From the NCBI GenBank assembly GCA_903915125.1, contig CAIWRR010000105.1:1-44379 (forward strand): 44,379 nt of DNA, written 5' to 3'. Positions 1 to 44,379 of the stretch are shown here, one piece after another. The stretch is from Candidatus Firestoneibacteriota bacterium. GTDB taxonomy: Bacteria > Oederibacteriota > D2-FULL-39-29 > CAIOVX01. Both the position numbers and the translations under genes were made by a program. The notes under the pieces were generated by a model. It was not told where the DNA came from and did no database searches. It saw nothing but the letters and a program-made list of their open reading frames with translations. Position 1 is the stretch's first letter. Each line of letters starts with the position of its first letter.

Positions 1-1602
1 GTCAAGCTCCTTCACTTCATACTGTATGCCGGAGTGAAGGTAGATGGCAGACGGAAAACATTCGGACAGGACTCTTGGGTAATCAATCTCGCCTATAATG
101 TTATTGCCGGCGGTGTCAATTATGATAAACGAATCGCCTATAGATCTGATACCGACAAATCGTTCAGGATGCCTCTGGTAACTGAAATATAGGCCCTCCA
201 CGCCTTTCTGGAGCTTGTTTCTGGCTGCCAGGGCGTCAAGTGAAGCCCGGAAGCCTTCGCCGTAGTATTTAGCGTCATTCTCCGCGGATAACGGCAGTTC
301 AAACGCGGCGCACGCCAGGTGAGCGTCAGCAATAACGCTGTTGTTTATATCAACAATGGCGGCTTCCGTGTCTTTCGCAAAGAAATTTTCCGGATGCATG
401 GCGAAAAACTGGTCAATGGCGTCTTGAAGCGTGATCATAATAACAAGAGCGCTGTCTACCCTTCCCACTCTTCCGCTTCTCTGCCAGGTGCTCATCATGC
501 TTCCCGGATACCCAACCATTATGCACGCGTCAAGGCCTCCGATATCTATGCCTACTTCAAGCGCGGACGTGGAAATTACGCCGAGCAGATCTTCGGAAAA
601 GAGCTTCTTCTCAATTTGCCGCCTCTCTTCCGGCAGGTATCCCGCCCTGTAAGCGGCAATTTTTTGGCTGTATTTGGCTCCCAATTGCGAAATCCACTGG
701 TAAATAAGCTCCGTGACTTTTCTTGCTTTTGTAAAAACAATTGTCTTAAGGCCGCTGTTAAGGCATTCGCGCATAAGATGCGCCGCTTCGGTATAGGGAG
801 ATTCGAGCGGATTCCAAAGGCAAAAGTACTTCCCGGACTGTGGCGCCCCGTTTTCCGAAACGATGGCAAAGTCCTGACCTGTCAGAGTACTGACAAATTT
901 CTCAGGGTTGGCTATTGTTGCACTTGAAGTGATGAATTGCGGGCTGCTGCCGTAATGGGCGCAGACGCGCCGTAATCTCCGTATTATGTGGGCCACATGC
1001 GAACCGAAAACGCCTCTGTAGGAATGGACTTCGTCAATGACGACATATTTCAGATTCTTAAAAAGAGGGGCCCAGGTTGAATGGTATGGCAGAATTCCGA
1101 GATGAAGCATGTCCGGGTTTGTGACTATGATATTCGGGCAGTTTTGCCTGATTTTTTGCCTGCGGTAAGACGAGGTGTCACCGTCATAGATCGCCGCAAG
1201 GTTTCGGTTCTCAGGGAACAACGCGTCTTTGAATTCGCAAATTGTCTTGAACTGGTCTTGCGCCAGCGCCTTCAGCGGGTAAATGTAAAGCGCTTTTGTT
1301 TCAGGATTCGAAAGGCAGCTTTCAATAACAGGGATATTATAAATCATTGTCTTTCCGCTCGCGGTCGGCGTGACTACGGCGACGTTTTTATCCTGTTCTA
1401 TCAATGACAGGGCTTCAGCCTGGTGCGAGAAAAGCTCGCAGATTCCGCGTGTTTCCAGGTATTTCCTCATTTCTTTCGATATATGTTCCGGCAACGGAGA
1501 GAACTTTCCCTCTTTTGACGGTATACGGTGAACGTGTATCAGGGCATCCTTGTGGGCAGGGTCGCGGCTTAGGTGATTTATTAGTTCCTTTATCTTGTCC
1601 AT
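1..1602 (-). CDS. DEAD/DEAH-box superfamily-2 helicase (YprA/MrfA-like); N-terminal 534 codons only, C-terminus lies beyond the window edge
   Basis: The frame runs off the window, so it is absent from the ORF track. My translation from ATG 1602 reads MDKIKELINHLSRDPAHKD... It carries motif I TPTASGKT, motif II DEVH, motif III SSAT and motif VI QRSGRVGR. The + strand ORFs 319-927 and 1081-1407 are its antisense shadows. Confidence 0.85.
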   Translation of the reverse strand, partial: MDKIKELINHLSRDPAHKDALIHVHRIPSKEGKFSPLPEHISKEMRKYLETRGICELFSHQAEALSLIEQDKNVAVVTPTASGKTMIYNIPVIESCLSNPETKALYIYPLKALAQDQFKTICEFKDALFPENRNLAAIYDGDTSSYRRQKIRQNCPNIIVTNPDMLHLGILPYHSTWAPLFKNLKYVVIDEVHSYRGVFGSHVAHIIRRLRRVCAHYGSSPQFITSSATIANPEKFVSTLTGQDFAIVSENGAPQSGKYFCLWNPLESPYTEAAHLMRECLNSGLKTIVFTKARKVTELIYQWISQLGAKYSQKIAAYRAGYLPEERRQIEKKLFSEDLLGVISTSALEVGIDIGGLDACIMVGYPGSMMSTWQRSGRVGRVDSALVIMITLQDAIDQFFAMHPENFFAKDTEAAIVDINNSVIADAHLACAAFELPLSAENDAKYYGEGFRASLDALAARNKLQKGVEGLYFSYQRHPERFVGIRSIGDSFIIIDTAGNNIIGEIDYPRVLSECFPSAIYLHSGIQYEVKELD

Positions 1603-1610
1603 GAGCCGAG

Positions 1611-1619
1611 ATTATAACA
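1611..1619 (-). promoter_or_regulatory. Extended -10 element TGTTATAAT, 8 nt upstream of the helicase ATG (possible leaderless mRNA)
   Basis: The minus-strand read is ...ctatt TGTTATAAT ctcggctc ATG. No Shine-Dalgarno sequence lies in the 8-nt gap. Confidence 0.35.
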
Positions 1620-1658
1620 AATAGAGCGGAAAATAGAAAGATAAAGGGCAGGCCGCCG

Positions 1659-2603
1659 TTAAAGCAGGCTGAATATAACAGGAACAGTAATTGCGGAAAG
1701 CACGGTGGTTACCAGAGCTCCCGCTGCCGCCAGGTCAGCATTTTTTTCATACTGTTTTGAGAAAATAATTGCGGCAAACGCCGAGGGCATTGAAGACTGA
1801 AGCACTATTATGGCGCGAATAACGGGATTTATGTGGAAGGGTATGGTAATGAGCAGGACAACTAGCGGAGTTATTATCAATTTGAGCAGCACAAGAGCCG
1901 CCATTTTCTTTTCCGTGATTATTCTAAAAGCGTCCTTCAGTTTTATCCCGGCTGCAACTCCGCCGGTAACAATCATTGCAAGCGGCACTGTGATATCTCC
2001 AAGAAATGCCACCGGCTTGATGATGCCGGCGGGGACCTGTATCCTAAGGAAAACAAACGCGAACCCGAGAAGAGTAGCGGCAAGCGCCGGGGTGCTTAGC
2101 AACTTCCATGAAAAAAACGGGCGTTTTTCATTGAAGAGTCTAATGCATACGGTGTAATTAAGAATATCGCCGGCAACGCCGAATAGAATAACATAAATCA
2201 TTTTGTCAGGGCCGCAAAGCATTGCTACAAGCGGCAGCGGCATGTAGGTGTAGTTTTGGAAAGTATTCAGATAAAGATAAACATTCCGGTCGTTTCCAGT
2301 AATCGAGAGCATTTTTGCCGATGCCAGCGCAAGCAAGTAGTTAACGACAAGGATGTTTATTACGGCAAAAAGCGGCAGGTACAGGGAAGCAAAGAACATC
2401 TCCGGCTTATAACTGGTTAGCATCTTTGCAAGTATCAGGGACGGGATAGAGATGTTAAAGACAATCTTTGACAGTTCCCCTACCCCGCCCTGAGTGATTA
2501 AACCTTTCTTCGCGGCAATATAGCCCGCAAGCACCATAACCAGTATTCCAAGAACAGAAAGGAATATATTGCCGGCAGCTTCGCCGCTAAATATCGGAGT
2601 CAC
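1659..2603 (-). CDS. AEC (auxin efflux carrier) family transporter/permease
   Basis: The protein is polytopic, about 10 TM, with an AEC-like N-terminus (NIFLSVLGILVMVLAGYIAAKKGLI). The TTG at 2666 used by the ORF track overlaps the upstream gene by 80 nt. The GTG at 2603 gives a typical 314-aa product. The start remains uncertain. Confidence 0.75.
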   Translation of the reverse strand: MTPIFSGEAAGNIFLSVLGILVMVLAGYIAAKKGLITQGGVGELSKIVFNISIPSLILAKMLTSYKPEMFFASLYLPLFAVINILVVNYLLALASAKMLSITGNDRNVYLYLNTFQNYTYMPLPLVAMLCGPDKMIYVILFGVAGDILNYTVCIRLFNEKRPFFSWKLLSTPALAATLLGFAFVFLRIQVPAGIIKPVAFLGDITVPLAMIVTGGVAAGIKLKDAFRIITEKKMAALVLLKLIITPLVVLLITIPFHINPVIRAIIVLQSSMPSAFAAIIFSKQYEKNADLAAAGALVTTVLSAITVPVIFSLL

Positions 2604-4023
2604 CTTTTCCCATAGCTTCTTCTTTCGCCTCAATAATCGCTTCTTCGAGTACTTTAACGCCCTCAAGCAATGCGTCCTCGGGAGTAATGAGCGGAGGAGC
2701 TATTTTTACGGACGCGCTGCCGAAGCCTACGGGCGAGAACATCATGAGCCCCTTTTGCAGGCTCTTCTTTACAATCTCGTGCGCCAAATCGGCGTCCGGA
2801 TCCTTCCCGCCCGGCTTAACGATGTGAAGTGCGTAAACCAGGCCGGCGCCGTGCAAGGCTCCTATGATATCGGAATGCCGGTTTTTAAGTTTCAAAAGTT
2901 CGGCATGCAGCAACTTTCCTGATTTTGCGCATTTAGCGACTAACTTGTGTTTTATGATAAAGTCTATGTTAGCAAGAGCCGCCGCACAGCTTATAGGGTT
3001 GCCAGTGTGTGTGCTGGTCATAGTGTTTGGTTCATAGAGGTCCATAACATCAGGCCTTCCTATAACCGCGGAGAGCGGCAGCGAGGAGGTTATTCCTTTT
3101 CCGAAGACGGCAATATCCGGCACTATACCGTAATATTCAAAACCGAATAATGTCCCGCATCTCGCGAAGCCGGCCTGAACCTCGTCCAAAACAAGGAGAA
3201 TATTATTCTGCGTGCAGAACTTGCGCAGCTGTTTCATAAAACCTTTGGGTGCGAAAGTAGAGCCGCCGCCCTGATAGGTTTCGACTACTAAGCCGGCAAT
3301 CCTGGACTTGGCATCCAGTTTAAGATTCGTTTTCAGGTAGGACGTGAAATTCTTGAAACAGAAATCATCGCAGCCTTCGTAATCCTTCTTGCCCCATGGG
3401 CAGCGAAAACAGTTTGGGAAAGGTGCCTGACAGATATCTTTATCCTTGTTGACAATCCACTCTTTAAGCGCCGGGCTGCCGCCAAGAAGTTGGGAAGCAA
3501 GCGTTCTGCCGTGGAAAGCGCCCGTAAAAGAGACCATTGCTATCTTTTTCGGACCGTACTTCTTTTGCCCCCAGGTGCGGCAAAGTTTAAACGCAACTTC
3601 GTTTGTTTCTGAGCCGGTGGTGAGCAGGAAGACTTTCTTCAGCGGTTTGGGCGCTATCTTTGCAAGTTTTTCCGTAAGCTTTTCCCTCATTTCCGAAGGA
3701 AAGCAGTAATTGTGAAGCAACCCGTGTTTTGCCTGTTTAATTATAGCGTTAACTATCTCAGAGTTTGAGTGGCCGGCATTAGCTACCAGCACGCCTGAAC
3801 TCCAGTCAAGCCATTTATTTCCAAACTTGTCATACACATTAAAACCTTTAGCATGGTCCCAAAGTGCCAGCGGTTGTCCGGACATTGACCTGGGTTCATA
3901 TTTCCTCAGGTTCTTCAGTATCTTTACCGAGGCCTGCACCGGGAAGGTAGTTGTCTTCATCTCCCTGTATTTCGTTTTAACTTTCTTTATCTTCTCAACC
4001 TTCAACTCAAATTCCTTTGCCAT
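2587..4023 (-). CDS. Class-III pyridoxal-phosphate-dependent aminotransferase
   Basis: 478 aa. Family-typical segments are GSETNEVAFKL, LLVLDEVQAGFARCG and the PLP-lysine context VFGKGITSSLP. A strong SD (AGGAGGAAGG) precedes the ATG. Confidence 0.85.
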   Translation of the reverse strand: MAKEFELKVEKIKKVKTKYREMKTTTFPVQASVKILKNLRKYEPRSMSGQPLALWDHAKGFNVYDKFGNKWLDWSSGVLVANAGHSNSEIVNAIIKQAKHGLLHNYCFPSEMREKLTEKLAKIAPKPLKKVFLLTTGSETNEVAFKLCRTWGQKKYGPKKIAMVSFTGAFHGRTLASQLLGGSPALKEWIVNKDKDICQAPFPNCFRCPWGKKDYEGCDDFCFKNFTSYLKTNLKLDAKSRIAGLVVETYQGGGSTFAPKGFMKQLRKFCTQNNILLVLDEVQAGFARCGTLFGFEYYGIVPDIAVFGKGITSSLPLSAVIGRPDVMDLYEPNTMTSTHTGNPISCAAALANIDFIIKHKLVAKCAKSGKLLHAELLKLKNRHSDIIGALHGAGLVYALHIVKPGGKDPDADLAHEIVKKSLQKGLMMFSPVGFGSASVKIAPPLITPEDALLEGVKVLEEAIIEAKEEAMGKGDSDI

Positions 4024-4038
4024 ATCCTTCCTCCTGTT

Positions 4039-4073
4039 GTATTAGCTATCAGTTATCAGCTATTAGTTATCGC
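4039..4073. repeat. Heptad array, 5 x 7 nt (GTATTAG CTATCAG TTATCAG CTATTAG TTATCGC)
   Basis: Direct reading of the sequence. The array fills the gap between the dehydrogenase stop (4078) and the aminotransferase SD. Confidence 0.8.
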
Positions 4074-4077
4074 TTTT

Positions 4078-5280
4078 CTAAATCCAGCCCCTGCTTTCCA
4101 TTGCCGACACGACTTCTTCCGTTGCCAGTGTCAGAGCCGCGTCCTTGTGCGTCATTTTCCGGTCTTTCACCAGAGACAGTATTTTATCGAAGCTTCTGCC
4201 TATCGTGGAATCTATGAATTCAAAAACTTCGTCGGCGGAGGTCAACACTCCTGACTTCGCGCTGCGCCATTCTATATAAGAGGCTATCACACCGCCGCTG
4301 TTCGCCAGAATGTCTGGTATGACGATAACGCCTTTTTCATGCAGTATCTTGTCCGCGTCTTTTGTCGTAGGGCCGTTGGCGGCTTCAACCACCATTTTCG
4401 CCCTGACTTTTGACGCGTTCCCGTCAGAAAGCACATCTTCTCTCGCGGCAGGCAGAAGCACGTCGCAATTAAGCGAGAGCAGTTCTTCGTTGGTAATTTT
4501 ATCGCCCGCGAAGCCGTCAAAACAGCCTGTCTTTTGCACATGTTCCGAAAGAGCCTGAATGTCTATTCCGTTTTTGTTGAAAATACCGCCTGAAAGATCC
4601 GAAACCGCGGTTACTTTTGCGCCCATCTTCTGCAGGAAGAAGCAGGTCCAGCTGCCTACATTTCCAAATCCCTGAACGGCGCATTCTAAACCCTTTATAT
4701 CGGCCTTCATGCACTTTCCCGCGGCCGCGGCTGTAGAATATGCCACACCCCTGCCCGTTGCTTCTTTTCTTCCGGGGAGGCCTCCCACGCCGAGCGGCTT
4801 TCCGGTCACGCATTCGGGGATGTGCAGTTCCCCGTAGATAACAGCCATCTCTTTAGGGGTGGTACCCATATCCGGGGCCGGTATATAGACTCCGGACACG
4901 AGGTCAGCCCTCATTGTGTGTACAAACTCCTGGATAAGGTGGCGTTTCATGTAGGTGTCAAGCTTGTGGCTGTCAAAACGGATGCCGGACTTGCCGCCTC
5001 CGAAAGGAATACCGGTAAGCGCCGTCTTGAAAGTCATTCTCTCCGCAAGGTCCGTGGTCTCCTCAAGAGAAACATTTGCGTCTATCCTTATGCCGCCCTT
5101 TGCGGGCCCTCTTGCCGTATTATGGTAAACAACAAAGGCGTCGGCAACTATGAGCGTCTTGCTGTCAAGCCAGATATTTATGTCAAGTATCGTCTTCTTT
5201 TCGGAGCGCGTCAGTATCTGGCGCGCGTTCTCATTGCCGGCGAGGACGTTCTTCACGGCATCAAGGTCAAATACGCTCAT
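4078..5280 (-). CDS. Glu/Leu/Phe/Val dehydrogenase family (glutamate dehydrogenase-like)
   Basis: 400 aa. It has KGGIRID...GIPFGGGKSGI (catalytic Lys box) and the Rossmann motif QGFGNVG. Confidence 0.9.
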   Translation of the reverse strand: MSVFDLDAVKNVLAGNENARQILTRSEKKTILDINIWLDSKTLIVADAFVVYHNTARGPAKGGIRIDANVSLEETTDLAERMTFKTALTGIPFGGGKSGIRFDSHKLDTYMKRHLIQEFVHTMRADLVSGVYIPAPDMGTTPKEMAVIYGELHIPECVTGKPLGVGGLPGRKEATGRGVAYSTAAAAGKCMKADIKGLECAVQGFGNVGSWTCFFLQKMGAKVTAVSDLSGGIFNKNGIDIQALSEHVQKTGCFDGFAGDKITNEELLSLNCDVLLPAAREDVLSDGNASKVRAKMVVEAANGPTTKDADKILHEKGVIVIPDILANSGGVIASYIEWRSAKSGVLTSADEVFEFIDSTIGRSFDKILSLVKDRKMTHKDAALTLATEEVVSAMESRGWI

Positions 5281-5382
5281 GTGTCCTCCCTCTGTTTGTT
5301 CAGGTATTCGCCGCGGAATCTAGTGTTGCTTTCCGCCCCGGGCGCGGCAAACGCGGCATAAACCGGAAAAACAGTTGTCAGG

Positions 5383-5703
5383 TTATTTCCCGGTTTTGCG
5401 TTTCTTTTTCAGTTCTTCCGGCCAGGTAGCCGCGTAAATATATTCAAAATCATCCGTGAGCGCCGTGAACTGGTGCAGAACGCCGGCAGGCACATAGATG
5501 ATACTGCCGGATTTCACCTTTATATTTTCTTTGCCCAGCAGCAGCTTGGCGCTCCCTTTCAGTATAATGTACGCTTCTTCTTCATCGGGATGCAGCCCAA
5601 GTTTATTTGATTTGCCCTTTCCGAGTTTTACCATGCCAAGTTCTAGGTTTATCGATGTTTCTCTGCTTAGCAGCACGCCGTTATGGAATTTTTTCAGGTA
5701 CAT
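5383..5703 (-). CDS. Cupin domain protein
   Basis: 106 aa. A cupin motif-2-like segment is present: GSIIYVPAGVLHQF. Confidence 0.65.
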   Translation of the reverse strand: MYLKKFHNGVLLSRETSINLELGMVKLGKGKSNKLGLHPDEEEAYIILKGSAKLLLGKENIKVKSGSIIYVPAGVLHQFTALTDDFEYIYAATWPEELKKKRKTGK

Positions 5704-5792
5704 GTAGCCTCCTGTATCAGTATGTGCTTCTAATCAGGAATTAGCAAGTGCGTGTGTTTGGCGTATTATACGCAAAATTGTCGCTTATTACG

Positions 5793-6932
5793 TTATTCCT
5801 TGTCTGCGCCGGGTTTAAATATGGCTGCGGTTGTCCGCCAGACGCCCAGGCCCGCTGCCGTGGGTATTCCAACATAAACCCGGCCGTCAGGGCCGGCAGC
5901 CATATTATGGCTGGTTATTGAGAACAACCCCTGACTGTAGGGGTCGTACGCCAGCCGTTCTTTCGGGAATCCCGCGCTGTTTTCCGTCCAACTTAACCCG
6001 CCGTCCGCCGAAGTGAACATTCTATGCCCGTGAACAAGCAGGGTGCCGTCGGGAAACAGAAGCATATCCGTAGGATCCGTGCTCTTGCAATCCTTTGGTT
6101 GATAAGCAAAAGTATCGTAATGAGGATAATCCGATTTTTTCCACCGGGTTGATTCTAAACCGCCCTCGTGAACCCAAATTGAACCCTGCCCGCAGGTAAT
6201 GACCGGCTGACCAGCCGCGTTGAAGTGAATGGAGTTCACGTTGCCCAGGGGGTCCAGAACCGGGTATTTGTCGTTGCCGTTGTGTGGCCCGGCCCAATGC
6301 CAGGTCAGGCCTGCGTCAGTGGAAAGGTGGCATCCGTCGTGTTCCGAACCGGCGTAGATAACTCCTTCCGGGGAAGTTGCAAGGCAGTAGAAACCGCAGC
6401 CTTTTTTGTGAATGCTGCACATTATATTTGAAAGCCAGGTGAACGCCTTTCCGTCATCAGTCGACCTGCGAATTTGCCCGGCTCCATTTTTGTCGGAGCA
6501 CTGCACAAGTTCAAGAATGTTTCCTTTGCCGTCAAAAGTGTGGTCGTTAAGATAATAAGCCCTATCTCCGCCGGTTGAATGAGTCCAGGCGCCGCCGTTC
6601 AAGCGCCATTCCTCCGCCTTCCCGCGGAATACCACTGTCGCAAGGAGGGAATGTTTATTTGTGGCAAACATATTAACTGAAGGATGCCCCTGCGGCAGGC
6701 CATCCCCGGCTTTTGACCAGCTCGCGCCAAAATCAGGCGTTACATAAACATGAAAATCTTTGGTTGATACATACAGCTTGTTGCCTACAAAGGCTATACT
6801 TAAAATAAAAGCAGCGGGAGAGTTCGGGACTTTCTCCCAGGACAGCGTAATCGATTCCGCCATTTCCCCGGACAAAAGCAACAGGAGAACAGCCGTTTTT
6901 AGGAATGTCGCTAATCTGGAAAATCCCGGCAT
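5793..6932 (-). CDS. Secreted BNR/Asp-box repeat beta-propeller protein (sialidase-like fold)
   Basis: Four S/T-x-D-x-G-x-[ST/F]-W Asp-boxes are present: TPDFGASWS, STDDGKAFTW, STDAGLTWHW and SADGGLSWTE. There is an N-terminal signal peptide. I moved the start to ATG 6932 (SD AGAGGG), because the TTG at 6971 abuts the fhs terminator. Confidence 0.7.
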   Translation of the reverse strand: MPGFSRLATFLKTAVLLLLLSGEMAESITLSWEKVPNSPAAFILSIAFVGNKLYVSTKDFHVYVTPDFGASWSKAGDGLPQGHPSVNMFATNKHSLLATVVFRGKAEEWRLNGGAWTHSTGGDRAYYLNDHTFDGKGNILELVQCSDKNGAGQIRRSTDDGKAFTWLSNIMCSIHKKGCGFYCLATSPEGVIYAGSEHDGCHLSTDAGLTWHWAGPHNGNDKYPVLDPLGNVNSIHFNAAGQPVITCGQGSIWVHEGGLESTRWKKSDYPHYDTFAYQPKDCKSTDPTDMLLFPDGTLLVHGHRMFTSADGGLSWTENSAGFPKERLAYDPYSQGLFSITSHNMAAGPDGRVYVGIPTAAGLGVWRTTAAIFKPGADKE

Positions 6933-6975
6933 TTGAAGCCCTCTTGGTTCAGGCAAACTCTTCCGGCTCAAATTG

Positions 6976-7000
6976 AAAAAACCGCCCGGTTCGTGGGCGG
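6976..7000 (-). terminator. Rho-independent terminator downstream of fhs
   Basis: The minus-strand read is CCGCCC-acgaacc-GGGCGG followed by TTTTTT. Confidence 0.7.
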
Positions 7001-7022
7001 CTTTCTCACCGGTTGCTGTTTC

Positions 7023-8741
7023 TTAGAACAAGCCTATAATCTTTCCGTTTTTATCGATGTCTATCTTTACTCCTGCCGGCACCGAAGGAAGCCCCGGCAT
7101 AGTGCGCATGTCTCCGCAAAGAGGGTATAGGAACCCTGCCCCGATGGACGCCCTTATATCGCGGACGGGAAGTATGAAGTCTCTCGGCCGTCCCTTAAGC
7201 GACGGGTCGTGAGAAAGCGAAAGGTGCGTCTTTGCCATGCAGATAGGAAGTTTGTCCCAGCCCAGCTGCGTGTAAAGCCTGATCTTTTCTTCCGCCGCCG
7301 ACGTGAAAGATACATCTCTGGCGCCATAAATTTTCGTCGCTATGGTTCGTATTTTTTCCTTGATAGGAGCTTCAAGCGGATAAAGAAATTTGAAATTGCT
7401 CTTCTTCTCGCATGCCGCGACCACCGCTGCCGCAAGTTCCTTGCCGCCTTGTCCGCCTTTCGCGTGAACTTCCGAAAGACAAGCAGCTTCTGCGCCGAAT
7501 TCCATGGACTTCTGCCTGATGAATTCTATTTCCTTTTCGGTGTCATCGCTGAATTTGTTAATGGCCACAACAACAGGCACGCCGAAAAGTCTCGCATTCT
7601 CTATCTGTTTTTCAAGATTAGAAATGCCCTCGGCAAGCGCCGGCAGGTTCTCTCTGAGGAGTTCGTCGGGAATAGGCCTTCCCGGAACAATATTATATTT
7701 GCCGGAATGCATCTTTAATGCCCTAACGGTGCAGACCATGACCACACAATTAGGAACAAGCTTGGAATAGCGGCATTTTATGTTCATAAACTTTTCCATG
7801 CCCATGTCAGCGGCAAACCCTGATTCGGTAACCACGTAATCGGCAAGTCTGAGCGCCATCTGGTCGGCAATGATTGAATTGTTTCCGTGCGCTATATTGG
7901 CGAAAGGTCCGGCGTGAACGAAAGCCGCCGTGTGTTCCGTGGTCTGGAGGAGTGTGGGCTTGATAGCGTCCTTCATGAGAACAGTCATGGAACCGGCTAC
8001 ACCCAGGTCCTCGGTAGTTACCGGCTTGCCGTCTTTGGTAAAAGCAACTACAATCCTGCCGAGCCGCGCGCGGAGGTCTTTGAGGCTGGTAGTAAGGGCA
8101 AGGATCGCCATAACTTCGGAAGCGACAGAAATGTCAAAGCCGGTTTGCCTGGCAACGCCGTCGTCCTTTCCGCCAAGGCCCACGACTATATTGCGCAAGG
8201 ACCTGTCGGAGATGTCCATAACCCTTCTCCACAGTATATTGTTTAAGTCAATGTTCAGCTTGTTGCCTTTTTGCAGGTGATTGTCCAGGAATGCCGAACA
8301 GAGATTATGAGCCATGGTAACCGCGTGCACATCGCCGGTCAGGTGCAGGTTGAAATCTTCCATCGGAATAACCTGCGAATAACCGCCGCCAGCCGCTCCG
8401 CCTTTTATGCCGAATACCGGGCCCAGCGAGGGCTGCCTGATGCAAGTAATGACTTTTTTGCCGATAGCGCCGAGTCCGAGTGAAAGCCCGATTGTCGTAA
8501 CAGTCTTTCCTTCTCCCAGAGGTGTCGGGGTTATTGCCGTAACATCGATGTATTTGCCTTGCTTCTTTGATTTCAGGCGGTCAAGAAGCTCAAGTTTTAT
8601 TTTTGCTTTGTCATCGCCGTAAAGTTCCAGCTCTTCTCTCTTAATTCCGCATTTTGCCGCGATTTCAATTATAGGCTTGGTCTTTATTGACTGAGCAATG
8701 TCAATATCTGAAGCAATTTTCGGTTTACGTGTCTTTGCCAT
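7023..8741 (-). CDS. fhs: Formate--tetrahydrofolate ligase
   Basis: 572 aa with full-length family resemblance, including TPTPLGEGKTVTTIGL. Confidence 0.95.
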   Translation of the reverse strand: MAKTRKPKIASDIDIAQSIKTKPIIEIAAKCGIKREELELYGDDKAKIKLELLDRLKSKKQGKYIDVTAITPTPLGEGKTVTTIGLSLGLGAIGKKVITCIRQPSLGPVFGIKGGAAGGGYSQVIPMEDFNLHLTGDVHAVTMAHNLCSAFLDNHLQKGNKLNIDLNNILWRRVMDISDRSLRNIVVGLGGKDDGVARQTGFDISVASEVMAILALTTSLKDLRARLGRIVVAFTKDGKPVTTEDLGVAGSMTVLMKDAIKPTLLQTTEHTAAFVHAGPFANIAHGNNSIIADQMALRLADYVVTESGFAADMGMEKFMNIKCRYSKLVPNCVVMVCTVRALKMHSGKYNIVPGRPIPDELLRENLPALAEGISNLEKQIENARLFGVPVVVAINKFSDDTEKEIEFIRQKSMEFGAEAACLSEVHAKGGQGGKELAAAVVAACEKKSNFKFLYPLEAPIKEKIRTIATKIYGARDVSFTSAAEEKIRLYTQLGWDKLPICMAKTHLSLSHDPSLKGRPRDFILPVRDIRASIGAGFLYPLCGDMRTMPGLPSVPAGVKIDIDKNGKIIGLF

Positions 8742-8819
8742 TTATTCTCCTCTTCCGGAGTACCCGGTTATTAAGACATTAAATACAATTGTAATGTTAA
8801 CATAAATAAAGCCCCAATT

Positions 8820-9878
8820 CTATACCTTGATATGGGCTCGGGGATCATCCTTGCTTTCCCTCCGAAGTTCTTCAAAGAGAGCCTTGGTTTTTGAGGTCAA
8901 AGTTTTTGGAATTACCGCCTTTACTTCCACAAAAAGATCTCCCCTCTTGCCTCCATTTCCGGCGAGGCCCTGCCCTTTAAGCCGGAAAACAGAACCGTTC
9001 TGGGTGTTTGCCGGTATCGCGACCGTAACTTTGTTTTTGAAGACCGGAATATTAATTGAAGCGCCAAGAGCAAGTTCGTGAATTGCAACTGGCACAATGC
9101 AATGCAGGTTCCAATCTCTTACTTCGAAAAAATCGTGTGGTTTAATCTTGACGACAAGCAACAAATCTCCCTTTGCGCCTCTTCCGGAAGGATTTCCCTG
9201 GCCGGCCAAACGTATTTTTGAGCCGTCTTTGGTTCCCGCGGGGATTCTAACCGTGATGGGTTTGGCGATTGTCACTCTTCCCGCTCCGGCGCATGAAGGA
9301 CAAACCGAGTTTCTTGAAAGCCTGCCCTGCCCGCCGCAGGATTCGCATTCTTCATTCATTTGAAGTTGGAAGGTTTTTTCTGCGCCCAGAAATACTTCTT
9401 TCAGATCCAATTCAATAGTGGCTTCCACATTTGCGTTCTTGATGTTGGCTTGCTGCTGGTGAAGTCCTCCCGTATTCCCGAGATTACCGGAGAAGAAGGT
9501 ACTGAAGAAATCAGAAAACCCTCCGGTTCCTTCACTTCCAAACATATCTTCGTCGAACTGGAATCCGCCAAAATCGCCTTTTCCTCCGGCAGAATACCGG
9601 GGTCTGCCGTCGTGTGATTCAGGTTGTCCCTGCCGGCCGGCGTACTGCTGCCAGTTATTCCAGTCAGATCCGAGCTGGTCGTACTTTGATCGCTTCCCGG
9701 CGTCAGAGAGCACCTCGTAGGCTTCGTTGATTTCCTTAAACTTCTCTTCCGCGCGTTTGTTGCCGGGATTTAAATCAGGGTGAAACTTTCTCGCGAGCTT
9801 TCTGTAAGCGTCTTTTATGCTTTTTTCGTCGGATTTTTTGTCAACCCCGAGCGTTTTGTAATAGTCTTTATAATCCAA
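8820..9878 (-). CDS. dnaJ: DnaJ-class J-domain chaperone
   Basis: It has a J domain with HPD (KFHPDLNPG), a G/F-rich linker, two CxxCxGxG boxes ([16 protein letters not shown]) and a C-terminal substrate-binding region. The start is TTG, preceded by the SD AAGAGGG. Confidence 0.8.
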
Positions 9879-9889
9879 GATGCCCTCTT

Positions 9890-10387
9890 TTATCTGAAGT
9901 TCGTAAACTGGAGCGGAACGCCGAAATCTTTGGCTCGAAGCGCCGCCATTACCGCCTGCAAGTCATCCTTACTCTTGCTGACTATGCGAAGCTGCTCTCC
10001 CTGAATTTGAGCGTTTACTTTGAACTTGGCGTCGCGGATGTATTTTGTTATTTCTTTGGCTTTTTCCTGAGGAATACCTTCTTTTAGGGTTATTTTTTGC
10101 CTCACAGTCATATTGCCTGACGGTTCAATTTTTCCGGCTTCGATAGATTTCGCGGAGATGCCTCTTTTTATGAGTTTTGACTCAACGATGTCCCAGAGGT
10201 TCTTGATCTTGAACTCGTCGGCAGCCATGAGGCCTATCTCTTTTTTTGTTTTATCAAAAGTTATTTCAGCCGGAGCGCCTTTAAAATCAAAACGGTTCGC
10301 GAGTTCCTTTTGAGATTGGTTAATCGCATTGTCCGCTTCCTGCATGTTTATTGAAGACACAACATCATAAGAAAATTCATTTGGCAT
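9890..10387 (-). CDS. yajQ: YajQ family (UPF0234) nucleotide/c-di-GMP-binding protein
   Basis: 165 aa with a typical N-terminus: [11 protein letters not shown]...[10 protein letters not shown]. Confidence 0.9.
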
Positions 10388-11099
10388 TTTCGCCCCCCTG
10401 TCTTTCCAGGCTAAAGTTTGTTACACTTTTGCCGTTTATTGTTCCGAAGTCAACCGGATTGCCGTCAAGTTCAAATTTGACAGCGTCTTTGTTTTCGACA
10501 TTTACAAGTTTGAAAATTTTAGTTGCTTCCCACTTTTCCTTGTGTCCGGCTATCAGCCGCTGTTTTCTTGGTTCTTTTTCACTGTCAATCTTTATTTCAA
10601 ACCAGCAATCCTCCAAAACTTCAGCTGTGAGCGTCATGGGCGGATTCACGGAAACAGAAGATTGAGCGCCGTCTGATCCCCTGGAGCCGCACTGTTTTAG
10701 GCCGAGAAATACCAGGAATATGAGAATTACCGACAGGCCGACAAACAATCCCAACTTTGGTCCCTTTATGTTTTCAAAGAACTGCGTCTTGCCGGGCGCT
10801 ATAATCCCGGGATCTTTTATCTTATCCTTCTCAGGGTCTATGCCCGGCGTTGCAATACTCTCGCCTTTGATTTTCCTGTAGAGCAGAATAAATTCCTCGC
10901 CGTTGAGTCCGAGATGCTTTGCATAGGTTCTCAGGAAAGCTCTTTCATAGGTCGGTCCTGGAAAACCGCTGAAGTCGCTGCGTTCCATCTTTTCCAGAAA
11001 TTTGAGCGGGATACGGAGTTCATCCGAAATTTTAACAAGGGATAACCCTTTCGCCTCCCTCTCAAGTTTGAGTTTATTTCCCAACAGATTTTCTTCCAT
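10377..11099 (-). CDS. rodZ: RodZ-like helix-turn-helix membrane protein
   Basis: The layout is an N-terminal XRE-type HTH, then RAFLRTYAKHLGL, one TM segment, and a C-terminal DUF4115-like domain. Confidence 0.7.
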   Translation of the reverse strand: MEENLLGNKLKLEREAKGLSLVKISDELRIPLKFLEKMERSDFSGFPGPTYERAFLRTYAKHLGLNGEEFILLYRKIKGESIATPGIDPEKDKIKDPGIIAPGKTQFFENIKGPKLGLFVGLSVILIFLVFLGLKQCGSRGSDGAQSSVSVNPPMTLTAEVLEDCWFEIKIDSEKEPRKQRLIAGHKEKWEATKIFKLVNVENKDAVKFELDGNPVDFGTINGKSVTNFSLERQGGENAK

Positions 11100-11108
11100 T
11101 TTTTCTCC

Positions 11109-11762
11109 CTAATTAAGCGAGTCAACTACTGCCGTTCCTTCCGGCGGAGTAAATTCAAAGAGCCGGTCTTCGGCAGCGCCGTTTATCCTGATATTGCTGA
11201 ATTTAATAATAATAAGGCTTGTATCGGAATAGTTAACCGTTATTTTTGCCGGGAGCCAGGTGTTGCGGTCGACAAGGAATACCATCTTCCTGAACTCAGG
11301 GTTCACCGCTCTTGGGACAGATTCTATAGTTACCAGTTCCTCTTGTTCGGAAACATTTTTCAGCGTGTTCTTAAAGTTGCGGCGCAGGGTTGAAAAGAAC
11401 TTCGCGAAACCAAAAAGAATGTTTTCGCGGTTCTTGCTGTCTTTGACGTCCTGCGTGACAACCTGTTTCATGGAAGGCACGTAAATCCAAACCCTCTTGC
11501 CGTTGCATTTTACAATCTGTTCCTCGGGTTCTTTATAATCAACCGAGAACTTATCCGGTTTCTTAAGCGTCAACCTGCCTTTCATGACAACCGGGTCGGA
11601 TATATCTGAAAATGTTGTCTGTTCAATTTCAGCGCTAAAAACAAGAATTTTGCGGGAGAACTCGTTTTCAATATTTCCGACAACTTCATCACCCGTCAAT
11701 GCGGACAGTTGAATCCCCAGGAAAAAAAGCGGGACTATTAATTTTAGTTTATTTAGGGACAT
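11109..11762 (-). CDS. lolA: LolA-like outer-membrane lipoprotein carrier protein
   Basis: It has a signal peptide and LolA-like segments (KKPDKFSVDYKEPEEQIVKCNGKRVWIYVP). The ftsK-lolA gene order is conserved. Confidence 0.7.
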   Translation of the reverse strand: MSLNKLKLIVPLFFLGIQLSALTGDEVVGNIENEFSRKILVFSAEIEQTTFSDISDPVVMKGRLTLKKPDKFSVDYKEPEEQIVKCNGKRVWIYVPSMKQVVTQDVKDSKNRENILFGFAKFFSTLRRNFKNTLKNVSEQEELVTIESVPRAVNPEFRKMVFLVDRNTWLPAKITVNYSDTSLIIIKFSNIRINGAAEDRLFEFTPPEGTAVVDSLN

Positions 11763-13836
11763 TTGATTTTAGTAGTTCTTCAATTTTGTCGAAATAAATA
11801 TCGCGCGGTTTTGAACCCTGAGAGGGCCCAATCAATCCGTTCGTCTCCATAATACTAATCAGGTTTGCAGCTTTACCGTCGCTTACATGAAGCGCGCCTT
11901 TAAGAAGAGTTGCTGAAGCTCTCTTTCGTTCTTTAACGACAATTAACGCTTTGCGCAACAGTCCTTCATCGTCGCCGGCCTCATCAAACCCGGCGGCTGC
12001 CGGAGCGGTTTCAATCTGCGAGTATTCAGGTTTAGCCTGGATTTTCCAGGAATCCATTACTTTTTTTACTTCGCCTGAAGATACATAAGGGCACTGTACA
12101 CGAAGCGGTTCAGGGAATGATGCCAGTGAGAATAGCATGTCCCCTTTACCGAGCAGGTTTTCCGCGCCGCCGGTATCAAGAATTACTCGCGAGTCTGTCA
12201 TAGAGAATACCTGCAAAGCTATCCTTGACGGAAAGTTTGCTTTAATTACTCCTGTGATTATGTCGGCGGAAGGGCGCTGCGTTGCGAATACAAGATGTAT
12301 TCCTACCGCGCGAGACAGCTGAGCCAATCTTGTTATTACTTCTTCAACCTGTCTTGCCTCCAGCAGCATCAGATCAGCAAGTTCATCAATAATTACCACA
12401 ATATAGGGCATTTTCTCTTCCGAGGAAGCGTTATAGGAAGAGATATCACGCGCTCCTATTTCCGAGAGTTTTGTGTATCTGTTATGCATTTCGAAGCTTA
12501 CAGCTTTGAGAGCCTGCGTCGCTTTCTTGGTATCCGTGATTATCGGAGTATAAAGATGCGGGATATCCCTGTAGAGGCTGAATTCAACGCGCTTCGGGTC
12601 AATCAGCAGGACTTTGAGCTCGGCCGGATTGAACCTGTAAAGCAGACTCATAATAATAGTGTTAAGGCAGACGCTTTTCCCTGATCCTGTCGCTCCCGCG
12701 ACCAGAAGGTGCGGCATCTCAGCCAGGTCTGCAATGACTGCTTTCCCGTCAACGGTCTTTCCTATTACCACAGGCATTTTTCCGCTGGAATTCGTGAAAT
12801 CGGAGTCTTCCAGCATTTCACGAAGACTGACAATTACGGGTTTCTTGTTTGGAACTTCTATGCCTACCGCGCCTACTCCCGGGAGCGGCGCGATAATCCT
12901 GATTCTGGTAGCCTTAAGATTTAATGCAAGGTCATTCTGCAGCGCTGATATCTTGCTGACTTTAGTTCCGGCGTCCGGTTTAAGCTCAAACCTTGTAATA
13001 ACCGGTCCTGAAACCGCATTTGTAACTTTTACTTTAATGTCAAAAGTGGCAAGTGTTTTTTCAATTATCTCCGAGTATAACTTTATATCCTCTTCGGAAT
13101 TCACAGGCTTAGGCTTTTCATTTAATAAATCAATCGTCGGAAGTTCGTATGAAATTTCTCCGGGAGCTTTTATTGCGGCCGGATCTTTCTTTTTTTCCGG
13201 CTTTGCTTCTTTAGGCGCTTTTTCCGGGCGCGGTGAAGCGTCCGGTATCTTGGGGATTATTATTGCGCTTTTGTCAGTCTTCCCTCGCGGTTTTTCTTCC
13301 CCTTTCAATAGATCAGGAACAGTTTGCGCGGAAGAACGCCTGAATAGTTTTGCAACCCAAGCGTAACAGCGGGCAAGAATTCCTTTTGCGTGATTGTCAA
13401 ATCCAAGCAGGTAGACGCCAAGCACAAGCGCAAGGAAAGCGATAAATCCGGCGCCAAGAGAGCCGGTGTTATTTTCAAGGAAGCCGCCAAGTTTTAGACC
13501 GAACTGGTTATTGTCACTGATATCTCGGATAGAATTCACGTTCAATATTTTGTCAATTCCAAAGAGATACTGAAAGACACAAAGGCCGGTAAGGATAACA
13601 AAAAAACCGGCTCCTTTCAATTCGCGCTTCTCGATTCTTTCGTCTTTGAAAGAGTAATAGCCGATTACAACGAACAGGACAGGGAACAAGAATGAAACAT
13701 GGCCAAAAAGAAGGTAAAAAGCAGATCGCAGGTACGTTCCGAAGACTCCCAGAAAAACTGAAGGCATCAGCGCCGTAAAAAGAAAGAGCGCCGAAGCGAC
13801 CCATAATATTCCAAGAAATTCGTTCTTCCTCTTCAT
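11749..13836 (-). CDS. ftsK: DNA translocase FtsK/SpoIIIE
   Basis: It has N-terminal TM helices, Walker A GATGSGKS, Walker B VVIIDELADL and a C-terminal gamma winged helix. I set the start at ATG 13836 (SD GAGGG) instead of the TTG at 13926. Confidence 0.92.
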   Translation of the reverse strand: MKRKNEFLGILWVASALFLFTALMPSVFLGVFGTYLRSAFYLLFGHVSFLFPVLFVVIGYYSFKDERIEKRELKGAGFFVILTGLCVFQYLFGIDKILNVNSIRDISDNNQFGLKLGGFLENNTGSLGAGFIAFLALVLGVYLLGFDNHAKGILARCYAWVAKLFRRSSAQTVPDLLKGEEKPRGKTDKSAIIIPKIPDASPRPEKAPKEAKPEKKKDPAAIKAPGEISYELPTIDLLNEKPKPVNSEEDIKLYSEIIEKTLATFDIKVKVTNAVSGPVITRFELKPDAGTKVSKISALQNDLALNLKATRIRIIAPLPGVGAVGIEVPNKKPVIVSLREMLEDSDFTNSSGKMPVVIGKTVDGKAVIADLAEMPHLLVAGATGSGKSVCLNTIIMSLLYRFNPAELKVLLIDPKRVEFSLYRDIPHLYTPIITDTKKATQALKAVSFEMHNRYTKLSEIGARDISSYNASSEEKMPYIVVIIDELADLMLLEARQVEEVITRLAQLSRAVGIHLVFATQRPSADIITGVIKANFPSRIALQVFSMTDSRVILDTGGAENLLGKGDMLFSLASFPEPLRVQCPYVSSGEVKKVMDSWKIQAKPEYSQIETAPAAAGFDEAGDDEGLLRKALIVVKERKRASATLLKGALHVSDGKAANLISIMETNGLIGPSQGSKPRDIYFDKIEELLKSNVPK

Positions 13837-13907
13837 TTTCCCTCGAATAGCGCAGATGCGGAGCAAAACCCGGAAAAACATTGAATTATAACAGAGTTTG
13901 TATTCAC

Positions 13908-13936
13908 ATAATATCAAAGGAGGCAATGGTTGTCAA
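13908..13936 (-). promoter_or_regulatory. Sigma70-type promoter upstream of ftsK (TTGACA-17 nt-TATTAT)
   Basis: The minus-strand read is TTGACA accattgcctcctttga TATTAT. A second extended -10, TGTTATAAT, lies at 13885-13893. Confidence 0.45.
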
Positions 13937-13961
13937 CAAGCACATGGGAATTTGGCTGGTT

Positions 13962-15158
13962 TTACCTGTAAAGTACGGTATACATCACCTTTCCGGAGCG
14001 TTTTATGACTATTAATACTCCGGTATCCTGATTTGCTTTCGCGGTAATCTTGCTGAAATCATCCAAGTTCCTAACCGGCTGTTTATCTGCTTCAATTACA
14101 AGATCACCCTCGTTAAGCCCGCTGGCTATTGCCCTGCTGTTCGGGTCTATAGCCGTTATTACAGCGCCGGCGCGCTCTGAAATATCATATTTCGCTATCA
14201 TGTCGGGAGTAAGATCGGCGACAAGAACGCCGAGGAAATTGACTTCGTTCTGCTTGTTTTCCCTTCCGGCAGGTCCGGCTGATTTCCCTGTAGAGGCAAG
14301 CGTCCGTCCGCTTTTCATCATTTCATCAATTGCTTCTCTGGCGTCATTTACAGGGATAGCGAAACCTATGCCGGCGTATGAACCTGAGGTTGATACTATC
14401 GCTACATTTATTCCTATTACCTCGCCGTCAATATTTGCCAGCGGTCCGCCAGAATTTCCAGGGTTTATTGCAGCATCAGTCTGCAGCAGATTGGGGAGCC
14501 TGTGCACTCCTGTTTCGTCACTGTCCTCAAAGAACCGGCCCATCGCGCTCACAATACCGACTGTGACTGTGTGGTCGTAACCGAAAGGATTTCCGACGGC
14601 AATCGCCCACTGTCCAACCCTCACCTTTGAGGAGTCTCCCAGAGCGGCTTTGACTAGTTTCTTGCGGGGATCTATTTTTATAAGCGCGAGGTCTCTGGCC
14701 TTATCGGCTCCCGTGACCCTTCCCGTATAGCTGCTTTTATCGGAAAGGATAACAGTAATCTTGGTCATTTCTTTTATAACATGAAAGTTAGTAAGAATAT
14801 ATCCGTCTTCCGACACGATTAATCCCGTTCCCAGGCCTGTACGCTTATACTGTTTTTCTCTCGGGCGCTGGAGAGCGTCATCGGAGTTAAAGAAACGGTC
14901 AAAAAGGTCGTTAAAGTTATAGCCATAGTAGCGATACTTCATCACCTGTTCCGTGCTGATATTTACAACGCTCGGGGCAAGGGTTTCGGAAACCGAAACA
15001 AAAGCATCCTGCAGGCTCTCTGCCTGGCGGGTGCCCGGCGAAACCGTGCCTGATGAGGAAAGACCCAGTCCGGAAGCAATAACAAGTCCGGTGATTATTC
15101 CCACCGCTCCAAGTATTGCCGCTCCTTTCTTTGTTTTCTTTGAATTCGTCTGCATCAT
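13962..15158 (-). CDS. htrA: HtrA/DegP-family periplasmic serine endoprotease with one PDZ domain
   Basis: It has an N-terminal anchor, a trypsin-like core with GNSGGPL (catalytic Ser), and a C-terminal PDZ domain. Confidence 0.9.
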   Translation of the reverse strand: MMQTNSKKTKKGAAILGAVGIITGLVIASGLGLSSSGTVSPGTRQAESLQDAFVSVSETLAPSVVNISTEQVMKYRYYGYNFNDLFDRFFNSDDALQRPREKQYKRTGLGTGLIVSEDGYILTNFHVIKEMTKITVILSDKSSYTGRVTGADKARDLALIKIDPRKKLVKAALGDSSKVRVGQWAIAVGNPFGYDHTVTVGIVSAMGRFFEDSDETGVHRLPNLLQTDAAINPGNSGGPLANIDGEVIGINVAIVSTSGSYAGIGFAIPVNDAREAIDEMMKSGRTLASTGKSAGPAGRENKQNEVNFLGVLVADLTPDMIAKYDISERAGAVITAIDPNSRAIASGLNEGDLVIEADKQPVRNLDDFSKITAKANQDTGVLIVIKRSGKVMYTVLYR

Positions 15159-16507
15159 TTTTTGAAAAACCTCGGCAAGTATCTTTTTTGTTTTTGCAGC
15201 ATTTCTTCAAGGAGAACTTCTGCGTTTTTAAAATCCTTAAGGAGCGGATCCAGCATTAAAGCCTGCATGGCAAGTTTTCTGTCTCCCGTCATTGCCGAAT
15301 CAGCCGTCAGTTTGTGGATTGAGCCCATTCTTCCGACAACTTCTGCCACCGGCTTGCTCAAAGCGCCCAGTGAAAGCGCCTTATAGCCAAACTGGCCGAA
15401 AACCGCCGGTATTTCGAGGCAATAGTCGTCAGGCAGATTACTTACGCTTCCGTTGTTAAGGATGTTCACCGCGGGATTAATATTTCCTGTGTTCCTGATT
15501 ATGGACATCATAATGTTATGGGCTTCCTCTCCGGAAGGCTTGTCCATATCCCATGGATCTTCGACTCTTGAAATCCATTTCTTTAATAGGTTTTTTGCGT
15601 TAATTTTACTCTTTATGGCTTTCTTGTAATCTCTCTCATTGAGGCCATAGTCTTTTCCGTTCTTTGAGTTCGGGTCAAGGAAATGCGGGAAAAACTCAAC
15701 TATGTGATTATCTCCCGCTACCGGCATCATTCCGTACCACTTGAAGAGTTTTGCCGTTATATCCCAGTGCTCATGCAGCCGTTCCTGTTCCAGCCAGTCT
15801 TTGCTGTTCTTCTTTCCTTTCTTGGGCTTTGAGATGTGGGCGATGAAATCATCGTACCACGCGGCCGTCTTGTTTTCCCCTTTAACCCAGACTTCTTTTA
15901 CCCAGGTGAAATGATTAGTCCCGGCGGCAAAAACACTTATATCTTTTTTCTCTGCGCCGTAGACCTTGCAAACCATCTCTTCAACTCCGCCTATGGCATG
16001 GCATAAACCGACGCATTTGATTTTGCTGTAACGCTGCACGACGGAGGTCAGCTGGCTCATGGGATTAGTAAAGTTGATGAACCATGCTTCCGGGCAGAGT
16101 CTTTCCATGTCTTTAACTATTACCATCAGAGCTTCAATGTTTCTTAGGGACCTGACGAGCGCGGAAGGCCCCATGGTGTCGCCTACTGTATTGCTGATAC
16201 GGTATTTGCTGCAGATCTTTCCGATCTCCATATCGGCCAGTTCACCGCCGACATTGATACAGAGCATAACGTAATCAGCACCTGCCAGCGCTTTTTTTCT
16301 GTCCGTTGTACCTTCAACCTTTATATTGGTGCCGGAGATTTCGTTCATTATCCTGCAGACAGCCGAGATATATTTTATGGGCTCGGGATTTATGTCAAAA
16401 AGCACTACAGTTGAGTTTCTTAATTCTTCTATTTTCACAAGGTCCTTGAAGACTCTGTGGCAGAACAAGTAACTGGCTCCGACAAAAACTATCCTGTAAT
16501 CCTTCAT
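15155..16507 (-). CDS. Glycoside hydrolase family 4 (NAD/Mn-dependent glycosidase)
   Basis: 450 aa with an N-terminal Rossmann fold (IVFVGAS), FINFTNPMS and the VGLCH motif typical of GH4. Confidence 0.8.
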   Translation of the reverse strand: MKDYRIVFVGASYLFCHRVFKDLVKIEELRNSTVVLFDINPEPIKYISAVCRIMNEISGTNIKVEGTTDRKKALAGADYVMLCINVGGELADMEIGKICSKYRISNTVGDTMGPSALVRSLRNIEALMVIVKDMERLCPEAWFINFTNPMSQLTSVVQRYSKIKCVGLCHAIGGVEEMVCKVYGAEKKDISVFAAGTNHFTWVKEVWVKGENKTAAWYDDFIAHISKPKKGKKNSKDWLEQERLHEHWDITAKLFKWYGMMPVAGDNHIVEFFPHFLDPNSKNGKDYGLNERDYKKAIKSKINAKNLLKKWISRVEDPWDMDKPSGEEAHNIMMSIIRNTGNINPAVNILNNGSVSNLPDDYCLEIPAVFGQFGYKALSLGALSKPVAEVVGRMGSIHKLTADSAMTGDRKLAMQALMLDPLLKDFKNAEVLLEEMLQKQKRYLPRFFKK

Positions 16508-16814
16508 GTATTCCTCCTGAAAAGTATTCCGGATTTCTTACGTATCTCTCGAAACAAGTCCTTCGTTTAACATCCTCAAGTAAAACTCTTTGCTTGCTAT
16601 TTTCCGCGCTTCCCGTGGCGTAATATTCCGCTTTGCGGAGCTGCAAAGTTTCTGCTGATTATTTCTTGAATGATGCCAGCTGCGCCTGCCCGAACAACTT
16701 CAGCAATAATTTTAGCCTCTGTCTTATAACTTTTCAAGCGGAAATCGCTCTCAAGCCGTTCATTGGGTCTACGCGCTTCGCCGGAAATATTCCCGGGCCT
16801 TTTAAGCTTAGCGC

Positions 16815-17591
16815 CTACTTTGAAAGTTTTCTGATAAGTTCGGCGTGAATTCTTCCGTTAGTGGCAAGTGTTTCATTTCCATAAATATCAAACTTACCTC
16901 CGGAATAGTCAGACAGCTTCCCTCCTGATTCTTCCACGAGCAGCGCGCCGGCAGCAGTATCCCAGGGCTTCAGTCCCTGTTCGAAGAAGCCTGCAAAGAC
17001 CCCGGCTGCAACATAGCAAAGATCAAGCGCGGCAGCTCCGCCCCTCCTTACTGGGCCTGTTGAAGCAATCTTTTTGAACCAGTCAAACTGTTTTCCTTGT
17101 CTGAGATAAATTGAGTAGGGAAATCCGGTGCCTATGAGCGATTTATTTAATGCGCTCTCCGAGGAAACAGCGAGTCTCTTATTATTTAAAAATGCGCCCC
17201 TGCCTTTTACCGCCGTGAAAAGCTCGCCTATGCAGGCGGCGTATACTGCTCCTGCCACCGTTACACCGTTCTTTTGAACGGCGACCGAGGAACAAAAGAG
17301 CGGGAATCCGTGCGCGTAATTTACAGTCCCGTCAAGAGGGTCAATTATCCAGCGATAATCTCCGGTAATGTTTTCTTCGCCGGATTCCTCAGCAAGAAAT
17401 CCGTGCTCCGGGAATTGCACGCGGATTATATCCTTAATAACTTTCTCGGATTCAACGTCGGCTTTCGTTACAATATTGGTGACGTATTCTTTAAAGCCGT
17501 AACCCTTTAGCTTTCTGAAATACTTCAGGTGAATCTTTCCGGCTTCTTTCGCTGCCTTCACCGCGGTTTTAAGCAGTTTATCTCCTGTCAT
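16815..17591 (-). CDS. Inositol monophosphatase family protein (SuhB-like)
   Basis: It carries WIIDPLDGTVNY and GGAAALDLCYVAAG. The true start is the ATG at 17591 (MTGDKLLKTAV...). The 114-codon upstream extension in the ORF track is an alternate frame of the rlmD tail. Confidence 0.85.
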   Translation of the reverse strand: MTGDKLLKTAVKAAKEAGKIHLKYFRKLKGYGFKEYVTNIVTKADVESEKVIKDIIRVQFPEHGFLAEESGEENITGDYRWIIDPLDGTVNYAHGFPLFCSSVAVQKNGVTVAGAVYAACIGELFTAVKGRGAFLNNKRLAVSSESALNKSLIGTGFPYSIYLRQGKQFDWFKKIASTGPVRRGGAAALDLCYVAAGVFAGFFEQGLKPWDTAAGALLVEESGGKLSDYSGGKFDIYGNETLATNGRIHAELIRKLSK

Positions 17592-19497
17592 CTTTTCTGC
17601 CCTTGTATCCGCCGTTGCGTCCGTTTCCCTTATTCCACGTTTTCGACGGACCGGTCCTCTTGAAACCTTTGCTTTTGCCTTTCTCGGATCTTCCCTTATA
17701 ACTTCCGCCCCGCTCAGAGAGTGTTTTTCCCGAGAAGGCCGATCCTGAAGTTCTGCTGCCATGCGACGGGCCTTTAGAATAGGGGTTTTTCGAAGCCGCC
17801 CATTTTCTGACAGGCGCTCCCGTTGATCTCTCGGAGCGTTCTGTTTCCCGTCCTGTATTTTCCGGGGATCTCGCGGAAGAGACATATTTTCGGTCTCTCT
17901 GAGATGTCCCGCCAAAATAGGGCCGTTTTTCACGAGTCCGGCTTTCTGAATCGTGACGCGCGGAAGGCCGCCTGTCAGGATCGTTCTTTCTTTCTTCTCT
18001 GCCCGCGCTTGGGCGTTTCCTTTTTACTTTTTCCGGCCTCGGGGCAAAGGTCTTTTTAACCTTTACTGCGGCAGGTTCCGCTTTTGCCACAACAGGCTGT
18101 ACCGTTTTTTCTCTTATTATTACCGGCTCAATAGCAGGCAATTCCGGCGCAGGTTCTTTCGCTTTGAAACTTTCATCCGGAACGAGCTTGACAATTACTT
18201 CAACGTGGAATGTATTCGGGAACATGTCAAGGGGCTGAATAAAAACCGGCTTATAACCTACTTCCCTCAGGATGAGCAAGTCTCTTGCAAGCGTCATAAC
18301 GTCGCAGGAAACATAGATTATTTCTTTGGCCCCGAGTTTCTTGATATTAAGAAGCACGCTCTTTTCACAACCTTTCCGCGGAGGGTCCAGCACAACAGTC
18401 TTTGGCCTGTAGCCGGTCGTCAATGAATTAGTTGTTATGTCTTCAACCCTGCCGTTCAGGAATTCGCAGTTTTCAATCTTGTTCAGTTCCGCGTTTATTT
18501 TTGCGTCGGCGATGGCAGGTTTGACTTCGTCAATGCCGATGACTTTTCTGAATTTTTTCGCAATGAGCAGCGAGATGGTGCCGGCTCCGCAGTAGAGATC
18601 GCAGGCCTCGGCAGTTAAATCTTCCGTAACCAAACCGCTGACGAGGTCATACATTTTACGCATCTGGGTAGTGTTGGTCTGGAAGAAAGAAATCGGAGAA
18701 ATCTTATATCTGATATCCGGCCATTCCTCGGTAAGAGAACCGTCCCCGAACATCATAATAGTCTGACTTCCCATGATGATATTAGTCTCAGTGTTGTTTA
18801 GGTTAAACAGCACGGAGATATCTTTGAACTCTTCTCGAAGCAGGTTGGCAAGCTTTGTCGCTTCATCAAGACTGCCGTCGCGGAGTACAAGAACAATAGC
18901 TGCGTCCTCTTTTGTCTCGCTTCCCCTTACTACAACGTGCCTGAGGTTTGGTATGGGGTAGTTGTTTTTGACCAGATATCTTTTTACGAAGCCGTAAATG
19001 TCGTTCAGCTTGCGAAGTATAAGCGGGCAGTTCTCTATATCAACAACGTAGTGGCTCTTTAAGGCGAAAAGTCCTGCCTTTTTCCCCGGGACATCAACCG
19101 GAAACTGGCTCTTGTTCCTGTAGTAATAGTGTTCGTCAGCAGGTATGGCTTTTTCTATTTTAACATCTTCAAAAGCCCTAAGAGCGTTTCTTACAATCTT
19201 TTCTTTGTAATCAAGCTGTTTTTGATAATTTAAATGCTGCCAGTGACAGCCGCCGCATTCCCCGAATACCGGGCAGGGAGTCTCTATCCTGTCAGGCGAG
19301 GGTTTTAATATTTTCTCTATTTTCCCGCGCGAAAAGTTCTTGCGGACTTCCGTAATCAGCACTTCAAGCTCGTCGCCGGGCGCGGAATAGGGAACGAAAA
19401 CGATAAAATTTTCAAATCTGCCTATTCCGTCAGGCGAATATGCCAGTTCGTCAATCTTAAGCGTTATTCTCTGTCCTACTCTCACCGGCTGGTTCAT
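17578..19497 (-). CDS. rlmD: RlmD/RumA-type 23S rRNA (uracil-5)-methyltransferase with a 200-aa basic C-terminal extension
   Basis: It has a TRAM domain, the Fe-S Cys cluster CPVFGECGGCHWQH, a SAM-binding DLYCGAGT motif, and the catalytic region PPRKGC. The core ends at ...FHVEVIVKLV, about aa 439. Confidence 0.9.
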   Translation of the reverse strand: MNQPVRVGQRITLKIDELAYSPDGIGRFENFIVFVPYSAPGDELEVLITEVRKNFSRGKIEKILKPSPDRIETPCPVFGECGGCHWQHLNYQKQLDYKEKIVRNALRAFEDVKIEKAIPADEHYYYRNKSQFPVDVPGKKAGLFALKSHYVVDIENCPLILRKLNDIYGFVKRYLVKNNYPIPNLRHVVVRGSETKEDAAIVLVLRDGSLDEATKLANLLREEFKDISVLFNLNNTETNIIMGSQTIMMFGDGSLTEEWPDIRYKISPISFFQTNTTQMRKMYDLVSGLVTEDLTAEACDLYCGAGTISLLIAKKFRKVIGIDEVKPAIADAKINAELNKIENCEFLNGRVEDITTNSLTTGYRPKTVVLDPPRKGCEKSVLLNIKKLGAKEIIYVSCDVMTLARDLLILREVGYKPVFIQPLDMFPNTFHVEVIVKLVPDESFKAKEPAPELPAIEPVIIREKTVQPVVAKAEPAAVKVKKTFAPRPEKVKRKRPSAGREERKNDPDRRPSARHDSESRTREKRPYFGGTSQRDRKYVSSARSPENTGRETERSERSTGAPVRKWAASKNPYSKGPSHGSRTSGSAFSGKTLSERGGSYKGRSEKGKSKGFKRTGPSKTWNKGNGRNGGYKGRKDDRR

Positions 19498-20948
19498 TTA
19501 GTTAGTTTCTCCTTTAGAAGTTTGTTAACTACAGCCGGGTTTGCCTTGCCTCCGGTCGCCTTCATAACCTGTCCTACAAGGCTGCCAAGCGCTCTCTCAT
19601 TTCCGCTCTTAAAGTCCTGTACTGCCTTTTGGTTCTCCGTCAATACTTTTTCTACCACCTGCGCTATCGCTCCTTCATCAGAGATCTGCACAAGGCCGTT
19701 TCTTTTAACTATGATTCCCGGGTCGTCTTTTGTCGTGAACATTTCCGCAAATACCGTTTTTGCTATTTTCCCGCTGATAGTCCCGCATTCAACAAGGTTC
19801 ACCAGTTTGACCAAATTTTCCGGGGTTACGGGAGAATTTTTAATCTCTATTTTGTTTTCGTTTAACAGGCCGCCGAGGTCGGTCATTATGAGGTTGCTGA
19901 GGGCCTTGGGTTTGTTGAGGAGCTTGACGCAGTTTTCAAAATAGTCTGCAGTCTCTTTGGAAGCCGTAAGAACCCCGGCGTCGTATTCCGGCAAGCCGTA
20001 CTGCGAAACGAATCTTGAAGTTCTGGCGGCGGGCAATTCCACCAATTTAGCGCGGATCTCTTCTATCATGGCATCGGTGAACTCAAAAGCGACAAGGTCC
20101 GGCTCCGGGAAATATCTGTAATCGTGGGCCTCTTCTTTTGAACGCATCGGCACGGTTTCACCCAGGTCGGCGTTAAATAGACGCGTTTCCTGCCGGAGTT
20201 TTTCTCCGTTATCGAGCGCCTCTGCCTGCCTTGCTGCCTCGAACTCAAGCGCCTTCTGTACATTCTTGAAAGAGTTGAGGTTTTTTATCTCAATTTTCTC
20301 CCCGAATTTATCCGCTCCTTTTTCCATGAGAGAAATATTGGCGTCGCAGCGCAGAGTTCCTTTCTCCATGTCGCAGTCTGAAGCTCCGATGTACTGAATA
20401 AGGCTCTTAAGTGTTGTTAAGTACTCATAAGCTTCAAGCGGCGAGCGCATATCCGGTTCGGATACTATTTCCAGCAGCGGTATGCCGGTGCGGTTAAGAT
20501 CCACCAAAGATTCTTCTGCCGCGCCTATCTGGCCTCCGGCTCCTACATGTACGAGTTTTCCTGCGTCCTCTTCGAGGTGCGCCCGGGTAACGCCTATGAC
20601 TTTCTTAACGCCGTTTACTGTTATCTCAAGCTGCCCGTTCTTCGAGAAAGGCTTGTCAAACTGTGAAGTCTGGTAGTTTTTCGGGAGGTCAGGGTAGAAA
20701 TAATTCTTCCTGTCAAATTTGCTGTACTTCTGTATTTCACAGTTCAAAGCAAGCGCCGTGAGTATAGTAAGTTCCACGGCTTTTTTATTCGAAACCGGAA
20801 GTACTCCCGGCAAACCGAGACAGACCGGGCAGGTATGAGTGTTTTGCTCCGCCCCAAAACCTGTGGAGCAGCCGCAAAATAGTTTGGACTCTGTTTTTAA
20901 TTGAACGTGCACTTCCAGCCCTATTACAACGGTGTATTCCTTTGACAT
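19494..20948 (-). CDS. gatB: Asp-tRNA(Asn)/Glu-tRNA(Gln) amidotransferase subunit B
   Basis: VIGLEVHVQL plus full-length GatB resemblance. The ATG at 20948 follows an SD (GGGG). The GTG at 20954 is an alternative start. Confidence 0.95.
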   Translation of the reverse strand: MSKEYTVVIGLEVHVQLKTESKLFCGCSTGFGAEQNTHTCPVCLGLPGVLPVSNKKAVELTILTALALNCEIQKYSKFDRKNYFYPDLPKNYQTSQFDKPFSKNGQLEITVNGVKKVIGVTRAHLEEDAGKLVHVGAGGQIGAAEESLVDLNRTGIPLLEIVSEPDMRSPLEAYEYLTTLKSLIQYIGASDCDMEKGTLRCDANISLMEKGADKFGEKIEIKNLNSFKNVQKALEFEAARQAEALDNGEKLRQETRLFNADLGETVPMRSKEEAHDYRYFPEPDLVAFEFTDAMIEEIRAKLVELPAARTSRFVSQYGLPEYDAGVLTASKETADYFENCVKLLNKPKALSNLIMTDLGGLLNENKIEIKNSPVTPENLVKLVNLVECGTISGKIAKTVFAEMFTTKDDPGIIVKRNGLVQISDEGAIAQVVEKVLTENQKAVQDFKSGNERALGSLVGQVMKATGGKANPAVVNKLLKEKLTK

Positions 20949-20950
20949 AT

Positions 20951-22414
20951 TCACCCCTTTCCCTCGAGCCTTGTTATTTCCAGACTTATCTTATCAAAGT
21001 ACTGCAAAATGTCCAGCATAAGATTGTTTCTGCCTGCTTCATCCAGCACACCGTCATTTAATTTTATATGAACGGAATCCGCAGGAGTTTCGTCAAATGT
21101 CGGGTCAAGCGCCACCCACTTGCCGACATAGGCCTCAACCCACATATGATAATAGAATTTTGAACCTATCGGAAAGAGCCCGGCGCTTGCCCTTGCCGGA
21201 ACACCTGCGGCTCTAAGCATTGCTATAGCGAGAACCGAGTGGGCCTTGCAATCTCCCTGCCTGTCAGAGAACGCTTCGACGGCAGAATTAAACCCCGTGT
21301 TGAAACTCTTCTTGTTGAGATAACGGTAAACCCAGTGAATAATTCTTTTTGCCGCGCGGTAAGAATTCTTTTCATCTCCAACCGCTTTCGCAGCCGCACC
21401 CATAATAGCGCTGTCTGCGGATTGTTCATAGGTGCTGGGAAGAAGATAGCGTGCCAGCGCTTTGGTTTTTATCGGCAGTTGCAGGGCTTCCTCTTCACGA
21501 AACAGGTCTATCTTGTTGGAAAAAAGAATGCTCCGTCCGTTACGCGATAGTTTCGCCTCTCCGGGAATATGACTTTTAAGCCGTTCCGGGACAGTGTCCT
21601 TGAAAGTCATCCTGGCTTCAAATAACGTGACCGAGGAAGGGCTCTTTATCGTTGTGTTTGAAGAAACGCAGGTTTCTTTAATTATGTCAATCTCCGATAA
21701 CTCAAAAGAAAGCGCGTCTTTTTCATCTGTCTTTACCAGTTCGGCTCCGAGAGCGGGCACGGTGGAACGGTATGTATTCCCGTCCTTGTCAAGATAATGC
21801 ACCGTGTCAACACCCAGAATATCCGCATGAAGCACAAAACCGCCTTTCTTTTCCTTGTCTGAATAAATCGTGCACTTAAGGTCTTCAAACGCAAGTGAAT
21901 CCTGGTTAAATACCCTTACCTTGAATTTTTTTCCGTCCTTTAGTCCTTTGCGCTGCGCGAAGATTTCTCCAGCATCAGCAAAAATAGCGTTCTTCTCATA
22001 GGCAATATCTTTGTGAGTTTTCTGCCCGGCTATATTTATAGTCAGCGATAATCTGTCGTTTATTAGTACACCTTCCACGGTTTTTTCTTTTGATGCCTGG
22101 TGCTCGGTTAACTTAAAGTAAAGCGGTGCAAGATCTTCTGTCAAGAAGACCGTCCCGCCGGCATCCAGTTCAATGGGAGTTCCCATCCTCAGCAGTCCAA
22201 ACTTAAGATAAGTGGTGAGTTTTTGGCAAGCCTTTCCTTTGTATTCAGAGGGTTCATAAGCCGAGAAAGAATAACCAACCTTTGAGTTCTTAAGATTGAC
22301 ATTGAACCATCCTTTGCGGGTTTCAAAGCCGGGACTGTCGGAACCTACAACCTGTTTCGCGGGAATTCCAAATAGGAGTACTGCCGCGGCTATAAAAAGA
22401 ATTGACCTTTTCAT
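20951..22414 (-). CDS. Secreted transglutaminase-like domain protein
   Basis: It has a signal peptide and a C-terminal transglutaminase core: QGDCKAHSVLAIAMLRAAGVPAR...YHMWVEAY...DPT (Cys-His-Asp). Confidence 0.75.
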   Translation of the reverse strand: MKRSILFIAAAVLLFGIPAKQVVGSDSPGFETRKGWFNVNLKNSKVGYSFSAYEPSEYKGKACQKLTTYLKFGLLRMGTPIELDAGGTVFLTEDLAPLYFKLTEHQASKEKTVEGVLINDRLSLTINIAGQKTHKDIAYEKNAIFADAGEIFAQRKGLKDGKKFKVRVFNQDSLAFEDLKCTIYSDKEKKGGFVLHADILGVDTVHYLDKDGNTYRSTVPALGAELVKTDEKDALSFELSEIDIIKETCVSSNTTIKSPSSVTLFEARMTFKDTVPERLKSHIPGEAKLSRNGRSILFSNKIDLFREEEALQLPIKTKALARYLLPSTYEQSADSAIMGAAAKAVGDEKNSYRAAKRIIHWVYRYLNKKSFNTGFNSAVEAFSDRQGDCKAHSVLAIAMLRAAGVPARASAGLFPIGSKFYYHMWVEAYVGKWVALDPTFDETPADSVHIKLNDGVLDEAGRNNLMLDILQYFDKISLEITRLEGKG

Positions 22415-22430
22415 TCATTAGCCTTTTGAA

Positions 22431-22465
22431 GCAATAACTGATAACTAATATCTAATAACTCGTAA
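22431..22465. repeat. Heptad array B1, inverted orientation (reverse complement reads TTACGAG TTATTAG ATATTAG TTATCAG TTATTGC)
   Basis: Direct reading of the sequence. It lies 17 nt upstream of the transglutaminase-like gene ATG. Confidence 0.75.
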
Positions 22466-22523
22466 TTGACTCAAAATAAGTTCACCAATAGCCAATAAAT
22501 CATAACCATAAAGTTTCTGCGCT

Positions 22524-22558
22524 TTATCAGTTATTAGTTATCAGATATTAGTTATTGT
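22524..22558. repeat. Heptad array B2, 5 x 7 nt (TTATCAG TTATTAG TTATCAG ATATTAG TTATTGT)
   Basis: Direct reading of the sequence. It ends 3 nt from the tRNA 3' CCA. Confidence 0.8.
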
Positions 22559-22561
22559 TTC

Positions 22562-22637
<76 letters not shown>

Positions 22638-22647
22638 CAATCGGGTT

Positions 22648-22676
22648 ATTTTAGCAAAAATGGAGGGTTTTAGCAA
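22648..22676 (-). promoter_or_regulatory. Sigma70-type promoter for tRNA-Thr (TTGCTA-17 nt-TAAAAT)
   Basis: The minus-strand read is TTGCTA aaaccctccatttttgc TAAAAT. The -10 ends 10 nt before the mature tRNA 5' end. Confidence 0.5.
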
Positions 22677-22693
22677 TTCCAATTTGAGCCTTC

Positions 22694-24577
22694 CTATTTC
22701 TCGACAGGCAGGATTATGCCCTGCATGATGATTTTTTGGGCAAAAATAAAGACGAGAAGCACCGGCAAGGCCGCGAATGTAAGAGCCGCCATGACAAGAT
22801 GCTGGCCGTTCGCGCCGCTTGACTGCTGAAACTGATATATAGAAACCATAATAGTCCACATCTTAGGGTCCTGACATATAATAAATGCCCACATAAAGCC
22901 GCCGTAAGTAGAGACAAAGGTCCAGAGAGCTATGACAGCAAAAACGGGCTTGCTGAGAGGCAACGTGATGTGCCAAAACATTTGAGCTTCGCTTGCGCCG
23001 TCAAGGTCGGCGGATTCGTAAAGATCCTTAGGCAGACTGTCAAAGAAGCCTTTTAGTATAAAGATATTGTAGCCGCTCGCCATTCCGGGCAGAATTAGCG
23101 CCCAGAAAGTATTTAGAAAGCCAAGCTGTTTTAGAAGCAGGAATCCCGGTATCATTCCGACTTCAGCAGGAAAAGCCATAGTTGCCAAAAGAAACAAGAG
23201 TATCCTGTAGGCGTAAGGCAGATTGTATCTTGACAGCGCGTAAGCGCAAAGAGGGTTCACGGTAAGGCTTGTCAGCAGCATTGCAAGCACCAGAATCACT
23301 GTGTTTACGCTGGCACGGCCGTTAAGCAACATGTAACTCAGCACGTCCGAGTAGTTGTTTATGATGAACCCAAACCGGAGGCCCTGCTTGTGCGAAAGAA
23401 AATATGAACGATCCTCTTCTCTTACCGGCATGGGTGCTTCTGAGAAAGATTTGTAAGATGTCCCGTACGCGCGGTTCATATTTTCTGGCCGTCCATACAA
23501 TGAGGAAAGAAACTCTGCATATTTTTGCGACGAGTCGAATATATGAATGGATTGAACGGGTGCGGTTGTGTCGCAGTAATTTCTCCAGTCGAGTTTTGGC
23601 TGGCCGTCCCCGGCCGGTTCAAACTCCGGAAGTTTGGCCTCGCCGATACTTGAATACGTGGTCTTGTAATAGCGATTAAACCGTCCAACATTTCCGTATT
23701 TGTTTTTCAAGAAGGATACATAGGCCGTACTATTTCCTGAAAGTTTCATAAAGCGATAAGGTATCTTGCTCCTTACATAGGCTCTCCAGCAGGCAGCTTC
23801 TTTCGGATTAACCGGCAGGGTTTCCTGCAGTCTTATCTCATCAAATGTTTTGTAAGTTGTTCCCCACTCGTAGTTAAGCTTGCCAATCTCTATATATAGA
23901 CTCAGCTTTAGGTACTCGGTGTATCTCTTTTCTAGCAAGGCCGGGATGCGGTGGCTTGGAGGCAGTTTTGCTTTAAACTTCAGGTAATTGATCCATTTTG
24001 CGCTTTCCCGGACTGGTTTCCACGACCTGGTAAGCGGTTCATCAACAGGAAATAGCAGGAATTCAAAACTTGAGAGAGTTTCGGCATAACCGTTATTTAA
24101 GCGTTCAATATCTTTGAAGCGCGTCTTTTCTTCGGATCTGTAGTCTTTCAAAAGGTCATAATTGAAACCGCGAGTCCAGTACTCCGGAGCTAGTTGTGAG
24201 AGAAACTGCTCATAATCTGTAAGCCGCGCTTTAGCACCTTTCCCGGAAACATCGGGGTATACCGGGGTGATATCCTTGTATGCCGGGAAATCAGTTTTAT
24301 AAAGGCTGTTAAGCGGCAGAATGTTTTTCTCGCCGCCGCGGTACCTGTCAGTATACTTGAGGTTAAGGTACTTGCGATAGAGAGCGTCATCGTCGAAATA
24401 AAACCTTGGGACGAGTTTAAACTCATCATAATCTACGGAGTTTGTCGTGGAACTTGAGAGCATGAGAAGAAAAGGATATGTAAAAATAACGGCGCCGAGG
24501 ACGCAGAAAATATAGAGTAATGCAAATAAAAGTTTGCTTTTCAGGCTCTTTCTTCCAACTACCGCTATTATTGGCAT
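22694..24577 (-). CDS. CUT1-type ABC transporter permease (MalG-like) with a ~380-aa extracytoplasmic insertion after TM1
   Basis: The C-terminal 200 aa form a typical binding-protein-dependent permease with the EAA loop (ESADLDGASEAQMFWHITLPLSKP). One TM lies at aa 15-40, followed by a long hydrophilic region to about aa 422. Confidence 0.8.
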   Translation of the reverse strand: MPIIAVVGRKSLKSKLLFALLYIFCVLGAVIFTYPFLLMLSSSTTNSVDYDEFKLVPRFYFDDDALYRKYLNLKYTDRYRGGEKNILPLNSLYKTDFPAYKDITPVYPDVSGKGAKARLTDYEQFLSQLAPEYWTRGFNYDLLKDYRSEEKTRFKDIERLNNGYAETLSSFEFLLFPVDEPLTRSWKPVRESAKWINYLKFKAKLPPSHRIPALLEKRYTEYLKLSLYIEIGKLNYEWGTTYKTFDEIRLQETLPVNPKEAACWRAYVRSKIPYRFMKLSGNSTAYVSFLKNKYGNVGRFNRYYKTTYSSIGEAKLPEFEPAGDGQPKLDWRNYCDTTAPVQSIHIFDSSQKYAEFLSSLYGRPENMNRAYGTSYKSFSEAPMPVREEDRSYFLSHKQGLRFGFIINNYSDVLSYMLLNGRASVNTVILVLAMLLTSLTVNPLCAYALSRYNLPYAYRILLFLLATMAFPAEVGMIPGFLLLKQLGFLNTFWALILPGMASGYNIFILKGFFDSLPKDLYESADLDGASEAQMFWHITLPLSKPVFAVIALWTFVSTYGGFMWAFIICQDPKMWTIMVSIYQFQQSSGANGQHLVMAALTFAALPVLLVFIFAQKIIMQGIILPVEK

Positions 24578-24621
24578 TCTATCCTCTTCTTAGTTTTTCA
24601 TGTATTGTAATGCAGAGTCCA

Positions 24622-24733
24622 GCCCTGTACCACTCGCTTCGCTCGGGTACAGGGCACGCCCTCAAATCACTCTCGGAGCTTGCCATGAACCTGAACGCAG
24701 TGAACGGTTCATAGGCCGGGTACAGGGCACGCC
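24622..24733. repeat. REP-like intercistronic element: a 17-mer direct repeat, an inverted partial copy and a second hairpin
   Basis: CGGGTACAGGGCACGCC occurs at 24644-24660 and 24717-24733. GCCCTGTACC (24622-24631) pairs with GGTACAGGGC (24646-24655). ATGAACC (24685-24691) pairs with GGTTCAT (24706-24712). Confidence 0.7.
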
Positions 24734-24756
24734 TTCCTAGCTTCCAACCCTCTAAA

Positions 24757-27258
24757 TTATCTTGCAACCTTGAATGAAACCTTCTTTAGTATTCGTAGTT
24801 GGTAAATCGTGAAACCTATCAGCATCATTCCCATAATCCACGCTATTGCAGTTGCATACCCGAAACGCAGAAAAAGGAACGCATCCATCCATATCTCGAG
24901 TCCCAGCACATGAGTCGCGTGGCTCGGACCTCCTCCAGTCATTACCAGAATATTGCCCATTCCCTGGAAAGCGCCGATAAACGCTCCAACAAAGTTTATT
25001 ATTATAAGCGGTCTAAGCTGCGGCAGGGTCACAAACTTGATTTTCTGCCATGCCGAGGCTCCGTCTACATCGGCGGCCTCATAAAGGTCGTCCGGAATGC
25101 CTTGCAGCGCCGCAAGGTAAATAATGCTGCCCGGCCCTGCTCCCGCCCAAATATTAGGTATTATGACGCAAAGCATCGGAATTAGCGGATGCCGCGCATC
25201 CTGCAGCCACTTTTGCGCTCCGATGCCAAAAAGCCCCATTACTTTGTTTAAGAGACCGGAAGACGAAGGATCATAAAAACTCATCCAGAGTATAAGAAGC
25301 ACAAGAGAAGTAGTGAGCGCGGGCGTGTAGAAAAGCGTCCGGAAGAAGACCTTGCCTTTTGGAATTTCTGAAAGCACAAGCGCAACCATTATCGGAAGAA
25401 AAAAACCAAGTCCCAGTGTGAGTGAAACAAAAACAAGTGTGTTTGTAATCGATTTCCAGAAAAGCGGAGAAGAGAAAACATCGATGAAATTGTCAAGCCA
25501 GACAAAAGTGCTGGAACCTACAATTTTATAATCAAGGAATGCCAACCTGACGCCGTTCAACAGCGGGTAATACTGCCATACTGCAACTGAGAGCAAGGCG
25601 GGCAGCATAAAGAGCCAGGCAAGAACCGCGGTTCTGTGCTTTCCTTTGAGGCCGTCCGGTTTTTCATGGACATTTGTCTGCCGGTCGGAAGAGAAGATCC
25701 CGACGAGATTTTTGCCTGCAATTACCATTAACCAAACGAAAAGCGCGACCAGCACAAAGAAAATACCGTTGGCCCAGACACGCTTCCTATTCATCTCAAC
25801 CTGGTCTTTTACGCCGAGCAGAACCTTGTTTGATTTTTCAACAACCTTATTAAGTTCGGATTGAATGTCGCTATCTTCTTCTGTAAGGGCTTTGTCAACT
25901 GCCATCGGGAGTTCAACCGTGGCAACTGATTTGTAACCTGTAGCGTACGGTTCCGGGCGGGCGTTCTGTATCTGTCTTTTGTAAGAACTAACCCATGAGG
26001 CAGGTATTTGGTCGCAGTATTCCTCATATCCGAATTTCTTCAGGAGTTCGGGGTTGGCATATTGAGCCTGCCCGGATTCTACAATTGATTTTATCCTGAG
26101 CTTTGCCGCCTCATCGGATGCCTGGAATTTAATATATTCCCAGGCTGCGTCTCTTTTCTTTTTATCTTTTATCTGAGAGTTTATGCACCAGGTAATTGTC
26201 TGCATGTTGTTAGCTTCAATACCCGCAGGGCCGGCCGGTAAGGTCGCTATTCCTACTTCCGAAGGAGAGAATCCTGAATTGGCGGCAATCATGTCTCCGT
26301 TGGCATAGCTGAAAATCATGGCAACGTTTCCTTTTAGGAATTCTTTCATAGCGTAATCGTAATCGACAAGGACTTTCGCGCAACCCTGATAAGTCTTGCC
26401 GCCGCGTGAATACTTGCCATACTTGAACTTCTTAAGAAATTCAAGCGCTTCAATTCCGGGTTTCTCGTTGAAGGTCACTCTCCAAACATATTTATTAACT
26501 TTTGATATATCAGCGCCGCACTTTACGCATTTATCGGGATATATCGCCCAGCCGCTGTCGTACTTTCCTTCAAGCTGCTTGTTAGCTTCCTTGCAGGCAG
26601 AGCACTCTTTGTATTCGCGCGCCATCTCCCCGCCCGCTTGCCACACAAAGTTCGGAAAAAGCCATCCGCCCCAAATTCCAAGGCCTAAACCCAGCCCGTA
26701 CTGGCCTTTGCTTTCGTCTGTGAGTTTTTGGGAAAACTCATAGAGTTCATTCCAGTTTCTGGGAGGTTTTTCGGGATCAAGCCCGGCTTTCTTGAAAAGG
26801 TCTTTTCTGTAATACAGCCCGAAGGCTTCGCTGAAGCTTACCGGTATTCCGTAGATGTTGCCGCCGCGCCTGTCGTAATAGATTGGTTTAAATTTGTCCA
26901 GCATGAAAGGTGCGAAGAGTTTTTTGTCTTTCTCGTAATATTCATTAAGAGGGTACAGGAAGCCCTGTTCCATATAGAGCTTAAGCCCGCGAAAGCTTAC
27001 TTCAAAGATATCCGGGGCTGTTCCGGCGGCCATCGCCATCATAAATCCTGACTCGGCAGCGTTTCCGGTAACGGAGATTCCCCGGGTTTTGACTATATTG
27101 ATTTCAGGATGTTGTTTTACGAAAGCGTCGAAGACAACCCGGCCTTGAATATTCCAGGCTTCAGGGACATCCCACATATTTAAGGTAACCGGTTCCGGGC
27201 AGGCGGAGAAAGGACTGGCAAGCAGTATAGTGAGTAAAACGACGCGGAGCAACCTCAT
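24757..27258 (-). CDS. Fusion protein: extracellular solute-binding protein (family 1) + linker TM + MalF-like ABC permease
   Basis: It has an N-terminal signal/lipobox-like sequence (MRLLRVVLLTILLASPFSAC), then a roughly 460-aa SBP-like domain. A TM follows (WANGIFFVLVALFVWLMVIAG), then a 6-TM permease with the EAA loop (EAADVDGASAWQKIKFVTLPQLRP). I prefer the ATG at 27258 over the TTG at 27297. Confidence 0.8.
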   Translation of the reverse strand: MRLLRVVLLTILLASPFSACPEPVTLNMWDVPEAWNIQGRVVFDAFVKQHPEINIVKTRGISVTGNAAESGFMMAMAAGTAPDIFEVSFRGLKLYMEQGFLYPLNEYYEKDKKLFAPFMLDKFKPIYYDRRGGNIYGIPVSFSEAFGLYYRKDLFKKAGLDPEKPPRNWNELYEFSQKLTDESKGQYGLGLGLGIWGGWLFPNFVWQAGGEMAREYKECSACKEANKQLEGKYDSGWAIYPDKCVKCGADISKVNKYVWRVTFNEKPGIEALEFLKKFKYGKYSRGGKTYQGCAKVLVDYDYAMKEFLKGNVAMIFSYANGDMIAANSGFSPSEVGIATLPAGPAGIEANNMQTITWCINSQIKDKKKRDAAWEYIKFQASDEAAKLRIKSIVESGQAQYANPELLKKFGYEEYCDQIPASWVSSYKRQIQNARPEPYATGYKSVATVELPMAVDKALTEEDSDIQSELNKVVEKSNKVLLGVKDQVEMNRKRVWANGIFFVLVALFVWLMVIAGKNLVGIFSSDRQTNVHEKPDGLKGKHRTAVLAWLFMLPALLSVAVWQYYPLLNGVRLAFLDYKIVGSSTFVWLDNFIDVFSSPLFWKSITNTLVFVSLTLGLGFFLPIMVALVLSEIPKGKVFFRTLFYTPALTTSLVLLILWMSFYDPSSSGLLNKVMGLFGIGAQKWLQDARHPLIPMLCVIIPNIWAGAGPGSIIYLAALQGIPDDLYEAADVDGASAWQKIKFVTLPQLRPLIIINFVGAFIGAFQGMGNILVMTGGGPSHATHVLGLEIWMDAFLFLRFGYATAIAWIMGMMLIGFTIYQLRILKKVSFKVAR

Positions 27259-27312
27259 GGGTGAACTGTTTTTAACAGAATTGACAACAGGTGTCAACTC
27301 AAAAGCCGGAAT

Positions 27313-27786
27313 CTATACCATTAGCCTGAAGATATAAAGGCCAAGCGAAAAAGCGCCATACCAGCAAGTGGCGGATATACCTGCGCCTATAGCTCCAAAC
27401 AGCAGTGCTTTGCGGTACTCGGGTGTTTTTTCGAAATTAGGCAGTTCTACGGCCTTGTCCATCATTGGGTTGACTATGATATTCAGGAATAGTCCGTTAA
27501 TTGTGAGTAAAACCACGAAAACCATCTTCATGAAGAAGAGTTTCGAGTGGATAGCGTCTCCGTAGGTTGCGGCTGAGGTAAAATAGAGGGCAATACCTGA
27601 TGTCAGGAGCAGGAAAAGACCTACCCAAATCAGGAGCGACAATATCTTGAAAACCACGACAGCCTTCGGCATTATCTTCGGATTCAGCATGCCGTACGCG
27701 CCTAACACATACGTGACAGTACAGGTGCCTATTCCTACATCAAGACCGAAGACATGAAGTGCTACGAGCATGAAGTATAATGACAT
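27313..27786 (-). CDS. Hypothetical 4-TM membrane protein
   Basis: 157 aa with four hydrophobic spans and a good SD (GGAGGG). I recognise no family. Confidence 0.55.
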   Translation of the reverse strand: MSLYFMLVALHVFGLDVGIGTCTVTYVLGAYGMLNPKIMPKAVVVFKILSLLIWVGLFLLLTSGIALYFTSAATYGDAIHSKLFFMKMVFVVLLTINGLFLNIIVNPMMDKAVELPNFEKTPEYRKALLFGAIGAGISATCWYGAFSLGLYIFRLMV

Positions 27787-27833
27787 AAACCCTCCGCCAT
27801 TAGTAATAAATTACCATATTTACAGCTCTAAAA

Positions 27834-28328
27834 CTACTTTATTTTCCAGCCTGCCCATTTACTAGTTCTTTTCTCGAGCAAAGCCCTGACCTTGGCGACC
27901 AGCTCTTCGGGCTGCGCGGGTTTGTTGATGAACCCGTCTACAGGAAGGTAAGCAGACGCATCATGAGCAAAAGGTTTGTAGTACGCGTTCTCTTTCCCTC
28001 TGCCGGCCGGCATACCGTCCTTTTTAGGCAGAATGTCAAAAACCGGAAGCTTAAGGCTAACCGAGGTAATCATGAGTATGAGCGTGCCAGAAACCGCGGC
28101 GTCCCGGCGAATCTTAGATACGAGTTCAAGCCCGTTGGTTTTCCCGCCCGAGCCGAACATAACATCAAGCACCATAAGATCGGGTTTTTCTGTCTTAAGC
28201 CTAGCGAAGGCCGCGGCCGTGTCGTAAGCGTTTATAGTGGCCAAGCCCTCTGCCTCTAAAACAATCTTCATCGTCTCTATAAGGTCAATATCGTCGTCAG
28301 CGAGCAAAACTGTCTTTTTTTTCTTCAT
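27834..28328 (-). CDS. Stand-alone response regulator (receiver domain only)
   Basis: Starts MKKKKTVLLADDD, with phospho-acceptor context DLMVLDVMF, then LMITS and NKP. I set the start at ATG 28328. The ORF-track extension overlaps the kinase gene. Confidence 0.85.
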   Translation of the reverse strand: MKKKKTVLLADDDIDLIETMKIVLEAEGLATINAYDTAAAFARLKTEKPDLMVLDVMFGSGGKTNGLELVSKIRRDAAVSGTLILMITSVSLKLPVFDILPKKDGMPAGRGKENAYYKPFAHDASAYLPVDGFINKPAQPEELVAKVRALLEKRTSKWAGWKIK

Positions 28329-28332
28329 AACT

Positions 28333-29700
28333 TCAAACCTCAGCCGGATAAGCGGTTGCGGCAGGCAGGGTAAAAGTGAACCTGCTTCCCTGACCAAGCC
28401 TGCTTTCAAGCCATATCTTGCCATCATGAGAATCAAGGATCTGTTTTACAATAGATAAACCCAAGCCGGTGCCATCCTTCTCTATCATTCGGGCGTTCTC
28501 TGCTCTGTAAAAATCATTAAAGAGAAATTTCTGTTCTTCTTCGGCAATCCCTATGCCGGTATCTTTTATTGACACCTCTATATTCCCGTCCGTGTTCTTT
28601 AATTCCATGCTTATTTTCCCGCCTGAGGGCGTGTACCTTACGGCGTTTTCAAGCAGGTTCACAAAAACCCTTTCTATGGAGTCCTCATTAGCCAGAATCA
28701 TCGCTTCTTCGAGATGATCGTTGAAATCAAACTTTATCTTTTTGGATGTGAAGCGCTGTCCAAAATGTTCAACCATGTGTTCAGCAAGCATTGAGATAGA
28801 AATTTGGTTCTTTCGCAAGTTCCTGTCGGCTCGGATGCTGGAAAGATTCAGAAGGTCGCTGATGAAATTAAGCATGTAGATGCTGCGGCGCTCCGCTCTT
28901 GAGAGCATTTCAGCCGTTTTTGGGCCTATACTGCCGGTCAACCCCTTGAGCACAACTTTTAGACAGCTTTGAATTGTTGATACCGAGGATTTAAGGTCAT
29001 GCGATACCGTCAACACATACCGGGATTTCAACCGGTCCTGCTCTGCCAGCATTTTATTAGCCGCGTCAAGTTTTTCTTCCCTGTCCCGGAGCTTATTCAC
29101 TACAGTCACGGCCATAAAGATTGTTATAAATAGAGTCGAGGCCAGAACACCGATAGAACCGGCGAGAAACTTGGGGTCATAGATCATTTCCGATCCGGTG
29201 AATCCTGTAAGATGATAATGTGGAATTACTCGGCTGTGTTCAAGAAAAGAGGTTAGTCCTATCAACAAAACTGCGAAAACGCCGTGCGCGTAAGCCGCAC
29301 GGTTAGAAAGCAAGATGCCGGCGATTACCATGTGGAATATGAAATAATAAACGAAAGGATTCTCTATACTGCCGCCGAAGTGCAGGAAATACGTCAGCAT
29401 CAGCAGGTCTGTCGCCACCTGAATATTTGCAAAACTATTATGGCGCGTTTTATCATCTTTGTATCCAAAAACGAGGCGCTTCCAAAATACTAGAAACAGG
29501 GTATTGACGCCGGCAAGAAAAGCTGCGCCTCCATAGAGCCAACGCAGAGGCAGGTCAATATTTAGTGCGAGCGAAGCAATGGAAACTACTCCTGCGGCTC
29601 CTAATACTGCAAGCCAACGGAGGTCGATGAACCATTTCGTGCGTTCATTGACCCAGTTTTTGGCAATAATACTAATTTGAAACGCGCTTCGCAGCCCCAT
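28333..29700 (-). CDS. Polytopic membrane sensor histidine kinase
   Basis: It has about 6 N-terminal TM helices, the H-box SHDLKSSVSTI, the N-box NLLENAVRYTP, and G-boxes DTGIGI / GTGLGLSIVK. Confidence 0.9.
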   Translation of the reverse strand: MGLRSAFQISIIAKNWVNERTKWFIDLRWLAVLGAAGVVSIASLALNIDLPLRWLYGGAAFLAGVNTLFLVFWKRLVFGYKDDKTRHNSFANIQVATDLLMLTYFLHFGGSIENPFVYYFIFHMVIAGILLSNRAAYAHGVFAVLLIGLTSFLEHSRVIPHYHLTGFTGSEMIYDPKFLAGSIGVLASTLFITIFMAVTVVNKLRDREEKLDAANKMLAEQDRLKSRYVLTVSHDLKSSVSTIQSCLKVVLKGLTGSIGPKTAEMLSRAERRSIYMLNFISDLLNLSSIRADRNLRKNQISISMLAEHMVEHFGQRFTSKKIKFDFNDHLEEAMILANEDSIERVFVNLLENAVRYTPSGGKISMELKNTDGNIEVSIKDTGIGIAEEEQKFLFNDFYRAENARMIEKDGTGLGLSIVKQILDSHDGKIWLESRLGQGSRFTFTLPAATAYPAEV

Positions 29701-29703
29701 CGC

Positions 29704-30279
29704 CTACTTTGCAAGCTCCTGATAGACAGCGATGACCTTATTAACCGTAAAACAGGTGCATTCTGATGAAATAGTGGCGCCTGATACTCCGGTAACGCCT
29801 CTTCCAATCGCGACTCCTTCCCCTTTACCGCTGAACTGAGAGAGGAAATTTTTGGTGGCAATAGGGCGTCCTCTTTTTTCGGAAAGGGACATTACGGCCA
29901 TGTTTTTTACTTTAGCCGTCTTCGGATCAAGCATCACAATATATTTAACCGGGCCCCACTTGCCAGGCTCTTCTTCCATTATTGCCACGCCCGTCTTTTC
30001 TCCGCCCTTTATGCCGTAGTAGAAGGAGTATTCGGTCTCAGGTTTCCAGGTGTTCGCTTTGCCGGAACCTTTATATACCAGTGTTCCACCGAGTTTTTCT
30101 TTAATGTCGGCAAGCTGTTTGGTATTGAGTTTTTTCTGCACAGTCTCCACTTTGTCGGCGTCAGGAAACATTTCCTTTAAGGCCTGTTCACTCGTTAAGA
30201 GCTCCACCGCTAAACAGCTGCCGCCTAACGCAAAAAAACATACCGCGCCCATTACCAGCCTGATCATTTTATTCTTCAT
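29704..30279 (-). CDS. Exported FMN-binding domain protein (flavinylation substrate)
   Basis: It has a signal/anchor sequence (MIRLVMGAVCFFALGGSCLA) and a C-terminal FMN_bind motif, GVTGVSGATISS, containing the SGAT flavinylation site. Confidence 0.8.
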   Translation of the reverse strand: MKNKMIRLVMGAVCFFALGGSCLAVELLTSEQALKEMFPDADKVETVQKKLNTKQLADIKEKLGGTLVYKGSGKANTWKPETEYSFYYGIKGGEKTGVAIMEEEPGKWGPVKYIVMLDPKTAKVKNMAVMSLSEKRGRPIATKNFLSQFSGKGEGVAIGRGVTGVSGATISSECTCFTVNKVIAVYQELAK

Positions 30280-31292
30280 TGCTTTCCTCCTTTCTCTTTT
30301 AGAGAAAATAATTTAGTTAATCCGTCGGTTAGTGAAATCCCGCCGTCAGCGCCTATTATGATTGCTTCGGCACCGGGATATTTCTTTAACAGCTTAAGGC
30401 CCTTTTCCCTTCCGAGGACGAAGACGGAAGTAGACAGTAAGTTCGCCATTGTAGCGTCCGGAGTTAGCACCGCGACAGAAATCAACTCCGATGCGGGCGC
30501 CCCTTTAAGCGGATCAATAACGTGGCAGTATCTCTTGCCTTCTATTTCATAATATCTTTCATAATCTCCGGAGGTTGACATAGAAAGCTCTGTCATTCCC
30601 AAAATTCCAAGCGCGCCTTCTCCTCTGGGATTTTTAATTCCCGCCTTCCAGGGTTTCCCGTTATAAAGTCCTATTGCGTAAAGATCCCCGCCTAAATCCA
30701 CCATTGCGCTTCTTACGCCGGATTTCTTTAAAGATTTCATTGCCTCGCCGACTGCATACGCCTTTGCGCCGGCTCCCAGGTCAATTTCCGCTGAAGAACG
30801 AAGCTTGATCAGTTTACCGTTTTTCAACTCTATGCTTCCCGGCCCAATCATCTTTTGCGCAGCGGCAATCGCTTCTTTGGAAGGTATCATCGGGACTTTG
30901 GGAATTTCTCCGTAAAACCCCCAGAGTTTCACGAGCGGCGTGACGGTAATGTCAAAAGCTCCGCCGCTCTGTTGATTCATATCAAGGCATCTTTTTACAA
31001 GTCCAAGCGTTTCAGGGTCTGTTATCGGCGTGCCGTTCTTATTAAACTCATATACCGGGCTGCCCGGCCTGAAAGCGCTGAACTTCTTGTCAAGTTCTTC
31101 GACCCTGTCCAACGCAAGGTCAAGCGCCGCCGTGATTTTCTGATCCCCTTTGACGGGAGCCAGGACTGAACAATAGGTATCCATAAGATAACGCGTTCGT
31201 TTTGTCAACTCACCATCAGGGCCGGCAGACGCGAATAAAGGTATAGCCGCGCAAATAATCGCTATGTTAAGCAACCTTACCGCAAATTTCAT
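30276..31292 (-). CDS. apbE: FAD:protein FMN transferase (ApbE family)
   Basis: It has a signal peptide and ApbE-typical segments: FDITVTPL, AMVDLGGD and TSGDYERY. The start at ATG 31292 (SD AAAGAGG) lies downstream of a GC hairpin. Confidence 0.9.
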   Translation of the reverse strand: MKFAVRLLNIAIICAAIPLFASAGPDGELTKRTRYLMDTYCSVLAPVKGDQKITAALDLALDRVEELDKKFSAFRPGSPVYEFNKNGTPITDPETLGLVKRCLDMNQQSGGAFDITVTPLVKLWGFYGEIPKVPMIPSKEAIAAAQKMIGPGSIELKNGKLIKLRSSAEIDLGAGAKAYAVGEAMKSLKKSGVRSAMVDLGGDLYAIGLYNGKPWKAGIKNPRGEGALGILGMTELSMSTSGDYERYYEIEGKRYCHVIDPLKGAPASELISVAVLTPDATMANLLSTSVFVLGREKGLKLLKKYPGAEAIIIGADGGISLTDGLTKLFSLKEKGGKQ

Positions 31293-31305
31293 CTCAGCCT
31301 CTTTG

Positions 31306-31330
31306 GGGCGGCCGGATTCACCGGCCGCCC
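31306..31330 (-). other. Perfect 10-bp GC stem-loop between the porin and apbE cistrons
   Basis: GGGCGGCCGG-attca-CCGGCCGCCC. On the mRNA sense strand the U-run precedes the stem rather than following it, so this is not a canonical terminator. Confidence 0.55.
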
Positions 31331-31342
31331 GCCTCAAAAAAC

Positions 31343-32620
31343 TTAGAAAGTGGTTCTCCAGCCAAGCACCAGCCGGTTATAGTTCAGCTCAGCAGTGCTG
31401 TAAGCCGAGCTTGGCAAAAGGCTTATGCTTGAATTCTCTACATTTATCACCTGCAGGTAAATAATGGAATCAGGGGTTACGTAGAAATTCAAAATAGGGG
31501 AAATTTCAGTGTAGGTTTCATATGCAAAAGATTGTTTATTCGCTGCCGCAGTAGCTCCTCCGCCAATTACCGCTGCAGACTTGGGTAAACTGCTGAAATC
31601 CTGATCGTAGTGCGCGTATACCATTAAGAACCTGACCCAGGGCAATATCTTGTAACCAGCTTTTAAATAATATGAATGGGGAGTAAGGTTTCTCGTGACC
31701 TGAGTTGCGTCATTGATATCCGTATTGGCATACATTTTTACATTCGACCAGATGCCCCCCATATATTCCGTCCTGAATGTAAACTGATCATAATTGAACG
31801 CTACTCCGGCAGAATACCTGTATATGGGATTATTGCCTGTTGCGTCCATGGTAGTGAAATAGGAGCCCATAAATTTGAACGGTCCGATTTCCGGAGTAAT
31901 GTGCGCGAGCACTCCCCTGGAATTTGTGTTGCTGACGAGCATGTTCATGCCGCCGCCCAGTATATACAAATATGACGGCAGAGAAACAGGCCCGAGCTCG
32001 AAATTCTTATAAAATTCGAGTCCGGTATCGTCTAACGTTCCATAATAACCTCCGCATACCGCATAGTTCCCGAAAAATTCATCCTCGTACCAAAGCATAT
32101 TTCCGTAATCCTCTGTAAAGAGTGTGCGCAATGAACCCGCCGTGAGTTCGACAGCTTCAGGCAGCTTAACGGTAATCTGCGCTTTAAGCAATCCGAGACT
32201 GAGCGTCGGGCTCGTTGACGGATTTGGAAATGCCGTTCCAAGTTTAGGGGTTGCTCCTCCGCTTACCGATATTTCAGGGTCTATTTCCAGGGAAACATTT
32301 TCCGAGAGTTCCTTATTAATAAACAGGTAAAAACTGGTCATTCCGGAAAGGGCTCTTTCGCTTGCAGCAGCACCGCTGCTGACTCCTTCGGATTTGTCGT
32401 AAAGGTAAAACTTGAAGTTTCCGCCTACCGTGCCTCCGCTGTTTCCGGAGTTTGAGGAAGCCTTTACCTCAGGCGTTGCCGCCGCGGGCGCAGTTTTCAC
32501 ATCAGTATTTACCGCTGACGTCTCTGTTTTTGCCGGCGAGACATGGTCCTCCGCATAAGCCGATGCGAATGACGCAACAACTGCAGCGCAGAGAATAAAG
32601 ATTAATTTATTGTTCTTCAT
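31343..32620 (-). CDS. Putative outer-membrane beta-barrel porin
   Basis: It has a signal peptide ending ASA-YA, an alternating amphipathic strand pattern, and the C-terminal signature ...LGWRTTF (terminal Phe). Confidence 0.6.
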   Translation of the reverse strand: MKNNKLIFILCAAVVASFASAYAEDHVSPAKTETSAVNTDVKTAPAAATPEVKASSNSGNSGGTVGGNFKFYLYDKSEGVSSGAAASERALSGMTSFYLFINKELSENVSLEIDPEISVSGGATPKLGTAFPNPSTSPTLSLGLLKAQITVKLPEAVELTAGSLRTLFTEDYGNMLWYEDEFFGNYAVCGGYYGTLDDTGLEFYKNFELGPVSLPSYLYILGGGMNMLVSNTNSRGVLAHITPEIGPFKFMGSYFTTMDATGNNPIYRYSAGVAFNYDQFTFRTEYMGGIWSNVKMYANTDINDATQVTRNLTPHSYYLKAGYKILPWVRFLMVYAHYDQDFSSLPKSAAVIGGGATAAANKQSFAYETYTEISPILNFYVTPDSIIYLQVINVENSSISLLPSSAYSTAELNYNRLVLGWRTTF

Positions 32621-32679
32621 CCGTCCTCCTTGTTCTACTTTAAGTCTTTGGAATAATTTACGGATTACCTAATCCTCCT

Positions 32680-33783
32680 TTATCGCGCCCGCTCCGTCTC
32701 CGCATAGAGCAAAGCTACGAGATTTATCGCAACTGGCAAAGCTTTCTTGAAAATTGTCTTATCGAATTTGTGTTGTTTGAGATAAAGTCTTGATCTTTCC
32801 CAAAACACCGGTATGTTCTCCCAGGCAATCAGCACAATTCCGGAAAGCCGCTCGCTGATAATTTTTCTGAGACTCCCTGCAATTTCTATTGCCGGAGTTG
32901 AAGCGGAAAGCAGCGCGGTTGTCATCATCAAGAGGATCAATCTAGATGCAAAGAGCGCGCCTGTCAGAAGCCCGGTTCGCGTAACTTTTATAAACCAAAA
33001 AGAAAATATGTCCGCTCCGCCCTGGCTGAAAAGCGCGGGAATTGCCAAAGAGAAAAGAAGAAAGACGCGCAGTCTTTTCACTCCAGAGAGTATCTTTGAG
33101 ACCGGCGCCTTAAGCGTTGCTGCAGCCGCCAGTATCAGGACGAAGACCAGGGCATAAAGCATAAGGTCGCTCAGCAGCAGTACAATAACGCATAGCAGCA
33201 GCGCTATTATTAGCTTAGGCATTGCGGCCTTTGAGAATTCAGCAGGGCGTCTTATTTCTTGCGGACCGACAGCTTGAGGAAGCAAATCAGTTATCCCGCC
33301 GCTTTTTATCCTTGCAAAAACATTCATTGCAATGACTCCGGTGAGCCAGCCCATGACCACGGCGCTCGCCCCTAGCCAGGGCATAAGCACGAAGACTCCG
33401 GGATGGCGTATTAGCAGAAAGTATACTACAAGCAATTGGGTAAGAACATGGGCTACAGAACCAAATACGCTTGTGCTGATGAAACCCAGGTATTTGAATG
33501 TGAGGCCCATAAGCAACGTGCTTGTGAGGGCTCCTGACAGACTCATAACAAAGGCAGGCGAAAGAAAAGTTCCCAGGAAAAGAGAGCTCACCACAGTTCT
33601 GAGTATCGCGACTTCAAGGGCAGGAATGAAACCCATGTCAGCGAGGACAATCAGAGTTATTATGTTGGCGAGCCCTAATTTTACGCCCGGAATGGGGCTC
33701 GGTATCAAGAACTCGGCAGCCTGCAGCACAGAAGCACAGGAGACAAGGAGGGCTATTTTCTGTATCTTCTTCTCTTTATGCAT
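32680..33783 (-). CDS. Gx transporter family (Hpre_diP_synt_I-type) domain fused to a CbiQ/EcfT-like transmembrane domain
   Basis: Aa 1-165 match the Gx-transporter pattern (GVKLGLANIITL...RTVVSSLFLGTF...SLSGALTS...GSVAHVLTQLLVVY). Aa 180-367 form an extra 4-5 TM module with an EcfT-like tail (TPAIEIAGSLRKI...WENIPVFWERSR). Confidence 0.65.
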   Translation of the reverse strand: MHKEKKIQKIALLVSCASVLQAAEFLIPSPIPGVKLGLANIITLIVLADMGFIPALEVAILRTVVSSLFLGTFLSPAFVMSLSGALTSTLLMGLTFKYLGFISTSVFGSVAHVLTQLLVVYFLLIRHPGVFVLMPWLGASAVVMGWLTGVIAMNVFARIKSGGITDLLPQAVGPQEIRRPAEFSKAAMPKLIIALLLCVIVLLLSDLMLYALVFVLILAAAATLKAPVSKILSGVKRLRVFLLFSLAIPALFSQGGADIFSFWFIKVTRTGLLTGALFASRLILLMMTTALLSASTPAIEIAGSLRKIISERLSGIVLIAWENIPVFWERSRLYLKQHKFDKTIFKKALPVAINLVALLYAETERAR

Positions 33784-34161
33784 TTAGTAGCTCATTGCGA
33801 CGATATCGTCGTCGCCCGTCTTACCGGACACTTCAACCAATACTTTGTTTGCCACGCAGACTATAGATTCACCCGGGGATGATATGCGGCCAAAAGCCAC
33901 GCAGAGTCCTTTGGGGCAGTCAGAACGCAATACCCTAACCTTGCCGTTCTTTACCTCAATATCCATATTTCCCGCCGTTACCAGCCTGTCGGCGTCAAGA
34001 GGCCCTTCCGCCACAAGTTTGTTGTCTTTAAATACTTTGAAAACTTTTGGTCCGCTCGTATCCCGGTGCAGGTACCAGTAGGGAACGGCAAAAACCAAAA
34101 TAAGCATAATTATTGAAAAGGCAAGATCAAAAGGCCTTATTTTAAGCTTTAACTCAGCCAA
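33784..34161 (-). CDS. NusG domain II-containing protein (DUF1312 family), membrane-anchored
   Basis: It has one TM and a C-terminal motif CPKGLCVAFGRISSPGESIVCVANKVLVEV typical of the family. I set the start at TTG 34161 (SD GGAGG 4 nt upstream). The upstream ATGs lie 5' of the sigma54 promoter. Confidence 0.7.
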   Translation of the reverse strand: MAELKLKIRPFDLAFSIIMLILVFAVPYWYLHRDTSGPKVFKVFKDNKLVAEGPLDADRLVTAGNMDIEVKNGKVRVLRSDCPKGLCVAFGRISSPGESIVCVANKVLVEVSGKTGDDDIVAMSY

Positions 34162-34187
34162 GTTTCCTCCTGCGTATACATTATTCA

Positions 34188-34203
34188 AGCAAGAAACGTG
34201 CCA
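34188..34203 (-). promoter_or_regulatory. Sigma54 (-24/-12) promoter TGGCACGTTTCTTGCT
   Basis: The minus-strand read is gtcT TGGCAC GTTTC TTGCT Tgaat. This matches the TGGCAC-N5-TTGCW consensus. It lies 27 nt upstream of the NusG-II start and 172 nt downstream of the sigma54 activator gene. Confidence 0.75.
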
Positions 34204-34375
34204 AGACTGTTTCATTGGAAAATAATGGTTTTGAACGAATGAAATATGAGCAGGCATTACGAAAAAGTAATGTTTGCGAAGAAGGTAATGAATAAGTGGC
34301 ACTTTAAATGTTAGAAGAGAGATTACGCGAGCAGTGTTAAGGCGCAGGTTTTGGAAACAATCCCCGGTGTTTAAA

Positions 34376-35722
34376 TCAGTCTATTCCGTATTCTTTCGAT
34401 TTCTCCCAGAGAGTCTTGGCTGAAATTCCGAGAATTTCTGCCGCTTTCTTTTTTACGCCGCCGGAGTGTTCCAACGACAGCAGAATGTGTTCTTTCTCTG
34501 CCTTCCTTACGACAGAATCAAGGCTGGATTCCTTCCAGAAGTTCTTTTCCAGGAAGTAGGTCGGGAGTTCTGAAGTTTTTATCTCTTTGTTTGCGGCAAG
34601 ACTAACGAGGCGTTCTATAAGGTTCTCGAGCTCGCGAATATTTCCGGGCCAGTAATAACGCCCCATTGCCTGCAGCACAGCCGGTTCAAGCTCTGTTTCT
34701 TTCTTGGTAGAGTTATTGAACTTCCTGAGAAAATGCGCCGCCAGAGCAGGAATATCTTCGCTCCGTTCCCTGAGCGGCGGCAGATTAATCTGTACCACAT
34801 TTAATCTGTAATATAAATCTTCTCTGAAGGAACCTTCTTTAATTCTTTCCCTCAGGTCGGCTTTCGTGGCGGAAATAATGCGTACATCGGTTTTTATGGT
34901 TTCAGTTCCGCCCACTCTTTCAAATTCCCTTTGCTGAATGACCCTGAGCAGTTTAACCTGGGCCGAGAGCTTCATGTCGTCAATGTCGTCAAGAAATATT
35001 GTTCCACCGTCGGCGAGCTCAAATCTTCCTATTTTTTTTCTGATGGCATCCGTAAAAGCGCCTTTCTCGTGTCCAAAAAGTTCGCTTTCAAGCAAAGCTT
35101 CGGGCAGGGCGCTGCAGTTGATCTTTATTAGAGGCCCGTCTTTTCTCGGGCTGAGTTTATGTATGGCTTCCGCTGCCAGTTCCTTTCCGGTGCCGTTCTC
35201 GCCCTGAACAAGGACCGTGGTATTGTACTGCGCGACTGATTCAATGAGCCTGAAAACATTTTCCATGACCCGGCTCTTGCCTATTATATTGACAAGCGAG
35301 CCGGACGGGCCCAGCCTGTTTTTTAGAATCATATTCTCTTTTTTGAGGGACTGCAGTTCAAGCCCGTTTCTTATGAGGAGCAGCATTTCTTCGACCAGGA
35401 AAGGTTTGGTCAGATAATCGAAAGCCCCGAGTTTCATAGCCTGGACGGCGGTTTCAACCGTGCCATAACCCGTCATAATTATGCAGACTGTTTCAGGAGA
35501 GGCTTCTTTAATGCGTTTCAGCACAGAAATACCGTCAAGCTTAGGCAGTTTCAAGTCCAGGATGACCAGCTCGAAATCGTTTTTTTTGAATTTTTCCACA
35601 CCTTCTATGCCGTCTACAGCCGGAGTTGTCGAAAACCCCGCCCGCCCAAGATTGTCCTCAAGCATATTGAGCATAAGGTCGTCGTCTTCAATTAGAAGTA
35701 TCCGCGGACCGGTTTCTGTCAT
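34376..35722 (-). CDS. Sigma54-dependent response regulator (NtrC family: receiver + AAA+ + Fis-type HTH)
   Basis: It has REC (ILLIEDDD...LVILDLKLP), Walker A GENGTGKE, a GAFTGA-variant loop EKGAFTDA, and a C-terminal HTH AAEILGISAKTLWEK. Confidence 0.95.
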   Translation of the reverse strand: MTETGPRILLIEDDDLMLNMLEDNLGRAGFSTTPAVDGIEGVEKFKKNDFELVILDLKLPKLDGISVLKRIKEASPETVCIIMTGYGTVETAVQAMKLGAFDYLTKPFLVEEMLLLIRNGLELQSLKKENMILKNRLGPSGSLVNIIGKSRVMENVFRLIESVAQYNTTVLVQGENGTGKELAAEAIHKLSPRKDGPLIKINCSALPEALLESELFGHEKGAFTDAIRKKIGRFELADGGTIFLDDIDDMKLSAQVKLLRVIQQREFERVGGTETIKTDVRIISATKADLRERIKEGSFREDLYYRLNVVQINLPPLRERSEDIPALAAHFLRKFNNSTKKETELEPAVLQAMGRYYWPGNIRELENLIERLVSLAANKEIKTSELPTYFLEKNFWKESSLDSVVRKAEKEHILLSLEHSGGVKKKAAEILGISAKTLWEKSKEYGID

Positions 35723-36807
35723 TTAAGCTCCTTGTATACCGGCAAGGTTATGCTGACTGCTGCACCGCCTTCCGGAGTGTTGTTAATGTCGAGCGTGCCT
35801 CTAAGCACTTGTATAATATTATAGCTGATAAACAACCCGAGGCCTGTTCCTTCGCCTACTTCTTTTGTAGTAAAGAATGGTGTGAAGAGTTTTTCTTTTT
35901 GCTCAGGAGTTATGCCCGCTCCGCTGTCTTTGAAAATTATGGAGATTACGTCGCCGTTTGCAAGAGTCGAGATTACAGTTTCTTTCCTTTTGGTTTTCTC
36001 CATTGCGTCAGCCGCATTCTTTAAAATATTATTGAAGACCTGGCTAAGCTGGGACGGGTCGGCGTATGTCTTCGGCAGATCAGGCGCGAGTTCCAGAGTG
36101 ATTTTTACTGACTTTTCTTTAAGCCTGAACCTGTTGAAATCGGCCAATTCCAGGAGCAATTTGTTTATGTCCACAGGTTCAAGATTTTGGCGTCCGGAGT
36201 AGCTGAGGATTTGTTTGACTACATTATCTATCCTGAACAGGCCTTTTAAGCTTTGTTCCAGATAATTTCGCGCGTCAGTTTTAAGTTCCGGATCAGAAAG
36301 CGCCGTGCGAATATAATTGATAACAGCTCCGAGCGGGTTGTTTATCTCGTGCGCGATGCCGGCAGAGAACCTGCTGAGCGCGGCGACCTTTGCCGCCTGC
36401 GAGAGCCGCGATTCCGCCTCTTTAAGTTCTGCCGTCCTGTTCCTGACTGTCACGCCTATTTCCCTGTTCTTTTTATCCAGTTCCTTTAACAGATAAACGC
36501 TCGTAGTCTTAAATTCCGATAATTTCTTCTGGGCCTCGGTTAGTTCCTCTTTTTCTTTCAGGAGTTTTTCGGTAACAGATTTGAATTGCGCGGACATGAC
36601 CTCGAGTGTTTGAAAGCAGTCAGCGGGATTATAATTAGCTTTGAACACTCTGCAGTCAACGCAGGCAGACATCTTTTCTATGCAGTCGCCGCTTATCGTG
36701 TCATTGCACAAAGTTCCGCCGACCAGCCAGCATTTCTTTTCTGAATTTTCGCGCGCAGGGCATTCTTTCAGCCCGCATTCCAGTATTTCCCAGCAATTGT
36801 TTTTCAT
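35719..36807 (-). CDS. Soluble histidine kinase with a Cys-rich N-terminal sensor domain
   Basis: There are no TM segments. Nine Cys fall within aa 1-64, including two CW dipeptides. A coiled coil follows, then the H-box AHEINNPLGAV, the N-box NILKNAADAM, and DSGAGI / GTGLGLFISY. Confidence 0.9.
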   Translation of the reverse strand: MKNNCWEILECGLKECPARENSEKKCWLVGGTLCNDTISGDCIEKMSACVDCRVFKANYNPADCFQTLEVMSAQFKSVTEKLLKEKEELTEAQKKLSEFKTTSVYLLKELDKKNREIGVTVRNRTAELKEAESRLSQAAKVAALSRFSAGIAHEINNPLGAVINYIRTALSDPELKTDARNYLEQSLKGLFRIDNVVKQILSYSGRQNLEPVDINKLLLELADFNRFRLKEKSVKITLELAPDLPKTYADPSQLSQVFNNILKNAADAMEKTKRKETVISTLANGDVISIIFKDSGAGITPEQKEKLFTPFFTTKEVGEGTGLGLFISYNIIQVLRGTLDINNTPEGGAAVSITLPVYKELK

Positions 36808-37269
36808 TTAAAACTCGAGCACCGTGGGCGCTTCATCGTTTAGAGCCTCGCTATAAACACGGAAACGCAGCAGCGTGGGGGAAAGTTTGAGGAAAACGAA
36901 ATGTTCCGCAGTCAGCCCTGCCTCGAGGGCCACATCGGCAAATGGATTTCTTCCTTTTAATGCTTGCAGAGCGCGTCCTTGCTCTTGCTCGGAATCAATA
37001 ACGCTCACATAACCATTTAGCTCGCATTCCCAGGAAAGATCGAATGGAGTTTCGAGGCTGTGCACCAGTACGCTCACCTTGCCGGCATCCGAGAGGTGCG
37101 ACAGTTTGGGGCTGTCTTTTAGAGTCATCAGGTAACACTCAAACTTTTCTGAAATTCCATAATACATAATACGAAGGCGTATCTGCCCGCCTTTGTTATC
37201 ATTCGTCGCGATAACTGCGACCTGGCTTTCCTTCAGACGTTTTATTATCACATCCTTGGAATACTGCAT
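36808..37269 (-). CDS. Pyridoxamine 5'-phosphate oxidase-like (split-barrel FMN-binding) family protein
   Basis: 153 aa. The pattern VAVIATNDNKGGQIRLRIMYY...CYLMTLKDSPK resembles the PNPOx/GSP26-like fold. The start is ATG 37269, preceded by the SD GGAGGG. Confidence 0.5.
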   Translation of the reverse strand: MQYSKDVIIKRLKESQVAVIATNDNKGGQIRLRIMYYGISEKFECYLMTLKDSPKLSHLSDAGKVSVLVHSLETPFDLSWECELNGYVSVIDSEQEQGRALQALKGRNPFADVALEAGLTAEHFVFLKLSPTLLRFRVYSEALNDEAPTVLEF

Positions 37270-37441
37270 TGTGAACCCTCCCTGCATGACTAACTATATC
37301 TTATATCAATAAAGAACGCTGTTCAAGGAGTAAGCGGGTATTAATTGACATATTAACGAAAAGGAAGGTAACTGGGAGAAAGAAAATACAAATAGGCCTC
37401 AATTTGAATGAGACGGAACGGCTAAGGTACCTGCAGAAAAT

Positions 37442-38926
37442 CTACTTCATCAGAGGATCTCTTTTGGCTTCCTCAACTATTTCATCGATTGCCTTGACCT
37501 GTTCCCGGCTTAGCGGAGATTCTGCTTCCACGGCGAGAAGCTCCTCGGCCTTGGCTGCCGCGAGCTTTTCGAATCTGCGGCTATCCAGCGAATCACCCGT
37601 ACCCCACGAAAGAGCGTCAAAAAAAGGCGAGAGCAGCTCCTCCTCCTTAAAGCGAAGCATCGTGCTTTCGCTGCTTACCGTATTCCCGCCGATACCGGCG
37701 CTTTTTACGGTTTCATAATCAAGCGTCTCATCCGTAACTTCGACCCCCTTTACGGCGCGCCGCACATAGCGGGCAATTTCGTTGTCAATGACAAGCTGTA
37801 ACGGAGAGAAAGTTATGGCGTTCTCAAGATGGCCTACCGTTCCAAAACCTATAGCCCCGGCGAGGACAGGAGCAAGCATTGATATTCCTTTCTCAACACC
37901 TGCCTGAATACCGGCAACACACGCGTTAGTCTTTCCCCCGTGCACTCCTGAAGGACAGCCGTAGAACTCGCTAATAAGTTGTATCCTTGCCGAAAGCAGC
38001 GGCACTCTCTCCGCCCCGGCGTAACCGAAGAGCATGGAGCGCATATCGCAGTATCCCGGGTTGATATCCACTCCGATTGTTGCTTCCGGGTTGACGGCAA
38101 AACCAAGGACCAGCCCGCCAAGCGTCTCTGCGGCTCCCATCGAAAGTGTTCCGGCGGCAGACATTGGTGTTGTGGCGCCCGCGTTTGGCATTGATTCAAT
38201 GGTCTGCGGCAGGCCTCTTTCAAGATGAGCAATAAGCACATCCGCCATAACCTCGTCCAGGCAAAGCGGCGATCTTACTTCCGCGTAACCGGCAAGGATA
38301 GGGTTTTCTTGCAACGCTTTTGTTCCGCCTTGCACAACTTCGCCTATTCTTGAAATGTATTCGACATCGCGCGCTTTAAAAGTTTCAATTCCCCCAAACT
38401 TCTTTGTGGCCTTCGCGAGCTCGGCAGCCATAGCAACAGTTCGAATTCCAACAGGCACTTCCTGCGCGGCAACAGGGAGACCGGAATAAGTAATCTGATC
38501 CAGTCTGTCGGCAAGTTTCAATGAATCTCTGACATCGGAAATTGAGGCAGGCCTTCTTTTGCCGTCGAGATCCAGGACAAAACAGCAAAACCCGCCGGTT
38601 GAAACAGAGAAATCCTCATGAATTTTAAAGGGCTTTTTATCGAACCTCACCTGCGAATAGCGGACTGACATTCTCTTGGGGAGTCTTTTTGAAGAGGAAT
38701 AGTTGGCCTTCATCTTTGTGACCGCGTTCTCGATGATTTGTCTTGGAAATTTGACGGTTCTTCTTTCAAAATCGACGCTGCAGCCCGCGTCGCGCAGGTA
38801 CTCAAGCGATTTTAAATGGTCAATCTTCATGCCTGTGTCTTCAAGTATTCTGCAGGCATTCTCGTGAATACGCTGCATTTCTTCGGCCGACAGGAATCTT
38901 ACCGGTTCCATTTCAGAAGTTTTCAT
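37442..38926 (-). CDS. MttB-superfamily methyltransferase, non-pyrrolysine type (quaternary amine:corrinoid methyltransferase-like)
   Basis: 494 aa counted from ATG 38926 (SD GGAGG). It shows family-wide resemblance (RIHENACRILEDTGMKI..., ...GYAEVRSPL...). There is no in-frame TAG. Confidence 0.8.
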   Translation of the reverse strand: MKTSEMEPVRFLSAEEMQRIHENACRILEDTGMKIDHLKSLEYLRDAGCSVDFERRTVKFPRQIIENAVTKMKANYSSSKRLPKRMSVRYSQVRFDKKPFKIHEDFSVSTGGFCCFVLDLDGKRRPASISDVRDSLKLADRLDQITYSGLPVAAQEVPVGIRTVAMAAELAKATKKFGGIETFKARDVEYISRIGEVVQGGTKALQENPILAGYAEVRSPLCLDEVMADVLIAHLERGLPQTIESMPNAGATTPMSAAGTLSMGAAETLGGLVLGFAVNPEATIGVDINPGYCDMRSMLFGYAGAERVPLLSARIQLISEFYGCPSGVHGGKTNACVAGIQAGVEKGISMLAPVLAGAIGFGTVGHLENAITFSPLQLVIDNEIARYVRRAVKGVEVTDETLDYETVKSAGIGGNTVSSESTMLRFKEEELLSPFFDALSWGTGDSLDSRRFEKLAAAKAEELLAVEAESPLSREQVKAIDEIVEEAKRDPLMK

Positions 38927-38957
38927 ATAGACCTCCGATTCAAATTGCATTTTACTA

Positions 38958-38986
38958 ATTATATCTGTTGCCGCTGCAGTTGACCA
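38958..38986 (-). promoter_or_regulatory. Candidate sigma70 promoter for the mttB-like gene (TGGTCA-17 nt-TATAAT)
   Basis: The minus-strand read is TGGTCA actgcagcggcaacaga TATAAT, 32 nt upstream of the ATG. Confidence 0.35.
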
Positions 38987-39049
38987 GGGTTTATTATTGG
39001 AGTTTATTGTGATAAGTCGGGTTAAAATACGATATAGAGAAAACCGTAA

Positions 39050-39078
39050 TTGACATAAGTTTATTAATAGAATATAAT
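39050..39078 (+). promoter_or_regulatory. Consensus sigma70 promoter (TTGACA-17 nt-TATAAT) for the + strand OMP/FN3-propeller pair
   Basis: The plus-strand read is TTGACA taagtttattaatagaa TATAAT, 58 nt upstream of ATG 39137. Confidence 0.6.
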
Positions 39079-39136
39079 AATTCTGTTTGAAAGTATTGTC
39101 GGTCAGCAGGCTGATAATCCTGCTCGGGAGATTCAA

Positions 39137-39628
39137 ATGGCAAAGAAAGTATTCCTCGCTCTATTCTTGTTTTTGTCCTGCATGTCGGTTCTGTCCGCGG
39201 ATGTAATCCTCCTTGAACAGGAAGAAGCCCTAAACACTAACCTCTTCAAAGGGAAGATAGGAGTTGGATTCAATTGGACAGGCGCGCAGGCCAGGATGGA
39301 CATCGGCAGCAACTTCCTGGCAGAAATTCGCGGCCAATATTCGGGCAACAACCTTCTGCTCGCCGTCAGAGGATATTATGTTATGCCAAAATTATCCGGC
39401 CAGCCGCCGGTGCAGCCTTATGCCGGATTAGAAATTGGGCTTCCGTTTTCGACAGTGCTCACTTCCGGGTTTGAAGCGGGCGCATTCTTCGGCGGAGAGG
39501 TCTTTGTAACAAAAAACATCGGAGTCGGGCTTGATGTCGGACCGTATTTTATCTCTATATCGAGCGATCTAGGAAATGTAAGCGACTTTGGAATAATATT
39601 TAATCTTGGCGTGACCTATTATTTTTAA
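39137..39628 (+). CDS. Small outer-membrane beta-barrel protein (8-strand OmpA-TM/OmpW-like size class)
   Basis: 163 aa with the signal peptide MAKKVFLALFLFLSCMSVLSA, alternating beta pattern, and a C-terminal ...LGVTYYF. Confidence 0.6.
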   Translation: MAKKVFLALFLFLSCMSVLSADVILLEQEEALNTNLFKGKIGVGFNWTGAQARMDIGSNFLAEIRGQYSGNNLLLAVRGYYVMPKLSGQPPVQPYAGLEIGLPFSTVLTSGFEAGAFFGGEVFVTKNIGVGLDVGPYFISISSDLGNVSDFGIIFNLGVTYYF

Positions 39629-39643
39629 AAGGCGGGTGTCAGC

Positions 39644-41485
39644 ATGAAAAAGGCGATACTTCTCGCGATATTTATGGTCTTTCTCCTGGCTCTTTTGATC
39701 TGCACAGGTGAAAAAGCGCACTCATTTTTTATCGGGTTCGGTTCCGGAGGCGCGGTAAGCAGTACAATAAAAGACGGACAGAATAAGGGGCTTATCCCGA
39801 TTGACGCTGCGCCTCCTTCAAAACTCTCCACCACCCTTGCGGGTTGGACTGAAATAGATCTTACCTGGCAGAACAATACACCCGGACAGACAAACGTGCT
39901 CATCCAGAGGATGACCGCCGGAGGCAGTTATTCTACAATAGCAACTTTAGCGGCAGCAGCCACCGCTTACGCGGATAATTCAGTTATTGCAAACAACACC
40001 TATACGTACAGGCTGCGGGCGACTACCGCGGCAGGGATTACAAAAGCGTCGAACGAAGATTCAAACTCTACGTCCGCTCCGCAGGCTCCGACCCTGCTTA
40101 TAGGCGCAGCTGCAGGATCAACTTCGATTGCGCTTAACTGGACGGTAAACTCAGTAAATGAATCCGGATTTTATATTGAGGAGGCAGTCGGAAGCGGTAC
40201 TTTCAGTTCAACTGTGACTGTCGCGAGAAGGACGGCGGCTTATACCTGGACCAACCTTTCACAGAATGCTCCTTACTCATTCCGCGTAAGGGCTTTTAAT
40301 ATTTTAGGAAACTCAGCATACTCTAACACGACCCTGGTCACGACGTCGTTATATAACTGGACCTCGTCAACTGTGCTGAGCCTATACGCCAGTTCCCTCT
40401 ACAAAATGGCGTTCGGAAACGGAAGAAATGACGGTACAAATCGAATATATTGCGGTTCAGCCAGCCCCACTTATTACGTCTATGAATGCACCTGGACAGG
40501 CAGTTCCTGGCAGACTGTAAACGCCACTCCAATTTCAACAAGCAGCGGTACGGCGCTGCTGACAAATTGGACCAACGGCGGAGTTATTGCACAGGCCATT
40601 GCAATAGGCAATATTAGGAATGACGGCACGAGCAGGCTGGTTTACGCAACCGGCGGAGGCTCAATTTCAGGCATCGGACAAGCATATGTGGGCCAAATAG
40701 ATTATAACGGATCCAATTTTGTATGGACAAATCTTTCCCCTGCCGGCCACAGTTACAATAACTGGGATGTGCAAATGTTCCAAGTACCAGGCACCGCTGC
40801 TGATCCTGATAAAGGACTCAATAAGGTTTACTCGACTTCAGACAGTACTTCTCCAAGAGTTTATCAGGCAAACTTCACTACAGGTATCTGGAAAGAAACC
40901 GGAGCAAGCGTCTCAACCTCCAAATTGATATATTCCATGATTTGTGACAGCCTCCAGCAATCAGACTCCATTGCGAGAATATACGGCGCATCTCAGCAAG
41001 GCAATATTTACGAATATTCCTGGACAGCAACCTCAAACGTAACTAATTTTGCAGAGACTGTGTTGACAAATCTGACTAATTTGCCAATTACCGACGGAAC
41101 AAAACTGCTCGCTTCAGGGCCTTGCAGAAACGACGGCGTCAAAAGGCTCTATTATGCGGGCGGCGACGGGCATGTATATGAATTAACTTCAACTGCAGCC
41201 CCGACCATCTGGAGTAAAACGGATACGGGAAGCCTGACAAACGCTGTAGTCGCCATAACAGCCGGAGTATTGACTTCTGACGGGAATACCAATATTTACG
41301 CTGCAAATTCAAGCAGGGACCTATTCCAGATATCCTACGTAAACAGCGCCTTTTCAATTGTCAGAATAGCCACGACTATTGATCTGATTGTTGATTTGCA
41401 GATTTTCGCAGGCAGGAACGACGGAATCTCCAGGTTGTATGCCAGCACTAAGAACGGTCAAATAATAGAATACACGCCGCAGTAA
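39644..41485 (+). CDS. Exported protein: two fibronectin type III domains + ~7-blade beta-propeller-like repeat domain
   Basis: It has a signal peptide. FN3-like units lie at about aa 55-140 and 145-235 (LTWQ...YTYRLRA; LNWT...YSFRVRAFN). A repeat G-x-x-R-N-D-G-x-x-R-[IL]-Y ... G-x-[IV]-Y-E-[YL] then recurs about every 45-64 aa. Confidence 0.7.
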   Translation: MKKAILLAIFMVFLLALLICTGEKAHSFFIGFGSGGAVSSTIKDGQNKGLIPIDAAPPSKLSTTLAGWTEIDLTWQNNTPGQTNVLIQRMTAGGSYSTIATLAAAATAYADNSVIANNTYTYRLRATTAAGITKASNEDSNSTSAPQAPTLLIGAAAGSTSIALNWTVNSVNESGFYIEEAVGSGTFSSTVTVARRTAAYTWTNLSQNAPYSFRVRAFNILGNSAYSNTTLVTTSLYNWTSSTVLSLYASSLYKMAFGNGRNDGTNRIYCGSASPTYYVYECTWTGSSWQTVNATPISTSSGTALLTNWTNGGVIAQAIAIGNIRNDGTSRLVYATGGGSISGIGQAYVGQIDYNGSNFVWTNLSPAGHSYNNWDVQMFQVPGTAADPDKGLNKVYSTSDSTSPRVYQANFTTGIWKETGASVSTSKLIYSMICDSLQQSDSIARIYGASQQGNIYEYSWTATSNVTNFAETVLTNLTNLPITDGTKLLASGPCRNDGVKRLYYAGGDGHVYELTSTAAPTIWSKTDTGSLTNAVVAITAGVLTSDGNTNIYAANSSRDLFQISYVNSAFSIVRIATTIDLIVDLQIFAGRNDGISRLYASTKNGQIIEYTPQ

Positions 41486-41500
41486 CTGCCTGAATAAATT

Positions 41501-41528
41501 AAAAGGGGCCGCATAACGGCCCCTTTTT
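41501..41528. terminator. Bidirectional rho-independent terminator between convergent genes
   Basis: AAAA-GGGGCCG-cataa-CGGCCCC-TTTTT. Confidence 0.75.
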
Positions 41529-41542
41529 CATTGCGATTCTTC

Positions 41543-42211
41543 TTACTCTTTGGTCTCGAGCAGGTGATGCCTGATATCTTTGCCGGAGACCATAAAAATA
41601 ACATCCTCGGCTATATTTGTCGCGTGGTCTCCAACTCTTTCCAGATTTCTGGATACCAGGATTAGGTCCATTGCCCGTGAGATATTATTTGAATCCTGAC
41701 TCATATATACCAGCAATTCCTTGAATATATCATCCTTGAACTTATCAACCTGATCATCTGTCTGCAACACCTTTCCGGCAAGTTCAGGGTCTTTGCTGAC
41801 AAACGCGTCCAGACAATCTTTTACCATGTTCTTCACTATATCAGCCATCTTTGGAAGATCGATAAGCGGCTTAAGCGGCGGTTCTTTGAGAAGATCCAAA
41901 GAGTTTTCAGCAATGTTAACAGCCTGGTCTCCCATTCGCTCCAGGTCAGAGTTAATCTTCATCGCAGAAGTGATAAATCTCAAATCTCCGGCCGTAGGCT
42001 GGTAGAGCGCCAGCAGTTTTAAACAGATCTCGTCGATCTCAACTTGAATATGGTTAACGTCTTCCTCGTGTTTTTTGATATCTTTAGCGAGTTCCTCTTT
42101 TCTCTCAACCAGTATCTTTATTGAATACTGTATCATCGCCTCAACCAGGCTGCCCATGTACAGAAGTCTTTCTTTTAATTCATTCAACTCTTCTTCAAAA
42201 TGTCTTGTCAT
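41543..42211 (-). CDS. phoU: Phosphate signalling complex protein PhoU
   Basis: 222 aa, a duplicated PhoU domain with the two ERxGD motifs (LERMGDQAVNIAE, LERVGDHATNIAED). Confidence 0.95.
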   Translation of the reverse strand: MTRHFEEELNELKERLLYMGSLVEAMIQYSIKILVERKEELAKDIKKHEEDVNHIQVEIDEICLKLLALYQPTAGDLRFITSAMKINSDLERMGDQAVNIAENSLDLLKEPPLKPLIDLPKMADIVKNMVKDCLDAFVSKDPELAGKVLQTDDQVDKFKDDIFKELLVYMSQDSNNISRAMDLILVSRNLERVGDHATNIAEDVIFMVSGKDIRHHLLETKE

Positions 42212-42223
42212 TTTTCCTCCGCC

Positions 42224-42988
42224 TCAGCCGAAACGGCCGGTAATATAGTCCTCGGTCTCCTTCTTTTCCGGAGAAGTAAATATCGCCGAGGTCTTTCCGA
42301 ACTCAATAAGCTCGCCAAGCAGCATAAAGCCCGTATCGTCGGAAACACGCGCAGCCTGCTGCATGTTGTGAGTGACTATTATTATAGTGTATTTTTTCTT
42401 TAGTTCAACCATTAATTCTTCTATCTTCATGGTTGCCATCGGGTCAAGTGTGGAGCAGGGCTCGTCCAGCAGTATTACGTCAGGTTTGACTGCAACCAGT
42501 CTGGCTACACAGAGTCTCTGTTTCTGTTCAAGAGAGAGATCGAGGGCGGAGTCATCCAACCTGTCTTTCAATTCGTTCCAAAGCAGCACAGACCTCAAAC
42601 TCTCCTCGACTATGCCGTCAAGCTCTGCGCCTCCGGCCTGATTGTGCACGCGGAGTCCGAAAGCCACATTTTCGTAGACGGAAAGCGGGAAGGGATTGGG
42701 TCTTTGAAAAACCATTCCAACTTTTCTGCGCAGAAGATCGATGTCGCAGGAGTGATGATAAATGTCGGTTTTTTCAAAATAAGCTTTTCCTTTCACGCTT
42801 ACGCCTTCTATGGTGTCATTAATCCTGTTGAAAACGCGAAGCAGAGTAGATTTTCCGCAGCCGGAGGGCCCTATAATTGAGGTTATCCTGTTGCCGGTCA
42901 CTTCAATGTTAACATCTTTCAACGCGTGGAAATCCCCGTAGAAAAGGTTAAGATCAACAGTTTTTATTACCGGTATTCCTGTATTCAT
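42224..42988 (-). CDS. pstB: Phosphate ABC transporter ATP-binding protein PstB (distal copy; degenerate signature motif)
   Basis: It has Walker A GPSGCGKST, Q-loop VFQRP, Walker B ILLDEP, H-loop VTHNMQQA and the C-terminal TEDYITGRFG. The signature motif reads LSLEQ instead of LSGGQ (nt 42524-42538). Confidence 0.95.
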   Translation of the reverse strand: MNTGIPVIKTVDLNLFYGDFHALKDVNIEVTGNRITSIIGPSGCGKSTLLRVFNRINDTIEGVSVKGKAYFEKTDIYHHSCDIDLLRRKVGMVFQRPNPFPLSVYENVAFGLRVHNQAGGAELDGIVEESLRSVLLWNELKDRLDDSALDLSLEQKQRLCVARLVAVKPDVILLDEPCSTLDPMATMKIEELMVELKKKYTIIIVTHNMQQAARVSDDTGFMLLGELIEFGKTSAIFTSPEKKETEDYITGRFG

Positions 42989-43000
42989 GTCAGCATTCCC

Positions 43001-43750
43001 TCATCCGAACCGCCCGGTGACATAATCTTCCGTCCGCTTGTCTTTTGGAGAAACAAAGATGTTCTGCGTAACATCAATCTCAATGAGCTCGCCCATCAGG
43101 AAAAACGCAGTTCTGTCGCTGACCCTCGAGGCCTGTTTAACGTTGTTTGTTACAAGCACGATAGTATACTTTTTCTTCAATTCAAGCATGGTTTCTTCAA
43201 CCTTTGCGGTCGAGATAGGGTCAAGGCCGGAACAAGGTTCGTCAAAAAGGATTATCTCGGGTTCGACCGCCAGCGTCCTTGCCATGCAGAGCCGCTGCTG
43301 CTGTCCGCCGGAAAGTTTAAGCGCCGAGGCGTTGAGCCTGTCTTTAACCTCGGGCCACAAGGAAGCAGCTTTTAAGGATTTTTCAACTATCTGATCAAGG
43401 CTTTTCTTGTCTTTATTTCCGTGTCTCCTGGGGCCGTAAGCCACATTATCAAAAACCGTCATTGGCAGCGACAGCGGAAGTGCAAACACCATGCCGCATC
43501 TCTTTCTCAGGGCCTCCGGATCTATCGTGGATATATCTTCGGAATCTATCTTGATTGAGCCCTTCATTCTAAACCGCTCATTTAAATCGTTAAGCCTGTT
43601 AATTGTGCGGAGAAAAGTAGTTTTCCCGCTATTGGCCGGCCCAATGATTCCCAGAATCTCGTTTTCTTTTACATCTAAACTTAACGACTTCACGCTGTGT
43701 GAATCGCCAAACCAGCAATTCAATCCCTGGACTTGAATTTTTTCTACCAT
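43001..43750 (-). CDS. pstB: PstB paralogue (proximal copy; degenerate Q-loop and H-loop)
   Basis: It has Walker A GPANSGKTT, the canonical signature LSGGQQQRL, and Walker B ILFDEP. The Q-loop Gln is Ala (MVFALP) and the H-loop His is Asn (VTNNVKQA). Confidence 0.9.
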   Translation of the reverse strand: MVEKIQVQGLNCWFGDSHSVKSLSLDVKENEILGIIGPANSGKTTFLRTINRLNDLNERFRMKGSIKIDSEDISTIDPEALRKRCGMVFALPLSLPMTVFDNVAYGPRRHGNKDKKSLDQIVEKSLKAASLWPEVKDRLNASALKLSGGQQQRLCMARTLAVEPEIILFDEPCSGLDPISTAKVEETMLELKKKYTIVLVTNNVKQASRVSDRTAFFLMGELIEIDVTQNIFVSPKDKRTEDYVTGRFG

Positions 43751-44379
43751 TTTTTCCTCTTGCGGAAATAATATCTGGTAACTATCGCAGTAAGGCTCAT
43801 GGTAAGCACCATAACAAGAAGCACCAAAGCCGTGCCATAAGTAATATTCTTGGGCATATTCGGAATCTGTGTTGAGATAATATACAGGTGATATGGCAAA
43901 GCCATAACCTGGTCAAAAACAGAGTGCGGCAGCTTTGGGACGTAAAAAGCGGCTGCTGTAAAGAGTATGGGAGCCGTCTCGCCTGATATTCTGGCAATGC
44001 TGAGAATAGCTCCGGTCATGATGCCCGGAAGAGCATTCGGTAAAACGACATGGGCTATTGTTTGCCATCTTGAGACGCCGAGAGAAAGGCTGGCCTCTCT
44101 GAATGAATATGGAACGCTGTTTAAAGCCTGGCGCGAAGTTGTAATAATAACCGGCAATTCCATTATTGACAGGGTCAAAGCTCCCGCAATTATTGATACG
44201 CCAAATTTAAGCAGCATTACGAAAAGCCCGAGCCCAAACAGGCCGTATACAACGGAAGGCACGCCGGCAAGATTAACTATGGAAAGCTTGATTATTCTGG
44301 TCAGAAGATTATCTTTCGCGTATTCGTTAAGGTAGATGGCCGCAAGGACTCCGATTGGAAGCGTGATGCAAATAGCGCA
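43744..44379 (-). CDS. pstA: Phosphate ABC transporter permease PstA (C-terminal 211 aa; N-terminus beyond the window end)
   Basis: The frame stays open to the window edge (…CAICITLPIGVLAAIYLNEYAKDNLL…). It has a typical PstA EAA-region and overlaps the pstB start by 7 nt. Confidence 0.9.
   Translation of the reverse strand, partial: CAICITLPIGVLAAIYLNEYAKDNLLTRIIKLSIVNLAGVPSVVYGLFGLGLFVMLLKFGVSIIAGALTLSIMELPVIITTSRQALNSVPYSFREASLSLGVSRWQTIAHVVLPNALPGIMTGAILSIARISGETAPILFTAAAFYVPKLPHSVFDQVMALPYHLYIISTQIPNMPKNITYGTALVLLVMVLTMSLTAIVTRYYFRKRKKW

Follow-up and report, generated by a model that had tools for sequence, protein, structure and literature searches.

Gene block and regulatory unit

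In the 44-kb window, that is, the entire stretch of DNA analysed, we found 11 co-oriented minus-strand ORFs running from position 37287 down to 27313, with successive junctions of 0, −4, 214, 0, 59, 50, −4, 3, 4 and 47 nt. The original prediction had counted twelve genes in this interval, a number reached only if the transporter fusion described below is counted double or an ABC gene lying 15 nt downstream of the block is included. Its description of the junctions as 59 nt or less save for one 214-nt gap was confirmed from the coordinates, and its family assignments, tested by profile HMM, all passed the curated cut-offs. The conservation of gene order, which it had suggested testing in related genomes, was borne out. 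The whole 11-gene order recurs in a locus whose fusion protein is 78% identical (L003), all 11 genes are found in a Firestonebacteria locus (L001; 49% identical) with the gene for a four-TM protein relocated beside the FMN_bind gene, and the regulatory unit and the core are kept in a third locus (L006; 37% identical). Two MAGs, one of Spirochaetia (L013) and one of Planctomycetota (L014), share the identical core order of EetA homologue, fusion, porin, ApbE and FMN_bind protein. The host of the block is a diderm bacterium that is probably related to Firestonebacteria.

The first gene of the regulatory unit (36808..37287; minus strand, as for all features below) encodes a soluble PNPOx-like split-barrel flavoprotein of 159 aa (PNPOx_N, PF01243; 33.3 bits against a cut-off of 28.1). 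Its orthologues occupy the equivalent position in L001, L003 and L006, and a weaker relative adjoins Rrf2 regulators in another locus (L004). The second gene (35719..36807) encodes a histidine kinase without any hydrophobic segment, whose Cys-rich N-terminal sensor domain carries nine Cys at residues 5–64 and matches the two-CW domain NF045718 (40.4 bits, cut-off 35); HisKA and HATPase_c are present above the Pfam gathering cut-off in both kinases of the block. The third gene (34376..35722) encodes an NtrC-type sigma-54 activator with REC, AAA+ and HTH domains (Response_reg 91.8 bits, Sigma54_activat 241.5 bits, HTH_8 44.7 bits) and the loop sequence GAFTDA.

The 214-nt gap holds a sigma-54 promoter (TGGCAC-N5-TTGC; 34189..34203), as originally predicted. 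The sequence TGGCACGTTTCTTGCT at 34188..34203 is the sole exact match to TGGCAC-N5-TTGCW across the 44 kb and is followed downstream by an AGGAGG and by the TTG start codon at 34161. Allowing one mismatch gave 2 matches, no fewer than the 1.5 expected by chance, and the support for the promoter therefore comes from its position and its conservation in the relatives, where it reads TGGCACGCTTCTTGCT (L003), TGGCATGCTTATTGCT (L001) and TGGCATAATTATTGCC (L006). A palindrome TTAC-N6-GTAA at 34257..34270, with a second CATTAC ahead of it at 34290, recurs as ATTAC-N6-GTAAT in the equivalent gap of the same three relatives and is a candidate activator-binding site (UAS). The core order combined, in diderm candidate phyla, with the unit of PNPOx-like protein, two-CW kinase and sigma-54 activator, the promoter and the UAS appears to be undescribed.

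FAD-export and flavinylation core

The gene following the promoter (33784..34161), which starts at the TTG behind the AGGAGG, encodes a 125-aa EetA homologue (NusG_II/DUF1312, PF07009; 77 bits) with one N-terminal TM helix at residues 13–31; its PDB relatives, 4ESN and Lin0431, are both of unknown function. The next gene (32680..33783) encodes a single 367-aa protein carrying both Hpre_diP_synt_I (PF07456, 118.7 bits) and CbiQ (PF02361, 42.8 bits), an EetB::FmnA-type fusion of an ECF-S-like FAD-binding domain (residues 13–153) and a truncated ECF-T-like domain (residues ∼188–367). More than 110 homologous EetB/ECF-T fusions were found. The fusion family profile matched residues 8–203 of the EcfT structure 4HUQ_T (E=1.3e-34), a match that extends across the site of the first ARG motif; the fusion has no Arg-Gly there and ends shortly afterwards. 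The ECF-T domain thus lacks both ATPase-docking ARG motifs, which means that export as in Listeria is not simply transferable. EcfA genes are absent as well, and the transport direction and energisation that we ascribe to the fusion are extrapolated from Listeria.

The usual partners had been predicted to be absent, and Rnf, Nqr, NosR, Ndh2, Dmk and cytochrome genes were indeed found nowhere in the 44-kb window, nor were NapH, MsrQ, PepSY and DsbD, leaving the window without a recognised transmembrane electron carrier. The claim did not hold, however, for Listeria-type EET genes, as the NusG-II protein corresponds to EetA (lmo2639, which carries DUF1312; PMC3091722), the Gx part of the fusion to EetB, its EcfT-like part to FmnA, ApbE to FmnB and the FMN_bind protein to PplA, so that Ndh2 and DmkA/B alone are truly lacking. 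Nor could the combination be upheld as wholly undescribed. Rivera-Lugo et al. reported in 2023 that FAD is exported for ApbE by EetB and FmnA, that eetB adjoins eetA in 3,328 genomes and apbE in 2,169 genomes, that single proteins combine EetB and ECF-T domains, and that a Listeria ΔeetA mutant has no EET phenotype (PMC9973259). The FAD-export/flavinylation core is therefore of a known kind.

The ApbE/FmnB-type FAD:protein FMN transferase (30276..31292; 338 aa from the ATG at 31292) matched PF02424 over the entire profile length with 256 bits, and its N-terminal hydrophobic segment (residues 3–21) was assigned as a signal peptide; the L003 orthologue is 338 aa long as well. The 191-aa product of the next gene (29704..30279) is a predicted exported or membrane-anchored, PplA/RnfG-like flavinylation substrate (FMN_bind, PF04205; 28.8 bits against a cut-off of 22) and contains the canonical flavinylation motif SGAT at residues 166–169 (29773..29784). 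It belongs to a distinct conserved subfamily in which [ST]GAT is kept in 11 of 11 aligned members and which is present in every sufficiently extended porin locus except one (L093), where ApbE lies beside three porin paralogues and the FMN_bind gene is absent.

We weighed whether these genes might instead scavenge flavin, with the porin admitting environmental flavins, ApbE acting as an Ftp-like trafficking enzyme, the ECF-S/T fusion importing flavin and the FMN_bind protein binding it in the periplasm. The classical role of ECF S and T components is import (PMC9973259), Ftp/ApbE of Treponema has been presented as a periplasmic flavin-trafficking protein (PMC4436053), and without the ATPase-docking motifs export as in Listeria cannot be carried over directly. 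Scavenging is nevertheless improbable, since Listeria EetB cannot replace RibU in flavin uptake and shows strict export directionality (PMC9973259), the covalent-attachment motif kept in all FMN_bind members indicates a redox carrier rather than a binding protein, the L006 module contains an inserted gene for a cytoplasmic FAD synthetase, which fits FAD supply for export, and the neighbouring genes are respiratory and cytochrome genes in L090 and in L091, the latter with UbiA upstream and nuo genes downstream.

Porin family and its loop motif

Between the fusion and ApbE lies a gene (31343..32620) for a 425-aa protein with a signal peptide, a disordered extension at residues 22–58 and a C-terminal RTTF, which had no Pfam or NCBIfam match. 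Its prediction as a β-barrel porin was borne out by an AlphaFold2 model of a 16-strand barrel (pLDDT 85.6, pTM 0.80), which in Foldseek matched the porins PorB, Omp38, Omp32, OmpF and OprP, with trimeric porins at TM 0.6–0.69. Porin_O_P was matched by 3 of 10 relatives. The family, for which neither Pfam nor NCBIfam has a model, comprises 115 representatives among 1.84 billion proteins and appears to be undescribed. The apbE gene is adjacent to the porin gene or at most two genes away in all 15 sufficiently extended loci, four of which came from look-ups begun from distant porin representatives and not from the transporter, while about 6 of 16 diderm fusion loci have no porin inside 10 kb.

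The best-conserved loop motif of the family reads S-T-[G/S]-A-T-P, or more loosely x-[T/A]-[G/S]-A-T-P. Among 69 strong members, the acceptor position is T or S in 68, preceded by Ala in 66 and, at −2, by G or S in 65, and followed by Pro in 67; this one column accounts for 34 of the 36 strict [ST]GA[ST] motifs in an alignment of 80 porin sequences. The motif matches the RnfD-type ApbE flavinylation site and resembles the TSATPL of RnfD in L006. In the window porin, the corresponding residues 120–128 are SGGATPKLG (32237..32263), where the motif is GGAT, not [S/T]GAT, and is without Asp at position −6. A 7-residue tag is accepted by ApbE, which tolerates a missing Asp as well as replacement of the Gly by Ala (PMC12052999). 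Its proven substrates include a DUF3570 protein of ∼420 aa, which was obtained from the insoluble fraction on purification (PMC8238504). The AlphaFold2 model places the motif at the start of extracellular loop L2, whereas ApbE is periplasmic, and the conserved loop could be purely structural. We hypothesize from this sequence pattern that ApbE may flavinylate Thr124 on loop L2. With its dedication to ApbE loci and its flavinylation-like motif, the porin family is the most unusual part of the module, a feature that the original prediction had overlooked.

Second sensor system and proposed electron route

The last three genes encode a second sensor system and a small membrane protein. The polytopic kinase (28333..29700) has a PilS/RegB-like six-TM sensor (6TM_PilS 31 bits, HATPase_c 108 bits) and matched RegB/PrrB NF033792 over its full length below threshold (107 bits, cut-off 350); the sequence GGSIENPF occurs at its residues 109–116. 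It is followed by a 164-aa receiver-only response regulator (27834..28328; Response_reg 52.2 bits) in which an output domain was not found. The final product (27313..27786; 157 aa) contains four hydrophobic segments and belongs to a narrow family of only 11 clusters with invariant H11 and C22, found only within the module (L001, L003, L087 and L088). The four-TM assignment, the nine-Cys kinase N-terminus and the SGAT site were each verified in the sequence.

The four-TM protein is weakly CopD/DUF2214-like, with weak CopD matches for four of ten members of its family, and many uncharacterised ApbE/FMN_bind clusters are linked to iron assimilation (PMC8238504). The block might accordingly serve to reduce iron or metals for assimilation, with Fe(III) chelates passing through the porin to be reduced by the flavinylated protein and the CopD-like protein handling metal. 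We regard this as highly improbable, given that the CopD similarity is sub-threshold and that neither the window nor any of the related loci examined contains an iron transporter (VIT1, FTR1/P19, TonB receptor, Feo).

Our preferred reading, which we hold to be moderately probable as a whole, is a redox-regulated, envelope-spanning flavin electron-transfer module expressed as what may be two transcription units. The PNPOx-like flavoprotein, the two-CW kinase and the NtrC-type activator would sense the cytoplasmic redox or flavin state, whereupon the activator would bind TTAC-N6-GTAA and fire the sigma-54 promoter. The EetA homologue and the EetB::ECF-T fusion would then be produced, the fusion carrying FAD out of the cytoplasm to the periplasmic side, where ApbE would attach FMN from the exported FAD covalently to Thr169 of the FMN_bind protein. 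These three steps derive from homology to characterised families. We infer a further step at the outer membrane, together with the electron source and sink: the dedicated 16-strand porin would connect the periplasmic flavoprotein with the exterior, most likely by itself carrying covalent FMN on loop L2 (Thr124), or otherwise as a channel for flavins or an acceptor. Finally, the RegB/PilS-like kinase, the receiver-only protein and the CopD-like four-TM protein may tie the module to the redox state of the membrane. The respiratory surroundings of relatives speak for the module as well, with an Rnf/Nqr-like complex, a FAD synthetase gene and UbiA near the core in L006, UbiA and nuo genes around it in L091 and multihaem cytochromes in L090. 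The original proposal is thus supported in treating the block as a single extracytoplasmic flavin module, conserved and under sigma-54 control, that has an outer-membrane channel of its own and is served by two sensor systems, and the joining of known FAD-export/flavinylation machinery to an undescribed porin hints at cytochrome-free passage of electrons across the outer membrane.

The neighbourhoods of related loci bear on whether electrons cross the outer membrane at all. The block could be a cofactor-maturation service operon that exports FAD and flavinylates proteins for inner-membrane complexes whose genes lie elsewhere (Rnf, Nqr-like, Nuo-linked or molybdoenzyme), with the FMN_bind protein as their periplasmic or anchored carrier and the porin as an ordinary solute channel, e.g. 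for phosphorylated compounds. Such a general role suits the varying neighbours, which include an Rnf/Nqr-like complex at L006, nuo genes at L091 and a Psr-like molybdoenzyme with Tat at L004. The best NCBIfam match of the FMN_bind protein is RnfG_DVU2794, though sub-threshold (45 bits against a cut-off of 205), some porin relatives match the phosphate-selective Porin_O_P, and the porin is missing from several fusion loci. We still consider a service operon rather unlikely, because L006 has its own RnfG besides the FMN_bind protein of the module, no generic channel should keep turning up beside or near apbE, as this one does in 15 of 15 loci, or form a family confined to such loci, and the single conserved ApbE-like porin motif would be left unexplained. 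It is also at odds with L090, where the core is flanked on one side by an 8-haem lipoprotein, a 3-haem protein and a cytochrome b, and on the other by an OmcA_N lipoprotein and a 10-haem MtrC/MtrF-like protein, coupling the core to surface-type MtrC/OmcA cytochromes.

Gene organization and conservation of the block

The block from 37287 down to 27313 contained eleven open reading frames, all of which were on the minus strand, with junctions of 0, -4, 214, 0, 59, 50, -4, 3, 4 and 47 nt in gene order. The original prediction had counted twelve genes, which was a miscount; twelve can be reached only by counting the fused gene twice or by adding the ABC transporter gene 15 nt downstream. Its family assignments held, with each annotated protein exceeding the Pfam gathering cut-off. 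The matched families were PNPOx_N; HisKA and HATPase_c in the first, soluble kinase; Response_reg, Sigma54_activat and HTH_8 in the activator; NusG_II; Hpre_diP_synt_I and CbiQ in one 367-aa chain; ApbE; FMN_bind; 6TM_PilS, again with HisKA and HATPase_c, in the second kinase; and a lone Response_reg. A porin gene lay between the fused gene and apbE, and a gene for a protein with four transmembrane segments (four-TM protein) ended the block. Hydrophobic segments were absent from the PNPOx-like protein and the first kinase, and a single N-terminal one was found in each of the NusG_II (EetA), ApbE, FMN_bind and porin proteins.

The gene order was conserved in related loci from other contigs and metagenome-assembled genomes (MAGs). 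In the closest locus (L003), whose fused protein was 78% identical to that of the window, all eleven genes were found in unchanged order with unchanged flanks. All eleven were also found in a Firestonebacteria MAG (L001, fusion 49% identical), where the four-TM gene was shifted to directly after the FMN_bind gene and the module was extended by a polyprenyl synthase and a 239-aa protein. In a locus labelled Armatimonadetes (L006:7223-15902, fusion 37% identical), the order was PNPOx, kinase, activator, EetA, fusion, porin, FAD synthetase (FAD_syn), ApbE and FMN_bind, followed by RnfC, RnfD, its own RnfG, two Rnf-Nqr subunits and an NqrF-like Fer2/FAD/NAD protein, which together resemble an Rnf/Nqr hybrid complex, and then by UbiA. 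The five core genes (EetA, fusion, porin, ApbE and FMN_bind) were ordered as in the window in a Spirochaetia MAG (L013) and a Planctomycetota MAG (L014), and were rearranged in two further loci (L005 and L092) with the addition of an Aq_1264_TM protein. L004 and several other diderm loci carried EetA, fusion and ApbE with no porin within 10 kb. The initial observation was borne out: the genes form a genuine functional unit that is conserved in relatives and is presumably transcribed as a single unit. Scans for sigma-70 promoters and intrinsic terminators gave no excess over shuffled expectation and were uninformative on internal promoters. Split module genes were seen in L001:12726-13747, where ApbE was divided into two ORFs, and in L088:559-3518, where both fusion and porin were divided; these are probably assembly or frameshift errors rather than real pseudogenes.

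The flanks of the block were unrelated to it. An MttB-superfamily (trimethylamine methyltransferase-like) gene was located directly upstream on the same strand (37442-39136), and the 154 nt between this gene and the block hold a weak terminator-like hairpin (37396-37414). Downstream on the same strand, 15 nt after the four-TM gene, was an 846-aa fusion of a solute-binding domain with an ABC permease (SBP_bac_1::ABC permease, 24757-27297), an arrangement kept in L003, followed by a second large permease at 22694-24577. The remaining window genes were of housekeeping types (LolA, FtsK, HtrA, FTHFS, DnaJ, GatB and Pst/PhoU). A tRNA-Thr (CGT) gene on the minus strand (22562-22637) was the sole RNA gene detected in the window with Rfam, and neither an FMN riboswitch nor any other Rfam element was found in the block. 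No rnf, nqr, cytochrome or rpoN genes were found within the 44-kb window.

Predicted FAD export and the flavinylation core

In Listeria, the ECF-S-like FAD-binding subunit EetB is a member of PF07456, a family whose annotation reads 'Gx transporter' or 'heptaprenyl diphosphate synthase component I'; with the ECF-T-like subunit FmnA and with EcfA/A', it exports FAD for the extracytosolic ApbE (FmnB), which flavinylates PplA (PMC9973259). The EET-locus gene lmo2639 carries DUF1312 (PMC3091722), the domain of the DUF1312/NusG_II protein EetA. From these assignments, the NusG_II, Gx::EcfT, ApbE and FMN_bind proteins of the window therefore correspond to EetA, EetB::FmnA, FmnB and a PplA-type substrate. 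In the fused protein (32680-33783, minus strand), the EetB part matched PF07456 with 118.7 bits over residues 13-153 (cut-off 30) and the ECF-T-like part, which is C-terminally truncated, matched PF02361 with 42.8 bits (cut-off 25); the family profile aligned with EcfT (4HUQ_T) over residues 8-203 with E=1.3e-34. EetA scored 77 bits against PF07009 and its gene had a 0-nt junction to the fusion gene, ApbE scored 256 bits and carried a signal sequence, and the FMN_bind protein scored 28.8 bits with an SGAT site at residues 166-169, so placing the candidate acceptor at Thr169. We also noted a 151-aa ORF antisense to the fusion gene (33332-33787, plus strand), which was unsupported and is probably spurious.

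The core of FAD export, ApbE and FMN_bind substrate belongs to a known kind of pathway. The original prediction had described Listeria-type EET genes as absent, which did not stand for five of the eight functions of the complete FLEET set (EetA, EetB, FmnA, FmnB and a PplA-type substrate were present) and stood for Ndh2 and DmkA/DmkB, none of which was found in the 44 kb. The five shared functions are clustered in the window as they are in thousands of genomes (Light 2018; Rivera-Lugo 2023, PMC9973259): eetB was reported to neighbour eetA in 3,328 genomes and apbE in 2,169 (Rivera-Lugo et al. 2023, PMC9973259). The window substrate also has the [S/T]GA[S/T] motif, and single proteins joining EetB and ECF-T domains were already known (PMC9973259). 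In contrast to the Listeria set, the window host is a diderm, its substrate has a single FMN_bind domain and is closer to RnfG than to PplA, the operon includes the gene of a dedicated porin, Ndh2 and DmkA/DmkB are lacking, and regulation is sigma-54-dependent and involves a two-CW kinase and a PNPOx-like protein. The T domain also differs in being truncated and without ARG docking motifs, with no EcfA/A' genes nearby.

The ARG (Ala-Arg-Gly) motifs of ECF transporter T subunits dock the ATPases. In the fusion, KQHKFD was aligned to the first EcfT motif (QRARG) and the protein ends before the second, so that about 75 C-terminal residues of EcfT are missing from the C-terminal half of the gene (32680-33240). 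Throughout the fusion family, the docking sites therefore seem to be lacking. No ECF ATPase (EcfA/A') genes were found in the window either, and energisation by EcfA/EcfA' through T-subunit ARG motifs was thus not recovered there. The module would export FAD, and with an ECF S-T fusion devoid of ATPase-docking motifs, the energisation of this export becomes a question of its own; no description of such an ARG-less fusion was found in the literature searched. Homologues of the fusion formed more than 110 clusters at 90% identity, with Firestonebacteria, Elusimicrobiota, Armatimonadota, KSB1, Thermodesulfobacteriota and Desulfosarcina among the named taxa, and full-length matches were also found in MAGs of Omnitrophota, Lentisphaerae, Planctomycetota and Spirochaetia. 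A GTDB genome scan with the fusion alignment returned mostly Firmicutes loci with EetB only, about six full-length fusions and no species-level relative of the window. The closest named homologues both came from Firestonebacteria, one with 70% identity to the four-TM protein and one with 49% identity to the fusion.

RnfG/NqrC and RnfD/NqrB are the flavinylated subunits of Rnf and Na+-NQR. The window FMN_bind protein is like RnfG in its size, its N-terminal anchor and its SGAT site, but membership of the RnfG/NqrC class was rejected: its scores against three RnfG models (45, 30 and 18 bits) were far below the cut-offs (205, 230 and 102), and neither RnfA-E nor Nqr genes occur in the window. In L006, an RnfG gene is present in addition to the FMN_bind gene of the module. 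The FMN_bind protein had no sequence relative in the PDB.

The porin family and its conserved loop

The 425-aa porin (31343-32620, minus strand) had no Pfam or NCBIfam match and fitted no named family. Its structure was predicted by AlphaFold2 from a 46-sequence alignment (pLDDT 85.6, pTM 0.80), which was used in place of a model from a 7-sequence alignment with a pLDDT of 54. The predicted barrel has 16 strands, with turns of two to six residues at one end and long loops at the opposite end, and strands 5 and 6 are joined by a helical loop (residues 166-196) equivalent to the classical L3. The best Foldseek matches of the model were the trimeric porins PorB, Omp38, Omp32, OmpF and OprP, and also OmpM1, with E=3e-10 to PorB and Omp38 and TM-scores of up to 0.69. 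A signal peptide, the modelled L3 constriction loop and a C-terminal aromatic residue (the protein ends ...RTTF) are all features of general 16-strand porins, and the short periplasmic turns are likewise shared with OmpF, PorB, Omp32 and OprP. The window porin differs from general porins in lying outside the Pfam and NCBIfam porin models, in belonging to a family restricted to apbE loci and in its conserved flavinylation-like motif in L2; Porin_O_P was matched by 3 of 10 relatives, at best with 3.4e-6. When 1.84 billion representative proteins were searched exhaustively with HMMER, only 115 family members were detected, 69 of them below 1e-30, and the family is therefore small and discrete and not a generic porin family. 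Its hosts were Firestonebacteria relatives, Elusimicrobiota, Omnitrophota, Planctomycetota, Spirochaetia and Margulisiibacteriota, which are poorly known diderm phyla. One member (L092:8187-10431) carries an N-terminal SLH domain, an OmpM-like peptidoglycan tether, and a gene for an Aq_1264_TM membrane protein (~150-167 aa) adjoins the porin gene in this locus and in L005:7179-8885.

The apbE gene either adjoined the porin gene or lay at most two genes away from it in all 15 loci that extended far enough (the window, L001, L003, L005, L006, L013, L014, L087, L088, L090, L091, L092 and three paralogues in L093). From the porin side, linkage was tested by four contig look-ups starting from distant porin representatives (L090-L093) plus one short contig: apbE was the next gene after the porin in L090, L091 and L092, and in L093 three porin paralogues were within two genes of a split apbE. 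In L093:6201-11152, apbE consisted of two ORFs flanked by porin paralogues of 360, 398 and 383 aa, whose aligned sites read TTSSTP, TVGATP and VKANP; a PilS-like kinase and a receiver gene were present, and no FMN_bind gene was found within 10 kb. This arrangement is suggestive of an 'orphan' ApbE with the porins as its only local candidate substrates, albeit one whose gene is split into two ORFs.

The best-conserved loop feature of the family was found at window residues 120-128 (SGGATPKLG), with the consensus S-T-[G/S]-A-T-P-[K/R]-L-G. Among the 69 strong full-length members, the putative acceptor T/S was kept in 68, the preceding Ala in 66, G/S at -2 in 65 and the following Pro in 67; G/S-A-T was kept in 63-68 of 69, and the strict [S/T]GA[S/T] in 33 of 69. 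In an 80-sequence alignment, 34 of the 36 strict motifs fell in one column, and the next-best column had 3/80 loose matches. Compared with the ApbE motif D-x-x-[S/T]-G-A-[S/T], the window porin reads GGAT and has no Asp at -6. A seven-residue tag has been reported to suffice for ApbE, with a minor effect of replacing the Asp by Ala and about 50% flavinylation left after Gly-to-Ala or Ala-to-Val substitution (PMC12052999). The porin loop, T-[G/S]-A-T-P, is similar to TSATPL, the site in RnfD, and appears to be a genuine ApbE-type context, because the RnfD homologue of L006 reads DAVTSATPLT at its flavinylation site. The loop can instead be conserved for purely structural reasons. Under the canonical porin orientation, the AlphaFold2 model places the motif at the start of L2 on the extracellular rim, and a periplasmic ApbE would therefore have to act before insertion of the porin into the outer membrane.

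A precedent for a large envelope protein outside the FMN_bind family as ApbE target is DUF3570 (PF12094), a proven ApbE substrate of ~420 aa from DsbD-type flavinylation clusters that was purified from the insoluble fraction (Meheust 2021, PMC8238504). The window porin is of similar size, is encoded beside apbE and has an [S/T]GA[S/T]-type motif, but it has one such motif where DUF3570 has two, and its partners are EetA, EetB and FMN_bind whereas those of DUF3570 are DsbD, thioredoxin-like and DUF4266 proteins. Ten family members gave no PF12094 match at E<=10, and the porin is an analogue only and not a member of DUF3570.

Both flavin-based EET and flavinylation by ApbE are well understood in Gram-positive cells and in inner-membrane complexes, and the module bears on how flavin-based systems cope with an outer membrane. 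ApbE would flavinylate the FMN_bind protein and perhaps the porin. We tentatively propose, as a possible though on balance somewhat doubtful reading, that the porins are ApbE substrates of a new class, which receive a covalent FMN on the conserved loop Thr of S-T-[G/S]-A-T-P (Thr124 in L2) while the unfolded protein crosses the periplasm; that the flavinylated porin and the flavinylated FMN_bind protein form a conduit for electrons through the outer membrane that needs no cytochromes and is the diderm equivalent of flavin-based EET in Gram-positive cells; and that in some lineages electrons are handed to MtrC/OmcA-type surface cytochromes. The module would then carry electrons from a putative donor across the outer membrane, and if the porin is flavinylated, this would be both a new ApbE substrate class and a new way to move electrons across that membrane. 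In the literature searched, no description was found of such a module packaged for a diderm, with its own porin family that has a flavinylation-like site.

To our knowledge, porin-cytochrome complexes are the only established trans-outer-membrane wires. MtrCAB-type conduits of Shewanella and Geobacter combine a barrel of ~26 strands with the periplasmic decahaem cytochrome MtrA. The window block resembles them in encoding a barrel together with a periplasmic redox protein and in its presumed purpose of moving electrons across the outer membrane, but the periplasmic partner is a flavoprotein rather than a decahaem MtrA, and no CXXCH proteins were found in the block. The modelled porin barrel has 16 strands instead of ~26, and for this reason it cannot sheath a protein wire. 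Among the relatives, multihaem cytochromes were found only in L090 (4378-14447), where the EetA, fusion, porin, ApbE and FMN_bind core lies between two cytochrome gene sets: an 8-haem lipoprotein, a 3-haem protein and a cytochrome b on one side, and an OmcA_N lipoprotein and a 10-haem MtrC/MtrF-like protein, similar to the surface decahaem lipoproteins MtrC/OmcA, on the other. The predicted gene content of this locus is that of an extracellular electron-transfer pathway, though without an MtrA/MtrB pair. Further respiratory neighbours were UbiA in both L006 and L091, joined in L006 by Rnf/Nqr-like genes and FAD synthetase and in L091 by nuo, and a Psr-like molybdoenzyme with Tat in L004; a polyprenyl synthase was encoded in L087 as well as L001.

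Sensory control and the small membrane protein

The original prediction had placed a sigma-54 promoter in the 214-nt gap, and a single exact TGGCAC-N5-TTGCW match in the 44 kb was indeed found there (34188-34203, minus strand), followed ~17 nt downstream by AGGAGG and then by the TTG at 34161 with which the NusG_II gene starts. The promoter is weak on numbers alone, because matches with one mismatch were as frequent in the window as expected by chance. The equivalent gap of three relatives also holds a promoter, TGGCACGCTTCTTGCT in L003, TGGCATGCTTATTGCT in L001 and TGGCATAATTATTGCC in L006, each preceded by an ATTAC-N6-GTAAT palindrome that is located at 34257-34270 in the window. This phylogenetic footprint of promoter and putative upstream activator sequence (UAS) is stronger evidence for the predicted control than the motif statistics.

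The activator has the architecture of a bacterial enhancer-binding protein (bEBP), with REC, Sigma54_activat (AAA+) and HTH_8 domains and a GAFTDA loop, and the -24/-12 promoter (TGGCAC-N5-TTGC) lies upstream of its predicted target operon, as in sigma-54 two-component systems. The upstream palindrome is a further likeness to NtrB/NtrC-type control, but the sensor of the window is a soluble, Cys-rich two-CW kinase paired with a PNPOx-like protein. Residues 4-57 of this kinase are a two-CW domain (NF045718, 40.4 bits with a cut-off of 35), and its N-terminus has nine Cys. The unit of PNPOx-like protein, two-CW kinase and activator was kept in L001, L003 and L006; no description of it was found in the literature searched, and it offers a handle on an uncharacterised sensor domain. 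In L004:12457-14063, a PNPOx-like gene lies between two Rrf2 regulator genes and adjoins an EetA, fusion and ApbE core without the sigma-54 unit, so that the PNPOx-like protein accompanies the module even where the regulators differ.

The second kinase was aligned over residues 20-434 with the RegB/PrrB/ActS model NF033792, scoring 107 bits against a cut-off of 350, and thus lies outside this family as modelled. The ubiquinone-binding loop of RegB reads GGXXNPF (PMC3000548). A similar loop was found in the second kinase, GGSIENPF (GG-x3-NPF) in the window and L003, where the spacing is off by one residue, and GGIENPF, an exact match, in L001; it was absent in L087.

The four-TM protein family consisted of 11 clusters and was found inside this module in every locus seen. 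The protein has one invariant His and one invariant Cys, its CopD and DUF2214 Pfam matches were sub-threshold only, and no relative was found in the PDB. A two-haem cytochrome b is unlikely, as only one His is invariant. Its position is similar to that of the Aq_1264_TM protein in L005 and L092, but hhalign found no relationship between the two; in the window lineage, the four-TM gene is a small membrane-protein counterpart to the unrelated Aq_1264_TM gene.
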